A stretch of DNA of 60,272 bases, from the NCBI GenBank assembly GCA_000991205.1, contig LBRC01000004.1:1-60272 (forward strand). The letters are read 5' to 3'. Origin of the DNA: Parcubacteria group bacterium GW2011_GWA2_36_10. GTDB lineage: Bacteria; Patescibacteriota; Patescibacteriia; UBA1558; GWA2-36-10. The notes beneath the pieces are model-generated. The model saw only the letters and a program-made list of their open reading frames with translations, made no database searches and was not told where the DNA came from. Within the stretch, counting starts at the first letter, position 1. Every line of letters begins with the position of its first letter. The position numbers and the translations under genes are program-made. Shown here one piece after another: positions 1 to 60,272 of this stretch.

Positions 1-492
1 TATAAAGGCAAAGATATTTCCGAAGTTTTACAAATGACGGTCGAAGAAGCGACGAATTTTTTTGCTAATATCCCCAATATTCATAATAAACTAAAAACTT
101 TAGTGGATGTTGGTTTGGGATATGCTGCCCTAGGTCAGTCAGCTACGACTTTGTCTGGCGGTGAAGCCCAACGTATCAAACTAGCCACTGAACTGTCTCG
201 CCGGGCTTCAGGCAAAACTTTATATATTTTAGACGAGCCAACTACTGGCTTGCACTTTGCTGATGTCAAAAGATTGTTAGACGTTTTACAGCGTTTAGTC
301 GACAAGGGCAATACTGTTTTGGTGATTGAGCATAATCTCGATGTGATCAAGAGTTCGGACTGGGTAATAGACCTAGGTCCTGAAGGTGGCGATAAAGGGG
401 GCTATTTAGTGGCTGAGGGTACGCCAAAAGAGGTGGCGAAAGTGAAAAATAGCTTTACTGGCCAGTATCTCGCTAAAATGTTTAAAAAATAG
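1..492 (+). CDS. uvrA: UvrA (excinuclease ABC subunit A), C-terminal fragment; 5' end lies outside the window
   Basis: Frame 1 is open from nt 1. It carries the ABC signature [15 protein letters not shown], Walker [13 protein letters not shown] and the UvrA tail [13 protein letters not shown]...TGQYL. Confidence 0.9.
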
Positions 493-507
493 TAAACTAT
501 AGGGGCT

Positions 508-1473
508 ATGGTGAGTGCTTTAGAACAATCCATTTTAAAGACAATTTCTTTTTTTGATGTCTTTAACCAACCCTTAACGGCCGAAGAAATTTGGAAGTGG
601 CTTTATCGACCAAATCAAAAGTTTTCTTTACTAGAAGTCAAAGTTGCTTTAGAGACTAGCCCGGTTTTACTCAAAAATTTAGTTTTAAATGAAGCTTTTT
701 ATAGCCTAAAAGATAGAGGTTATAACTATCTGATTCGCAAGCATCACAATGATTTGTCCGAGCGTAAATTTGCTAAAGTTTCAAAGCTTTTGAGGATTTA
801 CAAATACTTGCCTTTTATCAAGCTGATTGCTATTTGTAATTCTTTATCTTTTTCTAATGCCAGCGAAGAAAGTGACATCGATCTCTTTATCATCACGGAA
901 AAAAAGAAAATCTGGCTCGCCAGATTTTTTACCATTTTGATTGTCAAAATTTTAGGCTTAAGACCAAGTTTAGACAAGCATCGTGATACTTTTTGTTTGA
1001 GTTTTTTTATTAGTGAAGACAGCTTGAGTATTGAAAATATTTTATTTAGTATTCATGACATTTATACACCGTATTGGGTAGCGCAGCTATTGCCGGTTTA
1101 TGATCGGGATCAAACTTATCAGAAGTTTCTGGAGGCCAATGTTTGGGTGAAAAAATATCTACCAAATACTTATGCTAATGATTTTTGTCAGACGGTCAAG
1201 ATTAATTGGTTGACGAAAATTGTTCGTCAGATTTTAAACTTTTTATTTTCGCCACCATGGTTGAATTATTATCTAGACAATTTTTATCGCCAAATACAAA
1301 GTCGTATTATTGCTCATAATTTAAGGGAATTAATCAATGTCGATACCAAAATCATTGTCAATGAACAGATGTTAAAGTTTCATGTCAATGATCGACGAGA
1401 ATTATTTTATAAAAAATGGCGAGAGCGCATACATAATTTATATTTAGGACAAGACGATGAAGAACTTATTTAA
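508..1473 (+). CDS. Hypothetical protein with a Pol-beta-type nucleotidyltransferase-like motif
   Basis: 321-aa ORF starting 15 nt after the uvrA stop. NSLSFSNASEESDIDLFIIT resembles the GS...DxD minimal nucleotidyltransferase motif. Nothing else was recognised. Confidence 0.55.
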   Translation: MVSALEQSILKTISFFDVFNQPLTAEEIWKWLYRPNQKFSLLEVKVALETSPVLLKNLVLNEAFYSLKDRGYNYLIRKHHNDLSERKFAKVSKLLRIYKYLPFIKLIAICNSLSFSNASEESDIDLFIITEKKKIWLARFFTILIVKILGLRPSLDKHRDTFCLSFFISEDSLSIENILFSIHDIYTPYWVAQLLPVYDRDQTYQKFLEANVWVKKYLPNTYANDFCQTVKINWLTKIVRQILNFLFSPPWLNYYLDNFYRQIQSRIIAHNLRELINVDTKIIVNEQMLKFHVNDRRELFYKKWRERIHNLYLGQDDEELI

Positions 1474-2800
1474 AGCAGATTTTATTTTTAATAGCTTGGC
1501 TTTTATTTTATTGCTAATTTTACCTTGGCAAACTCGTTGGATTTTTCAGAGCATTAAAATAGCGGATCAAACTTGGGAGTATGGCCAATTAGGACTTTAT
1601 GCTAGCATGATCTTGCTTATTATTTTGTTAGCTTTATATTTTGCTAATAAAGCCAAGAATACCAGTTGTCATCCCCGCGTAGACGGGGAGGGGGTACTTG
1701 TATTATTTATTTTGTATTTAATTATTCTAGCATTTTTTAGTCCTTTAAGCACTTTAAGTTTTTATTATCTAGGCATGCTTATTTTAGCTTCACTATCCAT
1801 TTTAGTTTGGCAAAAAATAAAACCCGCAGTCTTTTATGCTGGCTTATTAGCGAGTGGTGCTGTGCAGGGAGTTTTTGTCTGGTATCAGATGTTGATGCAG
1901 ACTAGCCCAGCTAATAAATGGTTTGGTTTAGCTACTCACTCGGCGGCTGACCTAGGTACTTCAGTGGTACAATATGATTTAAATAGGATGTTAAGAGCCT
2001 ATGGTTCTTTGCCACATCCAAATATTTTAGGTGGTTTTTTACTTTTTAGTTTATGGGCTGGTATTTGGTGGTGGCTACATTTGTATAGTGAAAGCAAAGA
2101 GGAGAGTTGGCAAATCAGTAAAATAAAAAAACACCTTTGGCCTTTAGTAGTTGTTTTAGTCAGCCTTATTTTAGTTTTATTTGCCTTATTTTTTACTTTT
2201 TCTCGTTCAGCTGCTTTAGCTTGGTTTGTGAGCTTAGCTGTTTTAATCTTTATAGCAATTTTTAGGAAAAAGTTTTTAGCTTTGCAGATTTTTACTAAAG
2301 CCTTTTTATTAAGTATCGCAGTTTTGTTAGCAGTTAATTTTTTATTTCCCGGTGCCTGGGTGACACGCTTAAAAGCGCAAGGTGATTTAGAAGCGAGGTC
2401 TTTGGCAGAAAGACAATTATCTTTTCAGCAAATTGATTGGCATAATTATCAACAATTAATATTAGGCCAGGGTTTAGGTGCTAATACCTATCTCGCTTAT
2501 CAAAAAAATAATTTAGGCGAACAAAAATTGCCACCTTATGTTGTCCAGCCAATTCATAATTTTTATTTATTAGTCTTAGCCGAAAGTGGCATTATCACTT
2601 GTTTGTTTTTATTATATTTTTTGTTTAGCGCTTGGCGCAAAAAATTATTTCAAAAACCAAACTTGATTTCTTTGGGTTTATTAATTTCTGTTTTGCTAGT
2701 AAGTTTACTAGATCATTATCTTTGGACCACTTGGACAGGAATTTTATTGCTATTTATTACTTTAAGTCTGTTTATTCACCCCGTTAGATATATAGAGTAA
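1457..2800 (+). CDS. Polytopic membrane protein, O-antigen ligase (Wzy_C)-like
   Basis: 447 aa with many hydrophobic segments and a TFSRSAALAW-type core. It overlaps the upstream ORF by 17 nt. It contains the in-frame GC palindrome 1673-1688, and its last codons (HPVRYIE-stop) lie in the palindromic element 2778-2829. Confidence 0.6.
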   Translation: MKNLFKADFIFNSLAFILLLILPWQTRWIFQSIKIADQTWEYGQLGLYASMILLIILLALYFANKAKNTSCHPRVDGEGVLVLFILYLIILAFFSPLSTLSFYYLGMLILASLSILVWQKIKPAVFYAGLLASGAVQGVFVWYQMLMQTSPANKWFGLATHSAADLGTSVVQYDLNRMLRAYGSLPHPNILGGFLLFSLWAGIWWWLHLYSESKEESWQISKIKKHLWPLVVVLVSLILVLFALFFTFSRSAALAWFVSLAVLIFIAIFRKKFLALQIFTKAFLLSIAVLLAVNFLFPGAWVTRLKAQGDLEARSLAERQLSFQQIDWHNYQQLILGQGLGANTYLAYQKNNLGEQKLPPYVVQPIHNFYLLVLAESGIITCLFLLYFLFSAWRKKLFQKPNLISLGLLISVLLVSLLDHYLWTTWTGILLLFITLSLFIHPVRYIE

Positions 2801-2829
2801 TCATTTTTTTGTTAATTATCTAACGGGGT
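2778..2829. repeat. Palindromic element, copy 1 (CACCCCGTTAGATA ... TATCTAACGGGGT)
   Basis: 13-bp arms at 2780-2792 and 2817-2829 around an AT-rich loop. The same arms recur at 11894-11948. The left arm supplies the last codons and stop region of ORF 1457..2800. Confidence 0.8.
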
Positions 2830-2847
2830 AAAAAAGAGGAGTAATTC

Positions 2848-2876
2848 TTGACAAAAGCTTTTTAGCACTCTATAAT
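2848..2876 (+). promoter_or_regulatory. Sigma70-type promoter of groES-groEL
   Basis: TTGACA (2848-2853), exact 17-nt spacer, TATAAT (2871-2876). Confidence 0.8.
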
Positions 2877-2888
2877 GTAGAGTGCTAA
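2862..2888 (+). promoter_or_regulatory. CIRCE operator (HrcA binding site)
   Basis: TTAGCACTC-N9-GAGTGCTAA is a perfect match to the CIRCE consensus. It overlaps the -10 box upstream of groES. Confidence 0.9.
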
Positions 2889-2912
2889 TTTAATCATTAA
2901 ATTGAAAAACAT

Positions 2913-3188
2913 ATGAATCTAAAACCATTAGGAGATCGTGTGATCATCAAAGTTTTACCAAAACAAGAAACTACTAAGTCTGGTATTATTTTACCAGAGT
3001 CAGTTACTAAAGAAAATCGCCTTGAAGGAGAAATTGTCTCACTGGGTCAAGGTGAAAAAATCAAGGCTTTAAATTTAAATGTTGGCCAAAAAGTTATTTG
3101 CGCTGAATATGGTGGTACAGAAATAAAAGTAGATGGACAAGAATATAAAATTTTGAATCACGAAGATTTATTAGCTGTCGCTACATAA
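2913..3188 (+). CDS. groES: Co-chaperonin GroES
   Basis: 91 aa. The N-terminus LKPLGDRVIIK and mobile loop ETTKSGIILPES are typical Cpn10 features. It lies directly upstream of groEL. Confidence 0.95.
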   Translation: MNLKPLGDRVIIKVLPKQETTKSGIILPESVTKENRLEGEIVSLGQGEKIKALNLNVGQKVICAEYGGTEIKVDGQEYKILNHEDLLAVAT

Positions 3189-3260
3189 ATCAGTTCGCAA
3201 GTTGACAAGTTATCAAGTGTATTAGATAACTTGTGACTTGTAAACTTTTTTAACTTTTAA

Positions 3261-4802
<1,542 letters not shown>

Positions 4803-4815
4803 AAAATATAATAAA

Positions 4816-4853
4816 ATGACCTCGAAGGTTTAAAAACCTTCGAGGTCATTTTT
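4816..4853 (+). terminator. Rho-independent terminator after groEL
   Basis: 15-bp stem ATGACCTCGAAGGTT / AACCTTCGAGGTCAT with a 4-nt loop, followed by TTTT. The GACCTCGAAGGT core recurs at 21510 and 29108. Confidence 0.85.
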
Positions 4854-4894
4854 GTTGGCATAAATACGATAAATATTGTATAATACAGTCATCT

Positions 4895-5680
4895 ATGAAG
4901 CATGATAATAAAAATAAAATCAATTTTGATCAAGTCGAAGAATTAGATTGGCAAGCTAATGAAAATTATCCTTGGGAATACGAAGTCAAGGATGAAGTTT
5001 GGTTAGCTGATTTGTCTAAAATTGCTAAACCTCAAAAAATAAAAAAAACTTTAGTAAAGCCAGAGATCAAAGTTTCAGTCAGTGAGCAAATTATTTCTGA
5101 TCCGCAAAATATAGATGAAAAAGCAGCCGAAGAAAAAATCACGGTCGTCGATACAGAACTAAAATTTACGCCTGATCAAGAAAGTGAAATATTTGAGCCA
5201 GCTGAAACTGTAGTTTCGGCTATTAGCGATCAATGGTTTGAAGAGCAGAAACAGACCGCCCAGAGGGCGACCGCCTCGCGGGCGGAAAAAGTTAGTTTTG
5301 ATTGGTCAGATAATTTTTCTTGGGTTTTTGCGAGCTTAGTTTTATTTGTTTTTGTCTTAGCTGGTGAAATTGCCTTGCATTTTGTTAGTCAACATTGGTA
5401 TTGGTCAGCGACTTACTTATTATTATCTCTATGGCTTTGGCGCATAGCAGTTTTAGTTGGCTGGTTTTATTTAGGCGCTAGACGTTGGTTTTTGGCGACT
5501 GAACAAATTATGATTACCGCTGTCCTGGGTCAATTAGTCGCAGTTTTTGCTTCTGGCATTTATCGTATTTTTGTCATTCACAGTTTATGGACTTGGCTAA
5601 GTCTAGTAGTGGAGCCGATTTGGATGTTACTTATTATCGCTGTCGCTGGCAGTTTATTTGTCAAAATAATTAATAAATAA
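4895..5680 (+). CDS. Hypothetical membrane protein (acidic N-terminal half, 4-5 TM C-terminal half)
   Basis: 261-aa ORF with no recognisable family. Two in-frame GC mini-hairpins at 5257-5285 encode TAQRATASRAE. Confidence 0.6.
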   Translation: MKHDNKNKINFDQVEELDWQANENYPWEYEVKDEVWLADLSKIAKPQKIKKTLVKPEIKVSVSEQIISDPQNIDEKAAEEKITVVDTELKFTPDQESEIFEPAETVVSAISDQWFEEQKQTAQRATASRAEKVSFDWSDNFSWVFASLVLFVFVLAGEIALHFVSQHWYWSATYLLLSLWLWRIAVLVGWFYLGARRWFLATEQIMITAVLGQLVAVFASGIYRIFVIHSLWTWLSLVVEPIWMLLIIAVAGSLFVKIINK

Positions 5681-5698
5681 ATTTTAGAAGTAATATTT

Positions 5699-5717
5699 CT
5701 TCCGCCTACGGCGGAAG
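5699..5717. repeat. GC hairpin CTTCCGCC-TAC-GGCGGAAG (possible terminator)
   Basis: 8-bp perfect stem 19 nt after the stop at 5680. There is no clear T-run. Confidence 0.45.
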
Positions 5718-5743
5718 AATAATGCAAGGTTAAAAGAAATTAT

Positions 5744-6058
5744 ATGAGTTTAGAAAAAAATCAGCGTGATATTGATAGCAATCGTTTTGTAGCGGCACTG
5801 TCATATATTTGGATTTTATGTTTGGTGCCTTTATTTTTAAAGCGCCGTTCACATTTTGCTCAATTTCATGCCAAACAAGGTTTGCTATTATTTGTGATTG
5901 AAATCATTGGTTGGATTATTTTTTGGATCCCAATTATTGGCTGGGCTTTATTTATCATGGTGATTCTTTATTCAGTTCTGGGAGCACAGAAAGCTATGGC
6001 TGGTGAATATTGGGTGATGCCGATTTTAGGCAAATATGTGAGTAAACTAGATTTATAA
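5744..6058 (+). CDS. Small membrane protein, DUF4870-like
   Basis: 104 aa with three hydrophobic segments and a HAKQGL motif, as seen in DUF4870/Tic20-like small membrane proteins. Confidence 0.55.
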   Translation: MSLEKNQRDIDSNRFVAALSYIWILCLVPLFLKRRSHFAQFHAKQGLLLFVIEIIGWIIFWIPIIGWALFIMVILYSVLGAQKAMAGEYWVMPILGKYVSKLDL

Positions 6059-6087
6059 ATTTTTAATATTAAAATTAAAAGATTTTT

Positions 6088-8496
6088 ATGCAAGCCAAGA
6101 AAAATAAGTTTATTTTGTGGTTCAAAGACACTACTATCAAAGATATCCCTAGAGTAGGTGGTAAGAATGCTTCGTTAGGAGAAATGTATAGTAAGTTAAC
6201 CAGTAAGGGAGTGGATGTGCCGAATGGTTTTTCGGTGACAGCGGCTGCTTATAATTATTTTTTAAAAACCGCCGGTATCAAAGATGATATCGAGAGAATT
6301 TTAGTAGATTTAGATACTAATAGTATTAAAAATTTATCGGAACGTGGGGCAAAAGTAAGAGCCACTATTTTGAATGCTAAATTTCCTGAAGATTTAAAGA
6401 AAGCAATTTTAGAAGCCTATCATCAACTTTCTAAACAATATAAAACTAATTTTACAGATGTGGCTATTCGCTCTTCAGCCACCGCTGAAGATTTGCCCGA
6501 TGCTTCTTTTGCTGGACAACAAGAGTCGTATTTACATATCAAAGGTGACGCCCAAGTTTTAGAAGCTTGTAAAAAATGTGTAGCGTCTTTATTTACTGAT
6601 CGGGCTATTTCTTATCGAGTGGATAAAAAATTTAGTCATTTTGATATTCAGCTTTCGATCACTGTCCAAAAAATGGTCAGATCAGATAAGGCCTGCTCTG
6701 GTGTGATGTTTTCTATCGATACTGAGTCAGGTTTTCGCCAAGCAGTTTTGATCAATGCTGCTTATGGCTTGGGCGACTATATTGTGCAAGGCGTAGTGAC
6801 GCCAGACGAGTATTATGTTTTTAAAACAAATTTAAAACCAGGTTTAGTCCCGATTATTAGTAAAAATCTTGGCGCTAAACTAAAAAAATTAGTTTATAAT
6901 ACAGAAAGTTCTGGTCCAAATATCAAAGGCATGGCGACTACTCCAGAAGAGCGTGGTCAATACGTTCTGACTGATCAAGAAATTTTAAAATTAGCCAGAT
7001 GGGCGGTACAGATCGAAGCGCACTATAAAAAACCCATGGACATGGAGTGGGCTAAAGATGGCGTTACAGGCAAATTATTTATCGTCCAAGCTAGACCAGA
7101 AACTGTCCGTAGTCGTGATAATGCTAATATTTTGGAAGAGTATATTTTGCAAGGCAAAGGTAAATTATTATCCACCGGTGCTTCAGTTGGAGCAAAAATC
7201 GGTAAAGGTAAAGTACATGTGATTGAAAATGTGGCTAATATCGGACAGTTTTTACAGGGTGAAGTATTAGTGACCGAGATGACTGACCCAGACTGGGAGC
7301 CGATCATGAAAAAAGCTTCAGCTATTGTCACCAACTCTGGTGGTCGTACTTGTCATGCAGCTATTATTTCTCGTGAGCTCGGCATCCCTTGTGTCGTCGG
7401 CACCAAAGATGGCACTAAGACTATTAAGAACGGTATCAGCGCAACTGTCAGTTGCGCTGAAGGCGAAAAAGGACATGTCTATGAAGGCCTGTTAGTTTTT
7501 AAAATCAAAAAAACTGACTTGAAGAAAATACCAAAGCCAAAAACCAAGATCATGATGAATATTGGTAATCCGGAAATGGCTATGGCGCAAAGTTTTATCC
7601 CAAATGAAGGTGTGGGCTTGGCGCGTGAAGAATTTGTGATTTCAAATTATATTCGCATTCATCCTTTAGCACTATTAAATTTTAATAAACTAAAAGATGA
7701 AAAATTAAAAAAACAAATTGCCAGTCTTACTACTACACACGAGAATAAAGCACAATTTTTTGTGGATAAATTAGCCGAAGGTATAGCGCGCATTGCCGCT
7801 GCTTTTTACCCTAAAGATGTGATCGTCAGATTGTCAGATTTTAAATCAAATGAATATGCCGGTTTAATCGGTGGCAAAGGCTTTGAGCCCATTGAATCAA
7901 ACCCGATGATTGGCTGGCGTGGAGCAAGCCGCTACTATGATCCAAACTACATTGCTGCTTTTAAACTAGAGTGCAGAGCTTTAGTCAAAGTGCGCAAAGT
8001 CATGGGTTTGACTAATGTCAAAGTGATGATTCCTTTTTGTCGCACCGTAGAGGAAGCTAAAAAAGTTTTGGCCATCATGAGAGATTTTGGCTTAGAACGA
8101 GGTAAAGATAATTTAGAAGTTTATGTAATGTGTGAGATTCCTTCTAATGTTATTTTAGCTGACGATTTTTCTAAAATTTTTGATGGCTTTTCTATCGGCT
8201 CCAATGACTTGACCCAGCTTACTTTAGGAGTAGATAGAGATAGTGAATTAGTTTCACATGTTTATGATGAAAAAAATATGGCGGTTAAAACTTTGATTGC
8301 AGAAGTGATTAAGAAGGCCAAAAAGAATAAACGGAAGATCGGCATTTGTGGTCAAGCACCATCTGACTTTCCAGATTTTGCCCAGTTTTTAGTTGAGCAG
8401 GGTATAGATTCCATTTCTTTAAATCCGGATACCGTCATTAAGACTATGATCGCTATCAATGAAACAGAAAAGAAATTAAAACGTAAAAAGAAATAG
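6088..8496 (+). CDS. ppsA: Phosphoenolpyruvate synthase (pyruvate, water dikinase)
   Basis: 802 aa. N-terminal PPDK_N-like ATP-grasp, swivelling phospho-His motif GGRTCHAAIISRELGIPCVVG, and a C-terminal PEP-utilising TIM barrel (GSNDLTQLTLG). Confidence 0.9.
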   Translation: MQAKKNKFILWFKDTTIKDIPRVGGKNASLGEMYSKLTSKGVDVPNGFSVTAAAYNYFLKTAGIKDDIERILVDLDTNSIKNLSERGAKVRATILNAKFPEDLKKAILEAYHQLSKQYKTNFTDVAIRSSATAEDLPDASFAGQQESYLHIKGDAQVLEACKKCVASLFTDRAISYRVDKKFSHFDIQLSITVQKMVRSDKACSGVMFSIDTESGFRQAVLINAAYGLGDYIVQGVVTPDEYYVFKTNLKPGLVPIISKNLGAKLKKLVYNTESSGPNIKGMATTPEERGQYVLTDQEILKLARWAVQIEAHYKKPMDMEWAKDGVTGKLFIVQARPETVRSRDNANILEEYILQGKGKLLSTGASVGAKIGKGKVHVIENVANIGQFLQGEVLVTEMTDPDWEPIMKKASAIVTNSGGRTCHAAIISRELGIPCVVGTKDGTKTIKNGISATVSCAEGEKGHVYEGLLVFKIKKTDLKKIPKPKTKIMMNIGNPEMAMAQSFIPNEGVGLAREEFVISNYIRIHPLALLNFNKLKDEKLKKQIASLTTTHENKAQFFVDKLAEGIARIAAAFYPKDVIVRLSDFKSNEYAGLIGGKGFEPIESNPMIGWRGASRYYDPNYIAAFKLECRALVKVRKVMGLTNVKVMIPFCRTVEEAKKVLAIMRDFGLERGKDNLEVYVMCEIPSNVILADDFSKIFDGFSIGSNDLTQLTLGVDRDSELVSHVYDEKNMAVKTLIAEVIKKAKKNKRKIGICGQAPSDFPDFAQFLVEQGIDSISLNPDTVIKTMIAINETEKKLKRKKK

Positions 8497-8602
8497 ACAT
8501 TGACTAAACTCTTTTTTAGTGATTTAATAATATTTGTCACTCTATTGCTAGCAACTTTCCTAAGGTAGGAAAGTGCCTTATACACAATCAGAGAGGTTCC
8601 TT

Positions 8603-8917
8603 ATGTCGGCAACTATTCGTGCATCTCTGCGCCATCATTTTCAACGGCGCCTGCATCCGAGTATTCAGCAAAACGGTGAGATCTTCACGGTGAAGATCGA
8701 GGTGGATCGTCTGCGTCTTCCCAAGCAGAGCGTGGCCGAAGCGCAACACAAACACAAGTGTTGCATCTTCGATAGCACTCACCTGACCATGGAAGGCACA
8801 CACGAGGATCTTTCTGCGTGCATCGTTTTTCTCGCTGAAAACGAAGAGAATCCCTTGAGGCAAGCCGGTGCTCGTGATGGACGTGGCAGGGTGCCGAAGT
8901 CCGCTGTGCTTCGTTAA
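8603..8917 (+). CDS. Orphan 104-aa protein in a GC3-rich cassette (A1)
   Basis: ATG at 8603 lies 6 nt after GAGAGG (the ORF track starts it at 8573). Codon usage is unlike the flanks (ctg, cgc, gtg, gcc). A hairpin terminator follows at 8938-8969. No family was recognised. Confidence 0.55.
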   Translation: MSATIRASLRHHFQRRLHPSIQQNGEIFTVKIEVDRLRLPKQSVAEAQHKHKCCIFDSTHLTMEGTHEDLSACIVFLAENEENPLRQAGARDGRGRVPKSAVLR

Positions 8918-8937
8918 GCACAACAAGTACATTCTCG

Positions 8938-8969
8938 CCCCCAGTCGCAATCGCGGCCGGGGGCTTTTC
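8938..8969 (+). terminator. Rho-independent terminator after A1
   Basis: GCCCCC...GGGGGC stem followed by TTTT. Confidence 0.6.
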
Positions 8970-9057
8970 ATTTTGTTGACTGAAAATCTTTTTTCTGCCA
9001 AAATGAATATTTGCTGAACCTTTTCATTGTGTGTGCAAAAACAAAAGGGAGCCTGAC

Positions 9058-9423
9058 ATGTCTTCACCCGATGCCTGCGAAAGCTTGCGGCAAGCTATCG
9101 TCAAAAAACTTGGCCACAGGGGGGCAAAGATTTTCTTTGGCGTTAGTTTGACCACCGTAGGCAAGCAAGATGCTTTTAGCTTGCGTATACCTAGACAATC
9201 TTTGCGCTTAGTAGAAAGTGATATAGCCAAAATACCCAAGGAAGCCGGCATGGTCATTGGCCATGGTAGCCGTGATAATTTACGTATCGCCGGTACTATC
9301 AGTGGCATCTTGGCGGCCGTGGATTTTTTACTGGAGCATGGTCATTTGCTCTTGCTACCAGCTACAGAGCCGAAGCCACGTGTTCAGAAAAAGCACGATC
9401 CTAAGCAGTTGAAAGCTCTCTAG
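9058..9423 (+). CDS. Orphan 121-aa protein in a GC-enriched cassette (A2)
   Basis: ATG at 9058 lies 6 nt after AAGGGAG (the ORF track starts it at 9031). A terminator follows at 9433-9464. Composition is intermediate between A1 and the backbone. No family was recognised. Confidence 0.55.
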   Translation: MSSPDACESLRQAIVKKLGHRGAKIFFGVSLTTVGKQDAFSLRIPRQSLRLVESDIAKIPKEAGMVIGHGSRDNLRIAGTISGILAAVDFLLEHGHLLLLPATEPKPRVQKKHDPKQLKAL

Positions 9424-9432
9424 CACATCACG

Positions 9433-9464
9433 CCCCTGGCTGCATCCGCGGTCAGGGGTTTTTT
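9433..9464 (+). terminator. Rho-independent terminator after A2
   Basis: CCCCTGGC...GGTCAGGGG stem followed by TTTTTT. Confidence 0.65.
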
Positions 9465-9470
9465 ACTGGA

Positions 9471-9499
9471 TTGACTTTTTAGCGATAAAAAATTATAAT
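9471..9499 (+). promoter_or_regulatory. Sigma70-type promoter of tRNA-Ser
   Basis: TTGACT, 17-nt spacer, TATAAT, ending 12 nt before the tRNA 5' end. Confidence 0.75.
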
Positions 9500-9511
9500 T
9501 CAGCTCGTTAT

Positions 9512-9601
9512 GGAGAGGTCGCATAGTGGTCTAGTGCGCTTGCTTGGAAAGCAAGTAGGGTGTCAAAGCCCTCGCAGGTTCGACTCCTGTCCTCTCCGCC
9601 A
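9512..9601 (+). tRNA. tRNA-Ser (anticodon GGA), CCA encoded
   Basis: Acceptor GGAGAGG/CCTCTCC, anticodon arm CTTGC-TTGGAAA-GCAAG, long variable arm, T-loop GGTTCGA. Confidence 0.9.
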
Positions 9602-9708
9602 GCTCTTGACTTTTTCTTTTTTTTATTTTAGTGTATAATACATTCGTTAAAAATTAATTAACTAATACAAGCGATCTTTTATGAAGTAGCTTAAGTAGAT
9701 AAAAAGAA

Positions 9709-10101
9709 ATGGAACAAACTAACACTTGTAATTTCGGTGAACATTTGACTATCGATGGTTATCAAGGTAGCGAAGAAAAATTAAATAACCAAGCTTTAGT
9801 TCTAAATTGTTTGAACGAATTACCCAGCTTACTTGGTATGCACCATTTAGCTGCGCCGGAGGTTTATTTTGCCAAAGGCAATGATTTAAAAGACCCTGGG
9901 GGTTGGAGTGGCTTCGTGGTGATCGAAGAAAGCCACATTAGTATTCACACTTTTCCAGCCAAGCATTTTGTGAGCATCGATGCTTACACTTGTCGTAATG
10001 GCATGGATTGTGATTTCATTGTTAACTACTTTAAAAAAGTCTTTGACTTAAAAGAAGTGGAAACTAATTTTATTAAACGCGGTACGCATTTTCCGCTATA
10101 A
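9709..10101 (+). CDS. speD: S-adenosylmethionine decarboxylase proenzyme (small pyruvoyl type)
   Basis: 130 aa. VIEESHISIHTFP contains the E-S self-cleavage site typical of the small bacterial/archaeal AdoMetDC family. Confidence 0.8.
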   Translation: MEQTNTCNFGEHLTIDGYQGSEEKLNNQALVLNCLNELPSLLGMHHLAAPEVYFAKGNDLKDPGGWSGFVVIEESHISIHTFPAKHFVSIDAYTCRNGMDCDFIVNYFKKVFDLKEVETNFIKRGTHFPL

Positions 10102-10197
10102 AATAAAGACAAATTAAAACACCCCCCCAAGGGGGTGTTTTAATTTTGTAAATTTTGCTATGATATAATTAAATTTCACATTATTTCTTCAGGCGAG

Positions 10198-10214
10198 CCC
10201 CGCCGAAGGCGGGG
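10198..10214. repeat. GC palindrome CCCCGCC-GAA-GGCGGGG, copy 1
   Basis: An identical 17-mer recurs at 20148-20164. Confidence 0.85.
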
Positions 10215-10251
10215 CTTTACTAAAGTTTATGATATTGAAAAAAATAAAAAT

Positions 10252-11169
10252 ATGGACATAATATATTCTTTAAAGAAAAATATTTGGGCAGTGATTTTAT
10301 TGAGCATTGCCTTATCTTTTTGGTGGCCAAGTTTTGGCTTATTTTTACAGCCAAGCGCCATCTATCTTTTGATGCTTTTAATGCTGTTTTCCGTGCTAGA
10401 TATGAGCTACAGAAAAGTATTCAAAGAGCTAAAGCATGATTTTAGCAAAATAATTTTGAGTTTACTTATCGTTCATTTAGCCGGACCATTGATTATTTTA
10501 TTTTTTAAACCCTGGCTAGAGCCTAGTTTATTTTTAGGCTTGATTTTAGCGACTGCTATCAATGCGGGTATTAGTATTGTTTTTCTAGCTAAACTATACG
10601 GTGGTTCATCTAGCCAAAGCTTAGTGATAGCCGCTTTATCACAAATCTTAAGCCCGATCATCGTGCCGACAGTAGTCTTTATTTTTGCTAGTACTACTTT
10701 GCACATCGATCCCATGAGCATGGCTTTGACGATTGCTAAATTAGTTTTATTACCGATTGCTTTATCGATGTTAGTGCGACGCAGTAGTTTTTATCACGGC
10801 TTAGTCAAAATATCTTCCAGTGTTAATATTATTTTATTATTTTTATTAATCACCGCTATTATCGCGCCATTAAGACTATTGATTTTAAGTAACTTACAGC
10901 AAGCTGGCTGGCTAGCTTTATTAGTTGCTTTAGTATTAGTAGTAGATTTTTCTTTAGGATTTTTCTTGGGTAAAAACAGAAGCGAGCAAGTGACTTTTGG
11001 TATTTCAGCTAGCTATAAAAACTTTGTGCTAGCTAATGTCTTAGCTATGACTTTATTTGGGCCTTTAGTCGCACTTCCAGCTGCTATCTATGCAGTTTTA
11101 AGTAATTTGTTTTTAATTCCTTTACAATTTTTGTGTTGCCCTACCAGCCGCGAAGCGGGCAAAAAATAA
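10252..11169 (+). CDS. Polytopic membrane transporter, bile acid:Na+ symporter (BASS)/Acr3-like
   Basis: 305 aa with about 9-10 TM segments, resembling the BASS family by eye only. The C-terminal PTSREAGKK is encoded by a GC hairpin at 11147-11160. Confidence 0.45.
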   Translation: MDIIYSLKKNIWAVILLSIALSFWWPSFGLFLQPSAIYLLMLLMLFSVLDMSYRKVFKELKHDFSKIILSLLIVHLAGPLIILFFKPWLEPSLFLGLILATAINAGISIVFLAKLYGGSSSQSLVIAALSQILSPIIVPTVVFIFASTTLHIDPMSMALTIAKLVLLPIALSMLVRRSSFYHGLVKISSSVNIILLFLLITAIIAPLRLLILSNLQQAGWLALLVALVLVVDFSLGFFLGKNRSEQVTFGISASYKNFVLANVLAMTLFGPLVALPAAIYAVLSNLFLIPLQFLCCPTSREAGKK

Positions 11170-11170
11170 T

Positions 11171-11908
11171 ATGACCAATAAAGAATTAGATTTTTTAGTA
11201 AAATTAAAGCAAAAAAAGTATCGTCAAAGCGAAAACTTTTTTGTGGTAGAAAATCCAAAAGTTATTTTAGAGGAAAAAAATAATCCAAATTTAAGACAAG
11301 TTTATGTGACGGATAATTTTTTAAGCTCACAGGACAATAGCTTGCCCTTTAAATATCAAGTAATTTCTGAAAAAGAATTAAAGCAAGTGACAAATTCCGT
11401 CACGCCTCAAGGTATGCTAGCAGTTTTTAAGCTTCCGCAAGTCAAAGAGTTTGATTTTAAAGCTAAGGCTATTTTTATTTTAGATAATCTGCAAGATCCA
11501 GGAAATTTAGGCACGATTATCCGTACCGCTGATTGGTTTGGCTTTAAAGATTTATTTTTAGGAAAAAACTGTGTAGAAATATTTAATCCTAAAGTCGTTT
11601 CAGCTTCAATGGGATCTTTGTTTCATTTAAATTTTTATGCTAACTTAGACTTAGTAGATTTATTAAAAGATTTAAAGAAAAATAAATATCATGTTTTAGC
11701 GACTGACTTGCAAGGCAAAGAAAAATTTATTTTAGATACCGCTAAAAAAATGGCGGTCATTGTCGGTAATGAAGCTCAAGGAGTCAGTGAGGAGCTGAAA
11801 AATGAAGCCGATCAATTAATCAAATTACGTAGCTTTGGTCAAGCAGAATCTCTCAATGTCGCAGTGGCTACGGCTATTTTAATGCACGAATTTCACCCCG
11901 TTAGATAA
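11171..11908 (+). CDS. SpoU/TrmH-family RNA 2'-O-methyltransferase
   Basis: SPOUT motifs LDNLQDPGNLGTIIRTADWFG, VIVGNEAQGVS and SLNVAVATAILMHE. The last codons (HPVR-stop) lie in palindromic element 11894-11948. Confidence 0.85.
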   Translation: MTNKELDFLVKLKQKKYRQSENFFVVENPKVILEEKNNPNLRQVYVTDNFLSSQDNSLPFKYQVISEKELKQVTNSVTPQGMLAVFKLPQVKEFDFKAKAIFILDNLQDPGNLGTIIRTADWFGFKDLFLGKNCVEIFNPKVVSASMGSLFHLNFYANLDLVDLLKDLKKNKYHVLATDLQGKEKFILDTAKKMAVIVGNEAQGVSEELKNEADQLIKLRSFGQAESLNVAVATAILMHEFHPVR

Positions 11909-11948
11909 ATATTAAAAACAAATTTATGTTATTATTATCTAACGGGGT
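11894..11948. repeat. Palindromic element, copy 2 (CACCCCGTTAGATA ... TATCTAACGGGGT)
   Basis: Same arms as 2778-2829 with a different AT-rich loop. It again supplies the HPVR codons and the stop of the upstream gene, in the same frame. Confidence 0.8.
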
Positions 11949-11962
11949 TAAACGATAATTTT

Positions 11963-12160
11963 ATGTCAGAAAAAATTCCAGAAAATTTAGCACCAAATAA
12001 GCCCAGAGAAATACATCATGACGAAGAAACGCCATTTAAAACTTGCTCTTGGTGTGATGAAGAAAATGGCGTTCTACATACAGGTAATGTTAGCCATGGT
12101 ATGTGTCCAGCACATGCTGCTAAAGAAATAGAAGAGATGACTCGCGAGGCCAATCAGTAA
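11963..12160 (+). CDS. Small Cys/His-containing protein (possible zinc-binding), unknown function
   Basis: 65 aa with CSWC...H...CPAH spacing. It lies immediately upstream of dnaG. Confidence 0.4.
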   Translation: MSEKIPENLAPNKPREIHHDEETPFKTCSWCDEENGVLHTGNVSHGMCPAHAAKEIEEMTREANQ

Positions 12161-12197
12161 ATTGACTAAAAGAGCTAATTAAATTAAGATAGCCTTA

Positions 12198-13991
12198 ATG
12201 AACTTAAGCGAAGAAATCAAGGCTAGATTAGATATTGTGGAGGTGATTTCTGGCTACATTGCCTTAAATCCCACTGGAGACAATTATCGTGCTCGTTGTC
12301 CATTTCATAACGAAAAAACAGCGAGTTTTATGGTATCCAAGTCAAAGCAGATCTGGCACTGTTTTGGTTGTAATAAAGGCGGCGATTTGATTAAATTTGT
12401 CGAAGATTATGAAGGCTTGAGCTTTATCGAAGCCGCTAAAATTTTGGCTAGCAAAGCGAATATTAAGTTAGAGAATTTACCAGCTCATCATAGCTCAACT
12501 AAAGACTATAGTATATTGTATCAAATCAATGAACAAGCAGCGCAATTTTATGTAGAGAAATTGCAGGAGAAAAATCCAGTTACTGAAAAAGTTTTAGCCT
12601 ATTTAGCAAAAAGAAAAATTAGTTTGGATAGTCAAGTGAAATGGTCTTTAGGATTATCCGGTGAAACTTGGGATGAGCTATATTTATTTTTACAAAGTAA
12701 GGGATTTCGCGATCAAGATATTTTTCAAGCAGGCCTAAGTTTACAAAAAAAATCAGGGCAAGGTTTTGTGGATCGTTTTCGTAAACGCTTGATGTTTCCT
12801 TTATTAGACGCACAAGGAAAAGTAGTTGGCTTTACTTCTCGGACATTAAATAAAATTGCTTACGAAGAAGATGATTTTGGTGGCAAATATATCAACAGTC
12901 CACAAAGTCCGATTTATGATAAAAGCAAAATTTTATACGCTTTCGATAAAGCTAAAGAAGAAATCAGACGTCAGAAATATATTATTGTCGTGGAGGGAAA
13001 TATGGATGTCATCGCTGCCCATCAGGCGGGCACTATAAATTGCGTAGCCGTGTCAGGCACAGCGCTGACCGAGCAGCATTTGCATTTGATGAAACGCTAT
13101 ACTGATAATTTGATTTTATCTTTTGACGGTGACAATGCTGGCTCCAACGCTGCTTTACGTACCATCACTTTAGCTTGGGGCTTTGAGTTTAATACTAAGA
13201 TTTTAGTATTGCCAGCTGGCTCTGATCCAGCCGATGTAGTAAAAGTTGATCCAAAAGCATGGTTAAGCTTAGTACAAAAGTCAGTGGTAGCGATGGATTT
13301 TTATCTAAACAAAGTTTTAGCCGGCGTGGACTTGAATCGCGCTGATCATAAAAAAATTGCCGTAGCTAAACTTTTGCCTTTGATAAAATCTTTAAAAAGT
13401 AAAATTGAGCAATCACATTATTTGAAAATTTTAGCTGATCGTTTAAATTTGCCTTTAGAGATTTTACAGACTGATTTTTCTCATAGCAAAATAGCTGTCG
13501 AGGAAAGAGCTATGTCAAATAATACAACTGTAAATGCTAAAATAGTTAATAAAACCTTATCTTTAAGTGAGCAAGTTTTAGCTTTAGCTTTTGCCTATGA
13601 TAAATATTGGCAAAAACTGATTTCTGATTTAGAGCCAGAGGCTTTGGCCGAGGAGTGGCAAGATCTTTACAAAAATGCTATTATTTATTATACTAAGCAA
13701 CGATCTTTAAGTTTATTTCTAGATAATGGTGATTTGTCAGCCATACAAAGACAAGAGTTTATTCGTTTGACCATGTCAGCTAGTAAAGACTTTGTAGATT
13801 GGCAGACTAAAGAAGTAGACGATCATTGGTTCTCTTTGATTAGCAATTTGAAAAAACAGCATTTAATCAGTACAAGACAAAATTTATTTAGCAATTTGCG
13901 TCAAGTAGAGCTCCAGCAAGATAGCCTGGCTAGCGACCAAATTATCCATCAAATTAATTTATTAAATAAAGAGATAGATAAATTATTATAA
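12198..13991 (+). CDS. dnaG: DNA primase DnaG
   Basis: CHC2 zinc finger ([11 protein letters not shown]...WHCFGC) and TOPRIM ([16 protein letters not shown]). 597 aa. Confidence 0.92.
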
Positions 13992-13996
13992 ATTTC

Positions 13997-15340
13997 ATGC
14001 CAAACAAAAAAACTGTCTCCGCCAGAGGCGGAAAAACTGACAGAGTAAAATTGAATAAAGGCAAAACATCGGCTTCTACCAAGAGTAGGGGGCGTAAAAG
14101 TTTAAGCATTAAGCTTAAAGTCAAAGATGCTAAAAAGCATCCAATGAGCATGAAAAAGTCCAAGTCTACTAGTCAGCTAAAAAAAAGCGCAAAAGCAGAC
14201 AAAAAAAAGATTAGTTTCAAACATACTAAAGCTTTAATCAAGGCGCCAAAGGCTTCTTTGGATTTTAACTTGGTAGAAAATTTATTAAACAAAGGACGCA
14301 TGCGTGGCTTCTTGACTGAAGATGAGCTCTTGCGCATTTTTTGTGATCTAGAAGACTATGTCGATAAATTTGAAGAGTTTATCGATCACCTAGAAGACTT
14401 AGCCGTCACCATAGTCCCAAGTGAAGGTGGCATTTTAGATCGTTCAAATCAAACACCAGGTGCTTTGTCCAAAGCTGGTGTGCAAAACGACGAAAAGCGT
14501 GGTGATTTGACGGATATTGCGGCTGACTCTATTCAGATGTATTTACGCGAGATCGGCAAAGTTTCTTTATTAAACTCGGAAGAAGAGGTAATGTATGCCA
14601 AGCGCAAAGAAAAAGGTGATTTAGAAGCTAAGAAAAGATTAGTAGAAGCTAACTTGCGTTTGGTAGTTTCTATCGCTAAAAAATTTACTGGACGTTCTTT
14701 ATCTTTACTGGACTTAATCCAAGAAGGCAATATTGGTTTATTTAGAGCGGTTGAAAAGTTTGATTATCGTAAAGGCTATAAGTTTTCTACTTATGCTACT
14801 TGGTGGATCAGACAGGCGATTACTCGCGCGCTCGCTGATCAGTCCAGAACTATTCGTATCCCAGTGCACATGGTCGAAACTATCAATCGTTTTAATCAAA
14901 TCGAAAGACGCTTAGTCCAAGATTTGGGTCGTGACCCATTGCCAGAAGAAATAGCCGCCGAAATGGGTGAAGACATTGATAAAGTGAGACAGATTATCAA
15001 AATCTCTCAAGAAACAGTTTCGCTAGAAGCCTCTGTCGGCGATGATGATGAAGATAGCACCTTGGGAGACTTTATCGAAGATGAAAAAACTATTACGCCA
15101 GACAGAGTCGCGGCTTTAAGACTTTTGTCTGATCATGTCAAAGCTATTATTTCTGACTTAACGCCTCGCGAACAAAAGATTTTAGAAATGCGTTTTGGTT
15201 TAGCTGATGGGGTAGCTCATACTTTAGAGGAAGTTGGTCAAGAGTTCGGTGTCACTCGTGAGCGTATTCGTCAGATCGAAGCCAAAGCTTTGGAGAAAAT
15301 CCAAAAGCATGAGCAAATGAGAAAATTACAAGATTACTGA
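13997..15340 (+). CDS. rpoD: Primary RNA polymerase sigma factor RpoD
   Basis: Region 2 ([31 protein letters not shown]) and region 4.2 ([24 protein letters not shown]). The basic Lys-rich N-terminal extension contains a GC hairpin at 14018-14032. Confidence 0.95.
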
Positions 15341-15351
15341 TAGAGAGAAAA

Positions 15352-15376
15352 GGCCTCGCCAAAGCGAGGTCTTTTT
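15352..15376 (+). terminator. Rho-independent terminator after rpoD
   Basis: GGCCTCGC-CAAA-GCGAGGTC followed by TTTTT. Confidence 0.8.
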
Positions 15377-15414
15377 GTTATAATCACCCCAGGATAAACC
15401 TGGGGCAAAATTTT

Positions 15415-15879
15415 ATGTTTCTCACTAGTCACACAGCTGCCGCTATTTTGATCGCTACTAAAATACAAAATCCATATTTGGGTTTTCTTTTAGGTTTATT
15501 ATCACATTTTATTTTAGACATGATCCCTCACGGCAGAGAGTCAGAGTTATTTGATAAGAGAGCGGATCATCGACAGAGATTGATTAGATTAGCGCAATTA
15601 GGCATCATAGATGTATTTTTTGCCGGGTGTTTACTAGTCTCTAGTTTATATTTTTTAAAACCGGTGGATAATATAGTATTTTTTTCTACAGTTTTTGGTG
15701 CTATGTTACCAGATTTTCTTTTTTATATCACAGATTTTTTACAAATCAAATTTTTGTTTTGGTTTTCAAAATTTCATCATTACATCCATGACTTTTTGCA
15801 TATCAAATATGCTATGAAATATGGTTTTTTATTGCAAGCTATTTTTGTAGTTTTATGTCTTTATTTAGTTTTTAATTAA
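15415..15879 (+). CDS. Small membrane protein, DUF457/YdjM-like membrane-bound hydrolase family (tentative)
   Basis: 154 aa with 4 TM segments. His-rich motifs (SHTAAA, LSHFILDMIPHG) resemble the LexA-regulated YdjM family. Confidence 0.45.
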   Translation: MFLTSHTAAAILIATKIQNPYLGFLLGLLSHFILDMIPHGRESELFDKRADHRQRLIRLAQLGIIDVFFAGCLLVSSLYFLKPVDNIVFFSTVFGAMLPDFLFYITDFLQIKFLFWFSKFHHYIHDFLHIKYAMKYGFLLQAIFVVLCLYLVFN

Positions 15880-15880
15880 A

Positions 15881-17524
15881 ATGCTAAAAATTCTTAAATT
15901 AAAAAACTATCAATTTTTTGGCCTGTTAGTTTTTTTAGGCTTATTATTTTTTTCCGCCAGAGGCGGACCCGCCTCTGGCAGGGGCTGGTATTTTTTGTCT
16001 GATGATTGGCATTGGTTGTATTTAGCCAAAAACAGAGTTTGGTCTTGGGATATTTTCATGACAAATTATGAAGGTCTACAAGTTGGTGGCTCATATAATC
16101 CCTTGAGTTTTTTAGTCTTTAAAATATTTTATAACTTATTTCATTTAAAAGCTGGATTTTATCATCTTGTTAGTATCTTAGTTCACAGTCTTAATGCTTA
16201 TCTAGTTTTTATTTTGGTGAACAAAATTTTTGTTCAAGATGAAACTAAAAAATATTTAGCTTATTCTACAGCTATTTTATTTTTGCTTTGGCCGACGCAA
16301 ACAGAGATCGTCAATTGGTTGGCAGCTTGGCCACATTTATGGGCCAGTACTTTTTATTTATTAAGCTTTATTTATTATTTAAACTATCGCCAAAAAGATA
16401 AAGCTAAATTTTTAGGTTTATCGCTTTTGTTTTTTATTATTAGCCTAGGTTTCAAAGAAAATGCTTTGAGTTTGCCGATCCTTATTTTTTTATGGGAAGC
16501 TTATTTATTTTCTAAAAAAGCAGTAAAAAATTGGTCATGGGCTTTTAGTGCTTATTTATTGTTATTAGCAGCATTTTTATTTTTACGCCAGCTTATTACC
16601 GGAGCTTTATTTGGTTATTATGGCCAAAGCCAGCTAGATACTTCGTTGTTGGCTTATTTTGCTAATCTACTAGCTTTCTTAAGTTCGCAATTTACTTTTG
16701 GGGTGGTTAATATTTGGTTTTATAAATTTTATTATCATTATTTAGACTTACTTTTTATTTTTGGCGCTAGCTTTTTGAGCTTATATTTTTTCTTTACTTG
16801 GTATTATAAAAAATGGCAGCAGTTTACTTTAGTAGTTTCTGGAATGATAGTTTTATTACCGATGTTGCCATTGGGTTTGCACCATTTGAATTTTGCTGGT
16901 GAGAGGTATATGTATTTATCTTCAGCTTTTATAATTGTGTGGTTTCTAGTTTTGATATCAGAGAGTGGTTTGTCAGCCAAAAAAATGAGCTATTTATGCA
17001 TTATTTTGAGTGTAGTTATTTTATTTCCTTTAGAGATTAAAAATAATATTTGGCAGCAAGCCAATACTTTAAGTCGGCGGATTATTTCTAGCTACCAAGA
17101 TTTAAAATTAGCCCCTGATGTAAAATTAATTTCTGTTGGCTTGCCAGATAATTTAAGTGGCGCTGAAGTTTTTCGTAATAATTTACAGCAAGCTTTAGAG
17201 CTTAGCTATCCAAACTACAAGGGTGAAATCAAAACTTTACCTGCCTATTTATTTTTGAATACCAAAAATAAAAATGATCATTTATTAAAATGGCGTCAAG
17301 ATGCTTTGGGTTGGTTTGTTGAAAGTGTAGACGGACAATTTGTAGTGACTGGTCAGACTTCGATTATTAAAGACAATGTGTATTTTGAATTGTGGAATTA
17401 TAATTATCAAAACTATACAGCGAATTTAATGCGTCTGATGCCCGCAGAGGAGCTAAAACAGCAATTATTAAGAGGCGAAGTAAAATGGTTGACTTTTGAT
17501 AGGGGTAGATTAATTGTTTATTAG
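15881..17524 (+). CDS. Large polytopic membrane protein, PMT/ArnT-like glycosyltransferase (GT-C fold), tentative
   Basis: 547 aa with more than 10 TM segments followed by a soluble C-terminal domain. An in-frame 11-bp-stem palindrome at 15956-15979 encodes ARGGPASG. Confidence 0.5.
   Translation: MLKILKLKNYQFFGLLVFLGLLFFSARGGPASGRGWYFLSDDWHWLYLAKNRVWSWDIFMTNYEGLQVGGSYNPLSFLVFKIFYNLFHLKAGFYHLVSILVHSLNAYLVFILVNKIFVQDETKKYLAYSTAILFLLWPTQTEIVNWLAAWPHLWASTFYLLSFIYYLNYRQKDKAKFLGLSLLFFIISLGFKENALSLPILIFLWEAYLFSKKAVKNWSWAFSAYLLLLAAFLFLRQLITGALFGYYGQSQLDTSLLAYFANLLAFLSSQFTFGVVNIWFYKFYYHYLDLLFIFGASFLSLYFFFTWYYKKWQQFTLVVSGMIVLLPMLPLGLHHLNFAGERYMYLSSAFIIVWFLVLISESGLSAKKMSYLCIILSVVILFPLEIKNNIWQQANTLSRRIISSYQDLKLAPDVKLISVGLPDNLSGAEVFRNNLQQALELSYPNYKGEIKTLPAYLFLNTKNKNDHLLKWRQDALGWFVESVDGQFVVTGQTSIIKDNVYFELWNYNYQNYTANLMRLMPAEELKQQLLRGEVKWLTFDRGRLIVY
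15956..15979. repeat. Perfect GC palindrome inside a CDS (GCCAGAGGCGG-AC-CCGCCTCTGGC)
   Basis: 11-bp perfect stem with a 2-nt loop. The half-site CCGCCAGAGGCGG also occurs in rpoD at 14018-14032. Confidence 0.85.
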
Positions 17525-17590
17525 TTATTTGGGGTTGACTTTTTAGATTGTTTGTTGTAAAATCATCCTTGTTTATTGTATTTATTTTAG

Positions 17591-17675
17591 GCCGAAGTGG
17601 TGAAATTGGTAGACACGCACGACTCAAAATCGTGTGACGCGAGTCATGTGGGTTCGAGTCCCACCTTCGGTACCA
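17591..17675 (+). tRNA. tRNA-Leu (anticodon CAA), CCA encoded
   Basis: Acceptor GCCGAAG/CTTCGGT, anticodon arm CACGA-CTCAAAA-TCGTG, long variable arm, T-loop GGTTCGAGT. Confidence 0.9.
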
Positions 17676-17678
17676 GAA

Positions 17679-17755
17679 GGCAGGGTAGCTCAGTTGGTTA
17701 GAGCGTAGGACTCATAAGCCTGAGGTCGTGGGTTCGATCCCCACCCCTGCTACCA
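17679..17755 (+). tRNA. tRNA with CAU anticodon, elongator type (Met, or Ile2 if lysidine-modified), CCA encoded
   Basis: Acceptor GGCAGGG/CCCTGCT, D-stem GCTC/GAGC (Y11:R24), anticodon loop CTCATAA, T-arm GTGGG-TTCGATC-CCCAC. Confidence 0.85.
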
Positions 17756-17856
17756 TTCGACTACGTTCTGCTTTGCAGAACTTCGCTCATGGTCTTCGAC
17801 CGCTTTTGTTTACATAACAAATAAGTCGAATGTCCTGAGCGCAGCCGAAGGGCATT
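17756..17856. repeat. tRNA-trailer palindromic element, copy 1
   Basis: It starts right after the CCA with TTCGACT and carries the conserved block TTCGCTCATGGTCTTCGACC (17782-17801). CATTCGACT (17754-17762) pairs with AGTCGAATG (17824-17832). Confidence 0.75.
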
Positions 17857-17865
17857 TACTTTTAC

Positions 17866-17942
17866 GGGCCATTAGCTCAGTTGGCTAGAGCGCTTCCATG
17901 GCATGGAAGAGGTCAAGGGTTCAAGTCCCTTATGGTCCACCA
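17866..17942 (+). tRNA. tRNA-Ala (anticodon GGC), CCA encoded
   Basis: Acceptor GGGCCAT/ATGGTCC with the G3:U70 alanine identity pair, and anticodon arm CTTCC-ATGGCAT-GGAAG. Confidence 0.9.
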
Positions 17943-18022
17943 TTCGACTCGCTTTGCTCGCTCATGGTCTTCGACCAAAGTTGTTATAGCGAGGAGAGTG
18001 CTCTGAACGTAGTTGAAGGGCA
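17943..18022. repeat. tRNA-trailer palindromic element, copy 2 (degenerate)
   Basis: TTCGACT follows the CCA, with the conserved block TCGCTCATGGTCTTCGACC (17958-17976). The downstream CTGAACGTAGTTGAAGGGCAG is related to CTGAGCGCAGCCGAAGGGCAT of copy 1. Confidence 0.7.
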
Positions 18023-18046
18023 GACATCTAAAAAAGCTTGTCAAAG

Positions 18047-18075
18047 CGACATAGATTGTCTATACTGTGTTTAAG
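18047..18075 (+). promoter_or_regulatory. Candidate promoter for the downstream tRNA pair
   Basis: TTGTCA, 17-nt spacer, TATACT. The leader contains a perfect 20-nt palindrome CCTGCCTGCCGGCAGGCAGG (18098-18117). Confidence 0.5.
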
Positions 18076-18171
18076 CTTATTTTTATATCGTGAGATACCT
18101 GCCTGCCGGCAGGCAGGGAGCAGTTGAGCGATAGCTTTCTAAAGAGTTAAGGTTTATTATTTTTTACGCAT

Positions 18172-18247
18172 CGCGGGATAGAGCAGTTGGCAGCTCGCCA
18201 GGCCCATAACCTGGAGGTCGTCGGTTCGAGTCCGACTCCCGCTACCA
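18172..18247 (+). tRNA. tRNA-Met (anticodon CAU), initiator-like, CCA encoded
   Basis: 5' CGCGGGA and 3' TCCCGCT give an unpaired C1:U72. The D-stem GAGC/GCTC gives A11:U24. The anticodon arm is CCAGG-CCCATAA-CCTGG. Confidence 0.8.
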
Positions 18248-18362
18248 TTCGACTCATCGAGCTTCGCTCAATTCGCTCATGGTCTTTGACCAATAAATGA
18301 GTTTGTAATTTTTATTTTTAGTAAAGTCGAATGGTACCCCGAGTGTAATCGAGGGGTACCAT
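18248..18362. repeat. tRNA-trailer palindromic element, copy 3
   Basis: ACCATTCGACT (18244-18254, includes the tRNA CCA) is the exact reverse complement of AGTCGAATGGT (18325-18335). It carries the conserved block TTCGCTCATGGTCTTTGACC (18272-18291) and a terminal hairpin GGTACCCC...GGGGTACC (18333-18360). Confidence 0.8.
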
Positions 18363-18370
18363 TAGCCTAT

Positions 18371-18445
18371 TCCGGGATAGCTCAGTGGTAGAGCAGTTGA
18401 CTGTTAATCAATTGGTCGTGGGTTCGAATCCCCCTCCCGGAGCCA
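18371..18445 (+). tRNA. tRNA-Asn (anticodon GUU), CCA encoded
   Basis: Acceptor TCCGGGA/TCCCGGA, anticodon arm GTTGA-CTGTTAA-TCAAT, T-loop TTCGAAT. Confidence 0.88.
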
Positions 18446-18457
18446 ATTAAAAAATGG

Positions 18458-18480
18458 CAGCCCAAGGGCTGGCGTTTTTT
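18458..18480 (+). terminator. Terminator after the tRNA cluster
   Basis: CAGCCC-AA-GGGCTG stem followed by TTTTTT. Confidence 0.7.
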
Positions 18481-18570
18481 AATATAAATGAATTATGCTG
18501 TACTCTTTATATAAGTCAAAGTAAATATATAATAAAAAAATAGAGCAAAGAGCTCTATTTTTTGAAACTT

Positions 18571-18984
18571 CTATTGAACAATCAAATTACCCACCATACC
18601 CATTTCTCTGTGTTTGCCGACAGAACAATAGTATTCAAAAGTTCCTGTTTTGTCAGCTACAAATTCGATCGTTTCTTTAGCACCGTCTGCTAATTGTTTA
18701 GTACGAGCGTTAAATTCATCGATAACCAGATCGTGAAAACCACCACTGTTAGTCAAATTGATACGCACAGTGTCACCTTGATTGACTGTTATTTCTTTGG
18801 TTGAGAGGCTAAAGTTACTGCCACTGATTTCAAATTCTTTGATTTCTGTTTGAACATTTTGTTCCTCATTATTGATTATTTCTTCATTTTGTACTATTGG
18901 TTTTGGAGCTTTATTATTGTTTAGCCAATAATAGCCACCGATTAAGACCACTAGCACTATAACTAATATGATAAATTTCTTCAT
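18571..18984 (-). CDS. Membrane-anchored cupredoxin (blue-copper) domain protein
   Basis: 137 aa with an N-terminal TM anchor. The C-terminal ligand pattern GGFHD ... YYCSVGKHREMGM (His, Cys, His, Met) is typical of type-1 copper sites. Confidence 0.75.
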   Translation of the reverse strand: MKKFIILVIVLVVLIGGYYWLNNNKAPKPIVQNEEIINNEEQNVQTEIKEFEISGSNFSLSTKEITVNQGDTVRINLTNSGGFHDLVIDEFNARTKQLADGAKETIEFVADKTGTFEYYCSVGKHREMGMVGNLIVQ

Positions 18985-19088
18985 AAATTTTTTAATTTAA
19001 AACGTTTTTAATTAGTTTTTATATTATAATAGATAATTCTTAACTAATCAAGATGATTCGTGTTATACTATAAATAGTAAATAAATTT

Positions 19089-19790
19089 ATGTTAGCCATT
19101 CAAAAAGAATTAAAAAAATATTCTAGTTCTAAAAAAGTAGAAATTCTACAAAGATTTTTTAAAACAAATACAGGAGAGTATGGAGAAGGAGATAAATTTA
19201 TCGGCATTGTGGTGCCAGATATCCGCAAAGTCGTTAAACAAAATACAGCCTTATCTTTAAATGAAATAGTTATTTTATTACATTCACCAGTTCACGAAGA
19301 GCGTTTATGCGCTTTATTGATTTTAGTTACTCAATATAAAGTAGGGGATATAAAAAAGAAGAAACAAATTTTTCAGGTTTATTTAAAAAATACTAAATAT
19401 ATTAATAATTGGGATTTAGTTGATCTGACAGCACCAAATATCGTCGGTGCTTATTTGCGTGACAAGCCAAAAGATATTTTATCTAAATTAGCCAAGAGTA
19501 AAAATCTCTGGCAAAAGCGAATTGCAATTTTAGCAACTTTCGATGATATTTATCATAAAAAATCTGAAGAGACTTTGAAAATCGCAAAAATTTTATTGCA
19601 CGACAAGCATGATTTGATTCATAAAGCAGTCGGCTGGATGCTTAGAGAAGTGGGGAAGCGAGTAGATGAAAAAGTTTTGCTAAAATTTTTAGATGAGCAT
19701 TATAAAACTATGCCGAGAACCATGTTAAGATACGCGATCGAAAGACTATCAGAACCAAAACGTTTGGCTTATCTACGCGGCAAAATTTAG
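19089..19790 (+). CDS. DNA alkylation repair enzyme family protein (AlkD-like HEAT repeats)
   Basis: 233 aa. The pattern LQRFFKT..GEYGEGDKF.GI..P..R, NNWDLVD and WQKRIAILAT matches the DNA alkylation repair family as I remember it. Confidence 0.7.
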   Translation: MLAIQKELKKYSSSKKVEILQRFFKTNTGEYGEGDKFIGIVVPDIRKVVKQNTALSLNEIVILLHSPVHEERLCALLILVTQYKVGDIKKKKQIFQVYLKNTKYINNWDLVDLTAPNIVGAYLRDKPKDILSKLAKSKNLWQKRIAILATFDDIYHKKSEETLKIAKILLHDKHDLIHKAVGWMLREVGKRVDEKVLLKFLDEHYKTMPRTMLRYAIERLSEPKRLAYLRGKI

Positions 19791-19862
19791 CTTGCTAAAA
19801 ATTTAGATAAAAATTATAATATAAGTAGTTATTATCTTTTTAAAAAGAGAGGGGGTGAGAAT

Positions 19863-20075
19863 ATGAAGGGATTTCATATGTTAGCTTGGACTTTATTAAT
19901 AATCGGTGGTTTAAACTGGTTATTGGTTGGTTTATTTGCTTGGGATATAGGCAATTTATTTGGTGGTCAAGCAAATATTATTTCTAGAGTAATTTATATT
20001 TTGGTTGGTTTATCAGCTTTAGTAGAATTATTCACCCACAAAGGATCTTGTAAGCAATGTGACAATAAAATGTAG
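19863..20075 (+). CDS. DUF378 family small membrane protein
   Basis: 70 aa. LIIGGLNWLLVGLF is the characteristic DUF378 motif. A strong RBS GAGGGGGTGAG lies upstream. Confidence 0.7.
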   Translation: MKGFHMLAWTLLIIGGLNWLLVGLFAWDIGNLFGGQANIISRVIYILVGLSALVELFTHKGSCKQCDNKM

Positions 20076-20147
20076 TTTATATAGAATTATTTTAAAACCC
20101 TCCGCTTCGCGGGGGGTTTTTATAATATGCATAAAGAGTTTTTGTTT

Positions 20148-20164
20148 CCCCGCCGAAGGCGGGG
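20148..20164. repeat. GC palindrome CCCCGCC-GAA-GGCGGGG, copy 2
   Basis: Identical to 10198-10214. Confidence 0.85.
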
Positions 20165-20186
20165 AAATGAATGATGAGTGTATTTT

Positions 20187-21497
20187 TTATTCAGCTGCTC
20201 CACCCATCACTCGGATTGGGCCGCCACCGTTGTCTTGATTTTGCGCTTGATCAATGATGTCTTTAGCAAGGGGTATAACCACACTAGTTTTGTATGGATT
20301 GTCTGAATTTTGTGGATTTAAAATCGGGAAGACTAAAGCAGGTACTAATAATTCATCGTTAATATTATTTTTGTATTGCCAAGTGCGGACATATTGGAGC
20401 TTTGGGGTGCCGACTGGAATCTCTACGATTTTAGTATCAGTTTCTTGATAGTTATAATAAGGATAAATACTGCCGTTTCGTAAGAGTTTTAAAATTTTTT
20501 CTTTATCGGTTTCCATTTTATAGTTTGAGCTTTGGTAGTTTTGGGTATTTAAATTATAAAGGGAGCTAACTTTATTAAATTCTAAATTGACATTTAGTTG
20601 TAAGCCTTGTTTATTACCCCAATCATCATATATTTGTTTGCCGTCAAGTAAGAGTGGATAAATCACTGAAACACTATTAGAAACTGGATAGATGCTAGAT
20701 ACAGCAGTATCTTCTGCCTTAGCCATCGGTAGCATGAGGTTGTAGTTATTTTTCTGGACTTCTGGCTGGCCATAAAGTTTAGCATCGATGTCGTGTTCGG
20801 CTAAAAAATTATCAGTTAAAGCAATGATAGCATCGTCAGCTGGGATATCAGTATTTTTGAATTCGCGAGGAGCATAGTTTGTATCGTACCATTTTGCCCA
20901 GTTTTCACTCAAAGAAATACTACCTTCAAAAAGATTAATATAAAGTGAATAGCCAAATTTTTTGTCTTGAACAATATTAAAATTATTCAATCCAGCATCA
21001 GCAAAGCTATTTAAATTTAATAAGCCTAGATTAAAGTTACCAAAATTATTTTTCGCATTTTCGCCCCCGCCTTGACTTGGCGAGGCAGGTTTGATTCTTT
21101 TTAAAACAGCTAATTCTTCATCGTTTAAACTAAATTCATCACCTTGATAAACATATTGATAATAAGTTGGTTGATAGATCAGCATACTGTCTGGGGCGAT
21201 CATTTTGCCATCAACAGCCCCACCAGCATTAGTGGCATTAGGCATAGCCACAGCCACGCCATTTCTTTGGCTATTACTTTCGGTTAGATTTTGATCGCCA
21301 CTGACCGCTTGGTAAGTTAAAGAGCCAAAAGCTTCAGCGGCTACTTTTTTGATGTTTAAACTCAAACCATTTTGATCTAGGGGATTATTATTATTGTCTG
21401 TTGGTTGATTAGTGTTTGGTTTTTGCCAAGTCATCACAGCATAAACTATGATCAAAACTAGCACCAAAGTAGCCAGAAGATAACGTGTATTTTTCAT
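20187..21497 (-). CDS. Hypothetical secreted or anchored protein
   Basis: 436 aa with an N-terminal signal anchor (YLLATLVLVLIIVYAV). Asn-rich. No family was recognised. Confidence 0.6.
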   Translation of the reverse strand: MKNTRYLLATLVLVLIIVYAVMTWQKPNTNQPTDNNNNPLDQNGLSLNIKKVAAEAFGSLTYQAVSGDQNLTESNSQRNGVAVAMPNATNAGGAVDGKMIAPDSMLIYQPTYYQYVYQGDEFSLNDEELAVLKRIKPASPSQGGGENAKNNFGNFNLGLLNLNSFADAGLNNFNIVQDKKFGYSLYINLFEGSISLSENWAKWYDTNYAPREFKNTDIPADDAIIALTDNFLAEHDIDAKLYGQPEVQKNNYNLMLPMAKAEDTAVSSIYPVSNSVSVIYPLLLDGKQIYDDWGNKQGLQLNVNLEFNKVSSLYNLNTQNYQSSNYKMETDKEKILKLLRNGSIYPYYNYQETDTKIVEIPVGTPKLQYVRTWQYKNNINDELLVPALVFPILNPQNSDNPYKTSVVIPLAKDIIDQAQNQDNGGGPIRVMGGAAE

Positions 21498-21509
21498 ATA
21501 TTTTTTTTC

Positions 21510-21548
21510 ATGACCTCGAAGGTCACCTCGCAGGTGACCTTCGAGGTC
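21510..21548. repeat. Long GC hairpin GACCTCGAAGGTCACC-TCGC-AGGTGACCTTCGAGGTC
   Basis: About 17-bp stem sharing the GACCTCGAAGGT core with 4819 and 29108. It lies just upstream of the start of the minus-strand gene 20187..21497. Confidence 0.8.
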
Positions 21549-21730
21549 GTTTGGTTCATTTTTTAACTTTGGTTTATTCCCTGATCCCCGCGTATGCGGG
21601 GAAAGCGGGGGATGAACTACTACTTATTATATTATAGTTTGGCTAAAAAGCCAATAAAAAAGCAAGGGGTGGTTTTTTTATCAGCTATTTGTTAAACTAA
21701 TCAATAGTTAAGCACCTAAATTCCGGGGCT

Positions 21731-22003
21731 ATGCTTAAAAATTTACAAATCAAAGTATCCGGTCGAGTGCAAGGTGTTGGTTTTAGATATTTTGCGAAGT
21801 GCCAAGCAGAAAAATTAAACATCAAGGGCTTTGTCCAAAATCAGACAGATGATTCGGTTTATTTAGAAGTCGAACAAGAGTCAGCGGTTTTAGACAAATT
21901 TATCGCTTGGTGTAAAAATGGTTCTCCTTGGTCAAAGGTAAAAAGTATCGATGTGAAAGTTGGTGAGGTGAAAAATCACAGCCAATTCATCATCGAAGTC
22001 TAA
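21731..22003 (+). CDS. acyP: Acylphosphatase
   Basis: 90 aa carrying the signature VSGRVQGVGFRYF and GFVQN..D.SV. Confidence 0.85.
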   Translation: MLKNLQIKVSGRVQGVGFRYFAKCQAEKLNIKGFVQNQTDDSVYLEVEQESAVLDKFIAWCKNGSPWSKVKSIDVKVGEVKNHSQFIIEV

Positions 22004-22106
22004 AATCAATGTTTTGGAAAATTTGATCCTTAAGTCGTAGGGTTTGTTTTAGCGCCTCAATAATTTTTTAAAAAATATCATAAATAATTTAATCTATAAA
22101 CAAACT

Positions 22107-22853
22107 ATGAAATTAGAAAATAAAATCGCCCTTATTACTGGGTCAAGTCGCGGTATTGGTAGAGCTACTGCTTTATTATTTGCTAAAGAGGGTGCTAAGG
22201 TTGTGGTTAATTATATCAAAAATGAAACAGCTGCTAAGCAGGTGGTGGAAGAAATAAAGAAAAATGGTGGCGAAGCTATTGCTATGCAAGCTGATGTTTC
22301 AGAGGAAAACCAAGTCAAACAAATGGTTGAAAAAGTTATTGAACGATTTGGTAAAATTGACATCTTAGTCAATAATGCTGGTATTGTTTTTGATGTACCT
22401 TTTAAAGAACGAACAGTAGATCAGTGGAGACAGACTTTAAATGTGAATTTAATCGGGACTTTTTTATGTTCTAAATATATTTCTGAGCTTATGTTAAAAA
22501 ATAATTATGGCAGAATTGTAAATATTTCATCTACCAATGGTATCGATAGTTTAAATCCAGAGTCTATAGATTATGATACTTCAAAAGCTGGAGTGATTAG
22601 TTTAACAAAAAATTTAGCTACTGAATTAGCGCCAGTTATTCGTGTCAACTCGGTTGCTCCTGGCTGGGTAGATACAGATATAAACAAAGATCTGCCAAAA
22701 GATTTTGTTAAAAGTGAAACGGACAAAATTTTGCTTGGTAGATTTGCTAGACCCGAAGAAATAGCAAAAGCTGTTTTATTTCTAGTATCTGACGACGTTA
22801 GTTTTATTACCGGAGTCACTCTTATTGTTGATGGCGGCTACTTAAGTAAGTAA
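22107..22853 (+). CDS. Short-chain dehydrogenase/reductase, FabG-like
   Basis: TGSSRGIGRA cofactor motif, NNAG, and catalytic S...YDTSK. 248 aa. Confidence 0.85.
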   Translation: MKLENKIALITGSSRGIGRATALLFAKEGAKVVVNYIKNETAAKQVVEEIKKNGGEAIAMQADVSEENQVKQMVEKVIERFGKIDILVNNAGIVFDVPFKERTVDQWRQTLNVNLIGTFLCSKYISELMLKNNYGRIVNISSTNGIDSLNPESIDYDTSKAGVISLTKNLATELAPVIRVNSVAPGWVDTDINKDLPKDFVKSETDKILLGRFARPEEIAKAVLFLVSDDVSFITGVTLIVDGGYLSK

Positions 22854-22922
22854 CTAACAGTCTATTTATACCCCGCCCCGCGACGCGGGGCGGGAGGGGA
22901 ACTTAAAATAAATATAAAAAAC

Positions 22923-23705
22923 ATGAAGACGAATCGTCGAATAAAGGTAGATAAAATTATTATGTTTTTATGGCCAATCATAGCTGCTATTGTTTCATTG
23001 GTCATACAAGCAAATTTTTTTATTTCCATGCTATTATTTTTAGCTTTACCAGCTTTATATTTATCTTATAGAAATAAAAAAATGGTTAAGAAAATGTTAC
23101 TTTTTTCTTTGCCAGCTTTACTGATTGTCATTGTGATTGATTACATTTGTGAAATTACCGGCACTTGGCTAGTGATGAACTCAATTTTTGATTACCGAAT
23201 ACTTGGTTTTGTTACCATTGATATAATCATTTGGTTTTTTATTTATACTTATTTAATCATTGCTTATTATGAATACTTTTTAGAGCATAAATTTAAAGAT
23301 GTGCTTTATAAACCAAGATTAAAATATTTATATTTATATTTTTTATCTGTTTTAGTTACATTTTTTGTAGTTTTTTTTACAAATAAAGCGTGGTTACATA
23401 TTAGATATTTTTATTTATTATTTGGAACTGTGATGGCTATTATACCAATCACTTTAGTATTTAATAAATTTCCTAACATTATTACAAAATTTGTAAAAAC
23501 TGGTGTTTACTTTTTTTATTTAGCCATTATATATGAATTGACCGCTATTACTTTAAATCAATGGATGTTTCCCGGCAAAGATTTTATCGGCATTGTTACT
23601 TTATTTAACATTTCTTTCCCTTTTGAGGAATTATTTTTTTGGATGTTGCTCGGAGCAATGTCAATTTTATCTTATTATGAATTTTTTGATGACGATAAAA
23701 AATAA
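22923..23705 (+). CDS. Polytopic membrane protein, possibly lycopene-cyclase-domain type
   Basis: 260 aa with about 7 TM segments. The PFEELFFW motif resembles the PxEE motif of CrtYc/d-type domains. The assignment is weak. Confidence 0.4.
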   Translation: MKTNRRIKVDKIIMFLWPIIAAIVSLVIQANFFISMLLFLALPALYLSYRNKKMVKKMLLFSLPALLIVIVIDYICEITGTWLVMNSIFDYRILGFVTIDIIIWFFIYTYLIIAYYEYFLEHKFKDVLYKPRLKYLYLYFLSVLVTFFVVFFTNKAWLHIRYFYLLFGTVMAIIPITLVFNKFPNIITKFVKTGVYFFYLAIIYELTAITLNQWMFPGKDFIGIVTLFNISFPFEELFFWMLLGAMSILSYYEFFDDDKK

Positions 23706-23718
23706 TTTAATATAATAT

Positions 23719-24483
23719 ATGCCAAATTTAAAAATAATCTCTTGGAACGTCAACGGTATCAGGGCAGTGGTCAAAAAAGGTTTTGTGCAATTTTTAAAAA
23801 AATATCAGCCAGATATTTTGTGCGTGCAAGAAATAAAGATTTCTGAAACAGCCCGTGCCAAAGAGGTTTTTGATTTTGCTGGTTACCAAGAATTTTGGCA
23901 TCCGGCTATCAGACCTGGTTATAGTGGCACAGCTTGTCTTGTGAAAGATAATTTGAAAGTAGAAAGGTTAAGCGATTTAGCTTGGGATGACGAAGGTCGG
24001 ATTTTGATTTTAGACATCGGCAAATATTATTTAGCCAATATTTATTTTCCTAATGCTAACCATGAATTATCTCGCTTAGATTTTAAAATAAAATTTAGTG
24101 ATAAATTATTAGCGCACTTAAAAAAACTAGAAACAAAAAAACCAGTAATTGTCACTGGAGATTTAAATGTCGCGCATAATGAAATAGATTTGGCTCGTCC
24201 TAAAGATAATATTGGTAATCCCGGCTTTACTCAAGAAGAAAGAGACTGGATGAATAAATTTTTAAATTCAGGTTTCAAAGATACTTTTCGTGAGCTACAT
24301 CCACAAACTGTCAAATATTCTTGGTGGTCTTATCGAGCGGGTGCAAGAGAAAGAAATGTTGGTTGGCGCATAGATTATTTTTGTGTATCTCAAAATATTT
24401 TAAAAAATATTGAACAAGCAGTAATTTTACCAGAAGTCTTGGGTTCTGATCACTGCCCAGTCGGCGTCTCACTAAAGATATAA
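23719..24483 (+). CDS. xth: Exodeoxyribonuclease III (AP endonuclease)
   Basis: ISWNVNGIRA, CVQEIK, GDLNVAH and SDHCPV motifs. 254 aa. Confidence 0.9.
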   Translation: MPNLKIISWNVNGIRAVVKKGFVQFLKKYQPDILCVQEIKISETARAKEVFDFAGYQEFWHPAIRPGYSGTACLVKDNLKVERLSDLAWDDEGRILILDIGKYYLANIYFPNANHELSRLDFKIKFSDKLLAHLKKLETKKPVIVTGDLNVAHNEIDLARPKDNIGNPGFTQEERDWMNKFLNSGFKDTFRELHPQTVKYSWWSYRAGARERNVGWRIDYFCVSQNILKNIEQAVILPEVLGSDHCPVGVSLKI

Positions 24484-24514
24484 GAGGCCCATTCGACTTC
24501 GCTCAGGGCGGCCT

Positions 24515-25525
24515 TTATTTTTGAAAGATGTAGGCCGGATAATAGTTACGAGCGTTCCATAAAGCCCAGCCCGCTGTTGTTGTGGCGGTCTCTGTGGCTT
24601 CAATTTGGGCGTTTATTTTTGTTTGGTCATAAGTGGCTCCGAGGTCAAAAGCCTGTAGCCACGGCCGAATTTTGCCTCTAGAGATCGGATAAACAAAATC
24701 AAAATATTTTACCGCTTCCGTCAGACGCTGGCCAATACTCAAATCATATTCATCATCAGTGTGATCCATCACTAGGCCAAACATATCGACAGAGATCGGT
24801 ATTTTTTCTGCTAAATTTTCTGCTAAAAATTTATAAAATTCTGACATCACTTGCACACGTGTTTTATTTTCCGGCATGGCGTAGTTTAGATTGGCCATGT
24901 TGCCATCACTCGGATAGCGCATGTAGTCAAAATTAATTTCATCAAAACCTAAACTAATTAATTCTTCGGATATTTTTAGATTATATTCCCAAACCTCTTG
25001 CTTAGCCGGATTGAGCCAAGCTAAATTTTTGTGATCTTGCCAGATATCGCCTTGGAGATTTTTAAAAGCTAAATCTGGTCGAGCATGAGCAAGGACTGGA
25101 TCTTGAAAAACAGTTTGTCTAGCTATCACATATATCCCTGCTTCATGAAAATCAGCTAAAACTTGAGCTACATCTTTTAAGCTATTTTTAGTAGCTTTTA
25201 TTTTTTTTACTTCTGCTACTTGGCTAGCATACAAAATATAGCCAGAGTAATCCTTGACATCGATGACCACAGAATTGATACGACTATTTTTCATAGCCGT
25301 GATAATATTTGCTCTATATTTTTCGGAGCCAGCTGAATTAGCCGTCAAATAAATCGCTCGGACATAATCAGGTTTTATTTTTTTTACTGCTGCTTTTTTA
25401 TTTATTGTCAAAGTAGTCGGATTTTCTATGGATGTTTCTGGTTTGTTTTGTAAAAAAATAAAACAGCCGATAAAAACCATACTTAAAGTTAAAGCAAAAA
25501 TTATGTTCTTATGATTATCTAGCAT
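24515..25525 (-). CDS. Putative glycoside-hydrolase-like TIM-barrel protein (DUF4015-like)
   Basis: 336 aa with a signal anchor. VRAIYLT...INSVVIDVKDYSGY and IRPWLQAF resemble the DUF4015 family. Confidence 0.55.
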   Translation of the reverse strand: MLDNHKNIIFALTLSMVFIGCFIFLQNKPETSIENPTTLTINKKAAVKKIKPDYVRAIYLTANSAGSEKYRANIITAMKNSRINSVVIDVKDYSGYILYASQVAEVKKIKATKNSLKDVAQVLADFHEAGIYVIARQTVFQDPVLAHARPDLAFKNLQGDIWQDHKNLAWLNPAKQEVWEYNLKISEELISLGFDEINFDYMRYPSDGNMANLNYAMPENKTRVQVMSEFYKFLAENLAEKIPISVDMFGLVMDHTDDEYDLSIGQRLTEAVKYFDFVYPISRGKIRPWLQAFDLGATYDQTKINAQIEATETATTTAGWALWNARNYYPAYIFQK

Positions 25526-25596
25526 TAGCTAAAGTATAGCACCAAGGCTTTTGACTTGTCTAAAAGGCATTTTTTATTTATTATTATAGATACTAT

Positions 25597-26808
25597 ATGA
25601 AAAATCCAAAATATCTAGTTTTTATCCTAATCTTAGCCATAATGGCTTTTTTTGCTGGCAAAGTCTTACTTTTTGCTAATAGTGAAGAAAGTGCTAGGCA
25701 AGCAGCTGTCAAAGTTTCACCTGATAATGAGGTGGTTGTTAATATTGAGTCGGGCATGACTTTTTCTGATATTACAGAAGCCGCTGGTGTCTCAAGCTCC
25801 ACCCAAGAATTATTAGCCGCTACTAAAGATGTCTATGATCTAGCTCGGATCAAAGCTGGCAAAAGTATTTTATTTTATTTTGATAAGCAGACTGGTGATT
25901 TTCACAAAATGATTTATCAGACAAATTCAGAAACCGAATTGATTTTAAATAAAGTCAGTGATATTTGGCAGGCGGAATTAAAAACGATTGATTATGAGGT
26001 GAGGATAAAAATAGCCTCTGGGACTATCACTTCTTCTTTTTATCAGTCAGCGCTTGATCAGCATATTGACGAACGCGCTATTATCGAGTTAGCTGATGTC
26101 TTTGCTTGGACAGTAGATTTTGGTATGGGCATTCGGGAAGGCGATACTTATAAGTTTATTTATGAAGAGCGTTATCGTGATGGAGAGTATGTCATACCAG
26201 GAAAAATTTTGGCCGCGGTTTTTAATAATGATGGTCAGGAAAAAGAAGGCTATTATTTTAAAGAAGGGGTAGATGCTGATGGTAGCGAGATAGACGGCTA
26301 TTATAATTTCACCGGTGAATCTTTACAGAAAATGTTTTTGAAAAATCCGGTTAACTTTCGTTACATTAGTTCTGGCTTTACGACAGGCCGTAGATATGTC
26401 GAAGCCTTTAATGTCGCTACCGGACATCGGGCAATCGATTATGCCGCCGCTATCGGTACGCCGATTAGGGCAATTGGTGACGGTGTGGTGACAAATGCCG
26501 GCTGGAGTAGAGCTGGTTATGGTAATTTGACTTCTATTAGACATAATAGTACTTACTCTAGTAATTATGCTCACCAGTCAAAAATTTATGTCAAAGTTGG
26601 CACCAAAGTAAAACAAGGTGATGTGATTGGTGCGGTTGGTTCCACTGGTTTTTCGACTGGCCCGCATTTGCATTTTGAAATCGTACAAAATGGTACTAAA
26701 ATAAATCCCTTGACTTTAGACATGCCTTCAGAAAAAAATCTTAGCAAAGATAAAATAGCAGAATTTTTGGAGAGTATTAAAGATTGGCAAAAACAATTAC
26801 ATGAATAA
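25597..26808 (+). CDS. M23 family metallopeptidase (peptidoglycan endopeptidase)
   Basis: HRAIDYAAAIGTPIRA and GSTGFSTGPHLHFEI zinc motifs, with an N-terminal anchor. Confidence 0.85.
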   Translation: MKNPKYLVFILILAIMAFFAGKVLLFANSEESARQAAVKVSPDNEVVVNIESGMTFSDITEAAGVSSSTQELLAATKDVYDLARIKAGKSILFYFDKQTGDFHKMIYQTNSETELILNKVSDIWQAELKTIDYEVRIKIASGTITSSFYQSALDQHIDERAIIELADVFAWTVDFGMGIREGDTYKFIYEERYRDGEYVIPGKILAAVFNNDGQEKEGYYFKEGVDADGSEIDGYYNFTGESLQKMFLKNPVNFRYISSGFTTGRRYVEAFNVATGHRAIDYAAAIGTPIRAIGDGVVTNAGWSRAGYGNLTSIRHNSTYSSNYAHQSKIYVKVGTKVKQGDVIGAVGSTGFSTGPHLHFEIVQNGTKINPLTLDMPSEKNLSKDKIAEFLESIKDWQKQLHE

Positions 26809-27004
26809 ACCAGAACAAGTAGTTAGTCGTCGCATGTGGACTTTGTCTTATCGTTTAAAAGGCCTGAGTTTTGCTATCGTGGCTGTTATTATTTTTTCGC
26901 AATTTTATTTAGACTATTATTCAAAATTTCTTTTTATCACAGCAGGCATTGCTGGTTATTTAGTTGGTTGGCTATGGGGGACTTGGACTTATCAAAAAAA
27001 ATAG
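26801..27004 (+). CDS. Small membrane protein
   Basis: 67 aa with two hydrophobic segments. It overlaps the M23 gene stop by 8 nt. Confidence 0.4.
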   Translation: MNKPEQVVSRRMWTLSYRLKGLSFAIVAVIIFSQFYLDYYSKFLFITAGIAGYLVGWLWGTWTYQKK

Positions 27005-27073
27005 TCTCCGAGATAAACTCGGGGCAAGTTTTGGTTTGTTTATTTTGCCAAAATTCGCTATAATAAGCCTTGT

Positions 27074-27716
27074 ATGGGACGAGTAATAGCGATCGTCAAT
27101 CAAAAAGGTGGAGTGGGCAAAACCACGACCACTGTTAATTTAGCTGCTTATTTAGCTGAGGCTGGTAAGCGTGTTTTAGTGATAGATATTGACCCCCAGG
27201 GCAATGCTTCATCTGGTTTTGGCTTTGACACCAAGATTTTAACCCAAGGCCTTTATGAAGTCTTATTAGAGCCCCAGACCACTGTCCAGCAAGTCGTCAA
27301 GGCTCATAGTGATAATCTACACCTTTTACCTTCCACACCAGACTTGGCTGGTGCGGCCATTGATCTAGTCGGCCAACATAATAGAGAGTTTCGTTTGCGA
27401 GAAAATTTAAGAGAGGTGATCGATCTCTATGATTTTATTTTGATCGATAATCCGCCGTCTTTAGGCTTGCTGACTATCAATGGCTTAGTGGCCGCTAACA
27501 GTTTTGACTATGCATGACTCCAGAAATAAATTATCGCAAGCAGTTTTTGAAGAAATTTATCGTCACTTTCCGCATAAAATTTTTCGCTCGGTTATCCCGC
27601 GCAATGTCAAACTAGCCGAAGCACCGTCTTTTGGAAAAACTATCAGAGACTATGATCAGGGCTCACCAGGCGCTAGAGCTTATCGTCGTTTATCACAAGA
27701 AATCATCATTAGTTAA
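27074..27716 (+). pseudogene. parA: ParA/Soj ATPase, disrupted by an internal deletion plus frameshift
   Basis: The N-terminal part (27074..27517) has the deviant Walker A NQKGGVGKTTT up to LLTINGLVAANS. The C-terminal part, in another frame (27504..27716), resumes at LTMHDSRNKL...IPRNVKLAEAPSFG. About 38 conserved residues between the two are missing. Confidence 0.8.
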
Positions 27717-27730
27717 AAATACAAACAAAT

Positions 27731-28469
27731 ATGTCAAGTTTAGGCAGAGGTTTGGGGTCATTGATCCCTAATAAAAAAATAAGCTACGCAGAAGATGTAA
27801 ATACGGCAGCAGCTCAAGATCAAGATAAAATAAGTGGTGAAAGAATTCAATACATTGATGTTAATTTGATCAAAACGAAAGCGTCGTCTACGCGCCGCGA
27901 AATTATTAAATATGTCTGAAGTGCCAGTGATAGTCCGCTTGGCTTCTGATAAAGATAAGCTAGAATTATCCATCATTGAAAACGTCCAGCGTCATAATCT
28001 CAATCCCTTAGAGGAAGCCGAGAGCTATCGTCGGCTAGAAGAGGAGTTTGGTCTGACTCGTGAGCAAATTTCTGAACAGGTAGGACGCAGTGCCGCCACA
28101 GTAGCTCAATATTTACGTATTTTAAAATTACCGATTGTGATCCAAGAAGCTTTACGAGACAACCAAATCACTTTTTCTCATGCCAAAGCCATCGTCGGCT
28201 ATCCCAGTAAACTGGAGCAGATAAAAATCTTTAAAAAGATTTTAGACAGCAATCTTAGCGTCCATCAGCTAGAAGATCTTGGTAAAAAGAAGGCTGATAA
28301 AATAAAAGAAGAAGCCGCCAAAGATCCGATCCTTACTTCTTGGGAAGATAGACTAAGCCGTAATCTAGGAGCTAAAGTGAAGATCATGAAACATGCTGAT
28401 AAAGGCTCAATCAAAATAGACTTTTTCTCGCATGAAGAATTAAGAAATATTTTAGAGAAATTAAGTTAG
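27731..28469 (+). pseudogene. parB: ParB/Spo0J, disrupted by an internal deletion plus frameshift
   Basis: GRGLGSLI N-terminus in one frame. From about 27873 a second frame reads KRKRRLRAAKLLNMSEVPVIVR...ENVQRHNLNPLEEA and the HTH. The ParB box I / QPR region and the block before GERR are missing. Confidence 0.8.
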
Positions 28470-28551
28470 TAACTTTTTATAAAATACCCCTGCGGGGGTA
28501 TTTTATTTTATCTAATATTAGACTAAATATAGTCTTTATTGCATAAAATAC

Positions 28552-28580
28552 TTGACAATACTATGAATATATGATATATT
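28552..28580 (+). promoter_or_regulatory. Consensus-like sigma70 promoter of cassette B
   Basis: TTGACA (28552-28557), 17-nt spacer, TATATT (28575-28580). Confidence 0.7.
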
Positions 28581-28626
28581 GCACAGTTCCTTAACCACCA
28601 AGAATTTTATTTGGAGGACAAACAAG

Positions 28627-28962
28627 ATGTTGACGGTTGAGAACGCTCAAATCATCCTTGACCAGCTCGTGAATGATTTGGCACAGATGCGTAACCCTGG
28701 TCATCTAGTTCACGCCAGTGAAGCTCTTCGATGGGCATTTTGTGGGTGCAGGATTCGGAGAGAATTCCTGGAGGTACTGCAACATCGCGTCAAAATTGTT
28801 AGCTGGGGGTCTGTCAGAGTCGAAGAGTTGCCAGTTTTAGATGCACTTTTGCCTGCAAAGGGTCCAGGTGTTTATCTGAACTTGGTCAGCCTTGATAGCA
28901 ATTGTCAGATCAAGTTTCATTTCGGTCCCTATGACACGCCCGTTCGTTTCATCAAGGATTAA
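28627..28962 (+). CDS. Orphan 111-aa protein in a GC3-rich cassette (B)
   Basis: ATG at 28627 lies 8 nt after GGAGGA (the ORF track starts at TTG 28579, which overlaps the -10 box). Foreign codon usage. An imperfect inverted repeat at 28598-28609 / 28960-28971 brackets the ORF. No family was recognised. Confidence 0.6.
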   Translation: MLTVENAQIILDQLVNDLAQMRNPGHLVHASEALRWAFCGCRIRREFLEVLQHRVKIVSWGSVRVEELPVLDALLPAKGPGVYLNLVSLDSNCQIKFHFGPYDTPVRFIKD

Positions 28963-29204
28963 AATTCCTGGTCGCTAAACCCATGTAATGGGAACGAGAG
29001 TCTGACCCGCTCTCTTTTTTTATTCTAAAAAATAAGATAACAAAAACAACCCGACGGGTAACCCGTCGGGTTGATCAAGTTTTTTGTTTTATTTTGGCCA
29101 AAAAATCGACCTCGAAGGTCGATTTCACCTGCGAGGTGGTTATTAGTTTAAGACAAACAAAACCCCCGGCGGATGCCGGGGGTTTTAAAAAAATAATGAA
29201 TTTT

Positions 29205-29822
29205 TTATTTAGTAATTTTAAATGTTAGAATGATATTTTTCACTTCTTTTTCTAGCGCTCTTCTCATCGTATTAAATTCACTAGGAACATCAAGCATGCC
29301 AGTCGTATAAGCAAAAACATATTGATCGTTCTCACCTAGATAACTTGTGTAGCCACCCCCAGCAGCTTTTTTGTCCTCCCAAGCACTTTTGGTTAAGACT
29401 TCTATACTAAATACATCGTTTTGGTAGCTTAGTGGTAAACCAAAAAGAATAGAGGTGTAGCTTGTATTATTGTTTTTTGTAACATAGCCTCTCCACGTCT
29501 CGGGGAAAGTTAAAGTAAAGCCATATTTTGTGTTAGTATACACCAGACTATTATTTTCAGTTTCTTCATGATTATTTTCCACAGTAGTATTTAATTGTGT
29601 ATTTTGGTTGGCTTGTATTTGTTGTAGCTGAGTGATTTGATTTTGTAATACTGTGATTTGTTCTTGTAATGATTTAGTCGTATCTTTCGAGCCAGAATTT
29701 TGCCAAGTATAAACTATACTACCGATAGCTAGCACGGCGATGACAATCATTAAAACTACCATCCAGGGCGGGGTTGCATTTTTTATAGGCTCATTATTTT
29801 GAGCGTTTGAATCTTGCATCAT
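29205..29822 (-). CDS. Membrane-anchored coiled-coil protein, paralog of 56129..56800
   Basis: 205 aa with a TM anchor, Gln-rich heptads (LQEQITVLQNQITQLQQIQ), then YTNTKYGFTLTFP. The same architecture occurs at 56129..56800. Confidence 0.6.
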   Translation of the reverse strand: MMQDSNAQNNEPIKNATPPWMVVLMIVIAVLAIGSIVYTWQNSGSKDTTKSLQEQITVLQNQITQLQQIQANQNTQLNTTVENNHEETENNSLVYTNTKYGFTLTFPETWRGYVTKNNNTSYTSILFGLPLSYQNDVFSIEVLTKSAWEDKKAAGGGYTSYLGENDQYVFAYTTGMLDVPSEFNTMRRALEKEVKNIILTFKITK

Positions 29823-29900
29823 TTTTATTATTTTTTAATTTTTTTAAACTTAATAACATTATATCACAAACTTTGAAAAAATACTCTTGCGGCGATATTT

Positions 29901-31154
29901 TTATTTTCTCAACTGGTTTCTTATTTTATCTTTAGCGGCGGTAGTAATGACGATATTAAGCCAATCAGGATTTGGCTTTTTTCTATTTTTGTCTATCAAA
30001 ATTTCTACTACATCACCAGATTTTAAAGCGTGATTGAGAGAGACCATTTGTTCGTTGATTTTCGCACCGACACATTTGTTGCCGATATCAGTATGGATAT
30101 GAAAAGCAAAGTCTAGTGGAGTAGCATTTTCTGGTAATTCAATCACATCGCCCTTAGGGGTAAAGACAAAGATACGATTTAAAAATAAATCATTTTTAAC
30201 GTGTTTGATAAACTCGACATTGTCAGTGATGCTTTTTTGGATTTCTAATAAATGTTTGACCCAAGTGGGTGGATTTTTTTTACTATCAATGTTTTTTAAT
30301 TCTTTATAGCGACTATGAGCCGCGATACCAAACTCCGCTTCTTCATCCATGGCTTGGCTACGGATTTGGATCTCGGCGATTTTACCAAACTCGGTAAAGA
30401 CCGAAGTATGCAGTGAGCGATAGCCATTTGGTTTTGGTTGGGCGATATAGTCTTTGACGCGGCCTTTTAAAGGCGTCCAACGCTTGTGGATGATGCCTAA
30501 GACACTATAACAATCGATCACATCAGGGACGATGATACGCAGGGCAATCAAGTCATAGACCTTATTTAAATCTTTTCCTTTGTGTAAAAGTTTTTGGTAA
30601 ATACTAAAAAGACTTTTTACTCGTCCTTTGATTTGTAAATAATGAATATTATTTTTGACTAAATCTTTTTGGGCCAAGTGTTGGATTTTGTCGATATATT
30701 TTGTTTCGGTTTTCAAGCGATCTTTGACGAGATTTGAAACCCAAAGATATTCACTCGGATAGATATAGGGAAAAGCTAAATCTTCTAGACGAGTTTTGAT
30801 TTCAAACATGCCTAAGCGATTGGCAATCGGTGCATAAATTTCTAAAGTTTCTTGAGCTATACGCAAACGTTTTTCTTCTCTGACGCCTTCTAGAGTTTGC
30901 ATGTTATGCAAACGATCAGCTAGCTTAATGATGATGATGCGTAAGTCTTTGGACATTGCCAAAAACATTTTGCGTAAATTTTCGGCATATCTTTCTAAAC
31001 CACGATATTTTAAAGTACCAAGCTTGGTGACGCCAGCTACTAGTTCAGCGACTTCTTTGCCAAAATTATTTTTGACATCATCGAGGCTAAAGTCGGTGTC
31101 TTCTGGCACGTCATGTAATAAGCCGGCTGTGATCGAGGGGATATCCATCTTCAT
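29901..31154 (-). CDS. rel: RelA/SpoT homolog (HD hydrolase + synthetase + TGS); homology continues upstream to 31352 without any ATG, GTG or TTG
   Basis: HDVPEDT, the synthetase core (YRSLHTSV) and TGS (FVFTPKGDVIELP). In-frame upstream codons 31155-31352 read IKAFHFASEAHRGQKRRTGEDYIYH, which is the conserved start of the HD domain. Confidence 0.85.
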   Translation of the reverse strand: MKMDIPSITAGLLHDVPEDTDFSLDDVKNNFGKEVAELVAGVTKLGTLKYRGLERYAENLRKMFLAMSKDLRIIIIKLADRLHNMQTLEGVREEKRLRIAQETLEIYAPIANRLGMFEIKTRLEDLAFPYIYPSEYLWVSNLVKDRLKTETKYIDKIQHLAQKDLVKNNIHYLQIKGRVKSLFSIYQKLLHKGKDLNKVYDLIALRIIVPDVIDCYSVLGIIHKRWTPLKGRVKDYIAQPKPNGYRSLHTSVFTEFGKIAEIQIRSQAMDEEAEFGIAAHSRYKELKNIDSKKNPPTWVKHLLEIQKSITDNVEFIKHVKNDLFLNRIFVFTPKGDVIELPENATPLDFAFHIHTDIGNKCVGAKINEQMVSLNHALKSGDVVEILIDKNRKKPNPDWLNIVITTAAKDKIRNQLRK

Positions 31155-31370
31155 CTGGGCTAGATTGTAAGCCGTAGCTAGACAGTGATAAATATAGTCT
31201 TCGCCGGTGCGTCTTTTTTGGCCACGATGCGCTTCAGAGGCAAAATGAAAAGCTTTGATGACAGTATTAATGTCTTCATCTTGATAGTCGGTGATTAATA
31301 TTTTCTTTAATTTTGTGTTAATATCATGCCTTAACGGTTCTTTGTCAACATTTCAACGAGGAGACACAAG

Positions 31371-31712
31371 TTGGTAATCGCAACAGAGTTGGACACGATT
31401 TGGGACTTGATTGGGGAATTGGATGCCAAACTTCGTGCGTTCTGTGACGTACATGGCTGGCATTTCCCCGAGCATCAAAAGGAGACTCACATGACCGCAG
31501 CAGCAGCCGTACAACATCGGACACAGGGATGGCTTGTTGGCTACAAGGGTCGGGGGGTTCGTCTGATGACTGGACCCAACGCACATAACTTGTGCCATGT
31601 TTTTTCTCCTGGCTCTGGTGCTGAGCCGACTTTTGCCGGCTATGCCATGCTTCACGAATTGCATTCCGTGTATGATGAGCTGGATATGCCCATCGAGGCC
31701 ATCAGCGTCTAG
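31371..31712 (+). CDS. Orphan 113-aa protein in a GC3-rich cassette (C)
   Basis: TTG start lies 7 nt after GAGGAG. A terminator follows at 31735-31770. Perfect 10-bp inverted repeats at 31350-31359 and 31722-31731 flank the ORF. No family was recognised. Confidence 0.55.
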   Translation: MVIATELDTIWDLIGELDAKLRAFCDVHGWHFPEHQKETHMTAAAAVQHRTQGWLVGYKGRGVRLMTGPNAHNLCHVFSPGSGAEPTFAGYAMLHELHSVYDELDMPIEAISV

Positions 31713-31734
31713 CGTTCAACTTCGTTGAAATACA

Positions 31735-31770
31735 AAAGCCGCCCCGAGAAATTGGAGAGCGGCTTTTAAT
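31735..31770 (+). terminator. Rho-independent terminator after cassette C
   Basis: AAAGCCGC...GCGGCTTT stem followed by a T-rich run. Confidence 0.7.
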
Positions 31771-31829
31771 TTTATCTTTTAATTTTATATTGTCACCCCA
31801 AGCCCTGAGCTTGTCGAAGGGTCTCGGGG

Positions 31830-34034
31830 TTATTCTTCGGCGTCTTTAGTGAATTCACAAGATTCACATTTTATTTTGTCTTTAGCGGCAAATAATAATA
31901 GTTGTTGGCATTGCGGACAAAGCTCACCAGTTGGCTTAGTCCAGACAGCGTGTTCGCACTTTGGATATTGATCACAGCTATAAAAAGCTTTGCCACGTTT
32001 ACTTTTTTTCTCTACCATTTGTCCTTTTTTACACTTAGGACAGTTGACGCCAAGTTCTTTTTGGATCGCTTTAGTACTTTTACACTCTGGGTAGTTTGAG
32101 CACGCTAAAAATTTTCCAAAGCGTCCGTGTTTTAAAATCATGGCACTGCCACACTTTTCACATTTTTCTTCTATTACTTCTGGCTCTTCTGGTTTGCCAT
32201 CATCGCCAAGTGGTTTAGTATTTTTACATTCTGGATAATTAGTACAAGCTAAAAATTTGCCAAAGCGTCCCAGCTTGATCACCATCGGGCTATTACATTT
32301 ATCACAAACTTCATCGGTGGCTGTTTCGGTTAATTCTTTTTTGTCTAAATCTTGATCTTTTTCTTTTAGGTTTTTCATAAAAGGTTCATAAAAAGCTTTA
32401 ATAATAGGTTGCCAGGCTTTTTTGCCATCAGCAATTTTATCTAAATCATTTTCCATTTCCGCGGTAAAATTGTAGTCAACGATATCAGCAAAATTTTCTA
32501 CTAACAATTTATTTACTACTTTAGCGATTTCCGTTGGTGCTAAACGTTTTTCTATTTTCTCCACATATTTGCGCAAGACTAAGGTAGCTATAGTTGGTGC
32601 ATAAGTAGATGGTCGGCCAATGCCGAGTTTTTCCATATCTTTGACCAGGCCAGCTTCAGAATATCTAGCTGGTGGTGTAGTAAAGTGTTGGACAGAGTCG
32701 AGGTTTTTTAGCTTGATGATATCATTGACCTCTAGAGCTGGTAGCTCTTCATCATCAGAATTATTTTGATAAATGATTTGCCAGCCAGCAAAAATAGTTA
32801 TGGAGCCAGTGGCACGTAAAGTCCACTTAGTTTTTTCGGCTTTTATTTCCACGCAAGTTACTTCGGTTTTAGCATCAGTCATTTGCGAGGCCAAGGCTCT
32901 TTGCCAGATCAGTTGATAAAGCTTGAATTGTTTGCTATCTAAAAAGTCTTTGATTTTTTCTGGAGCATTATTGGCTTCAGTTGGACGGATAGCCTCATGA
33001 GCTTCTTGAGCAAGTTTGGCTTTTTTCTTAAAGACACGACCGCCGTTTTCTGCATACTTTTCACCTAAGTTTTGTTTGATGTAGTCGATGGCTTCAGCGA
33101 CAAAATCTTCTGACAAATTTTTAGAGTCAGTACGCATGTAAGTGATCAAACCAGTGCTACCATGCTCTCCTATATCTATACCTTCATAGAGCTGTTGAGC
33201 GAGCATCATAGTTTGTTTGGCAGAGTAGCCAAAGCGACGATTAGCTTCTTGTTGTAAAGTTGAGGTAGTAAAAGGAGCTGGTGGAGTTTTTAGATTTTCT
33301 TTGGCTTCGATGTTCACTACTTTTAAAGTACTTGGTGTGATTTCTTCGACGGCAATTTTAGCCGCTGCTTCATCGAGGTCAAACTTTTGTAAAGTCTGAT
33401 CATCTTTTTTCCACAAACTTATTTTAAAATCATTATTGTCTTTATGGGCTTCACCCTCGACGCTCCAGTATTCTTGACTGACAAAATTATCGCGTTCTTG
33501 TTCACGCTCAACTATCAGACGCAAGGCGACTGATTGTACGCGACCAGCAGACAAACCTTTAGCCACTTTTTTCCATAAAAGCGGAGAAAGCTTGTAGCCC
33601 ACTAAACGATCTAAAACACGACGCGCTTGTTGAGCATCGACTAAATTTAAATCTAATTCTCGAGGATGCTCAATGGCTTTTAAAATCGCTTTTTTAGTAA
33701 TTTCATGAAAAGCAATTCTTTTAGCCTTGTCTTTGGGAGTTTTTAACAGATGTAATAAATGCCAGCTGATCGCTTCACCTTCACGGTCCTCATCAGTCGC
33801 AAAATATACTAGGTTAGATTTTTTGGCTAAATCTTGTAGCTCTTTGACGCGTTTTTTAGCTTTAGCCGGTACGACATAACTTGGCTCAAAATTATGCTCG
33901 ACATCAACGCCAAGTTTGCTGCTAGGTAAGTCACGGACATGACCAAAACTAGACTCGACTTTATAGTCTTTGCCTAAAAAGCCCTTGATAGTCTTGGCTT
34001 TGGTTGGTGACTCGACGATGATTAAATCTTGCAT
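31830..34034 (-). CDS. topA: DNA topoisomerase I
   Basis: TOPRIM N-terminus (IVESPTKAKTI), active-site Tyr region ITYMRTDS, and four C-terminal C4 zinc ribbons. 734 aa. Confidence 0.95.
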   Translation of the reverse strand: MQDLIIVESPTKAKTIKGFLGKDYKVESSFGHVRDLPSSKLGVDVEHNFEPSYVVPAKAKKRVKELQDLAKKSNLVYFATDEDREGEAISWHLLHLLKTPKDKAKRIAFHEITKKAILKAIEHPRELDLNLVDAQQARRVLDRLVGYKLSPLLWKKVAKGLSAGRVQSVALRLIVEREQERDNFVSQEYWSVEGEAHKDNNDFKISLWKKDDQTLQKFDLDEAAAKIAVEEITPSTLKVVNIEAKENLKTPPAPFTTSTLQQEANRRFGYSAKQTMMLAQQLYEGIDIGEHGSTGLITYMRTDSKNLSEDFVAEAIDYIKQNLGEKYAENGGRVFKKKAKLAQEAHEAIRPTEANNAPEKIKDFLDSKQFKLYQLIWQRALASQMTDAKTEVTCVEIKAEKTKWTLRATGSITIFAGWQIIYQNNSDDEELPALEVNDIIKLKNLDSVQHFTTPPARYSEAGLVKDMEKLGIGRPSTYAPTIATLVLRKYVEKIEKRLAPTEIAKVVNKLLVENFADIVDYNFTAEMENDLDKIADGKKAWQPIIKAFYEPFMKNLKEKDQDLDKKELTETATDEVCDKCNSPMVIKLGRFGKFLACTNYPECKNTKPLGDDGKPEEPEVIEEKCEKCGSAMILKHGRFGKFLACSNYPECKSTKAIQKELGVNCPKCKKGQMVEKKSKRGKAFYSCDQYPKCEHAVWTKPTGELCPQCQQLLLFAAKDKIKCESCEFTKDAEE

Positions 34035-34097
34035 ATTTTTAGTTTATAGCTTATTCAGTGTCGAACTATACAATAAAAAGCCTGAGTTGACAAGAGT

Positions 34098-36137
34098 CTA
34101 GGGTTTTAGCTTGTTTTCTTTTAAAGCTTGATCACTGCTAGTTACTAATTTTTTGACCCAATCTAACATACTTTTTTTCTTGCTTGGGCTAATATTAGTG
34201 AAATTTTCTGAAACATTATATAGCTCAGACTTGTTGCTGCCTTCTATTAAGACATCTTCATTGAGATAATAAACGTTATCTAAACATTTATTTAAAACTT
34301 GATTACTATAATTTGGAGAAAATAAACTTGTGCCCATAAAATTAGCCGGCATATTAGCTTCACTTTGATTTAGTAAATGCCAAATAGTCGGGGCAATGTC
34401 TATTTGCGAAGCAAGATTTTGAAGGACCGCTTTATCTTTTTTTGGAGTGACGATGACAAAAGGCATGAGATTATAATTTTCAAAGCCTTTGAAGTCTTCA
34501 GTGAAGAAATTATAAAAACGGTGATCATTGTAAATCACTATCAAAGTATTATCTAACATGTTTAAGTCAGACATTTTTTTGAAAGTAGTTCTCAAGGCAT
34601 CGTCAGTGGTTTTTAAAAAGCCTAAATAATTCTCAATTGTTTCTTGATCCTCGTAAAGAAATTTTTTGCTATTTAATAAATCTACGTATTCAGTATTGAG
34701 TTGATTATGCCAAGGTGTAATTTTCAAATTATTTTTGGCTAGATTATAGTCTATTAATTCCTGATTGTGTGGACTATGAGTAGTAAAGCTTAAGACATAG
34801 GCAAAAAATGGTTTGGTACTTTTAGCTAAGACGTCTAAAGAGTGAGTGAAGACATATTCATCATCTTCTTTCTGACGAAAATAAGGCGTCAGGTAAATAT
34901 TATCAAAAGACCATTTAGGCAATAAGATATCACGGCTATAAAAGTTTGGTAAATCAGAATGAAAATAATAAGTTTCGTAGCCAATATTTTTTACTAAGCT
35001 TGACAGGCAGTTATAATCATTTTTTAGACCCGTATTATTAATGGTGTTTTCTGAAGCTGGCCAAAAGCTACACAAAGACAAAAATTCGGCATTGATAGTC
35101 TGACAGCTATCAGAGTGAAAATTAGTCACCGAGATATTATCTTTGATCAAGGATTTTAAAAAGGGCATTGGTGAGGGATCGTTGTTTATCGCCCAATCAC
35201 TAACTGATTCGAGCTGGATCACTAGCACATTAGTTTTGGCTGAAATACTTGGTAGAGTATTTATTTTTTTAGTGGAGTTGGCAATATCCGGTAAAATCGT
35301 CTGATAAATATATTTTGTTTTAGCTAGGCTATCGTCTGGTACAGCGTATTGTTTTTCATAAATAGTATTGTTAGTTGCTAGCTCAACAGGTGCGGGGCTA
35401 ATTTGGTCGACGCGACTTTTTAAAAATGGCCTAAAGATTTGTTCATAAAAGTCTCCCAAAAAACCAATGTCACTGATTTTCTGGCTAGTTTTCCACCAGT
35501 TGTCTTTAGGGTTTTGTTGTAAATAGGTGACAAAATTAAAAACACTAAAGTTAATAAAAATGAAAAATAAGATAGCGATTCCAGCTTTTTTTAGCGGGTG
35601 TAAATTTTTATTGATAAAAATATTTAGTTTAGTATCTTGAAAAAATAAACTCGCAATTTTTTCTTTTTTAATGATGCGTAAATAGATAGCAGAGGTCAAG
35701 ATTAAGCTAAGCAAAAATAATAAACTAGCCAGATAAAGATAGACAGGCACCAGATGATAAAAATCTTTAAAGATATAGACCATTCCGGAGTTGACGGACC
35801 CGAGCTGGTTGAGGCTGATATTGATAAAATTACCAAAAACTTGAAAGTAAGCAAAATTAATCAAGCCAAAAAATAGCATGACAGCGACGCCAAGATGACA
35901 AAGTAAATACCACCATTTTTGATTGATGAAGTTTAATAAAGCTAGATAAGACAAATTAAACAGCGCGATAAAAGCTAGATTTAGCAGCGTAATGTTTAAG
36001 CGTAAAAAATATGAGTAGACAGCAAAGTAAATAAAAAACAAAGCAAAAAAGATCAGACTAAAAAGAAGATTGTATTTACTATTTTTGGGCACTATTTTGT
36101 TTTTAATTTTTGTGTTATTTGTTCTTCGTCTATCCAA
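34098..36137 (-). CDS. LTA synthase / sulfatase-family membrane protein
   Basis: 679 aa. Five or more N-terminal TM segments are followed by an alkaline-phosphatase-superfamily domain (VLVIQLESVSDW, TTHSPH). Confidence 0.65.
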   Translation of the reverse strand: MDRRRTNNTKIKNKIVPKNSKYNLLFSLIFFALFFIYFAVYSYFLRLNITLLNLAFIALFNLSYLALLNFINQKWWYLLCHLGVAVMLFFGLINFAYFQVFGNFINISLNQLGSVNSGMVYIFKDFYHLVPVYLYLASLLFLLSLILTSAIYLRIIKKEKIASLFFQDTKLNIFINKNLHPLKKAGIAILFFIFINFSVFNFVTYLQQNPKDNWWKTSQKISDIGFLGDFYEQIFRPFLKSRVDQISPAPVELATNNTIYEKQYAVPDDSLAKTKYIYQTILPDIANSTKKINTLPSISAKTNVLVIQLESVSDWAINNDPSPMPFLKSLIKDNISVTNFHSDSCQTINAEFLSLCSFWPASENTINNTGLKNDYNCLSSLVKNIGYETYYFHSDLPNFYSRDILLPKWSFDNIYLTPYFRQKEDDEYVFTHSLDVLAKSTKPFFAYVLSFTTHSPHNQELIDYNLAKNNLKITPWHNQLNTEYVDLLNSKKFLYEDQETIENYLGFLKTTDDALRTTFKKMSDLNMLDNTLIVIYNDHRFYNFFTEDFKGFENYNLMPFVIVTPKKDKAVLQNLASQIDIAPTIWHLLNQSEANMPANFMGTSLFSPNYSNQVLNKCLDNVYYLNEDVLIEGSNKSELYNVSENFTNISPSKKKSMLDWVKKLVTSSDQALKENKLKP

Positions 36138-37396
36138 TGCTCACGTAAGCTACCAGCCAAAAAGAATGAACCAGTAACGACTACTAAATCTTTTGGCTTG
36201 GCGTTTTTCAAGGCTGACTCCAGTGCAAGTTGCGAGTCATGCCAGACACTGATCTTAATTGTAGTCAATATTTCACATTGCGTAAACAGGGTTTTCAAAG
36301 AAGCGCTTTTTCTAAAGGGATTATCAAAGCGTGTTAAGTATAAAAAATCTACTTGGGGTAAAAGTTTTTTTAAAGCTGGTAAATAATGTTTGTCTTCAGC
36401 GGCGCCAAAAATCAAATGTAGTTTTTGATACTTTTGGGTTTTGATAAATTCAATCAAGTTATTTAATTTGTCTACATTGTGGGCGCCGTCCAAAATAACT
36501 CGTGGATTAGTCTGGATGATTTCTTGGCGGCAGATTAAGTGAAAATTATTAATGACTTCTTGAGGATTTTTCGGCTGGATGTTTAAAACTTCCAAAATAT
36601 TTAAAACTAAGTTGAGATTAGTTTTTTGTTTAGGCGTGCTAAAATATTGTCCGCCCTTAATATTTTGGGCTAAATTTTTTAAGGCTATAAATTTAGCTCT
36701 TTTTTTAGCACAAGTTTTTTTGAAAATATTTACTAATTTTTGGTCAGTTTCGCTCGTTAAAAAATAAGAGCTTTTTTTTATGACGCCAGCCTTATCAGTG
36801 GCAATATCTTTTTTGGTTGGTCCTAATATTTCGGTGTGATCTAGACCGATATTAGTGATCGCTGACACCACTGGTGCCGGGATGACATTGGTTGCATCGT
36901 GCCTGCCACCAAGACCAGCTTCTAAAATCATCCAGTCACATTTTTCTCGCACAGCATATAAGAGTGCAATGGTAGTGCAAAGCTCAAAATAAGACGGTAC
37001 GTCAGTTTTATGTAAAGTGACATATTTGTCTAGTGCTGGTTTTATTTGTTGATTTAAAATGTCATGCAGTATTTTTGGGTCGATTAAGTGATGATTGACG
37101 CGAAACTTTTCTATCGTCGTGGTGGCAAAAGGTGAAGTATAAGATCCGACTTTGAAACCAGCATCAATAAGCATGTTCTGCAACAGATTGACCGTCGAGC
37201 CTTTACCGGCCGTGCCAGTGACATGGATAAATTTTAATTTTTTTTCTGGATTAGCGACTAAGTCTAAGAATTTTTGTAAACGAATAATAAAAATCTTACG
37301 GCTTTTTGGGCCCAGTAAATAATTTTTTCTTTTGATGTTAGCTAGGCCTTCTAGCCAGGCGACATCTTGGTGGTAAATATTTATTTTGCTTGCCAT
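36092..37396 (-). CDS. folC: Folylpolyglutamate synthase / dihydrofolate synthase (Mur ligase family)
   Basis: P-loop HVTGTAGKGST, Mur ligase middle domain and C-terminal domain. 434 aa. Confidence 0.8.
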   Translation of the reverse strand: MASKINIYHQDVAWLEGLANIKRKNYLLGPKSRKIFIIRLQKFLDLVANPEKKLKFIHVTGTAGKGSTVNLLQNMLIDAGFKVGSYTSPFATTTIEKFRVNHHLIDPKILHDILNQQIKPALDKYVTLHKTDVPSYFELCTTIALLYAVREKCDWMILEAGLGGRHDATNVIPAPVVSAITNIGLDHTEILGPTKKDIATDKAGVIKKSSYFLTSETDQKLVNIFKKTCAKKRAKFIALKNLAQNIKGGQYFSTPKQKTNLNLVLNILEVLNIQPKNPQEVINNFHLICRQEIIQTNPRVILDGAHNVDKLNNLIEFIKTQKYQKLHLIFGAAEDKHYLPALKKLLPQVDFLYLTRFDNPFRKSASLKTLFTQCEILTTIKISVWHDSQLALESALKNAKPKDLVVVTGSFFLAGSLREHWIDEEQITQKLKTK

Positions 37397-38436
37397 TGAT
37401 TAAAATAGTTTAGTTGGATTAGATTTTTTAGTTCTAGCTGACTTAAGACACTGGTCAAGATAGCGAGTTTAAAATTTAATTTGGTTTGTAAATCTTCGGT
37501 GCTCAAAGCTTCGATTTGTAAAGCTTGATAAACTAAGCTTTGATTTTGGTCTAGATTGAGATTTATTTCTTGTTTTAAAGTGATCAAATCATAAGTTTTT
37601 AAAAGACTGTCAGCGTTTAATAAAATTTGGGCGCCTTGATTGATTAAATCATTTGGCCCTTCACTTAAAGTTTGATTGATATTACCCGGTAAGGCAAAAA
37701 CTTCACGGCCAGCCTCTAGCGCACATTGCGCGGTGATCAGGGTGCCAGATTTTAGTGTACCGGAGATAACTAGAGTAGCTTTACTTAAGCCAGCTAAGAT
37801 ACGATTGCGTTGCGGAAACTGATAAATATTTGCTTTAGTCTCTGGTGGATATTCAGATAAGATCAAGCCATCGTGCTTTAAGATTTGTTGGCCAAGTTTG
37901 AAATTATTTTTTGGGTAAAAAACTGTTTTAGCAAAACCAGAGCCCAACACCGCAATTGTCTGGAGATTATTAGCCAAAGCTTGCTCGTGAGCCAGCGTGT
38001 CGATGCCGATAGCTAGGCCACTGGTGATGACTAGTGGTGTTTGGCGGCAATCAGCGATGAGTTTTTCTAGAGCATGCTGATGATAAAAGCTCAAAGTCCG
38101 TGAACCAACCACGGTCACTAAATATTCACTTTGTAATAAAGCTAGATTTCCTTGGTAAAATAAAAAGAGCGGGGGATCAAAAATCGTTTTTAATAATTTT
38201 GGATACTCTTCGTCTAAAATACACAAAGCCTTTTGGTACAGCGGAAACTCTGTCCGGATTTTTGCTTTAAAGTTTGGATCAAGTTTAGCTTTGGTTATCA
38301 AGTGGCAGATAGTCTGCGGAGGAGAGCTATAAAGCTCGCTGGGCAAAAATCCGTTTTTTAAATATTCCCAAGTCAATGCTTCTTTTAAACCAGGAACTGA
38401 TTTTAAACAAAACAAATAAAATTTTTCTTTTTTCAT
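37381..38436 (-). CDS. dprA: DNA processing protein DprA/Smf
   Basis: VVGSRT, GLAIGIDTLAH and GTLITAQCALEAGREVFALPG. The start is placed at ATG 38436 because the longer ORF to 38511 reads through an intergenic GC hairpin (38454-38475). Confidence 0.85.
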   Translation of the reverse strand: MKKEKFYLFCLKSVPGLKEALTWEYLKNGFLPSELYSSPPQTICHLITKAKLDPNFKAKIRTEFPLYQKALCILDEEYPKLLKTIFDPPLFLFYQGNLALLQSEYLVTVVGSRTLSFYHQHALEKLIADCRQTPLVITSGLAIGIDTLAHEQALANNLQTIAVLGSGFAKTVFYPKNNFKLGQQILKHDGLILSEYPPETKANIYQFPQRNRILAGLSKATLVISGTLKSGTLITAQCALEAGREVFALPGNINQTLSEGPNDLINQGAQILLNADSLLKTYDLITLKQEINLNLDQNQSLVYQALQIEALSTEDLQTKLNFKLAILTSVLSQLELKNLIQLNYFNQWQAK

Positions 38437-38608
38437 CGCTTTTTCACGCCATAGGCGGGACCCCGCCAACGGCGGTGGCTTCTTAATTATTATTTTCTTC
38501 GTGGTTATCATAATATAATGATGAGAATTTGTAAAATCAGCTCATTTTACATCTTGTCTATTTTTTGTTAAAATATATTCACCTTAATTATTGATTTAAA
38601 ATAAAATT

Positions 38609-39109
38609 ATGCCTATTAAAAAAACAGCGGTTCGCAAAAGCGACAGCCGAGAAGAACTGATGGATTTTGATGATTTTGTTGCTCGTACACCAAAGCCAAA
38701 GAGTGCTAGCAAAGCTTGGCTGTTTATTACTTTAATATTAGTCATCATTGTTTTGGGAGCAGCTATTTTCTTTGTGCCAAAATTAAAGATGAACAAAACT
38801 GCAGAGTATCAAGCTATTTTTTTAGATAATCAGCAAGTTTACTTTGCTAAAGTCGTCAAAGAAGATGCAATGTCAGTTTATTTAGAGGACGTCTACTATA
38901 TCCAAACTCAACAGCAAGTAATTCCGGCCACGGAAGAGGGAGCAGAGGACACCGTCAAAGAAGTCCCAGTTTTGGTCAAACGTGGACAAGAATTACATCA
39001 ACCAAGTGGTTGGATGCAGATCAACCGGGATAAAATAGTTTCTATCGAACAGATTGGTGCTGAATCAGAGATCTTAAAAGAAATCGAGAAAGTAAAAGCG
39101 CAGAACTAA
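38609..39109 (+). CDS. Hypothetical membrane-anchored protein
   Basis: 166 aa with a single TM (WLFITLILVIIVLGAAIFFV). No family was recognised. Confidence 0.55.
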   Translation: MPIKKTAVRKSDSREELMDFDDFVARTPKPKSASKAWLFITLILVIIVLGAAIFFVPKLKMNKTAEYQAIFLDNQQVYFAKVVKEDAMSVYLEDVYYIQTQQQVIPATEEGAEDTVKEVPVLVKRGQELHQPSGWMQINRDKIVSIEQIGAESEILKEIEKVKAQN

Positions 39110-39184
39110 AACCCCCTTTGTCTTCGACATTTCCCCCTTCGTAAGGGGGAAAGCCTGAATAATATTTTATAAGCACTTAAGAAA

Positions 39185-39200
39185 CCCCGCGTACGCGGGG
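39185..39200. repeat. GC palindrome CCCCGCGTACGCGGGG, copy 1
   Basis: An identical 16-mer occurs at 57992-58007, with variants at 21586-21601 (..GTAT..) and 1673-1688. Confidence 0.85.
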
Positions 39201-39267
39201 TTTCTTTGAATTTTTATAAGCTAAGTTGCAATTAAAGCCCCAGCTGCCGCTGGGGCTTTATATCTCC

Positions 39268-39294
39268 AAAGTATTAAGTATAAATTAATACTTT
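39268..39294. promoter_or_regulatory. Candidate operator (10-bp perfect inverted repeat) overlapping the -35 box of the MerR-like gene
   Basis: AAAGTATTAA-N7-TTAATACTTT. The promoter is TTTACA (39292-39297), 17 nt, TATAAT (39315-39320). Confidence 0.5.
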
Positions 39295-39347
39295 ACACTT
39301 TTTACTTTATGGTTTATAATTAGTCTGTCGTTTATTTTTTTTATTTC

Positions 39348-39602
39348 ATGCGCAAAATAAAAACAGGTTTTTCTACCCCAAATTCTAAATTAGTCAAAAT
39401 TGGCACGCTCGCTGCCATGTTTAATATTTTGCCTTCAACTATAAATTTTTATACTTCCGAGGGTTTCTTAAGAGCCGATGGTCGCACGCGTGGTGGCTAT
39501 CGGCTTTATGATCCAGCTAAAGCAATGGCTACTTTGAAAAAGATCGAAAGCTTACAAAATAAAAAAAGATTTTCTTTAAAAGAAATAAAAAAATTAATAT
39601 GA
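39348..39602 (+). CDS. Small MerR-family HTH regulator
   Basis: 84 aa. IGTLAAMFNILPSTINFYTSEGFL...GGYRLY matches the MerR N-terminal winged helix. Confidence 0.65.
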   Translation: MRKIKTGFSTPNSKLVKIGTLAAMFNILPSTINFYTSEGFLRADGRTRGGYRLYDPAKAMATLKKIESLQNKKRFSLKEIKKLI

Positions 39603-39721
39603 AGCAAAGATTAGACAAAGTTTTTTCTAAGGCCAAACCAAAGCATCGTGTTTATCAGCCACGCTTACGCAAAAAAGTAAAAAATAGCTGGTGGCAAGCT
39701 TTGTATTCGATATTTTTTTGA
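39599..39721 (+). CDS. Possible 40-aa highly basic peptide, translationally coupled (ATGA overlap)
   Basis: Its ATG overlaps the TGA of the MerR-like gene. It encodes MKQRLDKVFSKAKPKHRVYQPRLRKKVKNSWWQALYSIFF. It is below the ORF-track size cutoff and has no other support. Confidence 0.3.
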   Translation: MKQRLDKVFSKAKPKHRVYQPRLRKKVKNSWWQALYSIFF

Positions 39722-39825
39722 CGTTTTGTCACCTCGAGCTTGTCGAGAGGTAAATGTTGTCAAATCATCAGTTTTTGGCTAAAATAACTCTTACCTATAT
39801 TAAATGGCACTAAACAATCAAAAAC

Positions 39826-42765
39826 ATGCCTAATTTTAAAGATCAAGAACAAGAAATATTAGATTTTTGGGATAAAGATCAGACTTTTCAAAAATCAGTA
39901 GAAAAACAGGCGCCACTTGGTGACTATCTTTTTTATGATGGTCCGCCCTTTGCCACTGGTACACCGCACTATGGTCATTTAGTCGCCAATGTTATGAAAG
40001 ACGTGGTACCACGTTTTTGGACCATGCATGGCTATCGGGTAGAAAGAATTTGGGGCTGGGATTGTCATGGTTTGCCAGTCGAAAACATTGTCGAAAAAGA
40101 ATTAGGCTCACAAAGTAAAAAAGTAATTGAAGCCATGGGTGTAGCCAAGTTCAACGAGCTTTGTCGCTCCAAAGTTTTGAGCTATGTCGCTGACTGGGAG
40201 CGAGTCGTTAGACGTTTGGGTCGCTGGGTGGACATGAAAAATTCTTACCGCACCATGGACATCGGCTTTATGGAGTCTGTCTGGTGGGTGTTTAAATCTT
40301 TATGGGATAAAGATTTGATTTACCAAGACTATCGCTCGATGCACATCTGTCCTAGATGTGAAACTACTTTATCACAATCAGAAGTAGCGGAAGGCTACAA
40401 AGATATCAAAGACTTATCAGTCACCGCTGAGTTTGAATTAGTCGATGAACCGGGCACTTTTGTTTTGGCTTGGACTACCACGCCTTGGACTTTGTTGGCC
40501 AATGTCGCTTTGGCTGTCGGTGCAGATATTAGCTATGTAAAAATTGAAAAAAAAGATGAAGGTACAGGGGACTTAATAAGATTTATTTTAGCCAAAGAAA
40601 AAGCTGAACAAATATTTGCTGGCCAAGAATTTAAAGTTATTGAAGAGTTTAAGGGCCAAGCTTTAGTCGGCAAAAAATATAAAGCTTTGTTTGACTATTA
40701 TGCTAAAGATGAGAATTTAGCAAATCATGCCAATGGTTGGCAAATAGTGACAGCTGATTTTGTCACCACTGAAGATGGTACTGGTGTCGTCCATATCGCT
40801 CCGGCTTTTGGTGAGGATGATATGAATCTTGGTCGGGAGAAAGACCTGCCTTTTGTGCAACACATTGGCATGGATGGTGTTATCAAAGAGCAAGTAGTAG
40901 ATTTCGCTGGTTTGCATGTCAAACCAAAAGATGATGTGCAAGCCACTGATGTCGCCATTATTAAATATTTGGCTAATAAAAATTTATTATTTGCTAAAGA
41001 AAAATATGAACACAGCTATCCACATTGCTGGCGTTGTGACACACCCTTGATTAACTACGCTACCTCATCGTGGTTTGTTAGTGTGACTAAAATAAAAACT
41101 GATGCCTTGGCACAAGCCGAGAAAATCAACTGGACGCCGGAGCATATCAAAGCTGGTCGTTTTGGTCAGTGGCTGACTGGCGCTCGTGACTGGTCTATTT
41201 CTCGTCAAAGGTTTTGGGCTTCAGTCATGCCGATCTGGGTCTGTAGTGAGTGTGATGATAAAATAGTTTTTGGTTGCACGGCTGACTTAGAAAAAGCCAG
41301 CGGTCAAAAGGTGACGGATTTACACAAACATATTGTCGATGAAGTGACTTTCAAATGTGCGAAATGTTCAGGCACGATGAAGCGCGTGCCAGATGTTTTG
41401 GATACTTGGTTTGATTCGGGCTCGATGCCTTATGCGCAGATGCACTATCCTTATGAAAATAAAGAGAAGTTTGACCATTCTTTTCCGGCGAAATTTATCG
41501 CCGAAGGTGTCGATCAGACTAGAACTTGGTTTTATTATCTGCATATTTTGGGCACAGCTTTAAAAAATTCTCCCGCTTTTGAAAATGTCATCGTCAACGG
41601 TATAGTTTTGGCTGAAGATGGTAAAAAGATGTCAAAAAAGCTTCAGAATTATCCTGATCCAGAGCTAGTGATAGAGAAGTATGGTGCTGATGCTTTGCGT
41701 TTATATTTATTATCTTCTCCTGTCATGCTAGCGGAAAATTTATCTTTTGCCGAGAAAGATTTACAAGTAGTGTACCGTAGATTTACAGCTTTGCTACAAA
41801 ACGTCTTGTCTTTTTATCAGATGTTCAAAGCAGAGGAGAAGCAAGTAGCTTTTAATCCCCTATCTTTACATAATATTTTAGACAAGTGGATAGTAGCCAA
41901 ACTGGCAAATTTAAATACTGAAGTGGAGCTGGCGATGAAAGAGTATAATCTAGTCAAAGCTACGCGTCCCCTATTTGATTTTGTGGATGAACTTTCTACT
42001 TGGTACTTGAGACGTAGTCGAGAAAGATTCAAAGGCGATGACGAAGCAGACAAACAAGAAGCTTTGGGAACGCTTGCTTTTGTCTTACAAAATTTTGCTA
42101 AAATCATCGCCCCGTTTACGCCGATGACTGCCGAAATCCTTTGGCAAGAATTCCGCCCACAGGGCGGTCACCCTGTGGGTGAGCACACGTCTGTCCATCT
42201 AGAAGCTTGGCCAGAAAAACTAAACATTGCAGCGGCAGAAAATATCTTGCAAGCCATGACAGCCACGCGTGATATCGTCGAAACTGTCCATGCTTTGCGT
42301 GCGGCTGCTAACCTAAAAGTCAGACAACCATTAGCTACTTTAGAAATCACAGCCAAGCTAAGCCAAGAGTATTTAGACTTATTGGCTGACGAGCTCAATG
42401 TCGAGCAAATAGTGATAGCCAATGAAGTGACGGTAGATAATGGCTGGCTCCAGCAAGAAGTAAATAATCTCAAAATTTCTTTGGATACTAATTTAACTGA
42501 TGATTTAAAGAAGAGTGGTTTCAAAAGAGAGTTTATTCGTACTATGAATAGTCTGCGTAAAGAAAAAAATTTAAGACATTCGGATAAACCAGTAGAAATA
42601 TTTTTTACTAAATCAGATTATTATAAAAAATTAATAGAAGAAAATTCTAGTGAGATTATAGCCGCTACTTCAGCGAGTGGTTTAGAATTTGTTGATAATC
42701 CAGATCCAAATAAATCAAAATCATTTCCGATTGATGGTGAGCAAATTATCTTAGGTTTAAAATAA
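39826..42765 (+). CDS. ileS: Isoleucyl-tRNA synthetase
   Basis: HIGH (PHYGH), KMSKS (KMSKK) and the CP1 editing domain. 979 aa. It contains an in-frame 9-bp-stem GC palindrome at 42156-42179. Confidence 0.95.
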   Translation: MPNFKDQEQEILDFWDKDQTFQKSVEKQAPLGDYLFYDGPPFATGTPHYGHLVANVMKDVVPRFWTMHGYRVERIWGWDCHGLPVENIVEKELGSQSKKVIEAMGVAKFNELCRSKVLSYVADWERVVRRLGRWVDMKNSYRTMDIGFMESVWWVFKSLWDKDLIYQDYRSMHICPRCETTLSQSEVAEGYKDIKDLSVTAEFELVDEPGTFVLAWTTTPWTLLANVALAVGADISYVKIEKKDEGTGDLIRFILAKEKAEQIFAGQEFKVIEEFKGQALVGKKYKALFDYYAKDENLANHANGWQIVTADFVTTEDGTGVVHIAPAFGEDDMNLGREKDLPFVQHIGMDGVIKEQVVDFAGLHVKPKDDVQATDVAIIKYLANKNLLFAKEKYEHSYPHCWRCDTPLINYATSSWFVSVTKIKTDALAQAEKINWTPEHIKAGRFGQWLTGARDWSISRQRFWASVMPIWVCSECDDKIVFGCTADLEKASGQKVTDLHKHIVDEVTFKCAKCSGTMKRVPDVLDTWFDSGSMPYAQMHYPYENKEKFDHSFPAKFIAEGVDQTRTWFYYLHILGTALKNSPAFENVIVNGIVLAEDGKKMSKKLQNYPDPELVIEKYGADALRLYLLSSPVMLAENLSFAEKDLQVVYRRFTALLQNVLSFYQMFKAEEKQVAFNPLSLHNILDKWIVAKLANLNTEVELAMKEYNLVKATRPLFDFVDELSTWYLRRSRERFKGDDEADKQEALGTLAFVLQNFAKIIAPFTPMTAEILWQEFRPQGGHPVGEHTSVHLEAWPEKLNIAAAENILQAMTATRDIVETVHALRAAANLKVRQPLATLEITAKLSQEYLDLLADELNVEQIVIANEVTVDNGWLQQEVNNLKISLDTNLTDDLKKSGFKREFIRTMNSLRKEKNLRHSDKPVEIFFTKSDYYKKLIEENSSEIIAATSASGLEFVDNPDPNKSKSFPIDGEQIILGLK

Positions 42766-43400
42766 TGACTTTTAAAAGCGAAGCCTTTGTTTTAAAAACT
42801 AAAGCCTTCAAAGACGCTGACCGGTTTTACTATTTATTTACTCCGCACGAAGGCATGGTGACGGCAGTCTTGAAGTCCGCGGCTAAATCAGGCTCGAAGC
42901 TGGCTGGACATTTGCCAGTCTTTGCCAAAGTGCGAGTGATGATCGGTCGGGGTAAAATAGATCACTTAGCTGGCGTAGAGCTAGTCGAAGATTTTCCTAA
43001 TTTAAGAAATGACTTGAAAAATCTAGCGCTTGCCTCTTCGATTGCCGAGATTTTTTTAAACGACTTTAGCTTTGGACAAAAACAAGCCGAGTTCAAGCTA
43101 TTAAATGAGGTTTTATTTTTATTAAATAACGGGACTTTAGAGTCAAGCGCTAAATTACTTTTAGTGCGCGCTTTTTTGTGGAAATTCTTAGCTTTATCGG
43201 GCTTTAGTTTACCCACTTTTTCAATTAGCAAAACTTTGCTACAATTGATAAGAGAGATCTTAAAACAGCCCTTGGTGGAAGTTTTAAATTTTTCTTTATC
43301 TAAAGAATTAAATAAAGAATGGCTTCAAGCTTCACAGGTGTATTACCAAGAAGTTTATGATAGGCCTTCACAAGCATTAAAATTATTTGTTTATGGTTAA
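42765..43400 (+). CDS. recO: DNA repair protein RecO
   Basis: 211 aa. N-terminal OB-fold pattern EAFVLKTKAFKDADRFYYLFT, with a start overlapping the ileS stop. Confidence 0.75.
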   Translation: MTFKSEAFVLKTKAFKDADRFYYLFTPHEGMVTAVLKSAAKSGSKLAGHLPVFAKVRVMIGRGKIDHLAGVELVEDFPNLRNDLKNLALASSIAEIFLNDFSFGQKQAEFKLLNEVLFLLNNGTLESSAKLLLVRAFLWKFLALSGFSLPTFSISKTLLQLIREILKQPLVEVLNFSLSKELNKEWLQASQVYYQEVYDRPSQALKLFVYG

Positions 43401-45186
43401 AACACAAAAAAAAGATTTAGACTCTGCTCAAGTAGCACCACGCCGAAAAAGCTCTTATCAAGCCCCAGAACTAAAATCTGGACGTAAAAAAGAAGTACCG
43501 CATGAATATCGTAGTTTTAAAAAAGCTCCGAAAACTCATGGTTTTTTGATTTTCTTTTTGTTTTTATTGTTTGCCTCGGCGCTGGCAGGATTTTTTTATT
43601 GGAATAGTCGTTTTAGTCAAACAGAGACAAAGAGCTTGACTATGCAGGTGGCAGCTCCGGAAAAAATAGTTTCTGGTGATGAAGTCACTTATAAAATAGA
43701 GTATAAAAATTCAGATAAAGTGGCTTTGACACAAATGAAGCTAAGCGTTTATTGGCCAGCTGGTTTTTATTTTGACTCCAGTTCTGTGCCACCAACTAAT
43801 GACAATGCTAAAGAATGGCTATTGAGTGATTTGGGTTCTGGTCAAAGTGGTAGCTTAGAAATCAAAGGCCAACTAGTGGGCTCCAAAGATGAAAATCTAG
43901 AAGCTATTTTTACCCTTGATTATCAGCCAGCTAATTTTAGTTCAGACTTTTCTATCACCACTAAAACTAATACTCTGATCACCGAAAATAAATTAGAATT
44001 AAAAATTGAAGCTGTCGATAAGACTTTGATCAATACTGAACAAGAAATCAAAGTTATTTACAAAAATCTTTCCCCAGAAAAATTAGAAGATTTATCTTTG
44101 GATATTTTATTTCCTGATGACTGGAAAAATACTGAAATAGATCCGACTTGGGAGGGTGAATTTTTAGCGACCTCTTTAGAGCCAGCTGAAGAAAAAACTA
44201 TCACCATCACGGGAAATTTTGGTGCGGACACCAAGCCAGAGCAAATGCTAGTAGTAGAAATCGGTAAAAAACAAGACGATAAATTACGTCGTTTGGCCCG
44301 CGCTGAAAAGAAAATCGCTATTGTCAGCCCACAGTTTGAAACTAGTCTAAAAATCAATGGCAACAGTGGTGACGTGCAAGCTAATTGGGGCGATGAATTA
44401 AAATATCAATTAGAAGTCAAAAATACTAGCCCGAGCGAAATCAATGATGCGCAAGTTACGATGGACTTGAGTGGCGCGGTTTTAGACTGGGATTCGATGG
44501 AAACTAGCGCTCAAGTGAATGAGCAAACTTTGACTTGGAATAAAGAGCAAGATGAAAGTATCGCTACTTGGCCAAGTCAAGAAACTAAGACTTTCACTTG
44601 GAAGGTCAAAGTAAGTAAAGATCAAGTGACCGAAAGAACCATTGATCATGCTTTGACTATCAATATCGTGGGCTTGGACGCTTGGGAGCAAACAGCGACT
44701 TTATCTAAACTTTCCGTCGGCGATAATCTAACTTTTAATAATGGTGTCTATTGGGATCTAGGTGGTCGTCGTGTCGGCACTGGACTTTTACCACCACAGG
44801 TCGGTGAAGAAACTAGCTATTTAGCGGTTTGGTCTATCCCTAAAGCAGCTATTGGTTTTAATAAAGTAAAAATCAGCACGACTTTGTCAGAGCAAGTTTT
44901 CTTTGGTGGTGAAACTGATGTTTCCGTCGGTGATTTGAGCTTTGATGAAGAAACACAAGTTTTGACTTGGACTATTAGTAGCTTTGATAGTGGTGATATC
45001 CCAGCGACCGCTTCTTTTGTCCTGACATTAAAGCCAGAAGCAGCTGACAAGGGCGAGACGATGACAGTCTTAGATACAGTAGTAGCGACTGCTAAAGGCA
45101 AAGAAGAAGCTGTTGTTAATACCAAAGTGATCACGACCGCTGATGTCGTCACTAATACAACTGGCGATATCGGTACAGTGAAGTAA
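43387..45186 (+). CDS. Large anchored surface protein with repeated Ig-like (DUF11/CARDB-like) modules
   Basis: 599 aa with a TM anchor (FLIFFLFLLFASALAGFFYW). It has recurring beta-rich modules such as GDEVTYKIEYKNS and GDELKYQLEVKNTS. Confidence 0.55.
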   Translation: MFMVKTQKKDLDSAQVAPRRKSSYQAPELKSGRKKEVPHEYRSFKKAPKTHGFLIFFLFLLFASALAGFFYWNSRFSQTETKSLTMQVAAPEKIVSGDEVTYKIEYKNSDKVALTQMKLSVYWPAGFYFDSSSVPPTNDNAKEWLLSDLGSGQSGSLEIKGQLVGSKDENLEAIFTLDYQPANFSSDFSITTKTNTLITENKLELKIEAVDKTLINTEQEIKVIYKNLSPEKLEDLSLDILFPDDWKNTEIDPTWEGEFLATSLEPAEEKTITITGNFGADTKPEQMLVVEIGKKQDDKLRRLARAEKKIAIVSPQFETSLKINGNSGDVQANWGDELKYQLEVKNTSPSEINDAQVTMDLSGAVLDWDSMETSAQVNEQTLTWNKEQDESIATWPSQETKTFTWKVKVSKDQVTERTIDHALTINIVGLDAWEQTATLSKLSVGDNLTFNNGVYWDLGGRRVGTGLLPPQVGEETSYLAVWSIPKAAIGFNKVKISTTLSEQVFFGGETDVSVGDLSFDEETQVLTWTISSFDSGDIPATASFVLTLKPEAADKGETMTVLDTVVATAKGKEEAVVNTKVITTADVVTNTTGDIGTVK

Positions 45187-45189
45187 AAA

Positions 45190-45271
45190 GTACCCCCTCT
45201 GTCGCTTTCCCGGCATCCGCCGGGAAACGCGCCTTCTCCCCCTAATTTAGGGGGAGACCGAGAGGGGGTAC
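45190..45271. repeat. Nested compound palindrome (three-way-junction-like)
   Basis: The outer stem GTACCCCCTCT (45190-45200) / AGAGGGGGTAC (45261-45271) encloses two hairpins: TTTCCCGG...CCGGGAAA (45206-45227) and TCTCCCCC...GGGGGAGA (45235-45257). Confidence 0.8.
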
Positions 45272-45290
45272 TGAAATAAATAATATTTTT

Positions 45291-46400
45291 GTGTTCAAAT
45301 TATTAAAACAATCTAAAAAATCTCTGGCTAGATTAGCCATACTAGACACCGCTCATGGCAAGGTGTCTAGTCCTTTTTTTATGCCGATAGCGACTAAAGC
45401 AGCTATCAAGAGTCTGACTGTGGAAGACGTGAAAAGCATGGGAGCAGAGATCATCTTATCAAATACTTATCATAACTATCTCAAACCAGGTCTAAAAATC
45501 TTACAAAAGTTTGGTGGTTTGCATGATTTTATGCAAAGTGATTTACCGATTTTGACAGATAGTGGTGGCTACCAAGTTTTTAGTTTAGCAAACTTGAGAA
45601 AAATAAAAGGTGACAATATCGAATTCCAATCTCACCTAGATGGCTCCAAACATATCTTAAATCCTAAAAAAGTCATCGATATCCAAGTGGCTTTAAATTC
45701 AGATATCATGATGGTCTTAGATGAATGCATCGGTTTGCCCGCCAAGCGTGAGGATGCAGTCAAGGCTTTAGAAAGAACTACCCGTTGGGCAGAACAAGCA
45801 TTTAGCTATAAAGAAAAATTAAATAAAAAATCCGCCAAGATAAAAAAACAATTATTATTCGGCATTGTCCAAGGGGCGGATTTTGAAGACTTAAGATTAA
45901 GATCAGCCGATGAGCTAACTAAACTTGCTTTCGATGGTTTTGCTATCGGTGGTCTAGCTGTCGGTGAAACCAATGAAGTGATGTATAAAGTCTTAAAATA
46001 CACGGCGCCAGTTTTGCCCGCCAATAAGCCTAGATATCTGATGGGAGTTGGCTATCCGGAAAATATCATAGAAGCTGTAAAGCTTGGTGTCGATATGTTT
46101 GACTGTGTGATCCCGACGCGAGAAGCTCGTCACGGCAAGCTATATTTACCACTTGGTAAAACTATTTTAAACAAAGGCAAACTCAAATATAAAACTATTC
46201 AAATCACTAATAGTCAGTTTTTTTCAGACATTAAGCCAATCAATCAAACAAATCTAAAAAATTATTCTCTTAGCTATTTACATCATTTATTCAAAACCCA
46301 AGAGCCGCTAGCCTTGAAGCTTGCCACTCTAAATAATCTGAAGTTTTATTTAGACTTGATGAAAGAAATACGACAGGCAATTAAAAAAGGAGAAATATAG
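45291..46400 (+). CDS. tgt: Queuine tRNA-ribosyltransferase (Tgt), zinc-site ligands absent
   Basis: GTG start. TDSGGYQVFSL, LFGIVQG and VDMFDCVIPTR catalytic motifs. The CxCxxC...H zinc motif is replaced (see finding). Confidence 0.88.
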   Translation: MFKLLKQSKKSLARLAILDTAHGKVSSPFFMPIATKAAIKSLTVEDVKSMGAEIILSNTYHNYLKPGLKILQKFGGLHDFMQSDLPILTDSGGYQVFSLANLRKIKGDNIEFQSHLDGSKHILNPKKVIDIQVALNSDIMMVLDECIGLPAKREDAVKALERTTRWAEQAFSYKEKLNKKSAKIKKQLLFGIVQGADFEDLRLRSADELTKLAFDGFAIGGLAVGETNEVMYKVLKYTAPVLPANKPRYLMGVGYPENIIEAVKLGVDMFDCVIPTREARHGKLYLPLGKTILNKGKLKYKTIQITNSQFFSDIKPINQTNLKNYSLSYLHHLFKTQEPLALKLATLNNLKFYLDLMKEIRQAIKKGEI

Positions 46401-46447
46401 GTAAAACCGTGAAAATATAGGTTTTTAAGTGATTTTTCACGATTATG

Positions 46448-46476
46448 TTGACAAAACAGTGAAAAAGGTATATAAT
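46448..46476 (+). promoter_or_regulatory. Consensus sigma70 promoter of fic (probably leaderless mRNA)
   Basis: TTGACA, 17-nt spacer, TATAAT. The -10 box ends 7 nt before the ATG at 46484, so there is no room for an SD. GTGAAAA repeats and the CGTGAAAA/TTTTCACG inverted repeat (46408-46441) lie upstream. Confidence 0.7.
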
Positions 46477-46483
46477 AGCTTAT

Positions 46484-47365
46484 ATGGCTAAAATACTTAG
46501 TGCTTTTAATAAGATAAACTCTCTGCGAGAGAGGTATTATCAGGCTTCCAATGGTCAGGACGCTCTTATTTTGTTGTTGGCTGAAGCGGAAGTTGCTGAA
46601 CAGGTATATAACTCAAATGCTATTGAAAACAGCACCTTGACTCTTGAAGAAACGGAAAAAATACTTTTGCAAATTGACTTAGATAGATTTATTACTGAAC
46701 GAGAAATTTTTGAAGCCAAGAATTTGGCGCGAGTCGTGTCTTATATAAATAAAAAAGCCAAAGAGAAAGAATTAAATTTAGATGTCATTTTATCGCTTCA
46801 TAAGATGTTACTGGCTAATATTCGTGACGATGTAGCTGGCAGATTTAGACGAATCAATGAATATGTTCGAGTCGGTAGTCATATTGCTCCTCAATCAGCT
46901 GAAGTAGTAGAGCGTTTGGAAAAAATGTTAGCTGATTACAATGCAGCTAGTCATGAAAATATTATCAAACGTATAGCGAAACTACACCTTGTTTTTGAAT
47001 ACACGCATCCCTTTATTGATGGCAATGGTCGCATTGGACGAGTGATTAATAATTATTTGTTAATCAGAGAGGGTTTTGTGCCAATCAATATTAAGTTTAT
47101 TGATAGACAAAAATATTATGCAGCCTTTAGAGAATTCGATATCAAAGGCTCAACGCTAGTGATGGAGGAAATAGTTGCCAAAGCCTTGACTAATAGTTAT
47201 CACAAAAGATTGGCTTATCTTGAGGGTAAAAAAATAATTACTTTACTTGATTATGCCAAAATTAATAAAATATCTCACTCGAATTTAATTAATAAAGCAC
47301 ACAGACAAACCATTGAAGCTTTTTTAGAAAAAAATATTTGGAAAATTGGTGTTGCTAATAAATAA
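46484..47365 (+). CDS. fic: Fic-domain protein (class II, N-terminal inhibitory helix)
   Basis: Fic motif HPFIDGNGRIGR, plus the N-terminal inhibitory motif SNAIEN, which matches [ST]xxxE[GN]. Confidence 0.88.
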   Translation: MAKILSAFNKINSLRERYYQASNGQDALILLLAEAEVAEQVYNSNAIENSTLTLEETEKILLQIDLDRFITEREIFEAKNLARVVSYINKKAKEKELNLDVILSLHKMLLANIRDDVAGRFRRINEYVRVGSHIAPQSAEVVERLEKMLADYNAASHENIIKRIAKLHLVFEYTHPFIDGNGRIGRVINNYLLIREGFVPINIKFIDRQKYYAAFREFDIKGSTLVMEEIVAKALTNSYHKRLAYLEGKKIITLLDYAKINKISHSNLINKAHRQTIEAFLEKNIWKIGVANK

Positions 47366-47377
47366 GAGAAGAAAAGT

Positions 47378-47707
47378 ATGAAAATAGACGTAACAAAAAA
47401 ACAATATTGGGATCTCATGCGTGGTATGTATATGGCAGATTGGGTGGCGAATGCAATTTGCGAGGCTGATATGAAGCGGGATGAGGATATAAAGGAAACT
47501 CGTAATTACATCTTTTCTTTTGCGAAAGAGATGGGACTTGAGAGGTATGTAGAATATGATAAGGAACTGGGAGAATATTTCGCAACTTTTGATATGGATG
47601 ACGAGTCAGTGACGCGTTCACTCATAGAGCGATTTGAAGAACATTCTGCTTGGGATGAGTTGAGTAGTTGGCTTGGTGATCGTGATTTTTTTATTAAAAA
47701 TAGATGA
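47378..47707 (+). CDS. Small acidic protein downstream of fic, unknown function
   Basis: 109 aa starting 12 nt after the fic stop. No family was recognised. Confidence 0.5.
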   Translation: MKIDVTKKQYWDLMRGMYMADWVANAICEADMKRDEDIKETRNYIFSFAKEMGLERYVEYDKELGEYFATFDMDDESVTRSLIERFEEHSAWDELSSWLGDRDFFIKNR

Positions 47708-47939
47708 AAATAAAAAATAATGATATCAAATTATTATTTTTTGTCAATCCTACTTCCGTGGAGTTTTATAGAATATAAAAGTAATTGATTTGCGGATAAC
47801 CATTTTCACCGTTTGGGGAAAATGGTAAAATTTAACTGGATTTGATTTTTAAGCAAATTTTCTAATGTCTAGCATACTAACACAAGATGTTTGACTTTTT
47901 GACATCAAAGTTGTAATATTATAACATAAAGATAAATAT

Positions 47940-48623
47940 ATGGGTAATCAATATTTTAAACTTATCAAAGATCTAAGAATTAAAAAAGGTTTTAAGCAAG
48001 GAGATCTAGCAGAAAAATTAGGCATTGCTCGCACCTCTTATCTTTCTTTTGAGCAGGGTAAAACCGAGTTAAATTTTTCACAAATTGTAAAATTAGCAGA
48101 TTTGCTAGGAATTTCTTTAGAAGAAGTAGAAAGTGGCTCACAAGCAGATTATGAGAAGTACAAAGAAATGATTTTGGCTTATATCCGTAAAGGTTCTGAC
48201 ACTGACGGTAGTATTCTCAAAACTAAATTAGCCAAAATGTTATACTTAGCTGACTTTGCTTGGTTTTATGAAAATCTCCAAAGCATGAGTGGTATGCAGT
48301 ACCGTCGTATCAAGTATGGTCCTGTGCCAGACATGTATTTTCGAGCCATAGATGATTTAGAATCTAGCGGCAAGATTAATATCAGCCATAAAGGCGAGAT
48401 GCTTTTGATTTCTGAGAATCGTGGCTCACAAAAACAAAAGTTAGAAAAATTGTCTAAAGCAGAAATTACCTTGATAGATAAAATCGCTAAAAAATGGAAA
48501 GACAAAAAAACTGCCGAGATAGTTGATTTTACTCACAACCAGTTACCTTATAAAATTTGTGTACCAGATGAAATAATTCCTTATGAACTGATCACACAAG
48601 AAGATCCGGAGTATGTCTACTAA
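47940..48623 (+). CDS. XRE-type HTH fused to a Panacea (DUF4065/SocA-like) antitoxin domain
   Basis: N-terminal HTH (QGDLAEKLGIARTSYLSFEQGK). The C-terminal LAKMLYLADFAWFYENLQSMSGMQYRRIKYGPVP is the DUF4065 pattern. Confidence 0.7.
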   Translation: MGNQYFKLIKDLRIKKGFKQGDLAEKLGIARTSYLSFEQGKTELNFSQIVKLADLLGISLEEVESGSQADYEKYKEMILAYIRKGSDTDGSILKTKLAKMLYLADFAWFYENLQSMSGMQYRRIKYGPVPDMYFRAIDDLESSGKINISHKGEMLLISENRGSQKQKLEKLSKAEITLIDKIAKKWKDKKTAEIVDFTHNQLPYKICVPDEIIPYELITQEDPEYVY

Positions 48624-49005
48624 ATATACAGTTTTAGTGGAAGCTTTTGCACAGCGCCATTTTATCAAAAAATTTGAAAAGAAATATAAGCAAGCTTGGA
48701 ATATTACCTGGAGGGCCATGTTGGAGCAATGGAAAAGAATGGATTTGCTACTTACTACTTCGGTGGCAGAAACAATTATTGATGTTGAAAATTTAAAAAT
48801 TATCAAAACTGAATTTCGTGTCGCTGGTACCAAACAATCACGTAAAGGCTCTGGTAATCGCTGTATTGTGGCTGTAGATAAAAAAACTTGTGTAGTAAAT
48901 GTACTTTTGGTTTATCACAAAGATGATTTGGGTCACGGCCATGAAACGGCTCAATGGCAAAAAATCATTAGAGATAATTATTCCCAATATCAGAATTTAT
49001 TTTAA
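48613..49005 (+). CDS. Candidate toxin partner, RelE/HigB-like fold suspected
   Basis: 130 aa overlapping the antitoxin gene by 11 nt. KGSGNRCIVAV...VNVLLVYHKDDL resembles the GKSGGxRxIY...LLxIYxK pattern of RelE/HigB-type toxins. Confidence 0.5.
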   Translation: MSTKYTVLVEAFAQRHFIKKFEKKYKQAWNITWRAMLEQWKRMDLLLTTSVAETIIDVENLKIIKTEFRVAGTKQSRKGSGNRCIVAVDKKTCVVNVLLVYHKDDLGHGHETAQWQKIIRDNYSQYQNLF

Positions 49006-49068
49006 AAAAGAAAAATCCCATTAACTCGGGGTTTTTCTTTTTAGTCAAAAAATGTTAAAATATAGCTA

Positions 49069-49437
49069 ATGACAGAAAATATTTTTGTTAAAACTTTTAA
49101 AACACTAGCTTGGGATTTGCTGATGGAAGTTTTGTATTTCCCTATCTGGTGGTATTCGAGTGGTTTGAAAAAAACTACGCTCGCTGTCTTTGCTAATATC
49201 AAAGCTACTAGTCGCAATTTAGCTTTGGGTTTGTTATTTAGGCATTTATTCAAACCCATGTATGGCCAGTCAGATAAAGTCGGTAGAGCGATCAGTTTTT
49301 TTATGCGTTTGATTTTATTAGGCGCTAAATTATTTGTCTTTGTTTTGTTTTTCTTATTTTATTGGTTGATTTTGATCTTTTGGCTTGTCATGCCGATTTT
49401 AGTGGTTTGGCAATTATGGCGTAATCTTGTACATTAA
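49069..49437 (+). CDS. Small membrane protein
   Basis: 122 aa with 3 TM segments. It lies immediately upstream of the Clp-like gene. Confidence 0.5.
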   Translation: MTENIFVKTFKTLAWDLLMEVLYFPIWWYSSGLKKTTLAVFANIKATSRNLALGLLFRHLFKPMYGQSDKVGRAISFFMRLILLGAKLFVFVLFFLFYWLILIFWLVMPILVVWQLWRNLVH

Positions 49438-49440
49438 ACC

Positions 49441-52065
49441 ATGGAAAAAATAGTTTTCAAAACTTGTGAGGCCTGTGGGGGTAGCGGTGAGGCTGGCTCG
49501 CCTTGCGGCGGAGCGGGCGGACGTAAATGTCCAGCTTGCTTTGGGGCTAAGTGTTTTTTTGTAGAGAATAACAATTTTTATTATTGGCAAAAATTAATCA
49601 ATCGTTCTAGCATTATCGTGCGAGAGACGAGAGAGATTATCGATCTGGTGATCAATGGTTTGTTGATCATGGGTGCTTTGTCTTCAGTTTATTTGGTTTA
49701 TAAAATATTGAATCAAGTGGAGTTTGATCCACGCAATCTGATTACTTTTTTGAGCACTCCCGGTAAAAATAATCTCTGGCTGATGGTTTTGGTAGTGGTA
49801 AATATGTATCTCTATTATCGTCTGGCTATTCCGGCGCAAAAACAAAAAGCGATTAAACAAAAGTTAGCAGACGAACAAGTATTTTTTAAATATAATATTG
49901 CTGAAAGTTTAAACCAAGAAACCGAGTGGATGCTAGACCGAGCCTGGCTTTATGCTTTGCGTAAAGGTGTCTGGCCAGTGACCGTCTGGCATTTACTTTT
50001 TGTGTTATTAGAAGATAAAGATGTCAAAGTAGTGCTAGCACGCTTGGGAGTCGGAGCACAGAATTTACAGCAAATCATTGATCAACGCTTAGCAGATTTG
50101 GTCGCCAAAAATACGCCAGGCGAGTTGAGTAGAGCCGAAAAACTAGATTTGACAACTGAAGTCAAAAACGTGATTTTGTTTGCTTATCATCATGCGATCA
50201 AAATAAGACATAGTGAAAAAATAGAGGAAATAGATTTGTTGGCTGGCTTGACGCAAGTCAGTGAGGCTATTAAAGACTTTTTTTATGATTTTGATATCGA
50301 TGAAAACAAAGTGGACAATGTCATTGCCTGGATGGATATCAATGTCAAGCTAGTAGAAAATTATCGTCGCTATCGCGGGCGGGCTTTATTTAAGCCTAAG
50401 TCAGGTATCAATCGCTCTTATACTGCCATTGCTACGCCGGTCTTAAATAGTTTTTCTGAAGATTTGACTTTGGCTGCTAAGTCTGGACTTTTGTCTTTGG
50501 TAGTTGCTCGCGATAAAGAAATCAAAGAAATCATTGACGCCATGGAAAGCAATTTGGACTCGGTGATTTTAGTCGGCCCGGGCGGTACTGGTAAGACAAA
50601 CATAGTACAGGCGATTGCCAATCTGATGATGGCCGAAGAAATGCCAGACATTTTCCAAGACAAACGTTTAGTTAGTTTATCGGTGCCAGCCCTAGTCTCT
50701 GGCGCAGGTCAACAAGGTAATTTAGAAGAAAGATTGATGGCGATGCTCAATGAAATAGCGGTGTCAGGTAATATTATTTTATTTATTGATAATATTCATA
50801 ATTTAGTAGGTGTCAGTTCGCAGGGCTCGGAAGGTTTAGATTTAGCCGAAGTCTTAGCCACTGCGGTCGCTGAAAAAAGTGTGATCTTGATCGCCACGAC
50901 GACCAATGAAGACTACATCAAGTATCTAGAAGGTAAACAGTTAGCGCAAGTTTTACGAAAAGTAAATATTTTAGAAACTGATAAAAATCAGACGATACAG
51001 ATATTAGAATCACATGTTGGCTATCTAGAAAATAAACACAAAATTTATTTTACTTATAATTCTTTAGAAAAGATTTTTGATTTAGCAGATCGCTATTTAC
51101 CTGATCAGCATTTACCCCAAAAAGCTTTGCAGATTTTAGAAGCCGTGGCCTTGCAAGTAGCTAAAAATAATCGTCAAGACAAATTGGTTCGCTCTGAAGA
51201 TGTAGCGGTCTATGTTTCAGGTATTACCAATATTCCTTTAACTACTATTTCCGCTGATGAGTCTAGTAAGCTATTAAATTTAGAGGCAGATATTCACCAG
51301 CGCGTGATTGGCCAAGATGAGGCGGTTAAACAGGTCTCGACAGCCTTACAGCGTGCTCGTGCAGAACTGCGAGATAAAAAACGTCCGATTGTGAATCTTT
51401 TGTTTTTGGGACCAACTGGTGTGGGTAAAACCGAGCTAGCTAAAGCTGTGGCCGAGAAATATTTTGGCAATGAAGAAAATATGATCCGCTTAGACATGTC
51501 GGAATACCAAAACCAAGATAGTGATATTTTGAATGTTTTTTTACAAGTGATGGAAGACGGACGCTTAACTGATGCTTTGGGTCGCACGGTAGATTTTACC
51601 AATTTGATCATCGTTGTGACTTCCAATGCTGGTACTAGCTATATCCAAGAGCAAATTTCACAAGGCCGAAAAACCGAAGATTTCAAAGATGATTTAATTA
51701 AAAATAAATTGCAAGGTATTTTTCGGCCAGAGTTTTTAAATCGTTTTGATGGCGTGATTTTATTTAAGCCTTTGACTGAAGAAGAAATTTTTACTATAGC
51801 GGGCTTGATGCTCAATAAAGTCAAACAACGTTTAGAGCTAAAAGGTATTTTCTTTGAAGTCACCAAAGAAGCGCAGACAGAATTAGCTCAAGCTGGTTTT
51901 GATCCTGTTTTTGGCGCTCGACCATTAAGGCGAGTGATTCAAGAGCAAGTAGATAATGCTTTAGCGAAGTTTTTACTCCAAGGTAGTTTGAATCGGCGAG
52001 ATATTGTGGTTTATGATGTTGGTGGAGAGATTCGTGTCAAAAAAGCTTTGAGCTATAAAAATTAA
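49441..52065 (+). CDS. Clp/Hsp100-family AAA+ homolog with an N-terminal zinc finger and two TM segments; degenerate ATPase motifs
   Basis: CEACGGSG...CPAC finger, two hydrophobic helices, Clp_N-like repeats, NBD1 (GPGGTGKT; Walker B ILFIDNIH) and NBD2 (GPTGVGKT), with the block containing Walker B missing. ClpB D2-small tail. Confidence 0.8.
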   Translation: MEKIVFKTCEACGGSGEAGSPCGGAGGRKCPACFGAKCFFVENNNFYYWQKLINRSSIIVRETREIIDLVINGLLIMGALSSVYLVYKILNQVEFDPRNLITFLSTPGKNNLWLMVLVVVNMYLYYRLAIPAQKQKAIKQKLADEQVFFKYNIAESLNQETEWMLDRAWLYALRKGVWPVTVWHLLFVLLEDKDVKVVLARLGVGAQNLQQIIDQRLADLVAKNTPGELSRAEKLDLTTEVKNVILFAYHHAIKIRHSEKIEEIDLLAGLTQVSEAIKDFFYDFDIDENKVDNVIAWMDINVKLVENYRRYRGRALFKPKSGINRSYTAIATPVLNSFSEDLTLAAKSGLLSLVVARDKEIKEIIDAMESNLDSVILVGPGGTGKTNIVQAIANLMMAEEMPDIFQDKRLVSLSVPALVSGAGQQGNLEERLMAMLNEIAVSGNIILFIDNIHNLVGVSSQGSEGLDLAEVLATAVAEKSVILIATTTNEDYIKYLEGKQLAQVLRKVNILETDKNQTIQILESHVGYLENKHKIYFTYNSLEKIFDLADRYLPDQHLPQKALQILEAVALQVAKNNRQDKLVRSEDVAVYVSGITNIPLTTISADESSKLLNLEADIHQRVIGQDEAVKQVSTALQRARAELRDKKRPIVNLLFLGPTGVGKTELAKAVAEKYFGNEENMIRLDMSEYQNQDSDILNVFLQVMEDGRLTDALGRTVDFTNLIIVVTSNAGTSYIQEQISQGRKTEDFKDDLIKNKLQGIFRPEFLNRFDGVILFKPLTEEEIFTIAGLMLNKVKQRLELKGIFFEVTKEAQTELAQAGFDPVFGARPLRRVIQEQVDNALAKFLLQGSLNRRDIVVYDVGGEIRVKKALSYKN

Positions 52066-52069
52066 AGTC

Positions 52070-52098
52070 TTGACACTTAGCCTAAAAAGGCATAATAT
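52070..52098 (+). promoter_or_regulatory. Sigma70-type promoter of cassette D1
   Basis: TTGACA (52070-52075), 17-nt spacer, TAATAT (52093-52098), starting 5 nt after the Clp-like stop. Confidence 0.65.
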
Positions 52099-52231
52099 TA
52101 CTTAGTATTTTTTGATCTTTGACTTTGACAATGAAAAGATAGATAGATTTTCACCCTCAACTTTTAAAGCACACTTTGGAGGAAGTGTGATGTGTTCGAA
52201 ACAACTACCGGTCAACATGGAGGATCTTCCT

Positions 52232-52780
52232 ATGAAAGTCTTCCGACCATGGCTTCTCATCTCGGTGGCTTTGCTGTCGCTGACGATGAGTTGCCAGTCC
52301 ATCGCCTTGGCCAGTCCCATCTCTGGAAACAACGGACAGGCCAGCGATGACGCCACCCTGACGGCGGACATGCTCACCAGCACGCAGAATGTGCTGGCGG
52401 AAGAGCAGGACAACGGCCAACCGCAGACATTGCCTACCATGGAGGTGTCGCAAGTCTCCAAGGAACTGATGCTGACTGTGAATGGTTTTGCGGATTTCCT
52501 GGACTTCAGCGGCGACCTGACGATCCTGCCGATCAGCGCCAACCAGCCCTTTGATTTGCTGGGCATGACGGAGTGGATCGACAACTCGGTGACCCGGCCG
52601 GCCAGCTCCAACGATGAGATGATCACGGAGCAGGCGGCCACGATTCTCCCGGGCAACATCTTCACCTCAACGACGGCTGCCATCGGCGACAACGCGGTCT
52701 TTCGACCATCCAGCGGCAATCTGGCCTGTAGCATGACGCAGCTGGCCTCCAACGGCGCCAGGACCGACCACAACAGCTGA
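52232..52780 (+). CDS. Secreted orphan protein in a GC3-rich cassette (D1)
   Basis: ATG at 52232 lies 7 nt after GGAGGA and gives a canonical signal peptide MKVFRPWLLISVALLSLTMSCQSIALA. Alternative starts at 52190 (also behind GGAGGA) and 52112. A terminator follows at 52870-52899. No family was recognised. Confidence 0.6.
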   Translation: MKVFRPWLLISVALLSLTMSCQSIALASPISGNNGQASDDATLTADMLTSTQNVLAEEQDNGQPQTLPTMEVSQVSKELMLTVNGFADFLDFSGDLTILPISANQPFDLLGMTEWIDNSVTRPASSNDEMITEQAATILPGNIFTSTTAAIGDNAVFRPSSGNLACSMTQLASNGARTDHNS

Positions 52781-52869
52781 TCTGGGGCCAACATCCTTGA
52801 TACGGCTCTCAAGGTTGTATGGCTCCTAAAAAAACTATCCGTTCTTCATTGCTCATTCCGCTAACTCCG

Positions 52870-52899
52870 CGCGCGACCCATCTGGTGTCGCGCGTTTTT
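52870..52899 (+). terminator. Rho-independent terminator after D1
   Basis: CGCGCGAC...GTCGCGCG followed by TTTTT. It closely resembles the terminator at 54489-54520. Confidence 0.75.
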
Positions 52900-52992
52900 C
52901 TTTGTCTAATTAATTTTTATTAACTTGTCCCGGGTTTATCCCGGGACTTCTTTACTTTTTTACAATTTAATATATACTAAAGCTAGATGCCA

Positions 52993-53021
52993 TTGACAAA
53001 AATTCAACAATGTGATATGTT
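52993..53021 (+). promoter_or_regulatory. Sigma70-type promoter of cassette D2, with an overlapping palindrome
   Basis: TTGACA, 17-nt spacer, TATGTT. TGTGA-TATGT-TCACA (53011-53025) overlaps the -10 box. Confidence 0.65.
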
Positions 53022-53100
53022 CACATGAATTTTGTCTTGTGCAAAGCCCTTTGAAATCACAGAGTTCGTTCGAAAGAACAATCAACAAGGAGAGACTTCC

Positions 53101-54459
53101 ATGAAGAAGCGCATCACTTGGATTTTGGCCACGTTCGTGGCCATGCTCATCTGCCTGCGGCCGGCATCGGCCACTGTCATCAACGTCAACGCCGGCGGCA
53201 ACATCCAATCTGCCATCGACCAGACGGTCGAGGGAGACACGGTCGCAGTGCATGCAGGTACTTGGTCTGATATCAACATCTATCCGCCTCAACACGCCAT
53301 TGTTCTGTTGGCGGATCCCAATGTCTACATCAACAGCGGCACTGCTGTGTATCTGGCCGGTTCAGACACCACCAGTATCATGGATGGCTTCCATTTCACT
53401 GGCTTTTACGGCACGGCTGTGACTTTTCACAACGGTTCCGGCGCCACACTGCGCAATCTGGACATCAGTAGCAAGCCCATCAGCGGCATTTTCATCGGCC
53501 ATGACAGCTACGTCAAGCTGGAGAATATCCGCATTCATGATTGCCCGGGCGTCGCTATCTGGCCTTATTCTTCAGCTAGTTCGAGCTGGGGTTATGCCAA
53601 GGCCACAGCTTCGTATTTCGAGAACAATGGTGTAGCTGCACCGGCTCTGCTGCCAAGCATCGAAAATGGGCAACTCGTCTACTTGCCATACGAAGCTGAT
53701 CGTAGCGCCAATTTCGGCGCGGTGTGCTATATGAGTCTCGGCTCTGGCCAGATGGACTGGATCGACTGCTACATCATCACCAACAGCACCAACTATTTGG
53801 CAGGAGCGCTCTACGCTGGCAATACCGCCAACACCGATACCTGTTTCGCCAACATGAAGCAGTGCACGGTGATCGGCAACGCAACCGGCAATGAAGGCTC
53901 GGTCTTCTGGGGAGTCGGCAAGCATCGTCTGATGGTGGAAAACTGTTTGTTCATGAACAACAATGAGCAACAGCAGACCTTTGTCGGCAATACCCACTTC
54001 ACAGGAACCAATTTGGCCTGGCCAGGAAATCACGGCATCGTCGGTGCCCTGGTGGCTGATCCGCTTTTCTGCGATTTGGGTGCTGGTTACTATGTCGTCT
54101 CCAACTCACCTTGCTGGCCAGCCAATAACCCGTCCGGCAACCAGATCGGTGCTGTCGAGGGCGTGTGTACCTCCGTGGACACACGTAATTTGCCCGAAGC
54201 TTTCCAGCTGACGGCCTATCCGAATCCCTTCAACCCCTCGACCACGATCGGCTTCAACCTGACGAGGTCCGGCCTTGTCACACTGAACATCTACGACCTG
54301 GAAGGTCGTCTGGTGAAGACCCTTCTCAACGATGAGCAGCGACCAGCCGGCCTGAACAGCGTCAACTTCGACGCCAATGGCATGCCCACCGGCACCTACT
54401 TCTGTCGGCTGGAGACCAACGGCCAAACCACGACCAGCAAACTCTTGTTGGTCAAGTAG
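53101..54459 (+). CDS. Secreted right-handed beta-helix repeat protein with a T9SS-type C-terminal sorting domain (D2)
   Basis: ATG at 53101 lies 6 nt after AAGGAGAG. Signal peptide MKKRITWILATFVAMLICLRPASA. Repeats of about 22-25 aa rich in G, N and T (e.g. GATLRNLDIS, VKLENIRIHDC, MVENCLFMNN). The C-terminal tail is YPNPFNPSTTIGFNL..LVTLNIYDLEGRLVKTL...GTYFCRLETNG...KLLLVK. Confidence 0.7.
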   Translation: MKKRITWILATFVAMLICLRPASATVINVNAGGNIQSAIDQTVEGDTVAVHAGTWSDINIYPPQHAIVLLADPNVYINSGTAVYLAGSDTTSIMDGFHFTGFYGTAVTFHNGSGATLRNLDISSKPISGIFIGHDSYVKLENIRIHDCPGVAIWPYSSASSSWGYAKATASYFENNGVAAPALLPSIENGQLVYLPYEADRSANFGAVCYMSLGSGQMDWIDCYIITNSTNYLAGALYAGNTANTDTCFANMKQCTVIGNATGNEGSVFWGVGKHRLMVENCLFMNNNEQQQTFVGNTHFTGTNLAWPGNHGIVGALVADPLFCDLGAGYYVVSNSPCWPANNPSGNQIGAVEGVCTSVDTRNLPEAFQLTAYPNPFNPSTTIGFNLTRSGLVTLNIYDLEGRLVKTLLNDEQRPAGLNSVNFDANGMPTGTYFCRLETNGQTTTSKLLLVK

Positions 54460-54488
54460 AACTCTGTGAGGAGAGATTGCTCTCCATC

Positions 54489-54520
54489 GCGCGCGACCAC
54501 CCCTGTGGTCGCGCGCTTTT
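54489..54520 (+). terminator. Rho-independent terminator after D2
   Basis: 12-bp stem GCGCGCGACCAC / GTGGTCGCGCGC with a 4-nt loop, followed by TTTT. Confidence 0.8.
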
Positions 54521-54726
54521 CTTTTTGTAAAAGATGAGAAATAAGGGCTTTTGTCAATATTGCTAAAAGTATTGATATTAGTTATAATTTTAGTGGTTTT
54601 TACGCTTCAATAATGAAATAAGATTGAGCGGAACCCCGGCGAATGCCGGGGTAAACCTCAAGGAAAAAATCATTGAGCGTAATCCCGCTTTGCGGGATTA
54701 TAATAATAATTCTGGATTAATTTTTT

Positions 54727-56115
54727 ATGGAAAATGAACGAAAATTTGATAAAGTAGTAGCCCTAGCAAAAGCTAGAGGATTTGTTTTTCCTTCGTCAGA
54801 AATTTATGGCGGCTTAGGCTCTATTAATGACTACGGCCCTTTAGGGGTAGAGCTCAAAAATAACATCAAAAAAGCTTGGTGGGACTTTATGTTAAGTCAC
54901 CGCAATATCGTTGGTTTAGATTCTGGTATTTTGATGCACCCAAAGATCTGGGAAGCTTCCGGTCATGTAGCTGGCTTTTCTGATCCTTTAGTTGATTGTA
55001 AAAAATGCAAAAGCCGTTTTCGCGCTGATCATTTACTGGAAAGTTTAGGTATCAAGCCTGACTTTAGTCCGGGATCTAAAATAGACATGAAAAAATTAGC
55101 TTGTCCAGAATGTAAAGGTGAGCTGACCGATGTCAGACAATTTAATCTGATGTTTAAGACTTTTATTGGTCCAGTAGAAAATCAGGCCAATCAAGTTTAT
55201 TTACGTCCCGAAACTGCCCAAGGTATTTATGTCAATTTCTTAAATGTCAAAGACAGTATGCGCCTAAAAGTACCTTTTGGTATTGCCCAAATCGGCAAAG
55301 CTTTCCGTAATGAAATCACACCGGGCAATTTTATTTTCCGCATGCGTGAATTTGAACAAATGGAAATGCAGTATTTTGTGGAAGCCAAAGATAGCATGAA
55401 AGCTTTCCAAACTTGGCAAGATTTACGTAAGTCCTGGTATTTATCTTTGGGAATCAATGAAAAAAATTTACGTTTTAGAGAACATGCTAAGGATGAGTTA
55501 GCGCACTATGCTAAGGCCGCTGTCGATATCGAATACAACTTTGGTTTTTCTGAAAACGAAGTTTTCAAAGAGCTAGAGGGTGTTCATCATCGTGGTGATT
55601 GGGATCTGGCTCGTCATCAAGAATACTCTGGTCAGAAATTGACTGTCAAAGATGAAGATAACAAAGACTATTTACCAAATGTCGTCGAGACCTCTATCGG
55701 GGCTGACCGTGCCTTTTTAGCTTTTATGCTGGAAGCTTATACCGAGATTGAAGGTGGAAGAACGACCACGACTGAAAGTAATAAAGCCAAAGAAGTGGTC
55801 TTAAAACTTCATCCAAGATTAGCGCCGATTAAAATCGCTATTTTGCCTTTGTCTAAAAAAGACAATCTGTCAGCTAAAGCGGAAAGTATTTATGCCGAGC
55901 TAAGCAAATCTTATCGCGTACAATATGATGAAACGGGCTCGATCGGGAAACGTTATCGTCGCCAAGACGAAATCGGCACGCCATATTGTCTCACCGTTGA
56001 TTTCGATACTTTGGAAAATAATAAAGTGACAGTCAGAGACAGGGATACGATGAAGCAAGATTTAGTTGATATCGCTGAACTCAAAGCTTATTTTTTAGAA
56101 AAATTTAACTTTTAA
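54727..56115 (+). CDS. glyQS: Glycyl-tRNA synthetase (alpha2 dimeric type)
   Basis: 462 aa. Class II motifs (FRNEITPGNFIFRMREFEQME, GADR) and an anticodon-binding C-terminus. Confidence 0.92.
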   Translation: MENERKFDKVVALAKARGFVFPSSEIYGGLGSINDYGPLGVELKNNIKKAWWDFMLSHRNIVGLDSGILMHPKIWEASGHVAGFSDPLVDCKKCKSRFRADHLLESLGIKPDFSPGSKIDMKKLACPECKGELTDVRQFNLMFKTFIGPVENQANQVYLRPETAQGIYVNFLNVKDSMRLKVPFGIAQIGKAFRNEITPGNFIFRMREFEQMEMQYFVEAKDSMKAFQTWQDLRKSWYLSLGINEKNLRFREHAKDELAHYAKAAVDIEYNFGFSENEVFKELEGVHHRGDWDLARHQEYSGQKLTVKDEDNKDYLPNVVETSIGADRAFLAFMLEAYTEIEGGRTTTTESNKAKEVVLKLHPRLAPIKIAILPLSKKDNLSAKAESIYAELSKSYRVQYDETGSIGKRYRRQDEIGTPYCLTVDFDTLENNKVTVRDRDTMKQDLVDIAELKAYFLEKFNF

Positions 56116-56128
56116 AAAACAAAAATTT

Positions 56129-56800
56129 ATGGCAGTAAATAATCAAGTCTTACAAAAAATGGTCGCTCAAGCTAATCAGCAACCACCAAAAGATGGGGTT
56201 GGGGGCAAAGTGGCAGCAGTTTTATTGACCGCTATTATCATCGGTGGTGGTGTCTGGGCTTATGATAACTTTATGGTGATCAAAGTCAAAGACCAAGCTT
56301 TGATCGAGGCCACTAATAAAGCAGCCGAGTTAGATAACCAAAACAAAAATTTAGCTCAACAGCTAAATGATTTAAATCAAGCCAAAGAAGAAGAGGCTAA
56401 AAAAATGTTGCTTTATAGCAATGCTCAATATGGCTATAGTTTAAGTTATCCAATAAACTATACTATGCTTGATAAATCAGTGATGAGTGGTAATACAAAT
56501 ATTCATCAAATATTATTTACTGGTCAAGATAGCAATAGCATCATGCTTAGAGTGAACACGGAAAAAGAAATAACTGCTTACAGGGATCAAGAACCAACTA
56601 GTGTTATCGATGTCGCTGGTATGACAGCCAATAAATATGTGTTTGCCAATGGTATTTGTGATGGTCCTGGCTGTAGCTTGCCAGTCGTAGCTGTCAAAGT
56701 TTACAAAGACGGTAAAGCTTATATTTTAGAGTTTTATAATGTCACAGACATTACCGATCAAAATCTAGAGATTTTAAAAAGTTTTCAATTTAATAATTAA
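56129..56800 (+). CDS. Membrane-anchored coiled-coil protein, paralog of 29205..29822
   Basis: 223 aa with a TM anchor, a coiled coil (NKAAELDNQNKNLAQQLNDLNQAKEEE), then YSNAQYGYSLSYP. Confidence 0.6.
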   Translation: MAVNNQVLQKMVAQANQQPPKDGVGGKVAAVLLTAIIIGGGVWAYDNFMVIKVKDQALIEATNKAAELDNQNKNLAQQLNDLNQAKEEEAKKMLLYSNAQYGYSLSYPINYTMLDKSVMSGNTNIHQILFTGQDSNSIMLRVNTEKEITAYRDQEPTSVIDVAGMTANKYVFANGICDGPGCSLPVVAVKVYKDGKAYILEFYNVTDITDQNLEILKSFQFNN

Positions 56801-56809
56801 TTTATTTTA

Positions 56810-57961
56810 ATGCATCAAAGAATAGTCAGAAAAGATGGGAGTGTCATTATTTTATTGCCTAAAACAGATACTAAGGCAATTACTTTTGAAACTCTTTATA
56901 AAGTAGGTTCACGTAACGAAGATCAGAAATTAAACGGTGTTTCTCATTTTGTGGAGCATATCAAAGCAGACAACAGACATTTAGCCATGGCGGTCGAGAT
57001 GTTGGCTGACATGCTCCATAATTCTAAATTTGATAAAGCGGAAATGGACAAAGAGCGTGGGGTGATCATCGAAGAGATCAAAATGTACGAGGAGAATCCT
57101 TTGATGCATATCGAAGATGTCTTTGAAAGTTTGATTTTTCAAAATACAGTCTTGGGTCAAGAAATTGCGGGGCCAAAAATAAATATCAAGACTATTTCTC
57201 GTGATGCTTTGTATGCTTATTATCAAAAATATTATTACTCTGGTAATTTAGTTTTGAGTTTAGCGGGTAATTTTCAAACTAAACAAGCCTTAGCTTTAAT
57301 AAACAAATTTTTTCCTGTCAAAAAAACTAAAGCGCGAGTAAAAATTGAAGCTGTTAAAAAAATTTCACAAAAATCTCCACAAATCAAACTAATCAATCAG
57401 CCCCTAGAACAAACACAAATGATTTGGGGCTGGAAGAGCGTCAACAAAAAAGATAAAAAGTTTTTGAGCTTACAAGTGCTAGCCAATATTTTTGGTGGTA
57501 ATATGAGCTCACGTTTATTTTTACAGATTAGAGAAAGACGAGGCTTGTGCTATTCTATTCGCGCGGGCGTAAATGGCTATGAAGATATTTCTAGCTTTAA
57601 TATTCAAGCTGGTTTAAATAAAGATAAAATAGAAGAAGCACTCTTAGCTATCAAAGAAGAAATAAATAAAATCAAAACTACTGGAGTGTCAGCGGAAGAA
57701 TTAGCCCAAGCTAAAGAAAATATTCATGGTCGTTTGATTTTACGCCTAGAAAATCCTTCGGCTTATCTAGGATTTTTGTCTGATCAAGAGTTGTTTGGTC
57801 AAAAGCTCAAAACTTTGGAAGATTTGTTAAAAGCCGTAGATAAAATTACCTTAAAACAAATCAATGGCCTGGCCAAAGAAGTTTTTGTGATGTCCCAAAG
57901 TAATCTGGCTTTAATCGGCCCTTTTAAAGATAAAAATAAATTTTTAAAAATTATTAAATAA
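56810..57961 (+). CDS. M16-family (pitrilysin-like) peptidase homolog with an internal gap after the HxxEH motif
   Basis: The HFVEH zinc motif is followed directly by IKADNRHLAMAVEMLADM and EEIKMYEENP. About 37 conserved residues expected between them are absent. Confidence 0.8.
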   Translation: MHQRIVRKDGSVIILLPKTDTKAITFETLYKVGSRNEDQKLNGVSHFVEHIKADNRHLAMAVEMLADMLHNSKFDKAEMDKERGVIIEEIKMYEENPLMHIEDVFESLIFQNTVLGQEIAGPKINIKTISRDALYAYYQKYYYSGNLVLSLAGNFQTKQALALINKFFPVKKTKARVKIEAVKKISQKSPQIKLINQPLEQTQMIWGWKSVNKKDKKFLSLQVLANIFGGNMSSRLFLQIRERRGLCYSIRAGVNGYEDISSFNIQAGLNKDKIEEALLAIKEEINKIKTTGVSAEELAQAKENIHGRLILRLENPSAYLGFLSDQELFGQKLKTLEDLLKAVDKITLKQINGLAKEVFVMSQSNLALIGPFKDKNKFLKIIK

Positions 57962-57991
57962 AACTTAATCTCTATTCTGTGTATTACATTT

Positions 57992-58007
57992 CCCCGCGTA
58001 CGCGGGG
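57992..58007. repeat. GC palindrome CCCCGCGTACGCGGGG, copy 2
   Basis: Identical to 39185-39200. It lies in the spurious N-terminal extension of ORF 57979..59085. Confidence 0.85.
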
Positions 58008-58035
58008 AAAAGAAAATAGAATAGGCAATAAATTT

Positions 58036-59085
58036 ATGTCAGCAGAAAAAAGACAAGTCTCAATCTCTATTGGCACAATCTTAAAGACCATTATTGTCTT
58101 ATTAGTCTTAGGATTTTTATGGCTCATCAAAGATGTGCTAGCCTTATTATTTGTGGCTATTATTTTATCCGCTGCTTTTGATCCCATGGTTGACTATTTA
58201 CATCAGAAAAAAATTCCTCGCGCCTTAAGCGTTTTGGGTATTTACGTCATCTTTCTCTCATTAGTTGCTGGGGCAATTTTTTTATTAGCTGGTCCAGTGG
58301 TGCAACAAGTCAAAAATATTGCCTACGATGCTGATACCGCTCATTTTTATCAAAAAATAGAAGAAGGTTTACAAAATCTAAATCAGATTGGCCTAAAAGA
58401 AGGCGAGACCCAAAAAGCCCAAGGCTTATCAGTCTTGACCAATAGTCTGTCCAAGGCTACTTCTGGTATTTTTAGTTTTGTAGTGTCTTTGTTTGGTGGC
58501 GTTATTTCTTTCTTTATTATTTTAGTGATTACTTTTTATCTAGTAGCCGAAGAAGATGGTATGAAGCGTTTTATTCGCAATATTGTGCCTTGGCAACATC
58601 AGCCTTATGCTATGCAATTGATTAATAAGATTCAAAATCGCATGGGCTATTGGTTGCGGGGACAATTATTTTTATCTTTGATTGTTTTCTCGCTAGTTTA
58701 TTTAGGCTTAAGTATTTTAGGGGTAAAATATGCTTTGATCTTAGCTCTGGTTGCTGGTTTGTTTGAAATCATTCCTTATTTAGGGCCATTAATGTCAGCT
58801 ATACCGGCGGTATTTTTTGCTTTTGCGGAAAGCCCAAGCAAAGCTTTGATGGTGGTCGGTTTATACTTTTTGATTCAGCAAGCTGAAAATCATTTGATTG
58901 TCCCTAAGGTGATGGGTAAGTCCGTTGGTTTAAATCCGATTGTTGTGATTTTGAGTATTTTGATTGGTGCTCGTATCGGTGGCGCCGTGGGAGCTATTTT
59001 AGCAGTACCAGTTGCCACTGCTTTGTCAGTGTATTTTGAAGAATTAGTCGAAACTAAAACGCAAGCAGAAAATCGTTTAGAATAA
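58036..59085 (+). CDS. AI-2E family transporter (PerM-like permease)
   Basis: About 350 aa with 7-8 TM segments and a C-terminal IVPKVMGKSVGLNPIVVILS motif. The start is moved to ATG 58036, downstream of the intergenic hairpin. Confidence 0.75.
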   Translation: MSAEKRQVSISIGTILKTIIVLLVLGFLWLIKDVLALLFVAIILSAAFDPMVDYLHQKKIPRALSVLGIYVIFLSLVAGAIFLLAGPVVQQVKNIAYDADTAHFYQKIEEGLQNLNQIGLKEGETQKAQGLSVLTNSLSKATSGIFSFVVSLFGGVISFFIILVITFYLVAEEDGMKRFIRNIVPWQHQPYAMQLINKIQNRMGYWLRGQLFLSLIVFSLVYLGLSILGVKYALILALVAGLFEIIPYLGPLMSAIPAVFFAFAESPSKALMVVGLYFLIQQAENHLIVPKVMGKSVGLNPIVVILSILIGARIGGAVGAILAVPVATALSVYFEELVETKTQAENRLE

Positions 59086-59090
59086 TAGCA

Positions 59091-59774
59091 ATGTCAAATT
59101 TATATTTAGTCGCCACGCCGATTGGTAATCTAGCAGACATTACTCTACGTGCTAAAAATATTTTAGCCGAAGTTGATTTTATTTTAGCTGAAGATACTCG
59201 GGTCACCAAAAAACTTTTAGATCACTATGAGATTAAAACCAAGACTTTGACTTGGCACCAACATAGCAGTGATCATGATTGGCAAAAAATAAAAAGTCTT
59301 TTAGAGTCCGGCTCTAGTATCGCTTTAGTGACTGACGCTGGTACTCCCGGTGTATCTGATCCCGGTGGGCAGCTAGTTGCCAAGGTGGCACAAGAATTAG
59401 CGGAAGTAAAAATCATCCCTATTCCTGGTGCTTCAAGCTTGACGGCTATCATGTCAGTGGCTGGCATTGCTTTAGACGACTTTTTATTTTTAGGTTTTTT
59501 ACCACACAAAAAAGGTAGACAAACATTAATAACAGAAATCAAAGAGTCAAAAAGACCAGTGATATTTTTTGAGTCAGTCCATCGTATTTTAAAAGCCCTA
59601 GAATCTTTAGCAGATTGTGAAAAAAAATTAATCGTTGGTCGGGAGTTAACTAAAAATTTTGAAACTATTTATCGCGGCCAAGCCAAAGATATTTTAGCTA
59701 TTTTACAAAAAGATAAAAGCCAATTAAAAGGAGAATTTGTAATTATTGTCGATAATTATGTCAGAAAAAAATAA
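59091..59774 (+). CDS. rsmI: 16S rRNA (cytidine1402-2'-O)-methyltransferase RsmI
   Basis: LYLVATPIGNLADITLRA, AEDTR and TDAGTPGVSDPG motifs of the tetrapyrrole-methylase-fold RsmI family. Confidence 0.88.
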   Translation: MSNLYLVATPIGNLADITLRAKNILAEVDFILAEDTRVTKKLLDHYEIKTKTLTWHQHSSDHDWQKIKSLLESGSSIALVTDAGTPGVSDPGGQLVAKVAQELAEVKIIPIPGASSLTAIMSVAGIALDDFLFLGFLPHKKGRQTLITEIKESKRPVIFFESVHRILKALESLADCEKKLIVGRELTKNFETIYRGQAKDILAILQKDKSQLKGEFVIIVDNYVRKK

Positions 59775-60272
59775 GTATTACATCACCACACCGATTTATT
59801 ATGTTAATGATAAACCGCACATTGGACATGCTTACACCACTATTGTGGCTGATGTTTTAGCCCGACATTATCGTCAAAAACTAGGTAAAGATAATGTTTA
59901 TTTTTTGACTGGTACTGATGAGCATGGGGCAAAAATCGCTGAAAGCGCAGCGAAGCTAAATATTGATCCCCAGACTTTTACTGATCAAATCAGTGCACAG
60001 TTTAAAACTGCTTGGAAAAATTTAGATATTTCTTATGATCAATTTATCCGCACGACTGATGCAAAACATAAAAAAATTGTCCAAGAGATTTTAGTCAAAT
60101 TAAAAGCTGCTAAAACTCCACTTAATAATGATTGTTTATATCAAGCTGATTATGAGGGCTTGTATTGTGTTGGTTGTGAAAAGTTTATTTTAGCCAGTGA
60201 GCTGATAGATGGTTTATGTCCTGATCACAAGACCGAGCCGCAAAAATTAGCAGAAAAAAATTGGTTTTTTAA
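59758..60272 (+). CDS. metG: Methionyl-tRNA synthetase, N-terminal fragment (runs off the window)
   Basis: ATG at 59758 overlaps the rsmI end. YYITTPIYYVNDKPHIGHAYT (HIGH) and the CVGCEKF zinc knuckle. The frame is open to nt 60272. Confidence 0.9.
   Translation, partial: MSEKNKYYITTPIYYVNDKPHIGHAYTTIVADVLARHYRQKLGKDNVYFLTGTDEHGAKIAESAAKLNIDPQTFTDQISAQFKTAWKNLDISYDQFIRTTDAKHKKIVQEILVKLKAAKTPLNNDCLYQADYEGLYCVGCEKFILASELIDGLCPDHKTEPQKLAEKNWFF

Follow-up and report, generated by a model that had tools for sequence, protein, structure and literature searches.

A pair of small GC-rich genes between ppsA and tRNA-Ser(GGA) in a Parcubacteria genome probably occupies a long-standing, variable slot

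The window analysed here is a stretch of 60,272 nucleotides from Parcubacteria group bacterium GW2011_GWA2_36_10; the features described below lie on its + strand unless stated otherwise. The ppsA gene (6088..8496), which encodes an 802-aa PEP synthase (pyruvate, water dikinase; Pfam PPDK_N, PEP-utilizers and PEP-utilizers_C), is the conserved left neighbour of a slot whose right border is the tRNA-Ser(GGA) gene (9512-9601; ARAGORN, and 56.5 bits for Rfam tRNA). The tRNA gene is preceded by a TTGACT-17-TATAAT promoter (9471-9499), which matches 11/12 consensus positions in a promoter scan, and is followed by speD and an SBF transporter gene. Two genes only are found between ppsA and the tRNA: A1 (8603..8917), for a 104-aa basic protein (pI 9.3), and A2 (9058..9423), for a 121-aa basic protein (pI 10.1). 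Neither matches any known family, and the absence of an integrase gene, like the position of both reading frames, agrees with a preliminary description of this DNA. At least 10 contigs, assembled independently and from different samples, have the order ppsA-A1-A2-speD and are identical across 8482-9800; the junctions are therefore not assembly artefacts. Both A1 and A2 are present in 10/10 conspecific assemblies.

Each gene has a predicted promoter, ribosome-binding site and terminator of its own, as expected for two independent transcription units. Upstream of A1, a promoter-like site, TTGACT-17-TTTAAT (8500..8528; -35 box at 8500-8505, -10 box at 8523-8528), was read directly from the sequence; it does not appear among the consensus scanner hits because TTTAAT lacks an A at position 2. 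Its -35 box and a GATTTAATAATATTTGT block are kept in G001 (same genus), L062 (a related strain), and G022 and G003 (both of one other genus). The A1 leader carries a stem-loop (8551..8576) with an 11-bp stem and a loop of 3-5 nt, longer than the CTTTCCT/AGGAAAG pairing at 8555-8573 noted initially. This 5' UTR hairpin was recovered by single-sequence folding (-12 kcal/mol, z -3.2) and by RNAalifold on four orthologous leaders, and is kept by compensatory changes, 4 of its 11 pairs showing compensatory double changes. The ribosome-binding site AGAGAGG (8590..8596) is located 6 nt upstream of the ATG within an invariant UAUACACAAUCAGAGAGG leader block, a motif unique within the genome. Downstream of A1, an intrinsic terminator (8937..8976; -27.4 kcal/mol, z -4.25) consists of a GC-rich hairpin (8937-8964) and CUUUUCAUUUUG, and equivalent hairpins follow A1 in G001, G022 and L062. 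The A2 unit starts with a TTGACT-17-CAAAAT site bearing an extended TG (8976..9004), detected by the promoter scan and kept in L062. Its -35 box and the following stretch are similar to the A1 promoter (repeat family D11, 8506-8517 versus 8983-8994), and the 3' arms of the two terminators are also alike. The A2 leader contains the motif CATTGTGTGTGCAAAA (9025-9040), common to the second slot gene of G022, and the ribosome-binding site AAGGGAG (9045..9051). The A2 terminator (9432..9465; -23.5 kcal/mol, z -4.7) is formed by a 12-bp stem (9432-9459) and TTTTTT, the T-run ending about 6 nt ahead of the tRNA-Ser -35 box, where the segment had been said to end. No occurrence of the A1 or A2 leader motifs as a shared regulatory signal was found elsewhere in the genome. 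In the window, no ppsA terminator precedes the A1 promoter; the hairpin that ends ppsA in relatives corresponds to a 54-nt gap in this genome.

A1 and A2 are genuine protein-coding genes. In A1, third-position differences are about twice as frequent as those at positions 1 and 2, the window and G001 copies differ by 35 synonymous codon changes, and the reading frame is kept in 8 A1-type sequences down to 25% identity. The dN/dS ratio is 0.15-0.23 for A1 and 0.17 for A2, the latter measured against its L062 orthologue. Synonymous divergence is as deep in A1 (dS 1.1-1.8) as in ppsA (0.95-1.15); among G001, G022 and L062, dS is 0.77-1.23 for A1 and 0.90-1.10 for ppsA. The small genes evolve faster than their neighbours, with dN at 0.19-0.36 against 0.03-0.05 for ppsA. 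PpsA is 79-95% identical across the family, whereas the small proteins have diverged beyond BLAST recognition.

AlphaFold2 predicts for A1 an alpha-beta-beta-alpha-beta-beta-alpha core (residues 2-80) and, beyond it, a disordered tail rich in Arg (pLDDT 76), and for A2 the same topology with a disordered Lys-rich tail (pLDDT 73.5); as both models were built from one common alignment, their agreement is not independent. Orthologues of A1 were found in G001, G022, G047 (a third genus), L062, P0009, P0010 and P0011, and the 8-sequence alignment has 11 invariant residues (R6, R15, R16, R38, H51, C54, E64, G65, C73, R91 and R94). An exhaustive hmmsearch of 1.84e9 representative proteins returned 9 matches, all from this family and all of about 100 aa, and word-index and profile word-index searches of 5.8e9 proteins returned close relatives only. 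Pattern scans retrieved the G001 and G022 loci alone from genome contigs and no relative from metagenome contigs. Searches of Pfam, NCBIfam, PHROGs, PADLOC and PDB sequences, with single proteins and with an 11-member set, gave nothing above noise, and Foldseek gave no match at E < 0.01 for both models against the PDB and the A1 model against BFVD (best E 0.04 and 0.012 respectively; TM <=0.47). ACT-domain, T3SS-chaperone, dsRBD and LAGLIDADG look-alikes were all weak Foldseek matches and were set aside. Homology searches and structure predictions, of the kind proposed earlier for the two proteins, returned no outside homologue and no confident fold match, and their description as orphans holds across Pfam, NCBIfam, PHROGs, PADLOC, PDB and Rfam. 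Protein, DNA and HMM searches against all ORFs found no further copy of A1 or A2 in their own genome, and none of the genomes searched yielded a second copy at another place. The window also has GC3-rich orphan units at 28.6 kb and 31.4 kb, which are unrelated to A1 and A2. The two proteins appear to belong to a protein family that is both new and very small, whose predicted fold lacks a confident match and whose distribution, in the databases searched, seems restricted to one lineage of ultra-small uncultivated bacteria.

The relationship between the two proteins is distant. Against a family HMM from which it had been left out, A2 reaches 22.2 bits (best of 2000 shuffles, 7.4), and an HMM of the non-A1 members scores A1 at 13.2 bits (shuffle maximum, 10.5). 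BLASTP of A1 against A2 gives E = 0.089, and an A1-only HMM scores A2 at 6.7 bits, a value reached by 3/2000 shuffles. The leave-one-out profiles, together with the matching predicted folds and the likeness of the promoters and terminator 3' arms of the two units, moderately support a reading of the two genes as ancient tandem paralogues that have diverged very far. In the order of their elements and in domain size (~80-100 aa), both models resemble the LAGLIDADG homing-endonuclease domain, and enzymes of the I-OnuI and I-AniI type were among the weak Foldseek matches of the A2 model, none of them significant (E >= 0.24, probability <= 0.18, TM <= 0.29). However, the family has neither the LAGLIDADG motif, as judged from the 11- and 8-sequence alignments, nor the invariant acidic residue at the end of helix 1, and no Pfam match at E <= 1. 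The likeness of the predicted structures is one of topology only.

The slot is conserved in relatives. In G001, L062, G022 and G047, ppsA is immediately followed by an A1-type gene, so that, counting the window, five genomes from three genera have A1 at this position. Other family members are located at the same place in G006, G014, G017 and G018, and the slot family after ppsA spans at least 6 genera. All members are directly 3' of ppsA (the context of P0009, P0010 and P0011 is not included in this count). In the PpsA tree, 7/7 genomes of one clade (support 100/99) carry a small gene in the slot. Most genomes of the bacterial family have ppsA without any such gene. The comparison of the ppsA to tRNA-Ser interval suggested by the preliminary description showed that its content is variable, with different genes in different genera and even, in G003 and G022, within one genus. 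A1 occurs in every close relative. A2 has an orthologue in L062 and, by position, a counterpart in G022; it is absent from the same-genus genome G001, where the A1 terminator abuts the tRNA promoter, and A1 also has no A2 partner in G047. In G047, the A1-type gene follows ppsA with no tRNA-Ser nearby, which ties the gene to ppsA and its slot rather than to the tRNA. G022 carries a serine-recombinase fragment and a partial tRNA-Ser duplication at this tRNA.

A1 and A2 deviate in composition from their surroundings, as first described. They have about 50-55% GC in a genome of 36% GC (mean 0.362), and in 200-nt windows across 8500-9600 the GC content is 0.42-0.55 versus 0.31-0.37 in the flanks. 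GC3 is 0.56 for A1 and 0.48 for A2, compared with 0.32 for ppsA and a genome median of 0.30. The slot genes of relatives show GC contents of 0.40-0.57 against backgrounds of 0.25-0.35, and the GC3 of A1 orthologues is 0.52-0.68 in three cases and 0.42 in G047. GC-enriched pockets are common in the genome (120 windows with >=47% GC), and ~60/905 ORFs have a GC3 >=0.48; the composition of A1 and A2 is thus unusual without being unique to this locus. Since GC3 has stayed high despite saturated synonymous sites, the GC-rich codon composition is maintained and is not the trace of a recent import; selection on composition would be one way of maintaining it. The partial amelioration proposed for A2 is not needed, A2 being the less GC-rich paralogue. 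Selection on mRNA structure was rejected as a general cause of the high GC: with synonymous-codon shuffles, only the A1 of the window is an outlier (z -2.8), its orthologues not.

Of several accounts of how this arrangement arose, the one we consider probable is structural and evolutionary: the protein family, which occurs in one clade of a Parcubacteria-like bacterial family with ultra-small genomes, would hold a variable slot of long standing that immediately follows ppsA and in most cases precedes tRNA-Ser(GGA). The slot would be passed on vertically, its content turning over by duplication, loss and homologous allele exchange among relatives; its paralogous coding genes A1 and A2 would each be transcribed from their own promoter and closed by their own terminator; and integrase-mediated insertion at the tRNA would not have created it. 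The preliminary description had instead suggested acquired DNA that landed at a tRNA. A recent horizontal acquisition, leaving a small GC-richer foreign island beside tRNA-Ser, would fit the deviant GC and GC3, the orphan status of both genes, the interval contents that differ between genera and the lack of A2 in G001; the recombinase fragment and tRNA duplication of G022 mark this tRNA as a potential site of recombination, and islands in Patescibacteria are generally read as horizontal gene transfer (PMC12455944). We nevertheless regard this origin as very unlikely, because A1 occurs at this locus with similar GC enrichment in G001, L062, G022 and G047 with saturated synonymous sites and GC3 still high, the slot maps to the well-supported PpsA clade, the G047 gene follows ppsA with no tRNA nearby, and the host lineage shares the promoter and leader. 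The segment is moreover 5' of the tRNA promoter, no donor was found among 1.84e9 proteins, and there is neither an integrase nor an att-like repeat: between 8300 and 9800, no tRNA-derived or long direct repeats were found, only short promoter and terminator similarities. The landing of foreign DNA at the tRNA is thus mostly unsupported, and the conservation at this locus that the preliminary description named as speaking against it is largely observed. The locus shares with tRNA-associated islands, and with the islands of Patescibacteria MAGs (PMC12455944), a variable, compositionally deviant stretch beside a tRNA that encodes hypothetical proteins. It differs from them in that it lies 5' of the tRNA promoter, measures under 1 kb, is found in a genome without an integrase or a duplicated tRNA end, and has a content conserved across genera and linked to ppsA rather than to the tRNA. 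[quoted passage not shown] A1 and A2, however, have no phage or prophage context, being flanked by ppsA, tRNA-Ser, speD and the SBF transporter gene, and no PHROG match and no significant BFVD fold match of the A1 model points to a phage origin. Whereas morons spread among phage genomes, A1 and A2 have been passed down at a constant chromosomal position through deep divergence. Divergence between strains is nonetheless mosaic. Between the window and L062, pS is 0.28 for A2, 0.57 for ppsA and 0.71 for A1 (L062 is a single short contig offering ~70-130 synonymous sites per gene, and metagenome contigs may be strain chimeras), and otherwise identical strains differ by ~300-nt tracts at ~13% divergence, one of which ends at 8481, between the last ppsA codons and the A1 promoter. 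The mosaic pS, these tracts and the discordant distribution of A1-type and G006-type genes on the PpsA tree point to allele exchange among relatives, which we infer as the mechanism of turnover. A more mobile version of this idea is that the slot is conserved while its content is replaced time and again by A1-like and A2-like modules, each of promoter, gene and terminator, that move between related Parcubacteria or arrive from an unseen GC-richer phage or plasmid reservoir; this would also account for a composition that never ameliorates. Besides the discordant pS within the slot and the frequency of short divergent recombination tracts in the population, it would fit the short common borders of the units, each of which starts with TTGACT right after the preceding T-run, the discordant distribution of A1-type and G006-type genes on the PpsA tree, and the different slot genes of G003 and G022. 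However, differential loss of ancient paralogues accounts equally well for the discordant distribution, the A1 dS among G001, G022 and L062 matches that of ppsA, as under vertical descent, and the only representatives found are the 9 of about 100 aa, with no copy in a viral or plasmid-like context and no second copy in any genome searched. We consider such travelling modules unlikely.

Other alternatives concern what the genes are rather than where they came from. That the GC-rich segment is a structured non-coding RNA whose ORFs are by-products of GC content is scarcely credible, although such RNAs are a frequent identity of GC-rich islands in AT-rich genomes. GC-rich sequence does give long ORFs on both strands, for example a 159-aa antisense ORF at 8588-9067, and the A1 transcript folds better than shuffles (z -3.3). 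Yet the antisense ORF measures 64 aa in G001 and so lacks conservation, substitutions in the 8 A1-type sequences are codon-periodic and often synonymous with the frame kept, and Rfam searches over the segment, at the gathering threshold and at E <= 10, matched the tRNA alone. The orthologues moreover show no conserved excess of structure in the coding sequence with synonymous-codon shuffles, and structured RNA within the coding regions was rejected, covariation being confined to the 5' UTR hairpin with none seen inside the CDS. A different proposal makes the small proteins partners or regulators of PEP synthase that are specific to this lineage and replace a missing PpsR (DUF299), which would account for the strict adjacency to ppsA. 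It draws on the position of all family members directly 3' of ppsA, even in G047 without the tRNA, on the lack of a terminator between ppsA and A1 in the window, which makes read-through co-transcription possible, and on the failure to find a DUF299 gene in this 88%-complete genome. A1 and A2 themselves do not match the PpsR kinase-PPPase domain (PF03618). Against it, the units have their own promoters and are separated from ppsA by a terminator in relatives, most genomes of the family keep ppsA without such a gene, and the contrast between the conserved PpsA and the small proteins past BLAST recognition is unlike that of co-evolving partners. Common descent within one small clade accounts for the adjacency, and a role as PEP synthase partners appears very improbable. 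A type II toxin-antitoxin pair was also considered and rejected: A1 is separated from A2 by a terminator and a second promoter, A1 occurs alone in G001 and G047, and there is no Pfam, PADLOC or NCBIfam match.

Regarding function, which is not part of the resident-slot reading preferred here, the slot proteins offer a hint. Their pI is 9-10.7 in 14/16 cases, G017 (pI 5.6) and G022_2 (pI 6.1) being acidic exceptions, their Arg/Lys-rich tails are predicted to be disordered, and the Arg residues of helix 1 are conserved. These features, together with the compensated leader hairpin, hint at nucleic-acid binding, although no Foldseek match in the PDB or BFVD supports it. We tentatively suggest, as a possible but doubtful assignment, that A1 and A2 are small nucleic-acid-binding, probably RNA-binding, proteins. 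If A1 binds RNA, its covarying 5' UTR hairpin might be an mRNA-stability or autoregulatory element. A bolder combination, which we hold to be quite improbable, would join this activity to the exchange of modules: a pool of modules swapped by homologous recombination at the T-run/TTGACT borders, with a composition held by selection or by an unseen GC-richer replicon, and with proteins that are autoregulatory RNA-binders of their own leader hairpin. Were this true, ultra-small bacteria would have in these slots a class of small regulatory gene cassettes, mobile or exchangeable, that has not been described before.

By itself, the A1/A2 locus is a modest result, which corrects its reading as an island at a tRNA. 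Under the preferred reading of a resident slot, it provides a case, within the CPR/Parcubacteria, of stand-alone, fast-evolving small genes whose GC-rich codons have lasted to synonymous saturation in an AT-rich genome. Composition-based detectors of horizontal transfer and islands, such as those applied in Patescibacteria surveys, would label these slots foreign DNA, a conclusion that this case shows may be mistaken. With its paralogous pair of discordant strain divergence and its covarying leader hairpin, the locus also offers a handle on the question of whether such genes are resident or exchanged.

The two small genes A1 (8603-8917, 104 aa) and A2 (9058-9423, 121 aa) lie between ppsA (6088-8496; Pfam domains PPDK_N, PEP-utilizers and PEP-utilizers_C) and the tRNA-Ser(GGA) gene (9512-9601), in a MAG of 0.80 Mb (48 contigs, 88% complete, 36.2% GC), of which the window is contig C4. 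A1 is preceded by a promoter-like site (8500-8528; TTGACT-17-TTTAAT), a leader hairpin (8551-8576; -12 kcal/mol, z -3.2) and the RBS AGAGAGG, and is followed by a terminator (8937-8976; -27.4 kcal/mol, z -4.25). For A2, the promoter-like site (8976-9004) reads TTGACT-17-CAAAAT with TG, the RBS is AAGGGAG and the terminator lies at 9432-9465 (-23.5 kcal/mol, z -4.7); the tRNA gene has its own promoter (9471-9499; 11/12 consensus). The ORFs, RBSs, terminators, A1 promoter and leader hairpin of the preliminary description were thus confirmed in every detail. The intrinsic terminator present after ppsA in the relatives G001, G022, G003 and L062 is missing from the window (54-nt alignment gap) and only 3 nt separate the ppsA stop codon from the -35 box of A1 (8494-8500), so that in this genome transcription of ppsA probably continues into A1. 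Within the A2 coding sequence, 23 nt that specify a portion of the conserved C-terminal helix (9313-9335, GCGGCCGTGGATTTTTTACTGGA) are 83% identical to the 3' arm and T-run of the A2 terminator (9448-9470); this likeness may be due to chance or may be a trace of the origin of the unit.

The deviant composition of the segment was borne out relative to its surroundings: in 200-nt windows, GC is 0.42-0.55 over 8500-9600 compared to 0.31-0.37 on both sides, and GC3 is 0.56 for A1 and 0.48 for A2, compared to 0.32 for ppsA. However, GC-rich pockets are common in this genome, with 120 windows at or above 47% GC and a GC3 of at least 0.48 in ∼60 of 905 ORFs (median 0.30). Amino-acid composition is not the whole cause of the GC richness, because GC3 itself is high. 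Synonymous-codon shuffles detected significant mRNA structure only in the A1 of the window (z -2.8), and none in A1 orthologues, A2 or speD. The GC3-rich ORFs of the genome are in part small orphans and in part genes several hundred codons long (e.g., C11 5174-5767 and 10982-11872, C13 8139-9431, C22 14117-18014, C24 6986-8992 and C5 12-21 kb). GC3 is raised throughout contig C5 (median 0.41), which may therefore be mis-binned. Another such unit, C46 8186-8527, has the same length (113 aa) and GC (0.528) as C4 31371-31712 and, judged on these two properties, may be its second copy. Of the GC-rich blocks in the window, the largest (52102-54650; GC 0.52, GC3 ∼0.7) encodes a 475-aa protein (53032-54459) that combines a right-handed beta-helix with Por_Secre_tail, a C-terminal sorting domain of type IX secretion that is typical of Bacteroidota; the block also has a 236-aa orphan ORF on its minus strand (52102-52812). 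Unlike A1 and A2, this block has the look of truly foreign DNA, or else of a chimera that arose in binning or assembly.

A1 orthologues of ∼60% amino-acid identity were found in G001 (same genus), G022 (another genus) and the related strain contig L062, and farther ones (25-34% identity) in G047, from a third genus, and as the database proteins P0010 and P0011. Between the window and G001, differences in A1 fall at codon positions 1/2/3 as 26/27/58, and 35 codon changes are synonymous. By the Nei-Gojobori method, A1 has a dN/dS of 0.15-0.23 and A2 one of 0.17 relative to its L062 orthologue (88% identical), and the reading frame is intact in all eight A1-type sequences, while a long antisense ORF (8588-9067) is not conserved. 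The codon-periodic substitutions, low dN/dS and kept frame, together with an Rfam search that returned only the tRNA at the locus even at E ≤ 10, rule out a structured RNA for the coding regions; judged by these patterns of substitution, A1 and A2 are protein-coding genes.

A direct BLASTP comparison of A1 and A2 was not significant (E = 0.089). However, an HMM built from all members but A2 scored A2 at 22.2 bits (maximum of 7.4 for 2000 A2 shuffles), and one built from non-A1 members scored A1 at 13.2 bits (shuffle maximum 10.5); the HMM of A1 alone gave A2 6.7 bits, a score equalled by 3 of 2000 shuffles. The alignment of the slot proteins (those encoded directly 3' of ppsA) is coherent in three parts. 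The first is an N-terminal helix with the pattern xLRxxLxxxF, the second consists of two beta-hairpins with a helix between them and an invariant Gly following strand 4, and the third is a C-terminal helix. AlphaFold2 predicted for A1 the elements H2-12, E20-24, E27-33, H41-50, E54-56, E60-65 and H67-80 (pLDDT 76, pTM 0.59) and the same order for A2 (pLDDT 73.5, pTM 0.62), with a disordered tail after the core in both, the two runs being non-independent as they used one common alignment. The profile scores and predicted folds indicate that A1 and A2 are two old paralogues of one small family. As their promoters and terminator 3' arms are also alike, the pair would agree with an ancient duplication of the entire unit. 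Very few members of the family exist in the databases: 1.84 billion representatives, searched exhaustively with a profile, yielded nine proteins, searches of a 5.8-billion-protein set found nothing outside the family, and no second copy was found elsewhere in this genome or in 86 genomes of the order.

The preliminary description implied that A1 and A2 are acquired DNA that had landed at the tRNA-Ser gene. The comparison with relatives does not support this reading. The A1 orthologue lies after ppsA, and before tRNA-Ser or A2, in G001, G022 and L062, where the nucleotide sequences of its promoter and leader are conserved, and G047 has an A1-type gene after ppsA although no tRNA is nearby. A survey of the 1.5 kb following ppsA in 30 genomes of the taxonomic family revealed small GC-enriched genes in G006, G014, G017, G018 (two genes), G003 (53 aa) and G008, with a GC of 0.40-0.57 compared to 0.25-0.35 for the surroundings. 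Such a gene is present in all seven genomes of one clade of the PpsA tree (G014, G047, G006, G022, G003, G001 and the window; support 100/99), with G017 and G018 outside this clade. The same genes with similar composition are thus found at the locus in relatives, fully for A1 and largely for A2, and no integrase, att-like repeat or tRNA fragment was found in the flanks of the segment. Furthermore, A1 cannot be a recent, un-ameliorated import, because its dS (1.1-1.8) is as deep as that of ppsA (0.95-1.15) while its GC3 stays at 0.52-0.68. These data indicate that the locus is a resident slot and not a landing at the tRNA; the observation made in the preliminary description holds and its interpretation is partly supported.

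Two relatives of one genus have slots with features of their own. In G022 (L004 712-926, minus strand), a duplicate of the tRNA 5' half (∼34 nt), an 88-nt spacer and the complete tRNA-Ser(GGA) come, in this order, after the tRNA-Ser promoter, and the C-terminal part (zinc-ribbon and coiled-coil region) of a large serine-recombinase-like ORF downstream (L004 1-750) runs into the tRNA 3' end, which suggests an integration or excision scar in that genome. In G003, whose PpsA is 95% identical to that of the window, the slot holds only the 53-aa GC-rich ORF (MSKKADKLKK...IVVAGS...; L015, 201-362 of the stretch extracted downstream of ppsA), with the conserved promoter and a different leader; the family HMM does not recognise this ORF, which may be what is left of a truncated family member.

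The exact A1 protein was found on 21 contigs. At 10 of 10 places, taken from various samples and assemblers (ENA, JGI, Logan), the order is ppsA, A1, A2, speD and SBF transporter, and the sequence across 8482-9800 equals that of the window except for one SNP at 9237. As these contigs were assembled independently, the junctions of the segment are real. Three independent assemblies (L056, L057 and L060), otherwise 100% identical to the window, carry ∼300-nt tracts of ∼13% divergence at window positions 8208-8481, 10300-10600 and 10800-11200. The first stops between the last ppsA codons and the A1 promoter and is ∼87-90% identical to every ppsA allele compared, including that of the window, so that none of these is its donor; in L057 and L060 it carries a 1-nt deletion at 8318, which cuts PpsA to 767 aa in L057. 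Either these tracts reflect frequent gene conversion from related lineages, in which case homologous recombination with divergent relatives is active, or the contigs are strain-chimeric. Between the window and L062, pS is 0.57 for ppsA (dS 1.06), 0.71 for A1 (saturated) and 0.28 for A2 (dS 0.35), with a well-conserved A1 leader and A1-A2 spacer; the parts of the slot therefore differ in history. The distribution of A1-type genes (G047, G022, G001 and the window) and G006-type genes (G006 and G014) is discordant with the PpsA tree, and G003 and G022 have different slot genes. Two processes, the differential loss of old paralogues and the exchange of alleles between relatives, are probably both at work in the slot, their shares being inseparable with one short contig (L062) and shallow sampling.

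A1 and A2 had no match in Pfam, NCBIfam, PHROGs, PADLOC or PDB sequence searches, and Foldseek against PDB and BFVD reached at best E = 0.012 and a TM of 0.47. LAGLIDADG enzymes, whose domain has the same predicted alpha-beta-beta-alpha-beta-beta-alpha order, were among the weak matches of the A2 model; this assignment was rejected, as both proteins lack the LAGLIDADG motif and its catalytic acidic residue. The unlikely idea that slot proteins are partners of PpsA draws on their position next to ppsA and on the absence of a detectable PpsR/DUF299 (PF03618) gene in this 88% complete genome, which has ppsA. This reading is weakened by the separate promoters and terminators of the A1 and A2 units, by the extreme divergence of the small proteins while PpsA stays 79-95% identical, and by the retention of ppsA without any such gene in most relatives. 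The pI is 9-10.7 in 14 of 16 slot proteins, with Arg/Lys-rich tails predicted to be disordered, and A1-type proteins keep R6, R15, R16, R38, R91, R94, H51, C54 and C73. Across four genomes, compensatory changes in 4 of 11 pairs keep the A1 leader hairpin intact, and the single-stranded blocks on either side of it, among them the RBS, are invariant. Our best guess, which we infer tentatively and consider rather unlikely in itself, is a small nucleic-acid-binding protein that might act on its own leader.

[quoted passage not shown] The locus would probably be counted among the genomic islands of Patescibacteria that have been read as HGT (PMC12455944); in contrast to that reading, it is not a recent import, and it holds a new, tiny protein family.

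What the first reader, a model, noticed from the sequence alone, without database searches (positions are those of the whole stretch)
15956..15979. GC-rich palindromes inserted in frame inside protein-coding genes
Seen in the sequence: short GC palindromes of the same kind that fill the intergenic regions also occur inside long ORFs without breaking the frame.
- 15956-15979: 11-bp perfect stem, encodes ARGGPASG in the GT-C-like membrane protein.
- 14018-14032: TCCGCC-AGA-GGCGGA in the rpoD N-terminal extension.
- 1673-1688: CCCCG-CGTAGA-CGGGG in the Wzy-like gene, encodes PRVDG.
- 5257-5285: two hairpins, encode TAQRATASRAE.
- 11147-11160: C-terminus of the BASS-like transporter.
- 42156-42179: in ileS.

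Each adds a small Gly/Arg/Pro/Ala-rich patch to otherwise Lys/Ile/Leu-rich proteins.

Established knowledge: in-frame colonisation of genes by palindromic selfish elements is documented for Rickettsia palindromic elements.

Inference: a comparable process may operate here with much shorter elements.
Basis: partly seen in the sequence, partly recalled or inferred. Interest (0 to 1): 0.6.

Follow-up and report, generated by a model that had tools for sequence, protein, structure and literature searches.

The report
Tiny GC-rich mobile inserts inside genes
In this very small, AT-rich Parcubacteria (candidate phyla radiation, CPR) genome, families of 15-36-base GC-rich repeats, most of them hairpin-forming, have recently been inserted both between genes and in frame inside housekeeping genes, where they add short Gly/Ala/Arg/Pro loops; this resembles the Rickettsia palindromic elements but at a fraction of their size.

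Summary
Observation confirmed; interpretation supported.

**The six sites.**
- All six exist as described.
- Each is lineage-specific: absent from a same-genus genome (G001). Three of them were polarised as insertions by outgroups: GT-C, ileS and the BASS (bile acid:sodium symporter family) gene.

**Chance.** GC-rich hairpins lying inside coding sequences (CDS) exceed synonymous-shuffle expectation: 54 versus 19.8±4.2.

**Families.** The sites belong to dispersed families:
- a 30-nt double hairpin, [YCRCCC-N3-GGGYGR]x2;
- a 21-mer, CTCGCCTCGCGNCGNAGCGGG, which is only weakly palindromic;
- a 36-mer encoding ATAERGPAKGGK;
- 15-18-nt single hairpins.

**Signs of mobility.**
- Filled and empty sites differ by exactly 18, 21, 30 or 36 nt, with no target duplication. 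The 30-mer inserts at TA|TA.
- Families whose length is a multiple of three live in genes. The 16-20-nt families are almost all intergenic.
- Copies sit in unrelated proteins, mostly in one reading phase.
- The inserts encode 61% Gly/Ala/Arg/Pro. In the GT-C model the insert coincides with the only segment of pLDDT below 50.
- Within the taxonomic family, genomes carry these repeats patchily. The 30-mer architecture recurs across many CPR lineages.

**Mechanism.** No RAYT/IS200 transposase is present. Small mobile GIY-YIG nuclease cassettes are a weakly supported candidate mobiliser.

**Novelty.** Earlier follow-ups of this scan found the same phenomenon on other CPR genomes. I found no published description. 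Best filed as a new variant of a known kind: intragenic REPs and RPEs, and mitochondrial GC clusters and double-hairpin elements.

The parts
15953..15982 (+). 30-nt double hairpin (TCCGCC type), in frame in the GT-C glycosyltransferase gene 15881-17524; encodes SARGGPASGR
   Evidence: Sequence. DNA fold z = -4.7. Net +18 nt against G001. Absent from 11 orthologues and 30 homologues. pLDDT below 50 at residues 29-33. The host has a GT-C fold.
14018..14032 (+). 15-nt hairpin TCCGCCAGAGGCGGA in codons 8-12 (SARGG) of rpoD (13997-15340)
   Evidence: z = -4.1. The identical 15-mer occurs in the same phase in two other genes and at one intergenic site. G001 carries a different GC-rich element at this position. 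Outgroups have Lys-rich sequence here.
1672..1689 (+). 18-nt hairpin TCCCCGCGTAGACGGGGA in a loop of the Wzy_C (O-antigen ligase-like) gene 1457-2800
   Evidence: Relatives of this hairpin are at C40 3889 and at intergenic 21585. G001 has another GC element at the same loop. The loop is 2 residues longer than in outgroups.
5256..5285 (+). 30-nt double hairpin in a 261-aa membrane-protein gene (4895-5680); encodes TAQRATASRAE
   Evidence: matches the F30 pattern with 1 mismatch. It replaces an AT-rich linker in G001 and outgroups, net +3 residues.
11140..11160 (+). Clean 21-nt GC-rich insertion (CCTACCAGCCGCGAAGCGGGC) before the last two codons of the SBF/BASS transporter gene 10252-11169; encodes PTSREAG
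   Evidence: Exact 21-nt gap in G001. Absent in 4 orthologues. Only weakly folded, z about 0.
42153..42182 (+). 30-nt double-hairpin element (F30) in ileS (39826-42765); encodes RPQGGHPVGE
   Evidence: Exact match to the F30 pattern. Fold z = -3.7. The insert is unique among 25 genomes and lies in an indel-prone loop of the anticodon-binding region.
49491..49517 (+). 21-mer family copy (TCGCCTTGCGGCGGAGCGGG) in the Cys-rich N-terminus of a ClpB-like AAA+ gene (49441-52065); encodes SPCGGAG.
   Evidence: Clean 21-nt gap in G001. Family membership and reading phase. Host domains.
21066..21089 (-). 24-nt GC-rich in-frame insertion (sense strand CCTGCCTCGCCAAGTCAAGGCGGG, read in phase 0 as PASPSQGG) in gene 20187-21497.
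   Evidence: Clean 24-nt gap in G001.
18098..18117 (.). Intergenic member of the CCTGCCTGCCGGCAGGCAGG family, inside a 93-nt insertion between tRNA genes
   Evidence: 14 copies in G000 and none in G001. The insertion relative to G001 is shown.
5701..5715 (.). Intergenic copy of the TCCGCC-N3-GGCGGA hairpin, just after the stop of gene 4895-5680
   Evidence: This family has 27 copies per genome, 18 of them intergenic in G000.
38454..38475 (-). Double-hairpin-like GC element in the 5' leader of gene 37381-38511, upstream of the conserved ATG and therefore not coding
   Evidence: The element is absent in G001, and the start codon conserved between the two genomes lies downstream of it.
57992..58007 (+). 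CCCCGCGTACGCGGGG 16-mer in the 5' leader of gene 57979-59085 (the true ATG is about 58037); one of the almost exclusively intergenic 16-mer family
   Evidence: 12 copies in G000 and 30 in G001.

Best explanation
These are copies of several families of ultra-short (15-36 nt), GC-rich, mostly hairpin-forming, non-autonomous mobile or selfish DNA elements. They spread through AT-rich Patescibacteria genomes.

**Shown.**
- A copy arrives as a unit of exact length (18, 21, 30 or 36 nt) with no target-site duplication. The 30-nt double hairpin lands between TA and TA.
- Copies are gained and lost between congeneric genomes.
- The same sequences sit in unrelated genes and in intergenic DNA.
- The families are patchily distributed among genera.

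**Inferred.**
- Insertions inside genes persist only under three conditions: the element length is a multiple of three; it lands in a tolerant loop, linker or terminus; and it is read in the phase that gives a flexible Gly/Pro/Ala/Arg/Ser peptide. The insert is then simply translated.
- All other insertions are purged. This explains the phase bias and why the 16-20-nt families are almost all intergenic.

**The mobilising activity is not identified.** It acts in trans and probably recognises the hairpin as single-stranded or cruciform DNA. The leading but weak candidate is the multi-copy, itself mobile, free-standing GIY-YIG nuclease cassette found next to some copies.
For: **Lineage-specific insertions.**
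- GT-C.
- ileS.
- BASS.
- rpoD, site D and Wzy.

**Filled and empty sites between G000 and G001.**
- Exact-length filled/empty sites occur in both directions. About 34 GC-rich indels of 9 nt or more are extra in G000 and about 39 are extra in G001.
- Eleven indels are exactly 21 nt and six exactly 30 nt.
- No target-site duplication is seen.
- Three of four clean 30-mer sites are TA|TA; the fourth is TA|TG.

**Dispersed identical copies.**
- The 36-mer is in 4 + 4 genes.
- The 21-mer has 11 + 3 copies.
- The 19 host proteins share no homology.

**Phase bias.**
- All 7 sense copies of the 21-mer in G000 are in one phase.
- All 8 copies of the 36-mer, at 6 independent loci, share one orientation and phase, although all six frames are open.

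**Length and location.** Families of 3n length sit in CDS. The 16-mer, 14-mer and 20-mer families are 2/12, 1/16 and 4/14 in CDS in G000; some of those CDS calls rest on over-extended or doubtful ORFs (for example the 16-mer at 57992).

**Burst.** The CCTGCC 20-mer has 14 copies in G000 and 0 in G001.

**Distribution.**
- The 21-mer is in 7 of 39 family genomes and the 30-mer in 12 of 39, patchy within genera. The reversed-pattern control gave 0 hits in every genome.
- The 30-mer architecture occurs in many CPR lineages.

**Excess over chance.**

**Peptides.** The inserts encode Gly/Ala/Arg/Pro-rich peptides, and the GT-C insert lies in a low-confidence loop.

**GIY-YIG lead.**
- Cassettes are present or absent, or relocated, between G000 and G001.
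- The 30-mer brackets one cassette in G046 and sits 130 nt from one in G000 C29.
- 11 of 12 genomes with the 30-mer have that GIY-YIG clade, against 13 of 27 without it.
Against: - No enzyme has been shown to move the elements.
- No RAYT/IS200 gene is present.
- Only about 4 of 75 30-mer copies lie near a GIY-YIG gene, and many genomes lacking the 30-mer have many GIY-YIG genes.
- No insertion polymorphism was seen among ten strain-level contigs at 99% identity or more, covering window 5.3-27.4 kb. Movement is therefore not demonstrably ongoing in this population.
- Shared copies are no more conserved than their flanks. Identity of copies across genera therefore needs transfer or a conserved source that was not found.
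- The 21-mer family is not significantly structured, so a hairpin cannot be the whole story.
- Translation of the inserts is inferred from frame and length, not observed.
Confidence: 0.8

Rival explanations
1. The elements are REP/REPIN-type repeats mobilised by a RAYT (IS200-like Y1 HUH transposase), as in Pseudomonas and E. coli.
For: The 30-mer is an inverted doublet of two REP-like hairpins that can fold either as two hairpins or as one long hairpin. Like IS200/IS605-type insertion, it leaves no target duplication at a short target. Compare REPINs in PMC3116915.
Against: - PF01797 was not found in G000, G001, G004, G043, G046 or G051. These are the genomes richest in the elements and are 84-100% complete.
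- PF01797 is present in several genomes that lack the elements.
- There is no GTAG or CGTC tag at an element end (sequences; criteria from PMC3733652).
Confidence: 0.07
2. The GC hairpins are selected functional RNA or DNA structures (terminators, mRNA stabilisers, attenuators) that arise repeatedly in place. The intragenic ones are regulatory.
For: - Most intergenic copies look like bidirectional terminators: an A run, a CCCCGC..GCGGGG stem, then a T run.
- Their stems extend into locus-specific flanks.
- Density is about 17-fold higher per kb in intergenic DNA than in coding DNA (from the counts).
Against: - None of the six intragenic sites is followed by a T run on the sense strand.
- Identical 20-36-mers at unrelated sites, and clean unit-length gaps in the congener, cannot arise by local point mutation.
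- Shared copies are not more conserved than their flanks.
- The 21-mer does not fold significantly.
Confidence: 0.07
3. The inserts are selected at the protein level as functional peptide modules, such as flexible linkers or modification or recognition motifs like SPRGEAG, SARGG or ATAERGPAKGGK.
For: Phase and orientation bias is strong although every frame is open. The same peptide recurs near N-termini (SARGG three times).
Against: - The hosts are unrelated in function and fold.
- The inserts lie in hypervariable loops and termini and are absent from close relatives.
- There is no extra conservation.
- The same DNA families also lie in non-coding DNA.
- The GT-C insert is modelled as disordered.
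- The phase bias is equally well explained by purging of badly tolerated peptides.
Confidence: 0.05
4. Chance or artefact: GC-rich codons of ordinary motifs, or errors of assembly or binning.
For: About half of the GC-rich islands in CDS are conserved motif codons identical in G001. Two apparent intragenic copies (38454 and 57992) are really in 5' leaders, because the ORF calls were over-extended.
Against: - The excess over synonymous shuffles is about 8 standard deviations.
- The reversed-pattern controls gave zero hits in 39 genomes.
- The GT-C protein with its insert is encoded identically on contigs from more than 20 independent metagenome assemblies.
- The same families occur in a second, independently assembled genome.
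Confidence: 0.01

Closest known systems
Rickettsia palindromic elements (RPE; Ogata et al. 2000, as cited in PMC3184786 and PMC3733652)
   Same: - Selfish palindromic repeats in a small AT-rich genome.
- Inserted in frame in unrelated housekeeping genes and translated as extra loops.
- No transposase known.
- Also found in intergenic DNA.
   Different: - RPEs are about 105-146 bp (table in PMC3184786). These are 15-36 nt, three to ten times shorter.
- The phylum and the sequences are different.
- Here, exact unit-length filled and empty sites without target duplication are documented between congeners.
Intragenic REPs (GTAG- and CGTC-tagged REPs of Opitutus terrae, Rickettsia conorii RPE-4/6; Di Nocera et al. 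2013, PMC3733652) and REPINs (PMC3116915)
   Same: - GC-rich hairpins of 20-40 nt, often as inverted doublets, some inside genes and in frame.
- CGTC REPs also lack a dedicated transposase.
   Different: - No GTAG or CGTC tag.
- No RAYT in the element-rich genomes.
- Two families (the 21-mer and the 36-mer) lie almost only in coding sequence, and the 21-mer is barely palindromic.
Mitochondrial GC clusters of yeasts (e.g. GC42; PMC4478555) and double-hairpin elements of fungal mtDNA (Paquin, Laforest and Lang 2000; cited from my own knowledge, not read here)
   Same: - GC-rich hairpin or double-hairpin units of 30-50 nt invading an AT-rich compact genome.
- Presence/absence polymorphism, nesting and merging of units, and unknown mobilising activity. 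An endonuclease has been proposed.
- I recall that double-hairpin elements can lie in frame in genes; I did not check this.
   Different: - Those are organellar.
- GC42 has a putative AG target duplication, whereas none is seen here.
- The elements here are shorter and are found across a bacterial phylum.
Small dispersed repeats of Nostoc/Anabaena (Elhai et al. 2008; mentioned in PMC3116915. The sizes and intragenic copies given under 'same' are from my memory and were not read here.)
   Same: Very small (about 21-27 nt) mobile repeats, some inside genes.
   Different: A different phylum and different sequences.

Membership tests
REP/REPIN-RAYT system | A RAYT (Y1 HUH transposase, PF01797) gene in the genome, typically flanked by the REPs | tested here: not met
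   PF01797 is absent from G000 (88% complete) and from G001, G004, G043, G046 and G051. The positive controls gave hits.
REP/REPIN-RAYT system | A conserved GTAG (or CGTC) tetranucleotide at one end of the palindrome | tested here: not met
   Element ends read TCGCCC/CCRCCC, CTCGCC or GCCACC. GTAG occurs only inside some loops.
REP/REPIN-RAYT system | Short (20-40 nt) GC-rich imperfect palindromes, often as inverted doublets | tested here: met
   The 30-mer is two adjacent 15-nt hairpins with complementary loops.
Rickettsia palindromic elements | Palindromic repeat inserted in frame in unrelated ORFs and absent from orthologues | tested here: met
Rickettsia palindromic elements | Element length about 100-150 bp and sequence families RPE-1 to RPE-10 of Rickettsia | tested here: not met
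   Units here are 15-36 nt. Sequence comparison with RPE consensus sequences was not run.
MITEs | Terminal inverted repeats matching an autonomous IS, and target-site duplication | tested here: not met
   No target-site duplication at any clean filled/empty pair. No parent IS was found. Only PF01797 and GIY-YIG were searched.
Mitochondrial GC clusters / double-hairpin elements | GC-rich hairpin units dispersed in an AT-rich genome with presence/absence polymorphism, including coding regions | tested here: met
   The genome is 36% GC.
Mitochondrial GC clusters / double-hairpin elements | Organellar location; AG target duplication (GC42) | tested here: not met
   This is a bacterial chromosome, and there is no target-site duplication. 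The criterion comes from PMC4478555.
Intrinsic terminators | GC stem-loop immediately followed by a T run on the transcribed strand | tested here: not met
   None of the six intragenic sites has an adjacent T run. Many intergenic copies do.
GIY-YIG homing-endonuclease cassette ends (lead from earlier scan notes) | Element copies flank or abut free-standing GIY-YIG genes that are themselves mobile | tested here: inconclusive
   - The cassettes are polymorphic or relocated between G000 and G001.
- The 30-mer flanks both sides of one cassette in G046:C21, lies 130 nt from the G000 C29 cassette, and lies 570 nt from one in G004.
- This is about 4 of 75 copies against roughly 0.5 expected. Most copies are solitary.
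- Clade presence is 11 of 12 against 13 of 27, confounded by kinship.

The most novel reading that the evidence does not exclude
Patescibacteria carry a phylum-wide, undescribed class of the smallest known mobile elements.
- They are 15-36 nt and insert without target duplication at short AT targets.
- Some families have evolved lengths that are multiples of three, and benign reading frames, so that they can live inside essential genes.
- They are made or moved by the multi-copy free-standing GIY-YIG nuclease cassettes that home into tRNA genes. The solitary hairpins would be the cassettes' ends or footprints.
- They would then be a continuing source of new surface loops in CPR proteins.
Probability: 0.2. 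Interest if true: 0.8.

Novelty: new variant of a known kind. Interest (0 to 1): 0.6.

Why it matters
**Annotation and comparison.**
- Part of the many lineage-specific insertions seen in CPR proteins would be selfish DNA rather than adaptation.
- About 29% of the G000-specific coding insertions of 12 nt or more are of this kind.
- This affects how CPR proteins are aligned, modelled and compared.

**Mobile-DNA biology.**
- Units of 18-36 nt that insert without target duplication, and without a RAYT, challenge ideas about the minimum size of a transposable unit.
- The system is tractable. Short defined substrates, a TA|TA target and a small candidate nuclease allow a direct test of how REP-like elements without a dedicated transposase move.

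**Population dynamics.** The rule that element length modulo three decides where a family can live is a clean example of purifying selection sorting selfish elements into niches.

Tried and rejected
- **RAYT/IS200 as mobiliser.** Searched in the window's own genome and in 39 family genomes. Absent from the element-rich genomes.
- **Target-site duplications.** None at any clean filled/empty pair.
- **Purifying selection on element sequence.** Shared copies are no more conserved than 60-nt flanks: 77-78% against 80-83%.
- **Paralogy of host proteins as the cause of repeated peptides.** No blastp hit among 19 hosts.
- **Strain-level polymorphism.** Ten contigs of 99% identity or more from other groundwater metagenomes carry every element in window 5.3-27.4 kb. 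The only real differences are a 97-nt stretch in the tRNA cluster and a 710-nt AT-rich gene insertion next to site E. Three apparent breakpoints are 100-N scaffold gaps.
- **GIY-YIG motif scan.** My regular expression for GIY-YIG ORFs missed most genes. I used coordinates from the HMM search instead.
- **Two intragenic candidates dropped.** 38454 and 57992 lie upstream of the conserved start codons.
- **Literature.** Six searches found no description of such elements in CPR/Patescibacteria. A seventh call (46) was rejected as a malformed query and searched nothing.
Full report
**Setting.**
- The window is contig C4 of a 0.80-Mb, 48-contig genome with 36% GC.
- Earlier notes of this scan, and database names of homologues, place it in Parcubacteria/Patescibacteria, the candidate phyla radiation or CPR.
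- I called ORFs myself: 834 ORFs covering 91% of the genome.
- The genome search supplied a same-genus genome, G001, and 38 other genomes of the same taxonomic family.
- I fetched all of G001: 810 kb, 35.6% GC.
- Whole-genome blastn aligned 547 kb of the two genomes at 82% identity.

**The observation.**
- All six sites are present as described.
- The focal 11-bp stem at 15956-15979 is the centre of a 30-nt unit made of two adjacent 15-nt hairpins, TCCGCC-AGA-GGCGGA and CCCGCC-TCT-GGCAGG.
- Folded as single-stranded DNA, five sites beat composition-matched shuffles, with z from -2.3 to -4.7.
- The BASS (bile acid:sodium symporter family) site and a related 21-mer at 49.5 kb do not, with z about 0.
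- Genome-wide, perfect GC-rich hairpins with a stem of 6 bp or more inside ORFs number 54, against 19.8 ± 4.2 after synonymous-codon shuffling. For stems of 7 bp or more the figures are 19 against about 2.
- The density is still about 17-fold lower per kb than in intergenic DNA: 93 hairpins in about 73 kb.

**Two classes of GC-rich stretch in genes.** I compared every host protein with G001 by tblastn.
- One class is ordinary. These are GC-rich codons of conserved motifs (Walker A, FtsZ GGGTGTG, RecA-like loops), identical in G001.

**DNA-level alignments of the second class are clean.**
- Exactly 21 nt at 11140-11160 (BASS), at 49491-49511, and at five further G000 loci assigned to the 21-mer family.
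- Exactly 30 nt at C29 3292.
- 36 nt at C11 4886.
- 18 nt at C13 26710.
- 24 nt at window 21066-21089.
- G001 has its own private copies at sites that are empty in G000: 30 nt four times, 21 nt twice, and others.

**Polarity.**
- The GT-C insert is absent from 11 orthologues and from 30 database homologues, seven of them 79-82% identical.
- The ileS insert is unique among 25 genomes.
- The BASS insert is unique among 5.
- In rpoD, the Wzy-like gene and the 261-aa protein, the element occupies a hypervariable linker. At the rpoD and Wzy sites G001 carries a different GC-rich element at the same position, so these loops are repeatedly hit or tolerant.

**Structure of the GT-C host.**
- The AlphaFold model has mean pLDDT 88.5 and pTM 0.90.
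- Its only segment with pLDDT below 50 is residues 29-33, inside the insert. It lies between TM1 and the invariant SDD-containing helix.
- The fold matches GT-C enzymes such as STT3/PglB, ArnT and PMT.

**Families.**
- *F30.*
  - Pattern [YCRCCC-N3-GGGYGR]x2; 8 copies in G000 and 6 in G001. These include ileS and site D.
  - Site A belongs to a TCCGCC subtype, which also occurs as a tandem pair in G001.
- *F21.*
  - Pattern CTCGCCTCGCGNCGNAGCGGG; 11 copies in G000, 10 of them in ORFs, and 3 in G001.
  - The BASS insert resembles its 3' half.
- *F36.* GCCACCGCAGAGCGGGGTCCCGCCAAAGGCGGGAA; 4 + 4 copies, all in ORFs.
- *15-mers.* TCCGCC-N3-GGCGGA; 27 per genome, mostly intergenic.
- *Intergenic families.*
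  - CCCCGCGTACGCGGGG, 12 and 30 copies.
  - CCGGCATCCGCCGG, 16 and 28 copies.
  - CCTGCCTGCCGGCAGGCAGG, 14 copies in G000 and none in G001, which indicates a lineage-specific burst.

**Hosts and reading phase.**
- The 19 host proteins share no detectable homology.
- All 7 sense F21 copies in G000 are read as (S/L)P(R/C)(G/V)xAG, for example SPRGEAG.
- All 8 F36 copies, at six independent loci, are read as ATAERGPAKGGK, although all six frames are open.
- In-gene F30 copies mostly read RPxG(G/D)(H/R)P(V/L)G.
- The inserts are 61% Gly/Ala/Arg/Pro, against 20% in the proteome.

**Insertion anatomy.**
- No filled/empty pair shows a target-site duplication.
- Three of the four clean F30 pairs sit between TA and TA, and both dinucleotides are already present in the empty allele. 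The fourth sits between TA and TG.
- F21 shows no strict target.
- Families found in genes have unit lengths of 15, 18, 21, 30 or 36 nt. Families of 14, 16, 17 or 20 nt are almost all intergenic.
- This is what purifying selection against frameshifts would leave.

**Distribution beyond this genus.**
- In the 39 family genomes, F21 occurs in 7 and F30 in 12, up to 18 copies each.
- Genera are split: 5 of 7 genomes in genus g4 carry F30.
- The reversed-pattern control gave zero hits everywhere.
- In genus g4 the exact G000 20-mer is nested inside another hairpin, as TTCCCGC|F21|CGTAGGCGGGAA.
- A scan of the public genome collection found the F30 architecture in low-GC contigs labelled Komeili-, Kerfeld-, Azam-, Portnoy-, Uhr- and Saccharibacteria and other Patescibacteria. 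There are two loop subtypes.
- Hits in high-GC organisms are tandem coding repeats and are best explained by chance.

**Mechanism: the RAYT route.** The REPIN/RAYT route is not supported. PF01797 is absent from every element-rich genome and present in some element-free ones.

**Mechanism: the GIY-YIG lead.** I followed a lead from earlier notes of this scan.
- Small free-standing GIY-YIG genes occur at 1-10 copies in most family genomes; three genomes had none.
- In G000 all three are absent from the orthologous G001 site. One has an 81%-identical copy elsewhere in G001.
- They sit among tRNA genes with partial tRNA-end duplications and hairpins.
- F30 brackets one cassette in G046, lies 130 nt from the G000 C29 cassette, and lies 570 nt from one in G004.
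- That clade is found in 11 of 12 genomes with F30, against 13 of 27 without.
- This is suggestive only. Most copies are solitary, and kinship confounds the counts.

**Age.**
- Shared copies evolve no more slowly than their flanks.
- All elements in window 5.3-27.4 kb are fixed among ten strain-level contigs at 99% identity or more.
- The insertions therefore post-date the split from G001 and pre-date the strain-level diversity sampled here.

**Comparison with what is known.**
- In behaviour the elements match RPEs and intragenic REPs (PMC3184786, PMC3733652), and mitochondrial GC clusters and double-hairpin elements (PMC4478555).
- They fail the defining tests of each: size and sequence for RPEs; the tag and RAYT for REPs; terminal repeats and target duplication for MITEs; organellar location and AG duplication for GC clusters.
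- Six literature searches found no description in CPR.
- Earlier follow-ups of this scan reported the same kind of element on other Patescibacteria genomes. This window is therefore a further, well-resolved instance, not a first sighting.

**Limits.**
- Gene calls are my own ORF calls.
- G000 is 88% complete.
- Translation of the inserts is inferred, not observed.

Noticed in passing
G000 contigs C41 2391-2759, C25 16977-17281, C29 about 2650-3214 (outside the window): - Three small free-standing GIY-YIG nuclease genes (80-87 aa) lie among tRNA genes.
- All three are absent from the orthologous G001 sites. One has an 81%-identical copy at another G001 locus.
- They are flanked by partial duplications of tRNA ends and by hairpins of the TCCCGAG..CTCGGGA and GCCACGGG..CCCGTGGC types.
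- They look like mobile cassettes that home into tRNA genes.
   Followed up: partly
window 18098-18117 and 13 other G000 sites: - The 20-nt palindrome CCTGCCTGCCGGCAGGCAGG has 14 copies in G000 and none in the congener G001.
- The window copy lies in a 93-nt insertion between two tRNA genes.
- One copy abuts a scaffold gap (C31), and one lies 14 nt upstream of a GIY-YIG gene (C41).
   Followed up: partly
window 14018-14032 (rpoD) and 1672-1689 (Wzy-like): At both positions G001 carries a different GC-rich element. In rpoD it resembles the 21-mer in antisense; in Wzy it is about 50 nt and palindromic. The same loops have therefore been hit independently, or the elements replace one another.
   Followed up: partly
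L099-L105 (G004, G043, G046; genus g4): The exact 20-mer TCGCCTCGCGGCGAAGCGGG is nested inside another hairpin. Removing it restores TTCCCGCCGTAGGCGGGAA. So elements insert into elements, as described for yeast mitochondrial GC clusters.
   Followed up: no
genome-wide intergenic hairpins, e.g. window 10196-10216, 39185-39200: - Almost all hairpins have the C-rich arm 5' and the G-rich arm 3', which for a palindrome holds on both strands.
- Many loops are GAA, GTA or GCA closed by C:G. From my own knowledge this is the motif of unusually stable DNA mini-hairpins.
- Stems often extend into locus-specific AT flanks.
   Followed up: no
L266 4571-5280, inserted at window 11161-11170: One strain-level contig (99.3% identical) has a 710-nt AT-rich insertion encoding a 225-aa membrane protein. 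It is flanked by a 10-nt direct repeat, AAAAAATAAT, and lies immediately after the 21-nt GC insert of the BASS gene.
   Followed up: partly
window 17763-17859: A 97-nt stretch in the tRNA cluster is missing from one strain-level contig (L267). This is the only other real indel among ten contigs at 99% identity or more.
   Followed up: no
window 52000-54500: A stretch of 44-51% GC in a 36% GC genome, where my ORF caller finds overlapping ORFs on both strands. Earlier notes of the scan describe it as a GC-rich locus of secreted proteins.
   Followed up: no
G001 C7 11051-11075 (empty site at G000 C2 19417): A 25-nt insertion consists of a GC hairpin plus 7 nt (TTGTTTG) that pair imperfectly with the downstream flank. 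Part of the stem may have been copied backwards from the target, as an earlier scan note proposed for another family.
   Followed up: no

Follow-up and report, generated by a model that had tools for sequence, protein, structure and literature searches.

The type A C-terminal sorting domain (CTD) of type IX secretion systems (T9SS) is described as confined to Bacteroidota and the FCB group and as coupled to the T9SS machinery. RgpB of P. gingivalis, mirolase of T. forsythia and RemA of F. johnsoniae are examples of type A cargo, and T9SS organisms typically have many CTD proteins. The way of life ascribed to CPR/Patescibacteria is one of attachment to host cells; to our knowledge very few of their host-interaction proteins have been recognised, and we know of no T9SS in CPR. 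No paper linking T9SS sorting domains with CPR was found in the literature searched, the only trace being an automatic NCBI product name on a Nomurabacteria homologue of the protein described here. Hypervariable surface-antigen loci are known from other bacteria, such as the O-antigen locus of E. coli between galF and gnd and the pneumococcal cps locus between dexB and aliA.

A 60,272-nt stretch of the genome of Parcubacteria group bacterium GW2011_GWA2_36_10 (LBRC01000004.1), hereafter the window, carries a gene (gene 2, 53101..54459) whose 452-aa product consists of a signal peptide, a right-handed beta-helix and a T9SS type A CTD. Like the known type A cargo, the product starts with a Sec signal peptide, continues with a passenger and has an Ig-like beta-sandwich of 80 aa at its very end, with the motifs PNPFNP, GxY and K-x-x-x-x-K, scores above the curated cutoffs of both HMMs and a fold matching solved CTDs. 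Unlike that cargo, it is encoded by a CPR organism that has been classed with the monoderms and has a genome of about 1 Mb, with no T9SS component in the window and a single CTD protein per locus, and its gene lies in a GC3-rich island of an AT-rich genome and has hypervariable N-terminal coils. The locus, between clpC and glyS, resembles the surface-antigen loci in its conserved flanks and persistently atypical base composition, and also in presence/absence, allele replacement by recombination and allele classes common to several lineages. It differs in encoding one or two exported proteins instead of a glycan-synthesis operon, in being GC-richer than the genome where those loci are AT-richer, and in being carried by CPR.

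A compositional island between clpC and glyS

The 2.45-kb interval between clpC and glyS, whose borders were set by an empty site in a relative (L022) and by the GC profile, is a genuine compositional island of this Parcubacteria (CPR) genome and contains two independently transcribed genes for Sec-exported proteins (Table 1). In 500-nt windows, GC content was 0.46-0.58 over 52001-54500 versus about 0.30-0.44 in the flanks. GC3 was 0.81 in gene 1 and 0.70 in gene 2, against 0.317 +/- 0.051 (maximum 0.50) in 45 backbone ORFs, corresponding to z-scores of 9.7 and 7.6. The preferred codons switch from TTA (49% of Leu), ATT (50% of Ile), GCT (52% of Ala), GGT (45% of Gly) and ACT (52% of Thr) in the backbone to CTG (52%), ATC (86%), GCC (51%), GGC (65%) and ACC (44%) in the island, while the intergenic pieces of the island are AT-rich (GC 0.36-0.40). 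The first-pass annotation, made from the sequence alone, had described GC3-rich codon usage in these two ORFs next to AT-preferring neighbours in a CPR-type backbone, both of which agree with these values and with the origin of the genome, and its hand count of 33 G+C among the 60 nucleotides of 53101-53160 is exact.

Table 1. Features of the clpC-glyS interval and its right border (window coordinates)
Feature	Position	Strand	Remarks
Whole island	52066..54516	+	From clpC stop (52065) to shared TTTT..GTAAAAGATGAGAAATAAG ahead of glyS promoter
Promoter P1 of gene 1	52070..52098	+	TTGACA-17-TAATAT; conserved in L018
RBS of gene 1	52219-52223	+	GGAGG
Gene 1	52232..52780	+	182-aa exported protein of no known family; GC3 0.81
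Intrinsic terminator T1	52868..52903	+	CGCGCGCGACC..GTCGCGCG hairpin (52868-52894) and T-run; -19.9 kcal/mol, z -5.3
Window-lineage insertion, ~47 nt	52900..52950	+	Carries GC palindrome GTCCCGGG-TTTAT-CCCGGGAC at 52927-52947
Promoter P2 of gene 2	52993..53021	+	TTGACA, 17 nt, extended -10 TGaTATGTT
RBS of gene 2	53087-53092	+	AAGGAG
Sec signal peptide of gene 2	53101..53172	+	24 aa, cleavage after ASA; read from translation
Right-handed parallel beta-helix passenger	53173..54195	+	PF13229, AF2 model, Foldseek
Hypervariable allele-class segment (first coils)	53173-53430	+	aa 25-110; from segment identities
T9SS type A C-terminal domain homologue	54217..54456	+	aa 373-452; PNPFNP, GTYF, KLLLVK motifs
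Intrinsic terminator T2	54488..54526	+	Hairpin 54488-54516 and T-run, near copy of T1; -26.2 kcal/mol, z -7.2
glyS promoter	54551..54588	+	TTGCTA-17-TATAAT; conserved backbone just right of island

Each gene has the TTGACA-17-TAnnnT promoter, ribosome binding site, signal peptide and strong terminator that had been noted for it. The -10 element of P2 (TATGTT) has an upstream TG, and the 5′ UTR after it, about 75 nt long, is AT-rich. The GenBank start of gene 1 is an alternative ATG at 52190, which is served by a further GGAGG at 52178. T1 and T2, described before as near copies, are 82% alike over 28 nt; their common motif CGCGCGCGAC..GTCGCGCG has no further copy in the window against a chance expectation of 0, and T2 stands where the empty site has the clpC terminator. 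The GC palindrome at 52927-52947 folds at -17.3 kcal/mol, and related CCCGG..CCGGG hairpins occur at 29165, 45209 and 54635. The insertion that bears it is absent at the same place in the sister lineage L018. It entered the island in the lineage of the window, and the palindrome agrees with the earlier reading of a backbone-type element inside the island.

Both junctions of the island were spanned without Ns by five further contigs (L002, L003, L004, L014 and L015; 99.4-100% identity), which come from separate assemblies of different samples and carry four contig-naming styles, so that the residence of the island in the genome, argued for in the first-pass annotation, is borne out. Of the features that mark classical integrative genomic islands, the locus shows an anomalous composition and, in the close relative L022, an empty site; there was no integrase or transposase among the island ORFs and no direct repeat flanking the island, and the nearest tRNA gene is >33 kb away. 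A diversity-generating retroelement was also looked for: no repeat pair >28 nt was present in 51900-54750, no window ORF matched a reverse transcriptase family, and, unlike in the target of such an element, the variation at the locus consists of whole-segment replacement in the N-terminal coils of gene 2 and not of point changes.

Products of gene 1 and gene 2

The translation of gene 1 begins with a signal peptide, MKVFRPWLLISVALLSLTMSCQSIALA ahead of SP. The protein had no match among Pfam and NCBIfam profiles and only 4 homologues in 5.8 billion proteins. The population is polymorphic for its core (about 52332-52759): allele B agrees with the window's sequence at both ends and diverges from it in between, two gene 1 alleles adjoin an identical gene 2 within one population, and several assemblies break inside 52332-52759.

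The signal peptide of gene 2, MKKRITWILATFVAMLICLRPASA ahead of TV, forms a helix at residues 2-18 in the AF2 model, which had a mean pLDDT of 75.6 and reached 85-94 over residues 31-170. Profile searches bore out the proposed beta-helix passenger, with 28.3 bits for Beta_helix PF13229 (cutoff 25.9), and the top Foldseek matches of the passenger were all beta-helix proteins, placing it in the right-handed parallel beta-helix (pectate-lyase-like) superfamily. Matches to phage tailspike and tail-fibre depolymerases and to PL6 lyases had E values of 1e-4 to 1e-3 at a TM of only 0.2-0.35. At the sequence level, PDB entries matched no more than the generic N-terminal cap (7dmk, E 6.4e-7, query 33-123; 8tne, E 9e-4), and the Chondroitinas_B profile scored 13.7 bits, under its cutoff of 24. 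The passenger has the same overall fold as PL6 alginate lyases, chondroitinase B and the capsule depolymerases of tailspikes and tail fibres, with a common cap motif (..IQ.AID....GDT..V..G.Y), over which BcAlyPL6 gave a profile match of E 6e-7, and an Asn ladder. Identity to these proteins is about 10-14%, with the low TM given above and no family-level match of sequence in these searches, and the protein is monomer-sized and has no phage context. Three cysteines at the end of the passenger are invariant.

The C-terminal tail, which had been read as a type A sorting domain, scored 45.7 bits with PF18962 (cutoff 27) and 46.3 bits with TIGR04183 (cutoff 23) at residues 373-449 of 452. Its AF2 model, of moderate confidence (pLDDT about 73-86), is a six-strand beta-sandwich (380-387, 391-398, 404-414, 417-424, 431-439 and 442-450), to which a first model added a short strand at 370-372; it corresponds to the seven-strand Ig-like beta-sandwich fold of CTDs. 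Foldseek matched it to the CTD of mirolase (8qb1; TMt 0.60-0.62, rmsd 2.8-3.0) and to the T9SS-bound substrate CTDs 8gl8_D (TMt 0.68) and 8glk_D (TMt 0.52). Five family members all have P374-N375-P376-F377-N378-P379, G431, Y433, K447, L450 and K452, and the tail is the most conserved segment of gene 2 (pN/pS 0.03/0.22 versus L018). Among the ORFs of 120 aa or more in the 60-kb window, none matched a T9SS component, in agreement with the first-pass annotation, and only one CTD-bearing ORF was found in the window and about 60 kb of related loci.

An exhaustive HMMER search against representatives of about 15 billion proteins, with the same groundwater samples included, retrieved only 4 full-length clusters (50% identity level) above 360 bits. 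Three of the four could be assigned to the clpC-glyS locus, and the remaining one corresponds to the end of the gene seen there in L023. The next matches, at most 260 bits, were giant multi-repeat proteins or generic proteins with signal peptide, beta-helix and CTD, and no donor closer than about 260 bits was present among the representatives; a word search with the passenger alone retrieved only P0001 and P0002. The generic proteins, from uncultured FCB-type bacteria (P0004, P0240, P0241, P0250, P0251, P0259 and P0268), share with gene 2 the three-part architecture, the size (about 440-550 aa) and a common junction before the tail, DP.FCD..gdY.L...SPC.P.NN..G..iGA. They are only 26-33% identical to gene 2 (96-137 bits, versus 360-840 bits within the CPR family) and, unlike that family, are not at a clpC-glyS site. 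The best non-CPR homologue of passenger and tail, P0004, is on a contig with 68% GC. Among tails of named origin, the nearest belong to Ignavibacteriota, Calditrichota, Balneolaceae and Bacteroidota.

Mosaic variation of the locus across lineages

Related loci were found by using the glyS promoter as an anchor, the same 36-nt pattern being present in L018, L019/L021, L020, L022 and L023. Gene 2 is at the clpC-glyS site and equally GC-rich in at least four more lineages, whose GlyRS proteins are 81-97% identical. In L018, L019 (Ca. Nomurabacteria, 842-kb contig) and L020 (Patescibacteria Gw_Eff_bin_26), it lies between clpC and glyS, with product identities to that of the window of 65%, 41% and 42%, respectively; L023 carries the end of a P0125-like allele at a contig end, so that only the glyS side is visible. 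Where the available DNA covers all of the gene, in four lineages, it is intact (445-457 aa), and P0125 (459 aa), which matches L023, is a fifth full-length member. Four lineages share an invariant P2 motif, TTGACA..TGnTAnnnT, within a homologous AT-rich region of promoter and 5′ UTR. GC3 of the island genes is 0.66-0.91 across lineages, versus 0.28-0.35 in the flanks. Small accessory ORFs are non-homologous between lineages and located on different sides of gene 2. L022, with a GlyRS 94% identical to that of the window, has an empty site, in which the clpC stop is followed by about 45 nt with its own terminator and by the same GTAAAAGATGAGAAATAAG..glyS promoter. As the carriers on the GlyRS tree include the outgroup L019, a single gain and one loss are most parsimonious.

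The locus is mosaic: the signal peptide, tail and terminator either follow the phylogeny of the backbone or are more recent still, and discrete alleles that cross lineage boundaries make up the core of gene 1 and the first coils of the beta-helix. Identity in the N1 segment is 46% between the window and L020 and only 19% between the window and L018; likewise, it is 55% between L019 and L023 and only 31% between L020 and L023. Tail identity is 92% between the window and L018 and 71% between L020 and L023. In the comparison with L018, dS is 0.58-0.68 in the backbone and 0.11 in gene 1; the signal peptide of gene 2 is 92% identical with a pS of 0.06, the tail has a pS of 0.22, and codons 31-180 are saturated. 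Nucleotide identity in the same comparison is 94-98% for gene 1 and the P2 region versus 82-93% for clpC and glyS. The gene 2 alleles are anciently diverged (pN about 0.4), yet all are at one site.

All genes at the locus stay GC3-rich, while over the same divergence the synonymous sites of the backbone have become randomised. A single ancient acquisition would lead one to expect amelioration. Fourfold sites of the backbone are close to saturated, and an amelioration estimate from them predicts that a GC4 of 100% at the window-L019 split would have fallen to at most 0.48 by now. The observed GC4 is 0.69-0.88; therefore, an extra force is needed, be it selection, biased conversion or re-import.

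Origin and possible role of the locus

The first-pass annotation had suggested a horizontally acquired surface protein. The strongly foreign composition agrees with this, whereas the picture it implied, a recent import private to this genome and made of two separate cassettes, does not fit: gene 2 is at the site in at least four other lineages of a Parcubacteria clade and absent from one close relative, and its promoter is homologous in four lineages. The clade-wide site, the shared promoter and the absence of a donor above about 260 bits indicate an old recombining variable locus and not a fresh import. Gene 2 is probably an anciently captured FCB-type surface-protein gene repurposed for a variable exported protein, putatively glycan-binding or glycan-cleaving. 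The ancestor of the clade would have captured a gene for a surface protein like those that leave FCB-group diderms by way of the T9SS, and the captured gene would have acquired a native promoter. The locus may then have become a recombining, diversifying exported-protein locus, like the surface-antigen loci between housekeeping genes, and the island would have been lost in one lineage. After Sec export, the protein would be at, or released from, the cell surface, as expected in a monoderm CPR cell that is not known to have T9SS. The predicted beta-helix may bind or cut a glycan, most plausibly, as we can only conjecture, one on the host cell on which the epibiont depends. The role of the conserved tail would be that of an Ig module for stability or anchoring and not that of an outer-membrane export signal.

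Repeated independent capture at a recombination hotspot, in which each lineage recently imported its own GC-rich genes for secreted proteins from high-GC FCB-type donors, possibly hosts, into the one clpC-glyS gap, is an unlikely alternative that would still explain several observations. Recent capture would leave the genes unameliorated, with GC3 at 0.66-0.91 in every lineage despite near-saturated backbone fourfold sites; the unrelated accessory ORFs on different sides of gene 2 fit it better than single descent, the island includes stretches younger than the backbone, and the nearest outside homologue is on that 68% GC contig. Under such a history, however, one would hardly expect the five gene 2 proteins to form a closed family (>360 bits within, none outside >260 bits), the AT-rich promoter and 5′ UTR to be homologous in four lineages, tail identities to follow the backbone tree, or alleles of pN about 0.4 to share one site. 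That the island is an inert relic, a neutral leftover of an old transfer with a tail, and perhaps entire proteins, of no use to a CPR cell, seems quite improbable: a neutral relic should have ameliorated and decayed, but gene 2 is intact in four lineages and in P0125, its near-consensus promoter is conserved, and the tail has the lowest divergence of the gene with its motif residues invariant in five sequences. What speaks for a relic is that no T9SS is known in CPR, that neither gene 1 nor the other small ORFs could be assigned to a family and that one lineage lost the island.

The same conservation of the tail, with all type A motifs kept under purifying selection, could also be taken to mean that gene 2 is native T9SS cargo, canonically exported by a Parcubacteria clade with an outer membrane and possibly a divergent T9SS, given that in Bacteroidota CTD proteins are reported to be found almost strictly together with T9SS core genes (PMC10202324). 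Such export is highly improbable, since CPR are placed in a monoderm clade (bioRxiv 10.1101/2021.05.31.446380), the 60 kb yielded no T9SS family match from ORFs of at least 120 aa and, with the related loci, a single CTD ORF, and the gene is compositionally foreign. It is doubtful, although conceivable, that the tail is a working signal in a cell without T9SS, belonging to an unrecognised surface-attachment pathway of monoderm CPR or acting as a mimic through which the beta-helix protein docks onto, or is handled by, the PorV/T9SS of a diderm FCB host, with host-like GC3 kept by selection or re-sampled from the host in an arms race driving allele shuffling. An assembly chimera, the joining of a fragment from a GC-rich organism to a CPR contig, had been offered as the other explanation; the composition step is sharp, and several assemblies do break inside gene 1. 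As far as assemblies can tell, it is practically out of the question and was rejected: five further N-free contigs cross both junctions, the same arrangement exists in four other lineages from other sites, the breaks coincide with real allelic polymorphism, and lineage-specific backbone-type hairpins are inserted inside the island.

As read here, the island is small, sharply bounded and strongly promoted, and its position is conserved while its sequence diversifies, as expected of a determinant of contact with a host or phage, which makes it a concrete candidate for host interaction in CPR. The lack of amelioration at the locus offers a clean natural test case for the forces that act on synonymous composition. 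Purifying selection on a T9SS type A domain in organisms that are counted as monoderms also prompts one to ask which other functions the domain is capable of.

Composition and expression signals of the clpC-glyS island

Contig UR94_C0004 (60,272 bp; 'Parcubacteria group bacterium GW2011_GWA2_36_10'), which makes up the window, carries the two genes between clpC and glyS; the GenBank protein for gene 1 is UR94_C0004G0055. GC content between clpC and glyS was 0.46-0.58 versus about 0.37-0.39 outside, and GC3 (GC at codon position 3) was 0.81 in gene 1 and 0.70 in gene 2 versus 0.317 ± 0.051 in 45 backbone ORFs (z = 9.7 and 7.6, respectively). The codon switches listed in the first-pass annotation were all found, its hand count of 33 G+C in the 60 nt of 53101-53160 was exact, and the codon and GC3 comparison with the backbone marked the island as strongly deviant. 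Composition changes sharply at both borders, which are the stop codon of clpC and the promoter of glyS, and the non-coding stretches within the island are AT-rich (GC 0.36-0.40).

Features of the clpC-glyS island and of the GC-rich patch at 8550-9465
Feature	Position	Strand	Remarks
Small ORF in patch	8603-8917	+	GC3 0.55, no Pfam family
Small ORF in patch	9058-9423	+	GC3 0.48, no Pfam family
ClpC-type AAA+ chaperone	49441-52065		Left flank of island
Promoter P1 (gene 1)	52070		TTGACA-17-TAATAT, near-consensus sigma-70-type
Gene 1	52232-52780		
Promoter P2 (gene 2)	52993		TTGACA-17-TATGTT with upstream TG, near-consensus sigma-70-type
Gene 2	53101-54459		
Glycyl-tRNA synthetase (glyS)	54727-56115		Right flank of island

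Besides its promoter, each island gene has a ribosome-binding site (GGAGG or AAGGAG), a classical signal peptide in its product, and a hairpin, CGCGCGCGAC..GTCGCGCG, followed by a T-run at its 3' end, so that the arrangement of signals reported earlier for each ORF, look-alike terminators included, was confirmed in full. The two hairpins (-19.9 and -26.2 kcal/mol) are 82% alike over 28 nt and are the sole matches to the motif in 60 kb, where none is expected. The island is thereby shown to consist of two strongly promoted, separately terminated genes for predicted Sec-exported proteins.

P2 and the 5' UTR of gene 2, both AT-rich, were homologous in all four lineages in which they were readable, and the invariant bases (TTGACA...TGnTAnnnT) form a strong extended -10 promoter. 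An inverted repeat, TGTGA-N5-TCACA (53006-53025), overlaps the P2 -10 element, with counterparts at about 9908-9926 in L019, a relative's locus in which the arms differ (CTCGTG..CACGAG), and at about 4442-4456 on the minus strand of another, L020. An operator may lie there; we do not claim a regulator site, as the invariant bases are those of the extended -10 element itself.

A second, milder GC-rich patch (8550-9465, GC 0.46-0.50) between a PPDK/PEP-synthase-like gene and tRNA-Ser holds two small ORFs. Both are preceded by AT-rich sequence resembling a promoter and have a GC hairpin and T-run (8938-8966, 9431-9462); it has the same cassette-like look as the main island, and the arrangement recurs in six other assemblies. 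The glyS leader (54600-54700) contains two tandem hairpin-unit variants 49 nt apart, ..ATTGAGCGGAACCCCGGCGAATGCCGGGG.. and ..ATTGAGCGTAATCCCGCTTTGCGGGAT.., of which one unit is present in L022 and none in L018 (two relatives' clpC-glyS loci). CCCGG-N-CCGGG hairpins also occur elsewhere in the backbone (29165-29180, 45209-45224), which suggests a small mobile or expandable repeat. Rfam detected only six tRNAs in the window, five of them clustered at 17591-18445 (Leu-CAA, Met, Ala-GGC, Met, Asn), a cluster that explains the higher GC at 17.5-18.5 kb.

Residence in the population and alleles of gene 1

An assembly chimera, left standing as an alternative by the first-pass annotation, would place the island in this genome by error. 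Five further contigs from separate assemblies (L002, L003, L004, L014 and L015), named under four conventions (scaffold_, NODE_..cov, k127_/k141_, Ga0...), carry the whole island and cross both junctions without N at 99.4-100% identity, the exact gene 2 protein is found on nine contigs, and the adjoining GlyRS on 23. These multiple independent gap-free assemblies, together with synteny in other lineages (see below), rule out a chimera as far as assembled sequence can tell.

In the window, a stretch of 114 nt (38 codons) present in all other same-population assemblies and in L018 is missing at 51522|51523 inside clpC. ClpC thus has 874 aa, compared with 912 aa elsewhere, and the original GW2011 contig was probably collapsed or deleted at this point. 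The GroEL ORF (3273-4802, 509 aa; 543 aa in other assemblies) has its best stretch aligned only from Cpn60 profile position 165, and its start may be disrupted or mis-set. The ParA-like ORF (27074-27517) is only 147 aa long, its match covering positions 2-142 of the 177 in the AAA_31 profile. About 400 nt away, the ParB ORF (27912-28469) is devoid of the N-terminal domain; frameshifts or assembly errors may have shortened the two ORFs.

Gene 1 encodes 182 aa, or 196 aa from an alternative start, and its product matched no Pfam or NCBIfam family. A search of 5.8 billion proteins gave only four relatives, which have the look of alleles of this gene. Contig L005 of the population (1-360) carries a second, P0122-type allele, which agrees at both ends but diverges in the core and lies immediately upstream of an identical gene 2; the core of this allele and of proteins P0122-P0124 is only about 50% identical to that of the window. 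Many assemblies are broken or N-gapped at 52332-52759, inside gene 1, because the population is polymorphic there, giving assembly-graph bubbles.

The locus in relatives and its mosaic evolution

Gene 2 has very few full-length homologues. In the Logan assembly L018, a 65%-identical protein is encoded between clpC and glyS, downstream of a homologue of gene 1. At the same place L019, an 842-kb contig of a 'Candidatus Nomurabacteria' MAG, carries a 41%-identical protein; downstream of it, rather than upstream, lies an unrelated gene for a small GC-rich lipoprotein, which showed no homology to gene 1. A DNA pattern search based on the conserved promoter of glyS located three further loci: L020 (Patescibacteria Gw_Eff_bin_26), with gene 2 alone (42% identity); L023, a contig end with the tail of an allele like cluster P0125; and L022 (LaPlata bin-459), an empty site in which clpC has a terminator of its own and is separated from glyS by a total of about 200 bp. 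In the backbone tree derived from GlyRS, identity is 97% between the window and L018, 94% for L022 and 95% between L020 and L023, with L019 as outgroup at 81-84%. Since the carriers include this outgroup, the most parsimonious history is that the common ancestor gained the locus once and L022 lost it.

Between the window and L018, backbone proteins share 92-97% identity with dS of 0.58-0.68, and the island falls into three age strata. One, younger than the backbone, comprises gene 1 (dS 0.11), the region of promoter P2 (nucleotides 96-97% identical), the codons for the gene 2 signal peptide (pS 0.06), and the tail and terminator of gene 2 (pS 0.22, 94-96% identity). The second half of the gene 2 passenger is backbone-like (pS about 0.56), and codons 31-180 are saturated, with 30% amino acid identity, pS of 0.56-0.92 and pN of 0.34-0.57. 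Among five family members, the grouping of the first coils (aa 25-110) contradicts the species tree: the window is 46% identical to L020 versus 19% to its sister L018, and L019 and L023 are 55% identical versus 31% for the sisters L023 and L020. The tail agrees with the species tree (window and L018, 92%; L020 and L023, 71%), and signal peptide and tail form the conserved ends of gene 2. Taken together, the first-coil groupings and the coexistence of two alleles of gene 1 within a single population show that the locus exists as discrete allele classes exchanged between lineages by recombination.

The dynamics of the locus most closely resemble those of hypervariable surface-antigen loci lying between conserved genes. 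Diversification of the DGR type, which could also produce local variability, was rejected, as there was no TR/VR pair and no RT and the variation was of the wrong pattern. A phage or mobile-element origin was likewise rejected: no integrase, flanking direct repeats or nearby tRNA was found at the island, and an IMG/VR scan with the family profile returned viral contigs with tail-only matches and nothing else. The island is therefore not a classical integrative island.

Two observations concern the neighborhood. The interval 46484-49005, between tgt and a 122-aa gene upstream of clpC, holds a Fic-domain protein, an HTH and SocA/Panacea antitoxin-like protein, and two small unknown ORFs; the position is occupied by other small genes in L018 and by none in L019, which makes it another variable site, at a distance of 3-5 kb from the island. 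Between L020 and the window, ClpC identity is only 64%, with GlyRS across the island at 91%, which hints at recombination or allele replacement extending into clpC.

Island genes have GC3 of 0.66-0.91 in every carrier, versus 0.28-0.35 for the flanking clpC and glyS. Amelioration was estimated from backbone fourfold-degenerate sites in conserved codons only, a rough measure that is noisy near saturation. The strong/weak class mismatch between the window and L019 was 0.43 of a maximum of 0.45, from which about 20% of an initial compositional excess would be left per lineage; by this rough estimate, a gene with 100% GC at fourfold sites at the time of the split should now be at ≤0.48. The observed values are 0.69-0.88, which is at odds with a single ancient capture followed by neutral amelioration. 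Repeated import is at odds with the closed family, with the promoter that the lineages share and with the tree of the tail. Selection on translation is unlikely, as GroEL in the window has GC3 of 0.30 and the codons preferred (CTG, ACG, GCC) are just those rich in GC. GC-biased gene conversion is unlikely as the sole cause, given a very large shift (0.3 to 0.8), the sharp borders and the AT-rich internal promoters.

Sorting tail, family boundaries and proposed role of gene 2

Residues 373-449 of the 452-aa gene 2 protein scored above both curated cutoffs for the type A sorting domain (CTD) of type IX secretion systems (T9SS), with 46.3 bits for TIGR04183 (cutoff 23) and 45.7 bits for PF18962 (cutoff 27), in agreement with the first reading of the tail. 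The beta-helix repeats noted at the same time were likewise supported, by Beta_helix PF13229 (28.3 bits, cutoff 25.9) and by an AlphaFold model built from a 13-sequence alignment (mean pLDDT 75.6; 85-94 over residues 31-170), which comprises a right-handed beta-helix, a poorly modelled linker and a six-strand beta-sandwich. By domain criteria, gene 2 can be assigned to both the type A CTD family and the beta-helix superfamily. In Foldseek searches against PDB, the helix matched capsule depolymerases from phage tail fibres and tailspikes as well as PL6 alginate lyases (E 1e-4 to 1e-3), a likeness that, with TM-scores of only 0.2-0.35, is one of fold class and nothing more. The tail matched the solved T9SS CTD of mirolase (8qb1; TMt 0.60-0.62, rmsd about 3 Å) and the translocon-bound substrate CTDs 8gl8_D and 8glk_D. 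Sequence-level matches to solved beta-helix enzymes were confined to a generic N-terminal cap (PL6 lyase 7dmk, E 6e-7; more weakly pectinesterase 8tne, E 9e-4). Three invariant cysteines lie close to the end of the passenger. Every type A motif residue is invariant in the tail, and its pN/pS of 0.03/0.22 points to purifying selection.

Run exhaustively with the family profile on 1.84 billion sequences that represent about 15 billion proteins, HMMER returned only four full-length clusters above 360 bits. Three of these (P0002, P0003, P0126) are the proteins encoded at loci L018, L019 and L020, and the fourth, P0125, closely matches 45 C-terminal residues of the L023 gene ending just upstream of the glyS promoter. 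The next matches were giant multi-repeat proteins (≤260 bits) and, at about 135 bits, generic proteins of similar size with signal peptide, beta-helix and tail. A word-based search with the passenger alone found no match beyond the window protein and its L018 homologue. The closest named tails belong to Ignavibacteriota, Calditrichota, Balneolaceae and Bacteroidota, and the best outside homologue (P0004, 33% over 243 aa covering the end of the passenger and the tail) lies on a contig of 68% GC. In the search for a donor lineage, cluster names yielded only broad FCB labels. From these results we infer that the ultimate source was a diderm of FCB type that had numerous T9SS cargos, with no recent donor visible.

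Sorting tails of the T9SS kind function in the diderm periplasm, where they require PorV/SprA/PorU. As first reported, the window contains no T9SS component: no T9SS family match was found among its ORFs of at least 120 aa (60 kb), and the tail HMM matched exactly one ORF per locus, both in the window and in the relatives. CTD proteins are reported to be found together with the core genes of the T9SS (PMC10202324), and CPR have been placed in a monoderm clade (bioRxiv 10.1101/2021.05.31.446380). Because the required machinery is expected to be absent, gene 2 should not be filed as a T9SS substrate. In the literature searched, we found no paper joining T9SS sorting domains with CPR, Patescibacteria or Parcubacteria, the sole prior trace of such a link being an NCBI automatic product name on the Nomurabacteria protein.

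For the gene 2 protein we infer export, action on glycans and a role for the tail as follows. After Sec export, the gene 2 protein would reside at or beyond the cell surface, where its beta-helix may bind or cleave a glycan, with specificity set by the variable first coils, and the tail may have been retained as an Ig module for folding, stability or anchoring. The diversifying pattern would then reflect a changing partner, such as a host envelope or phage.
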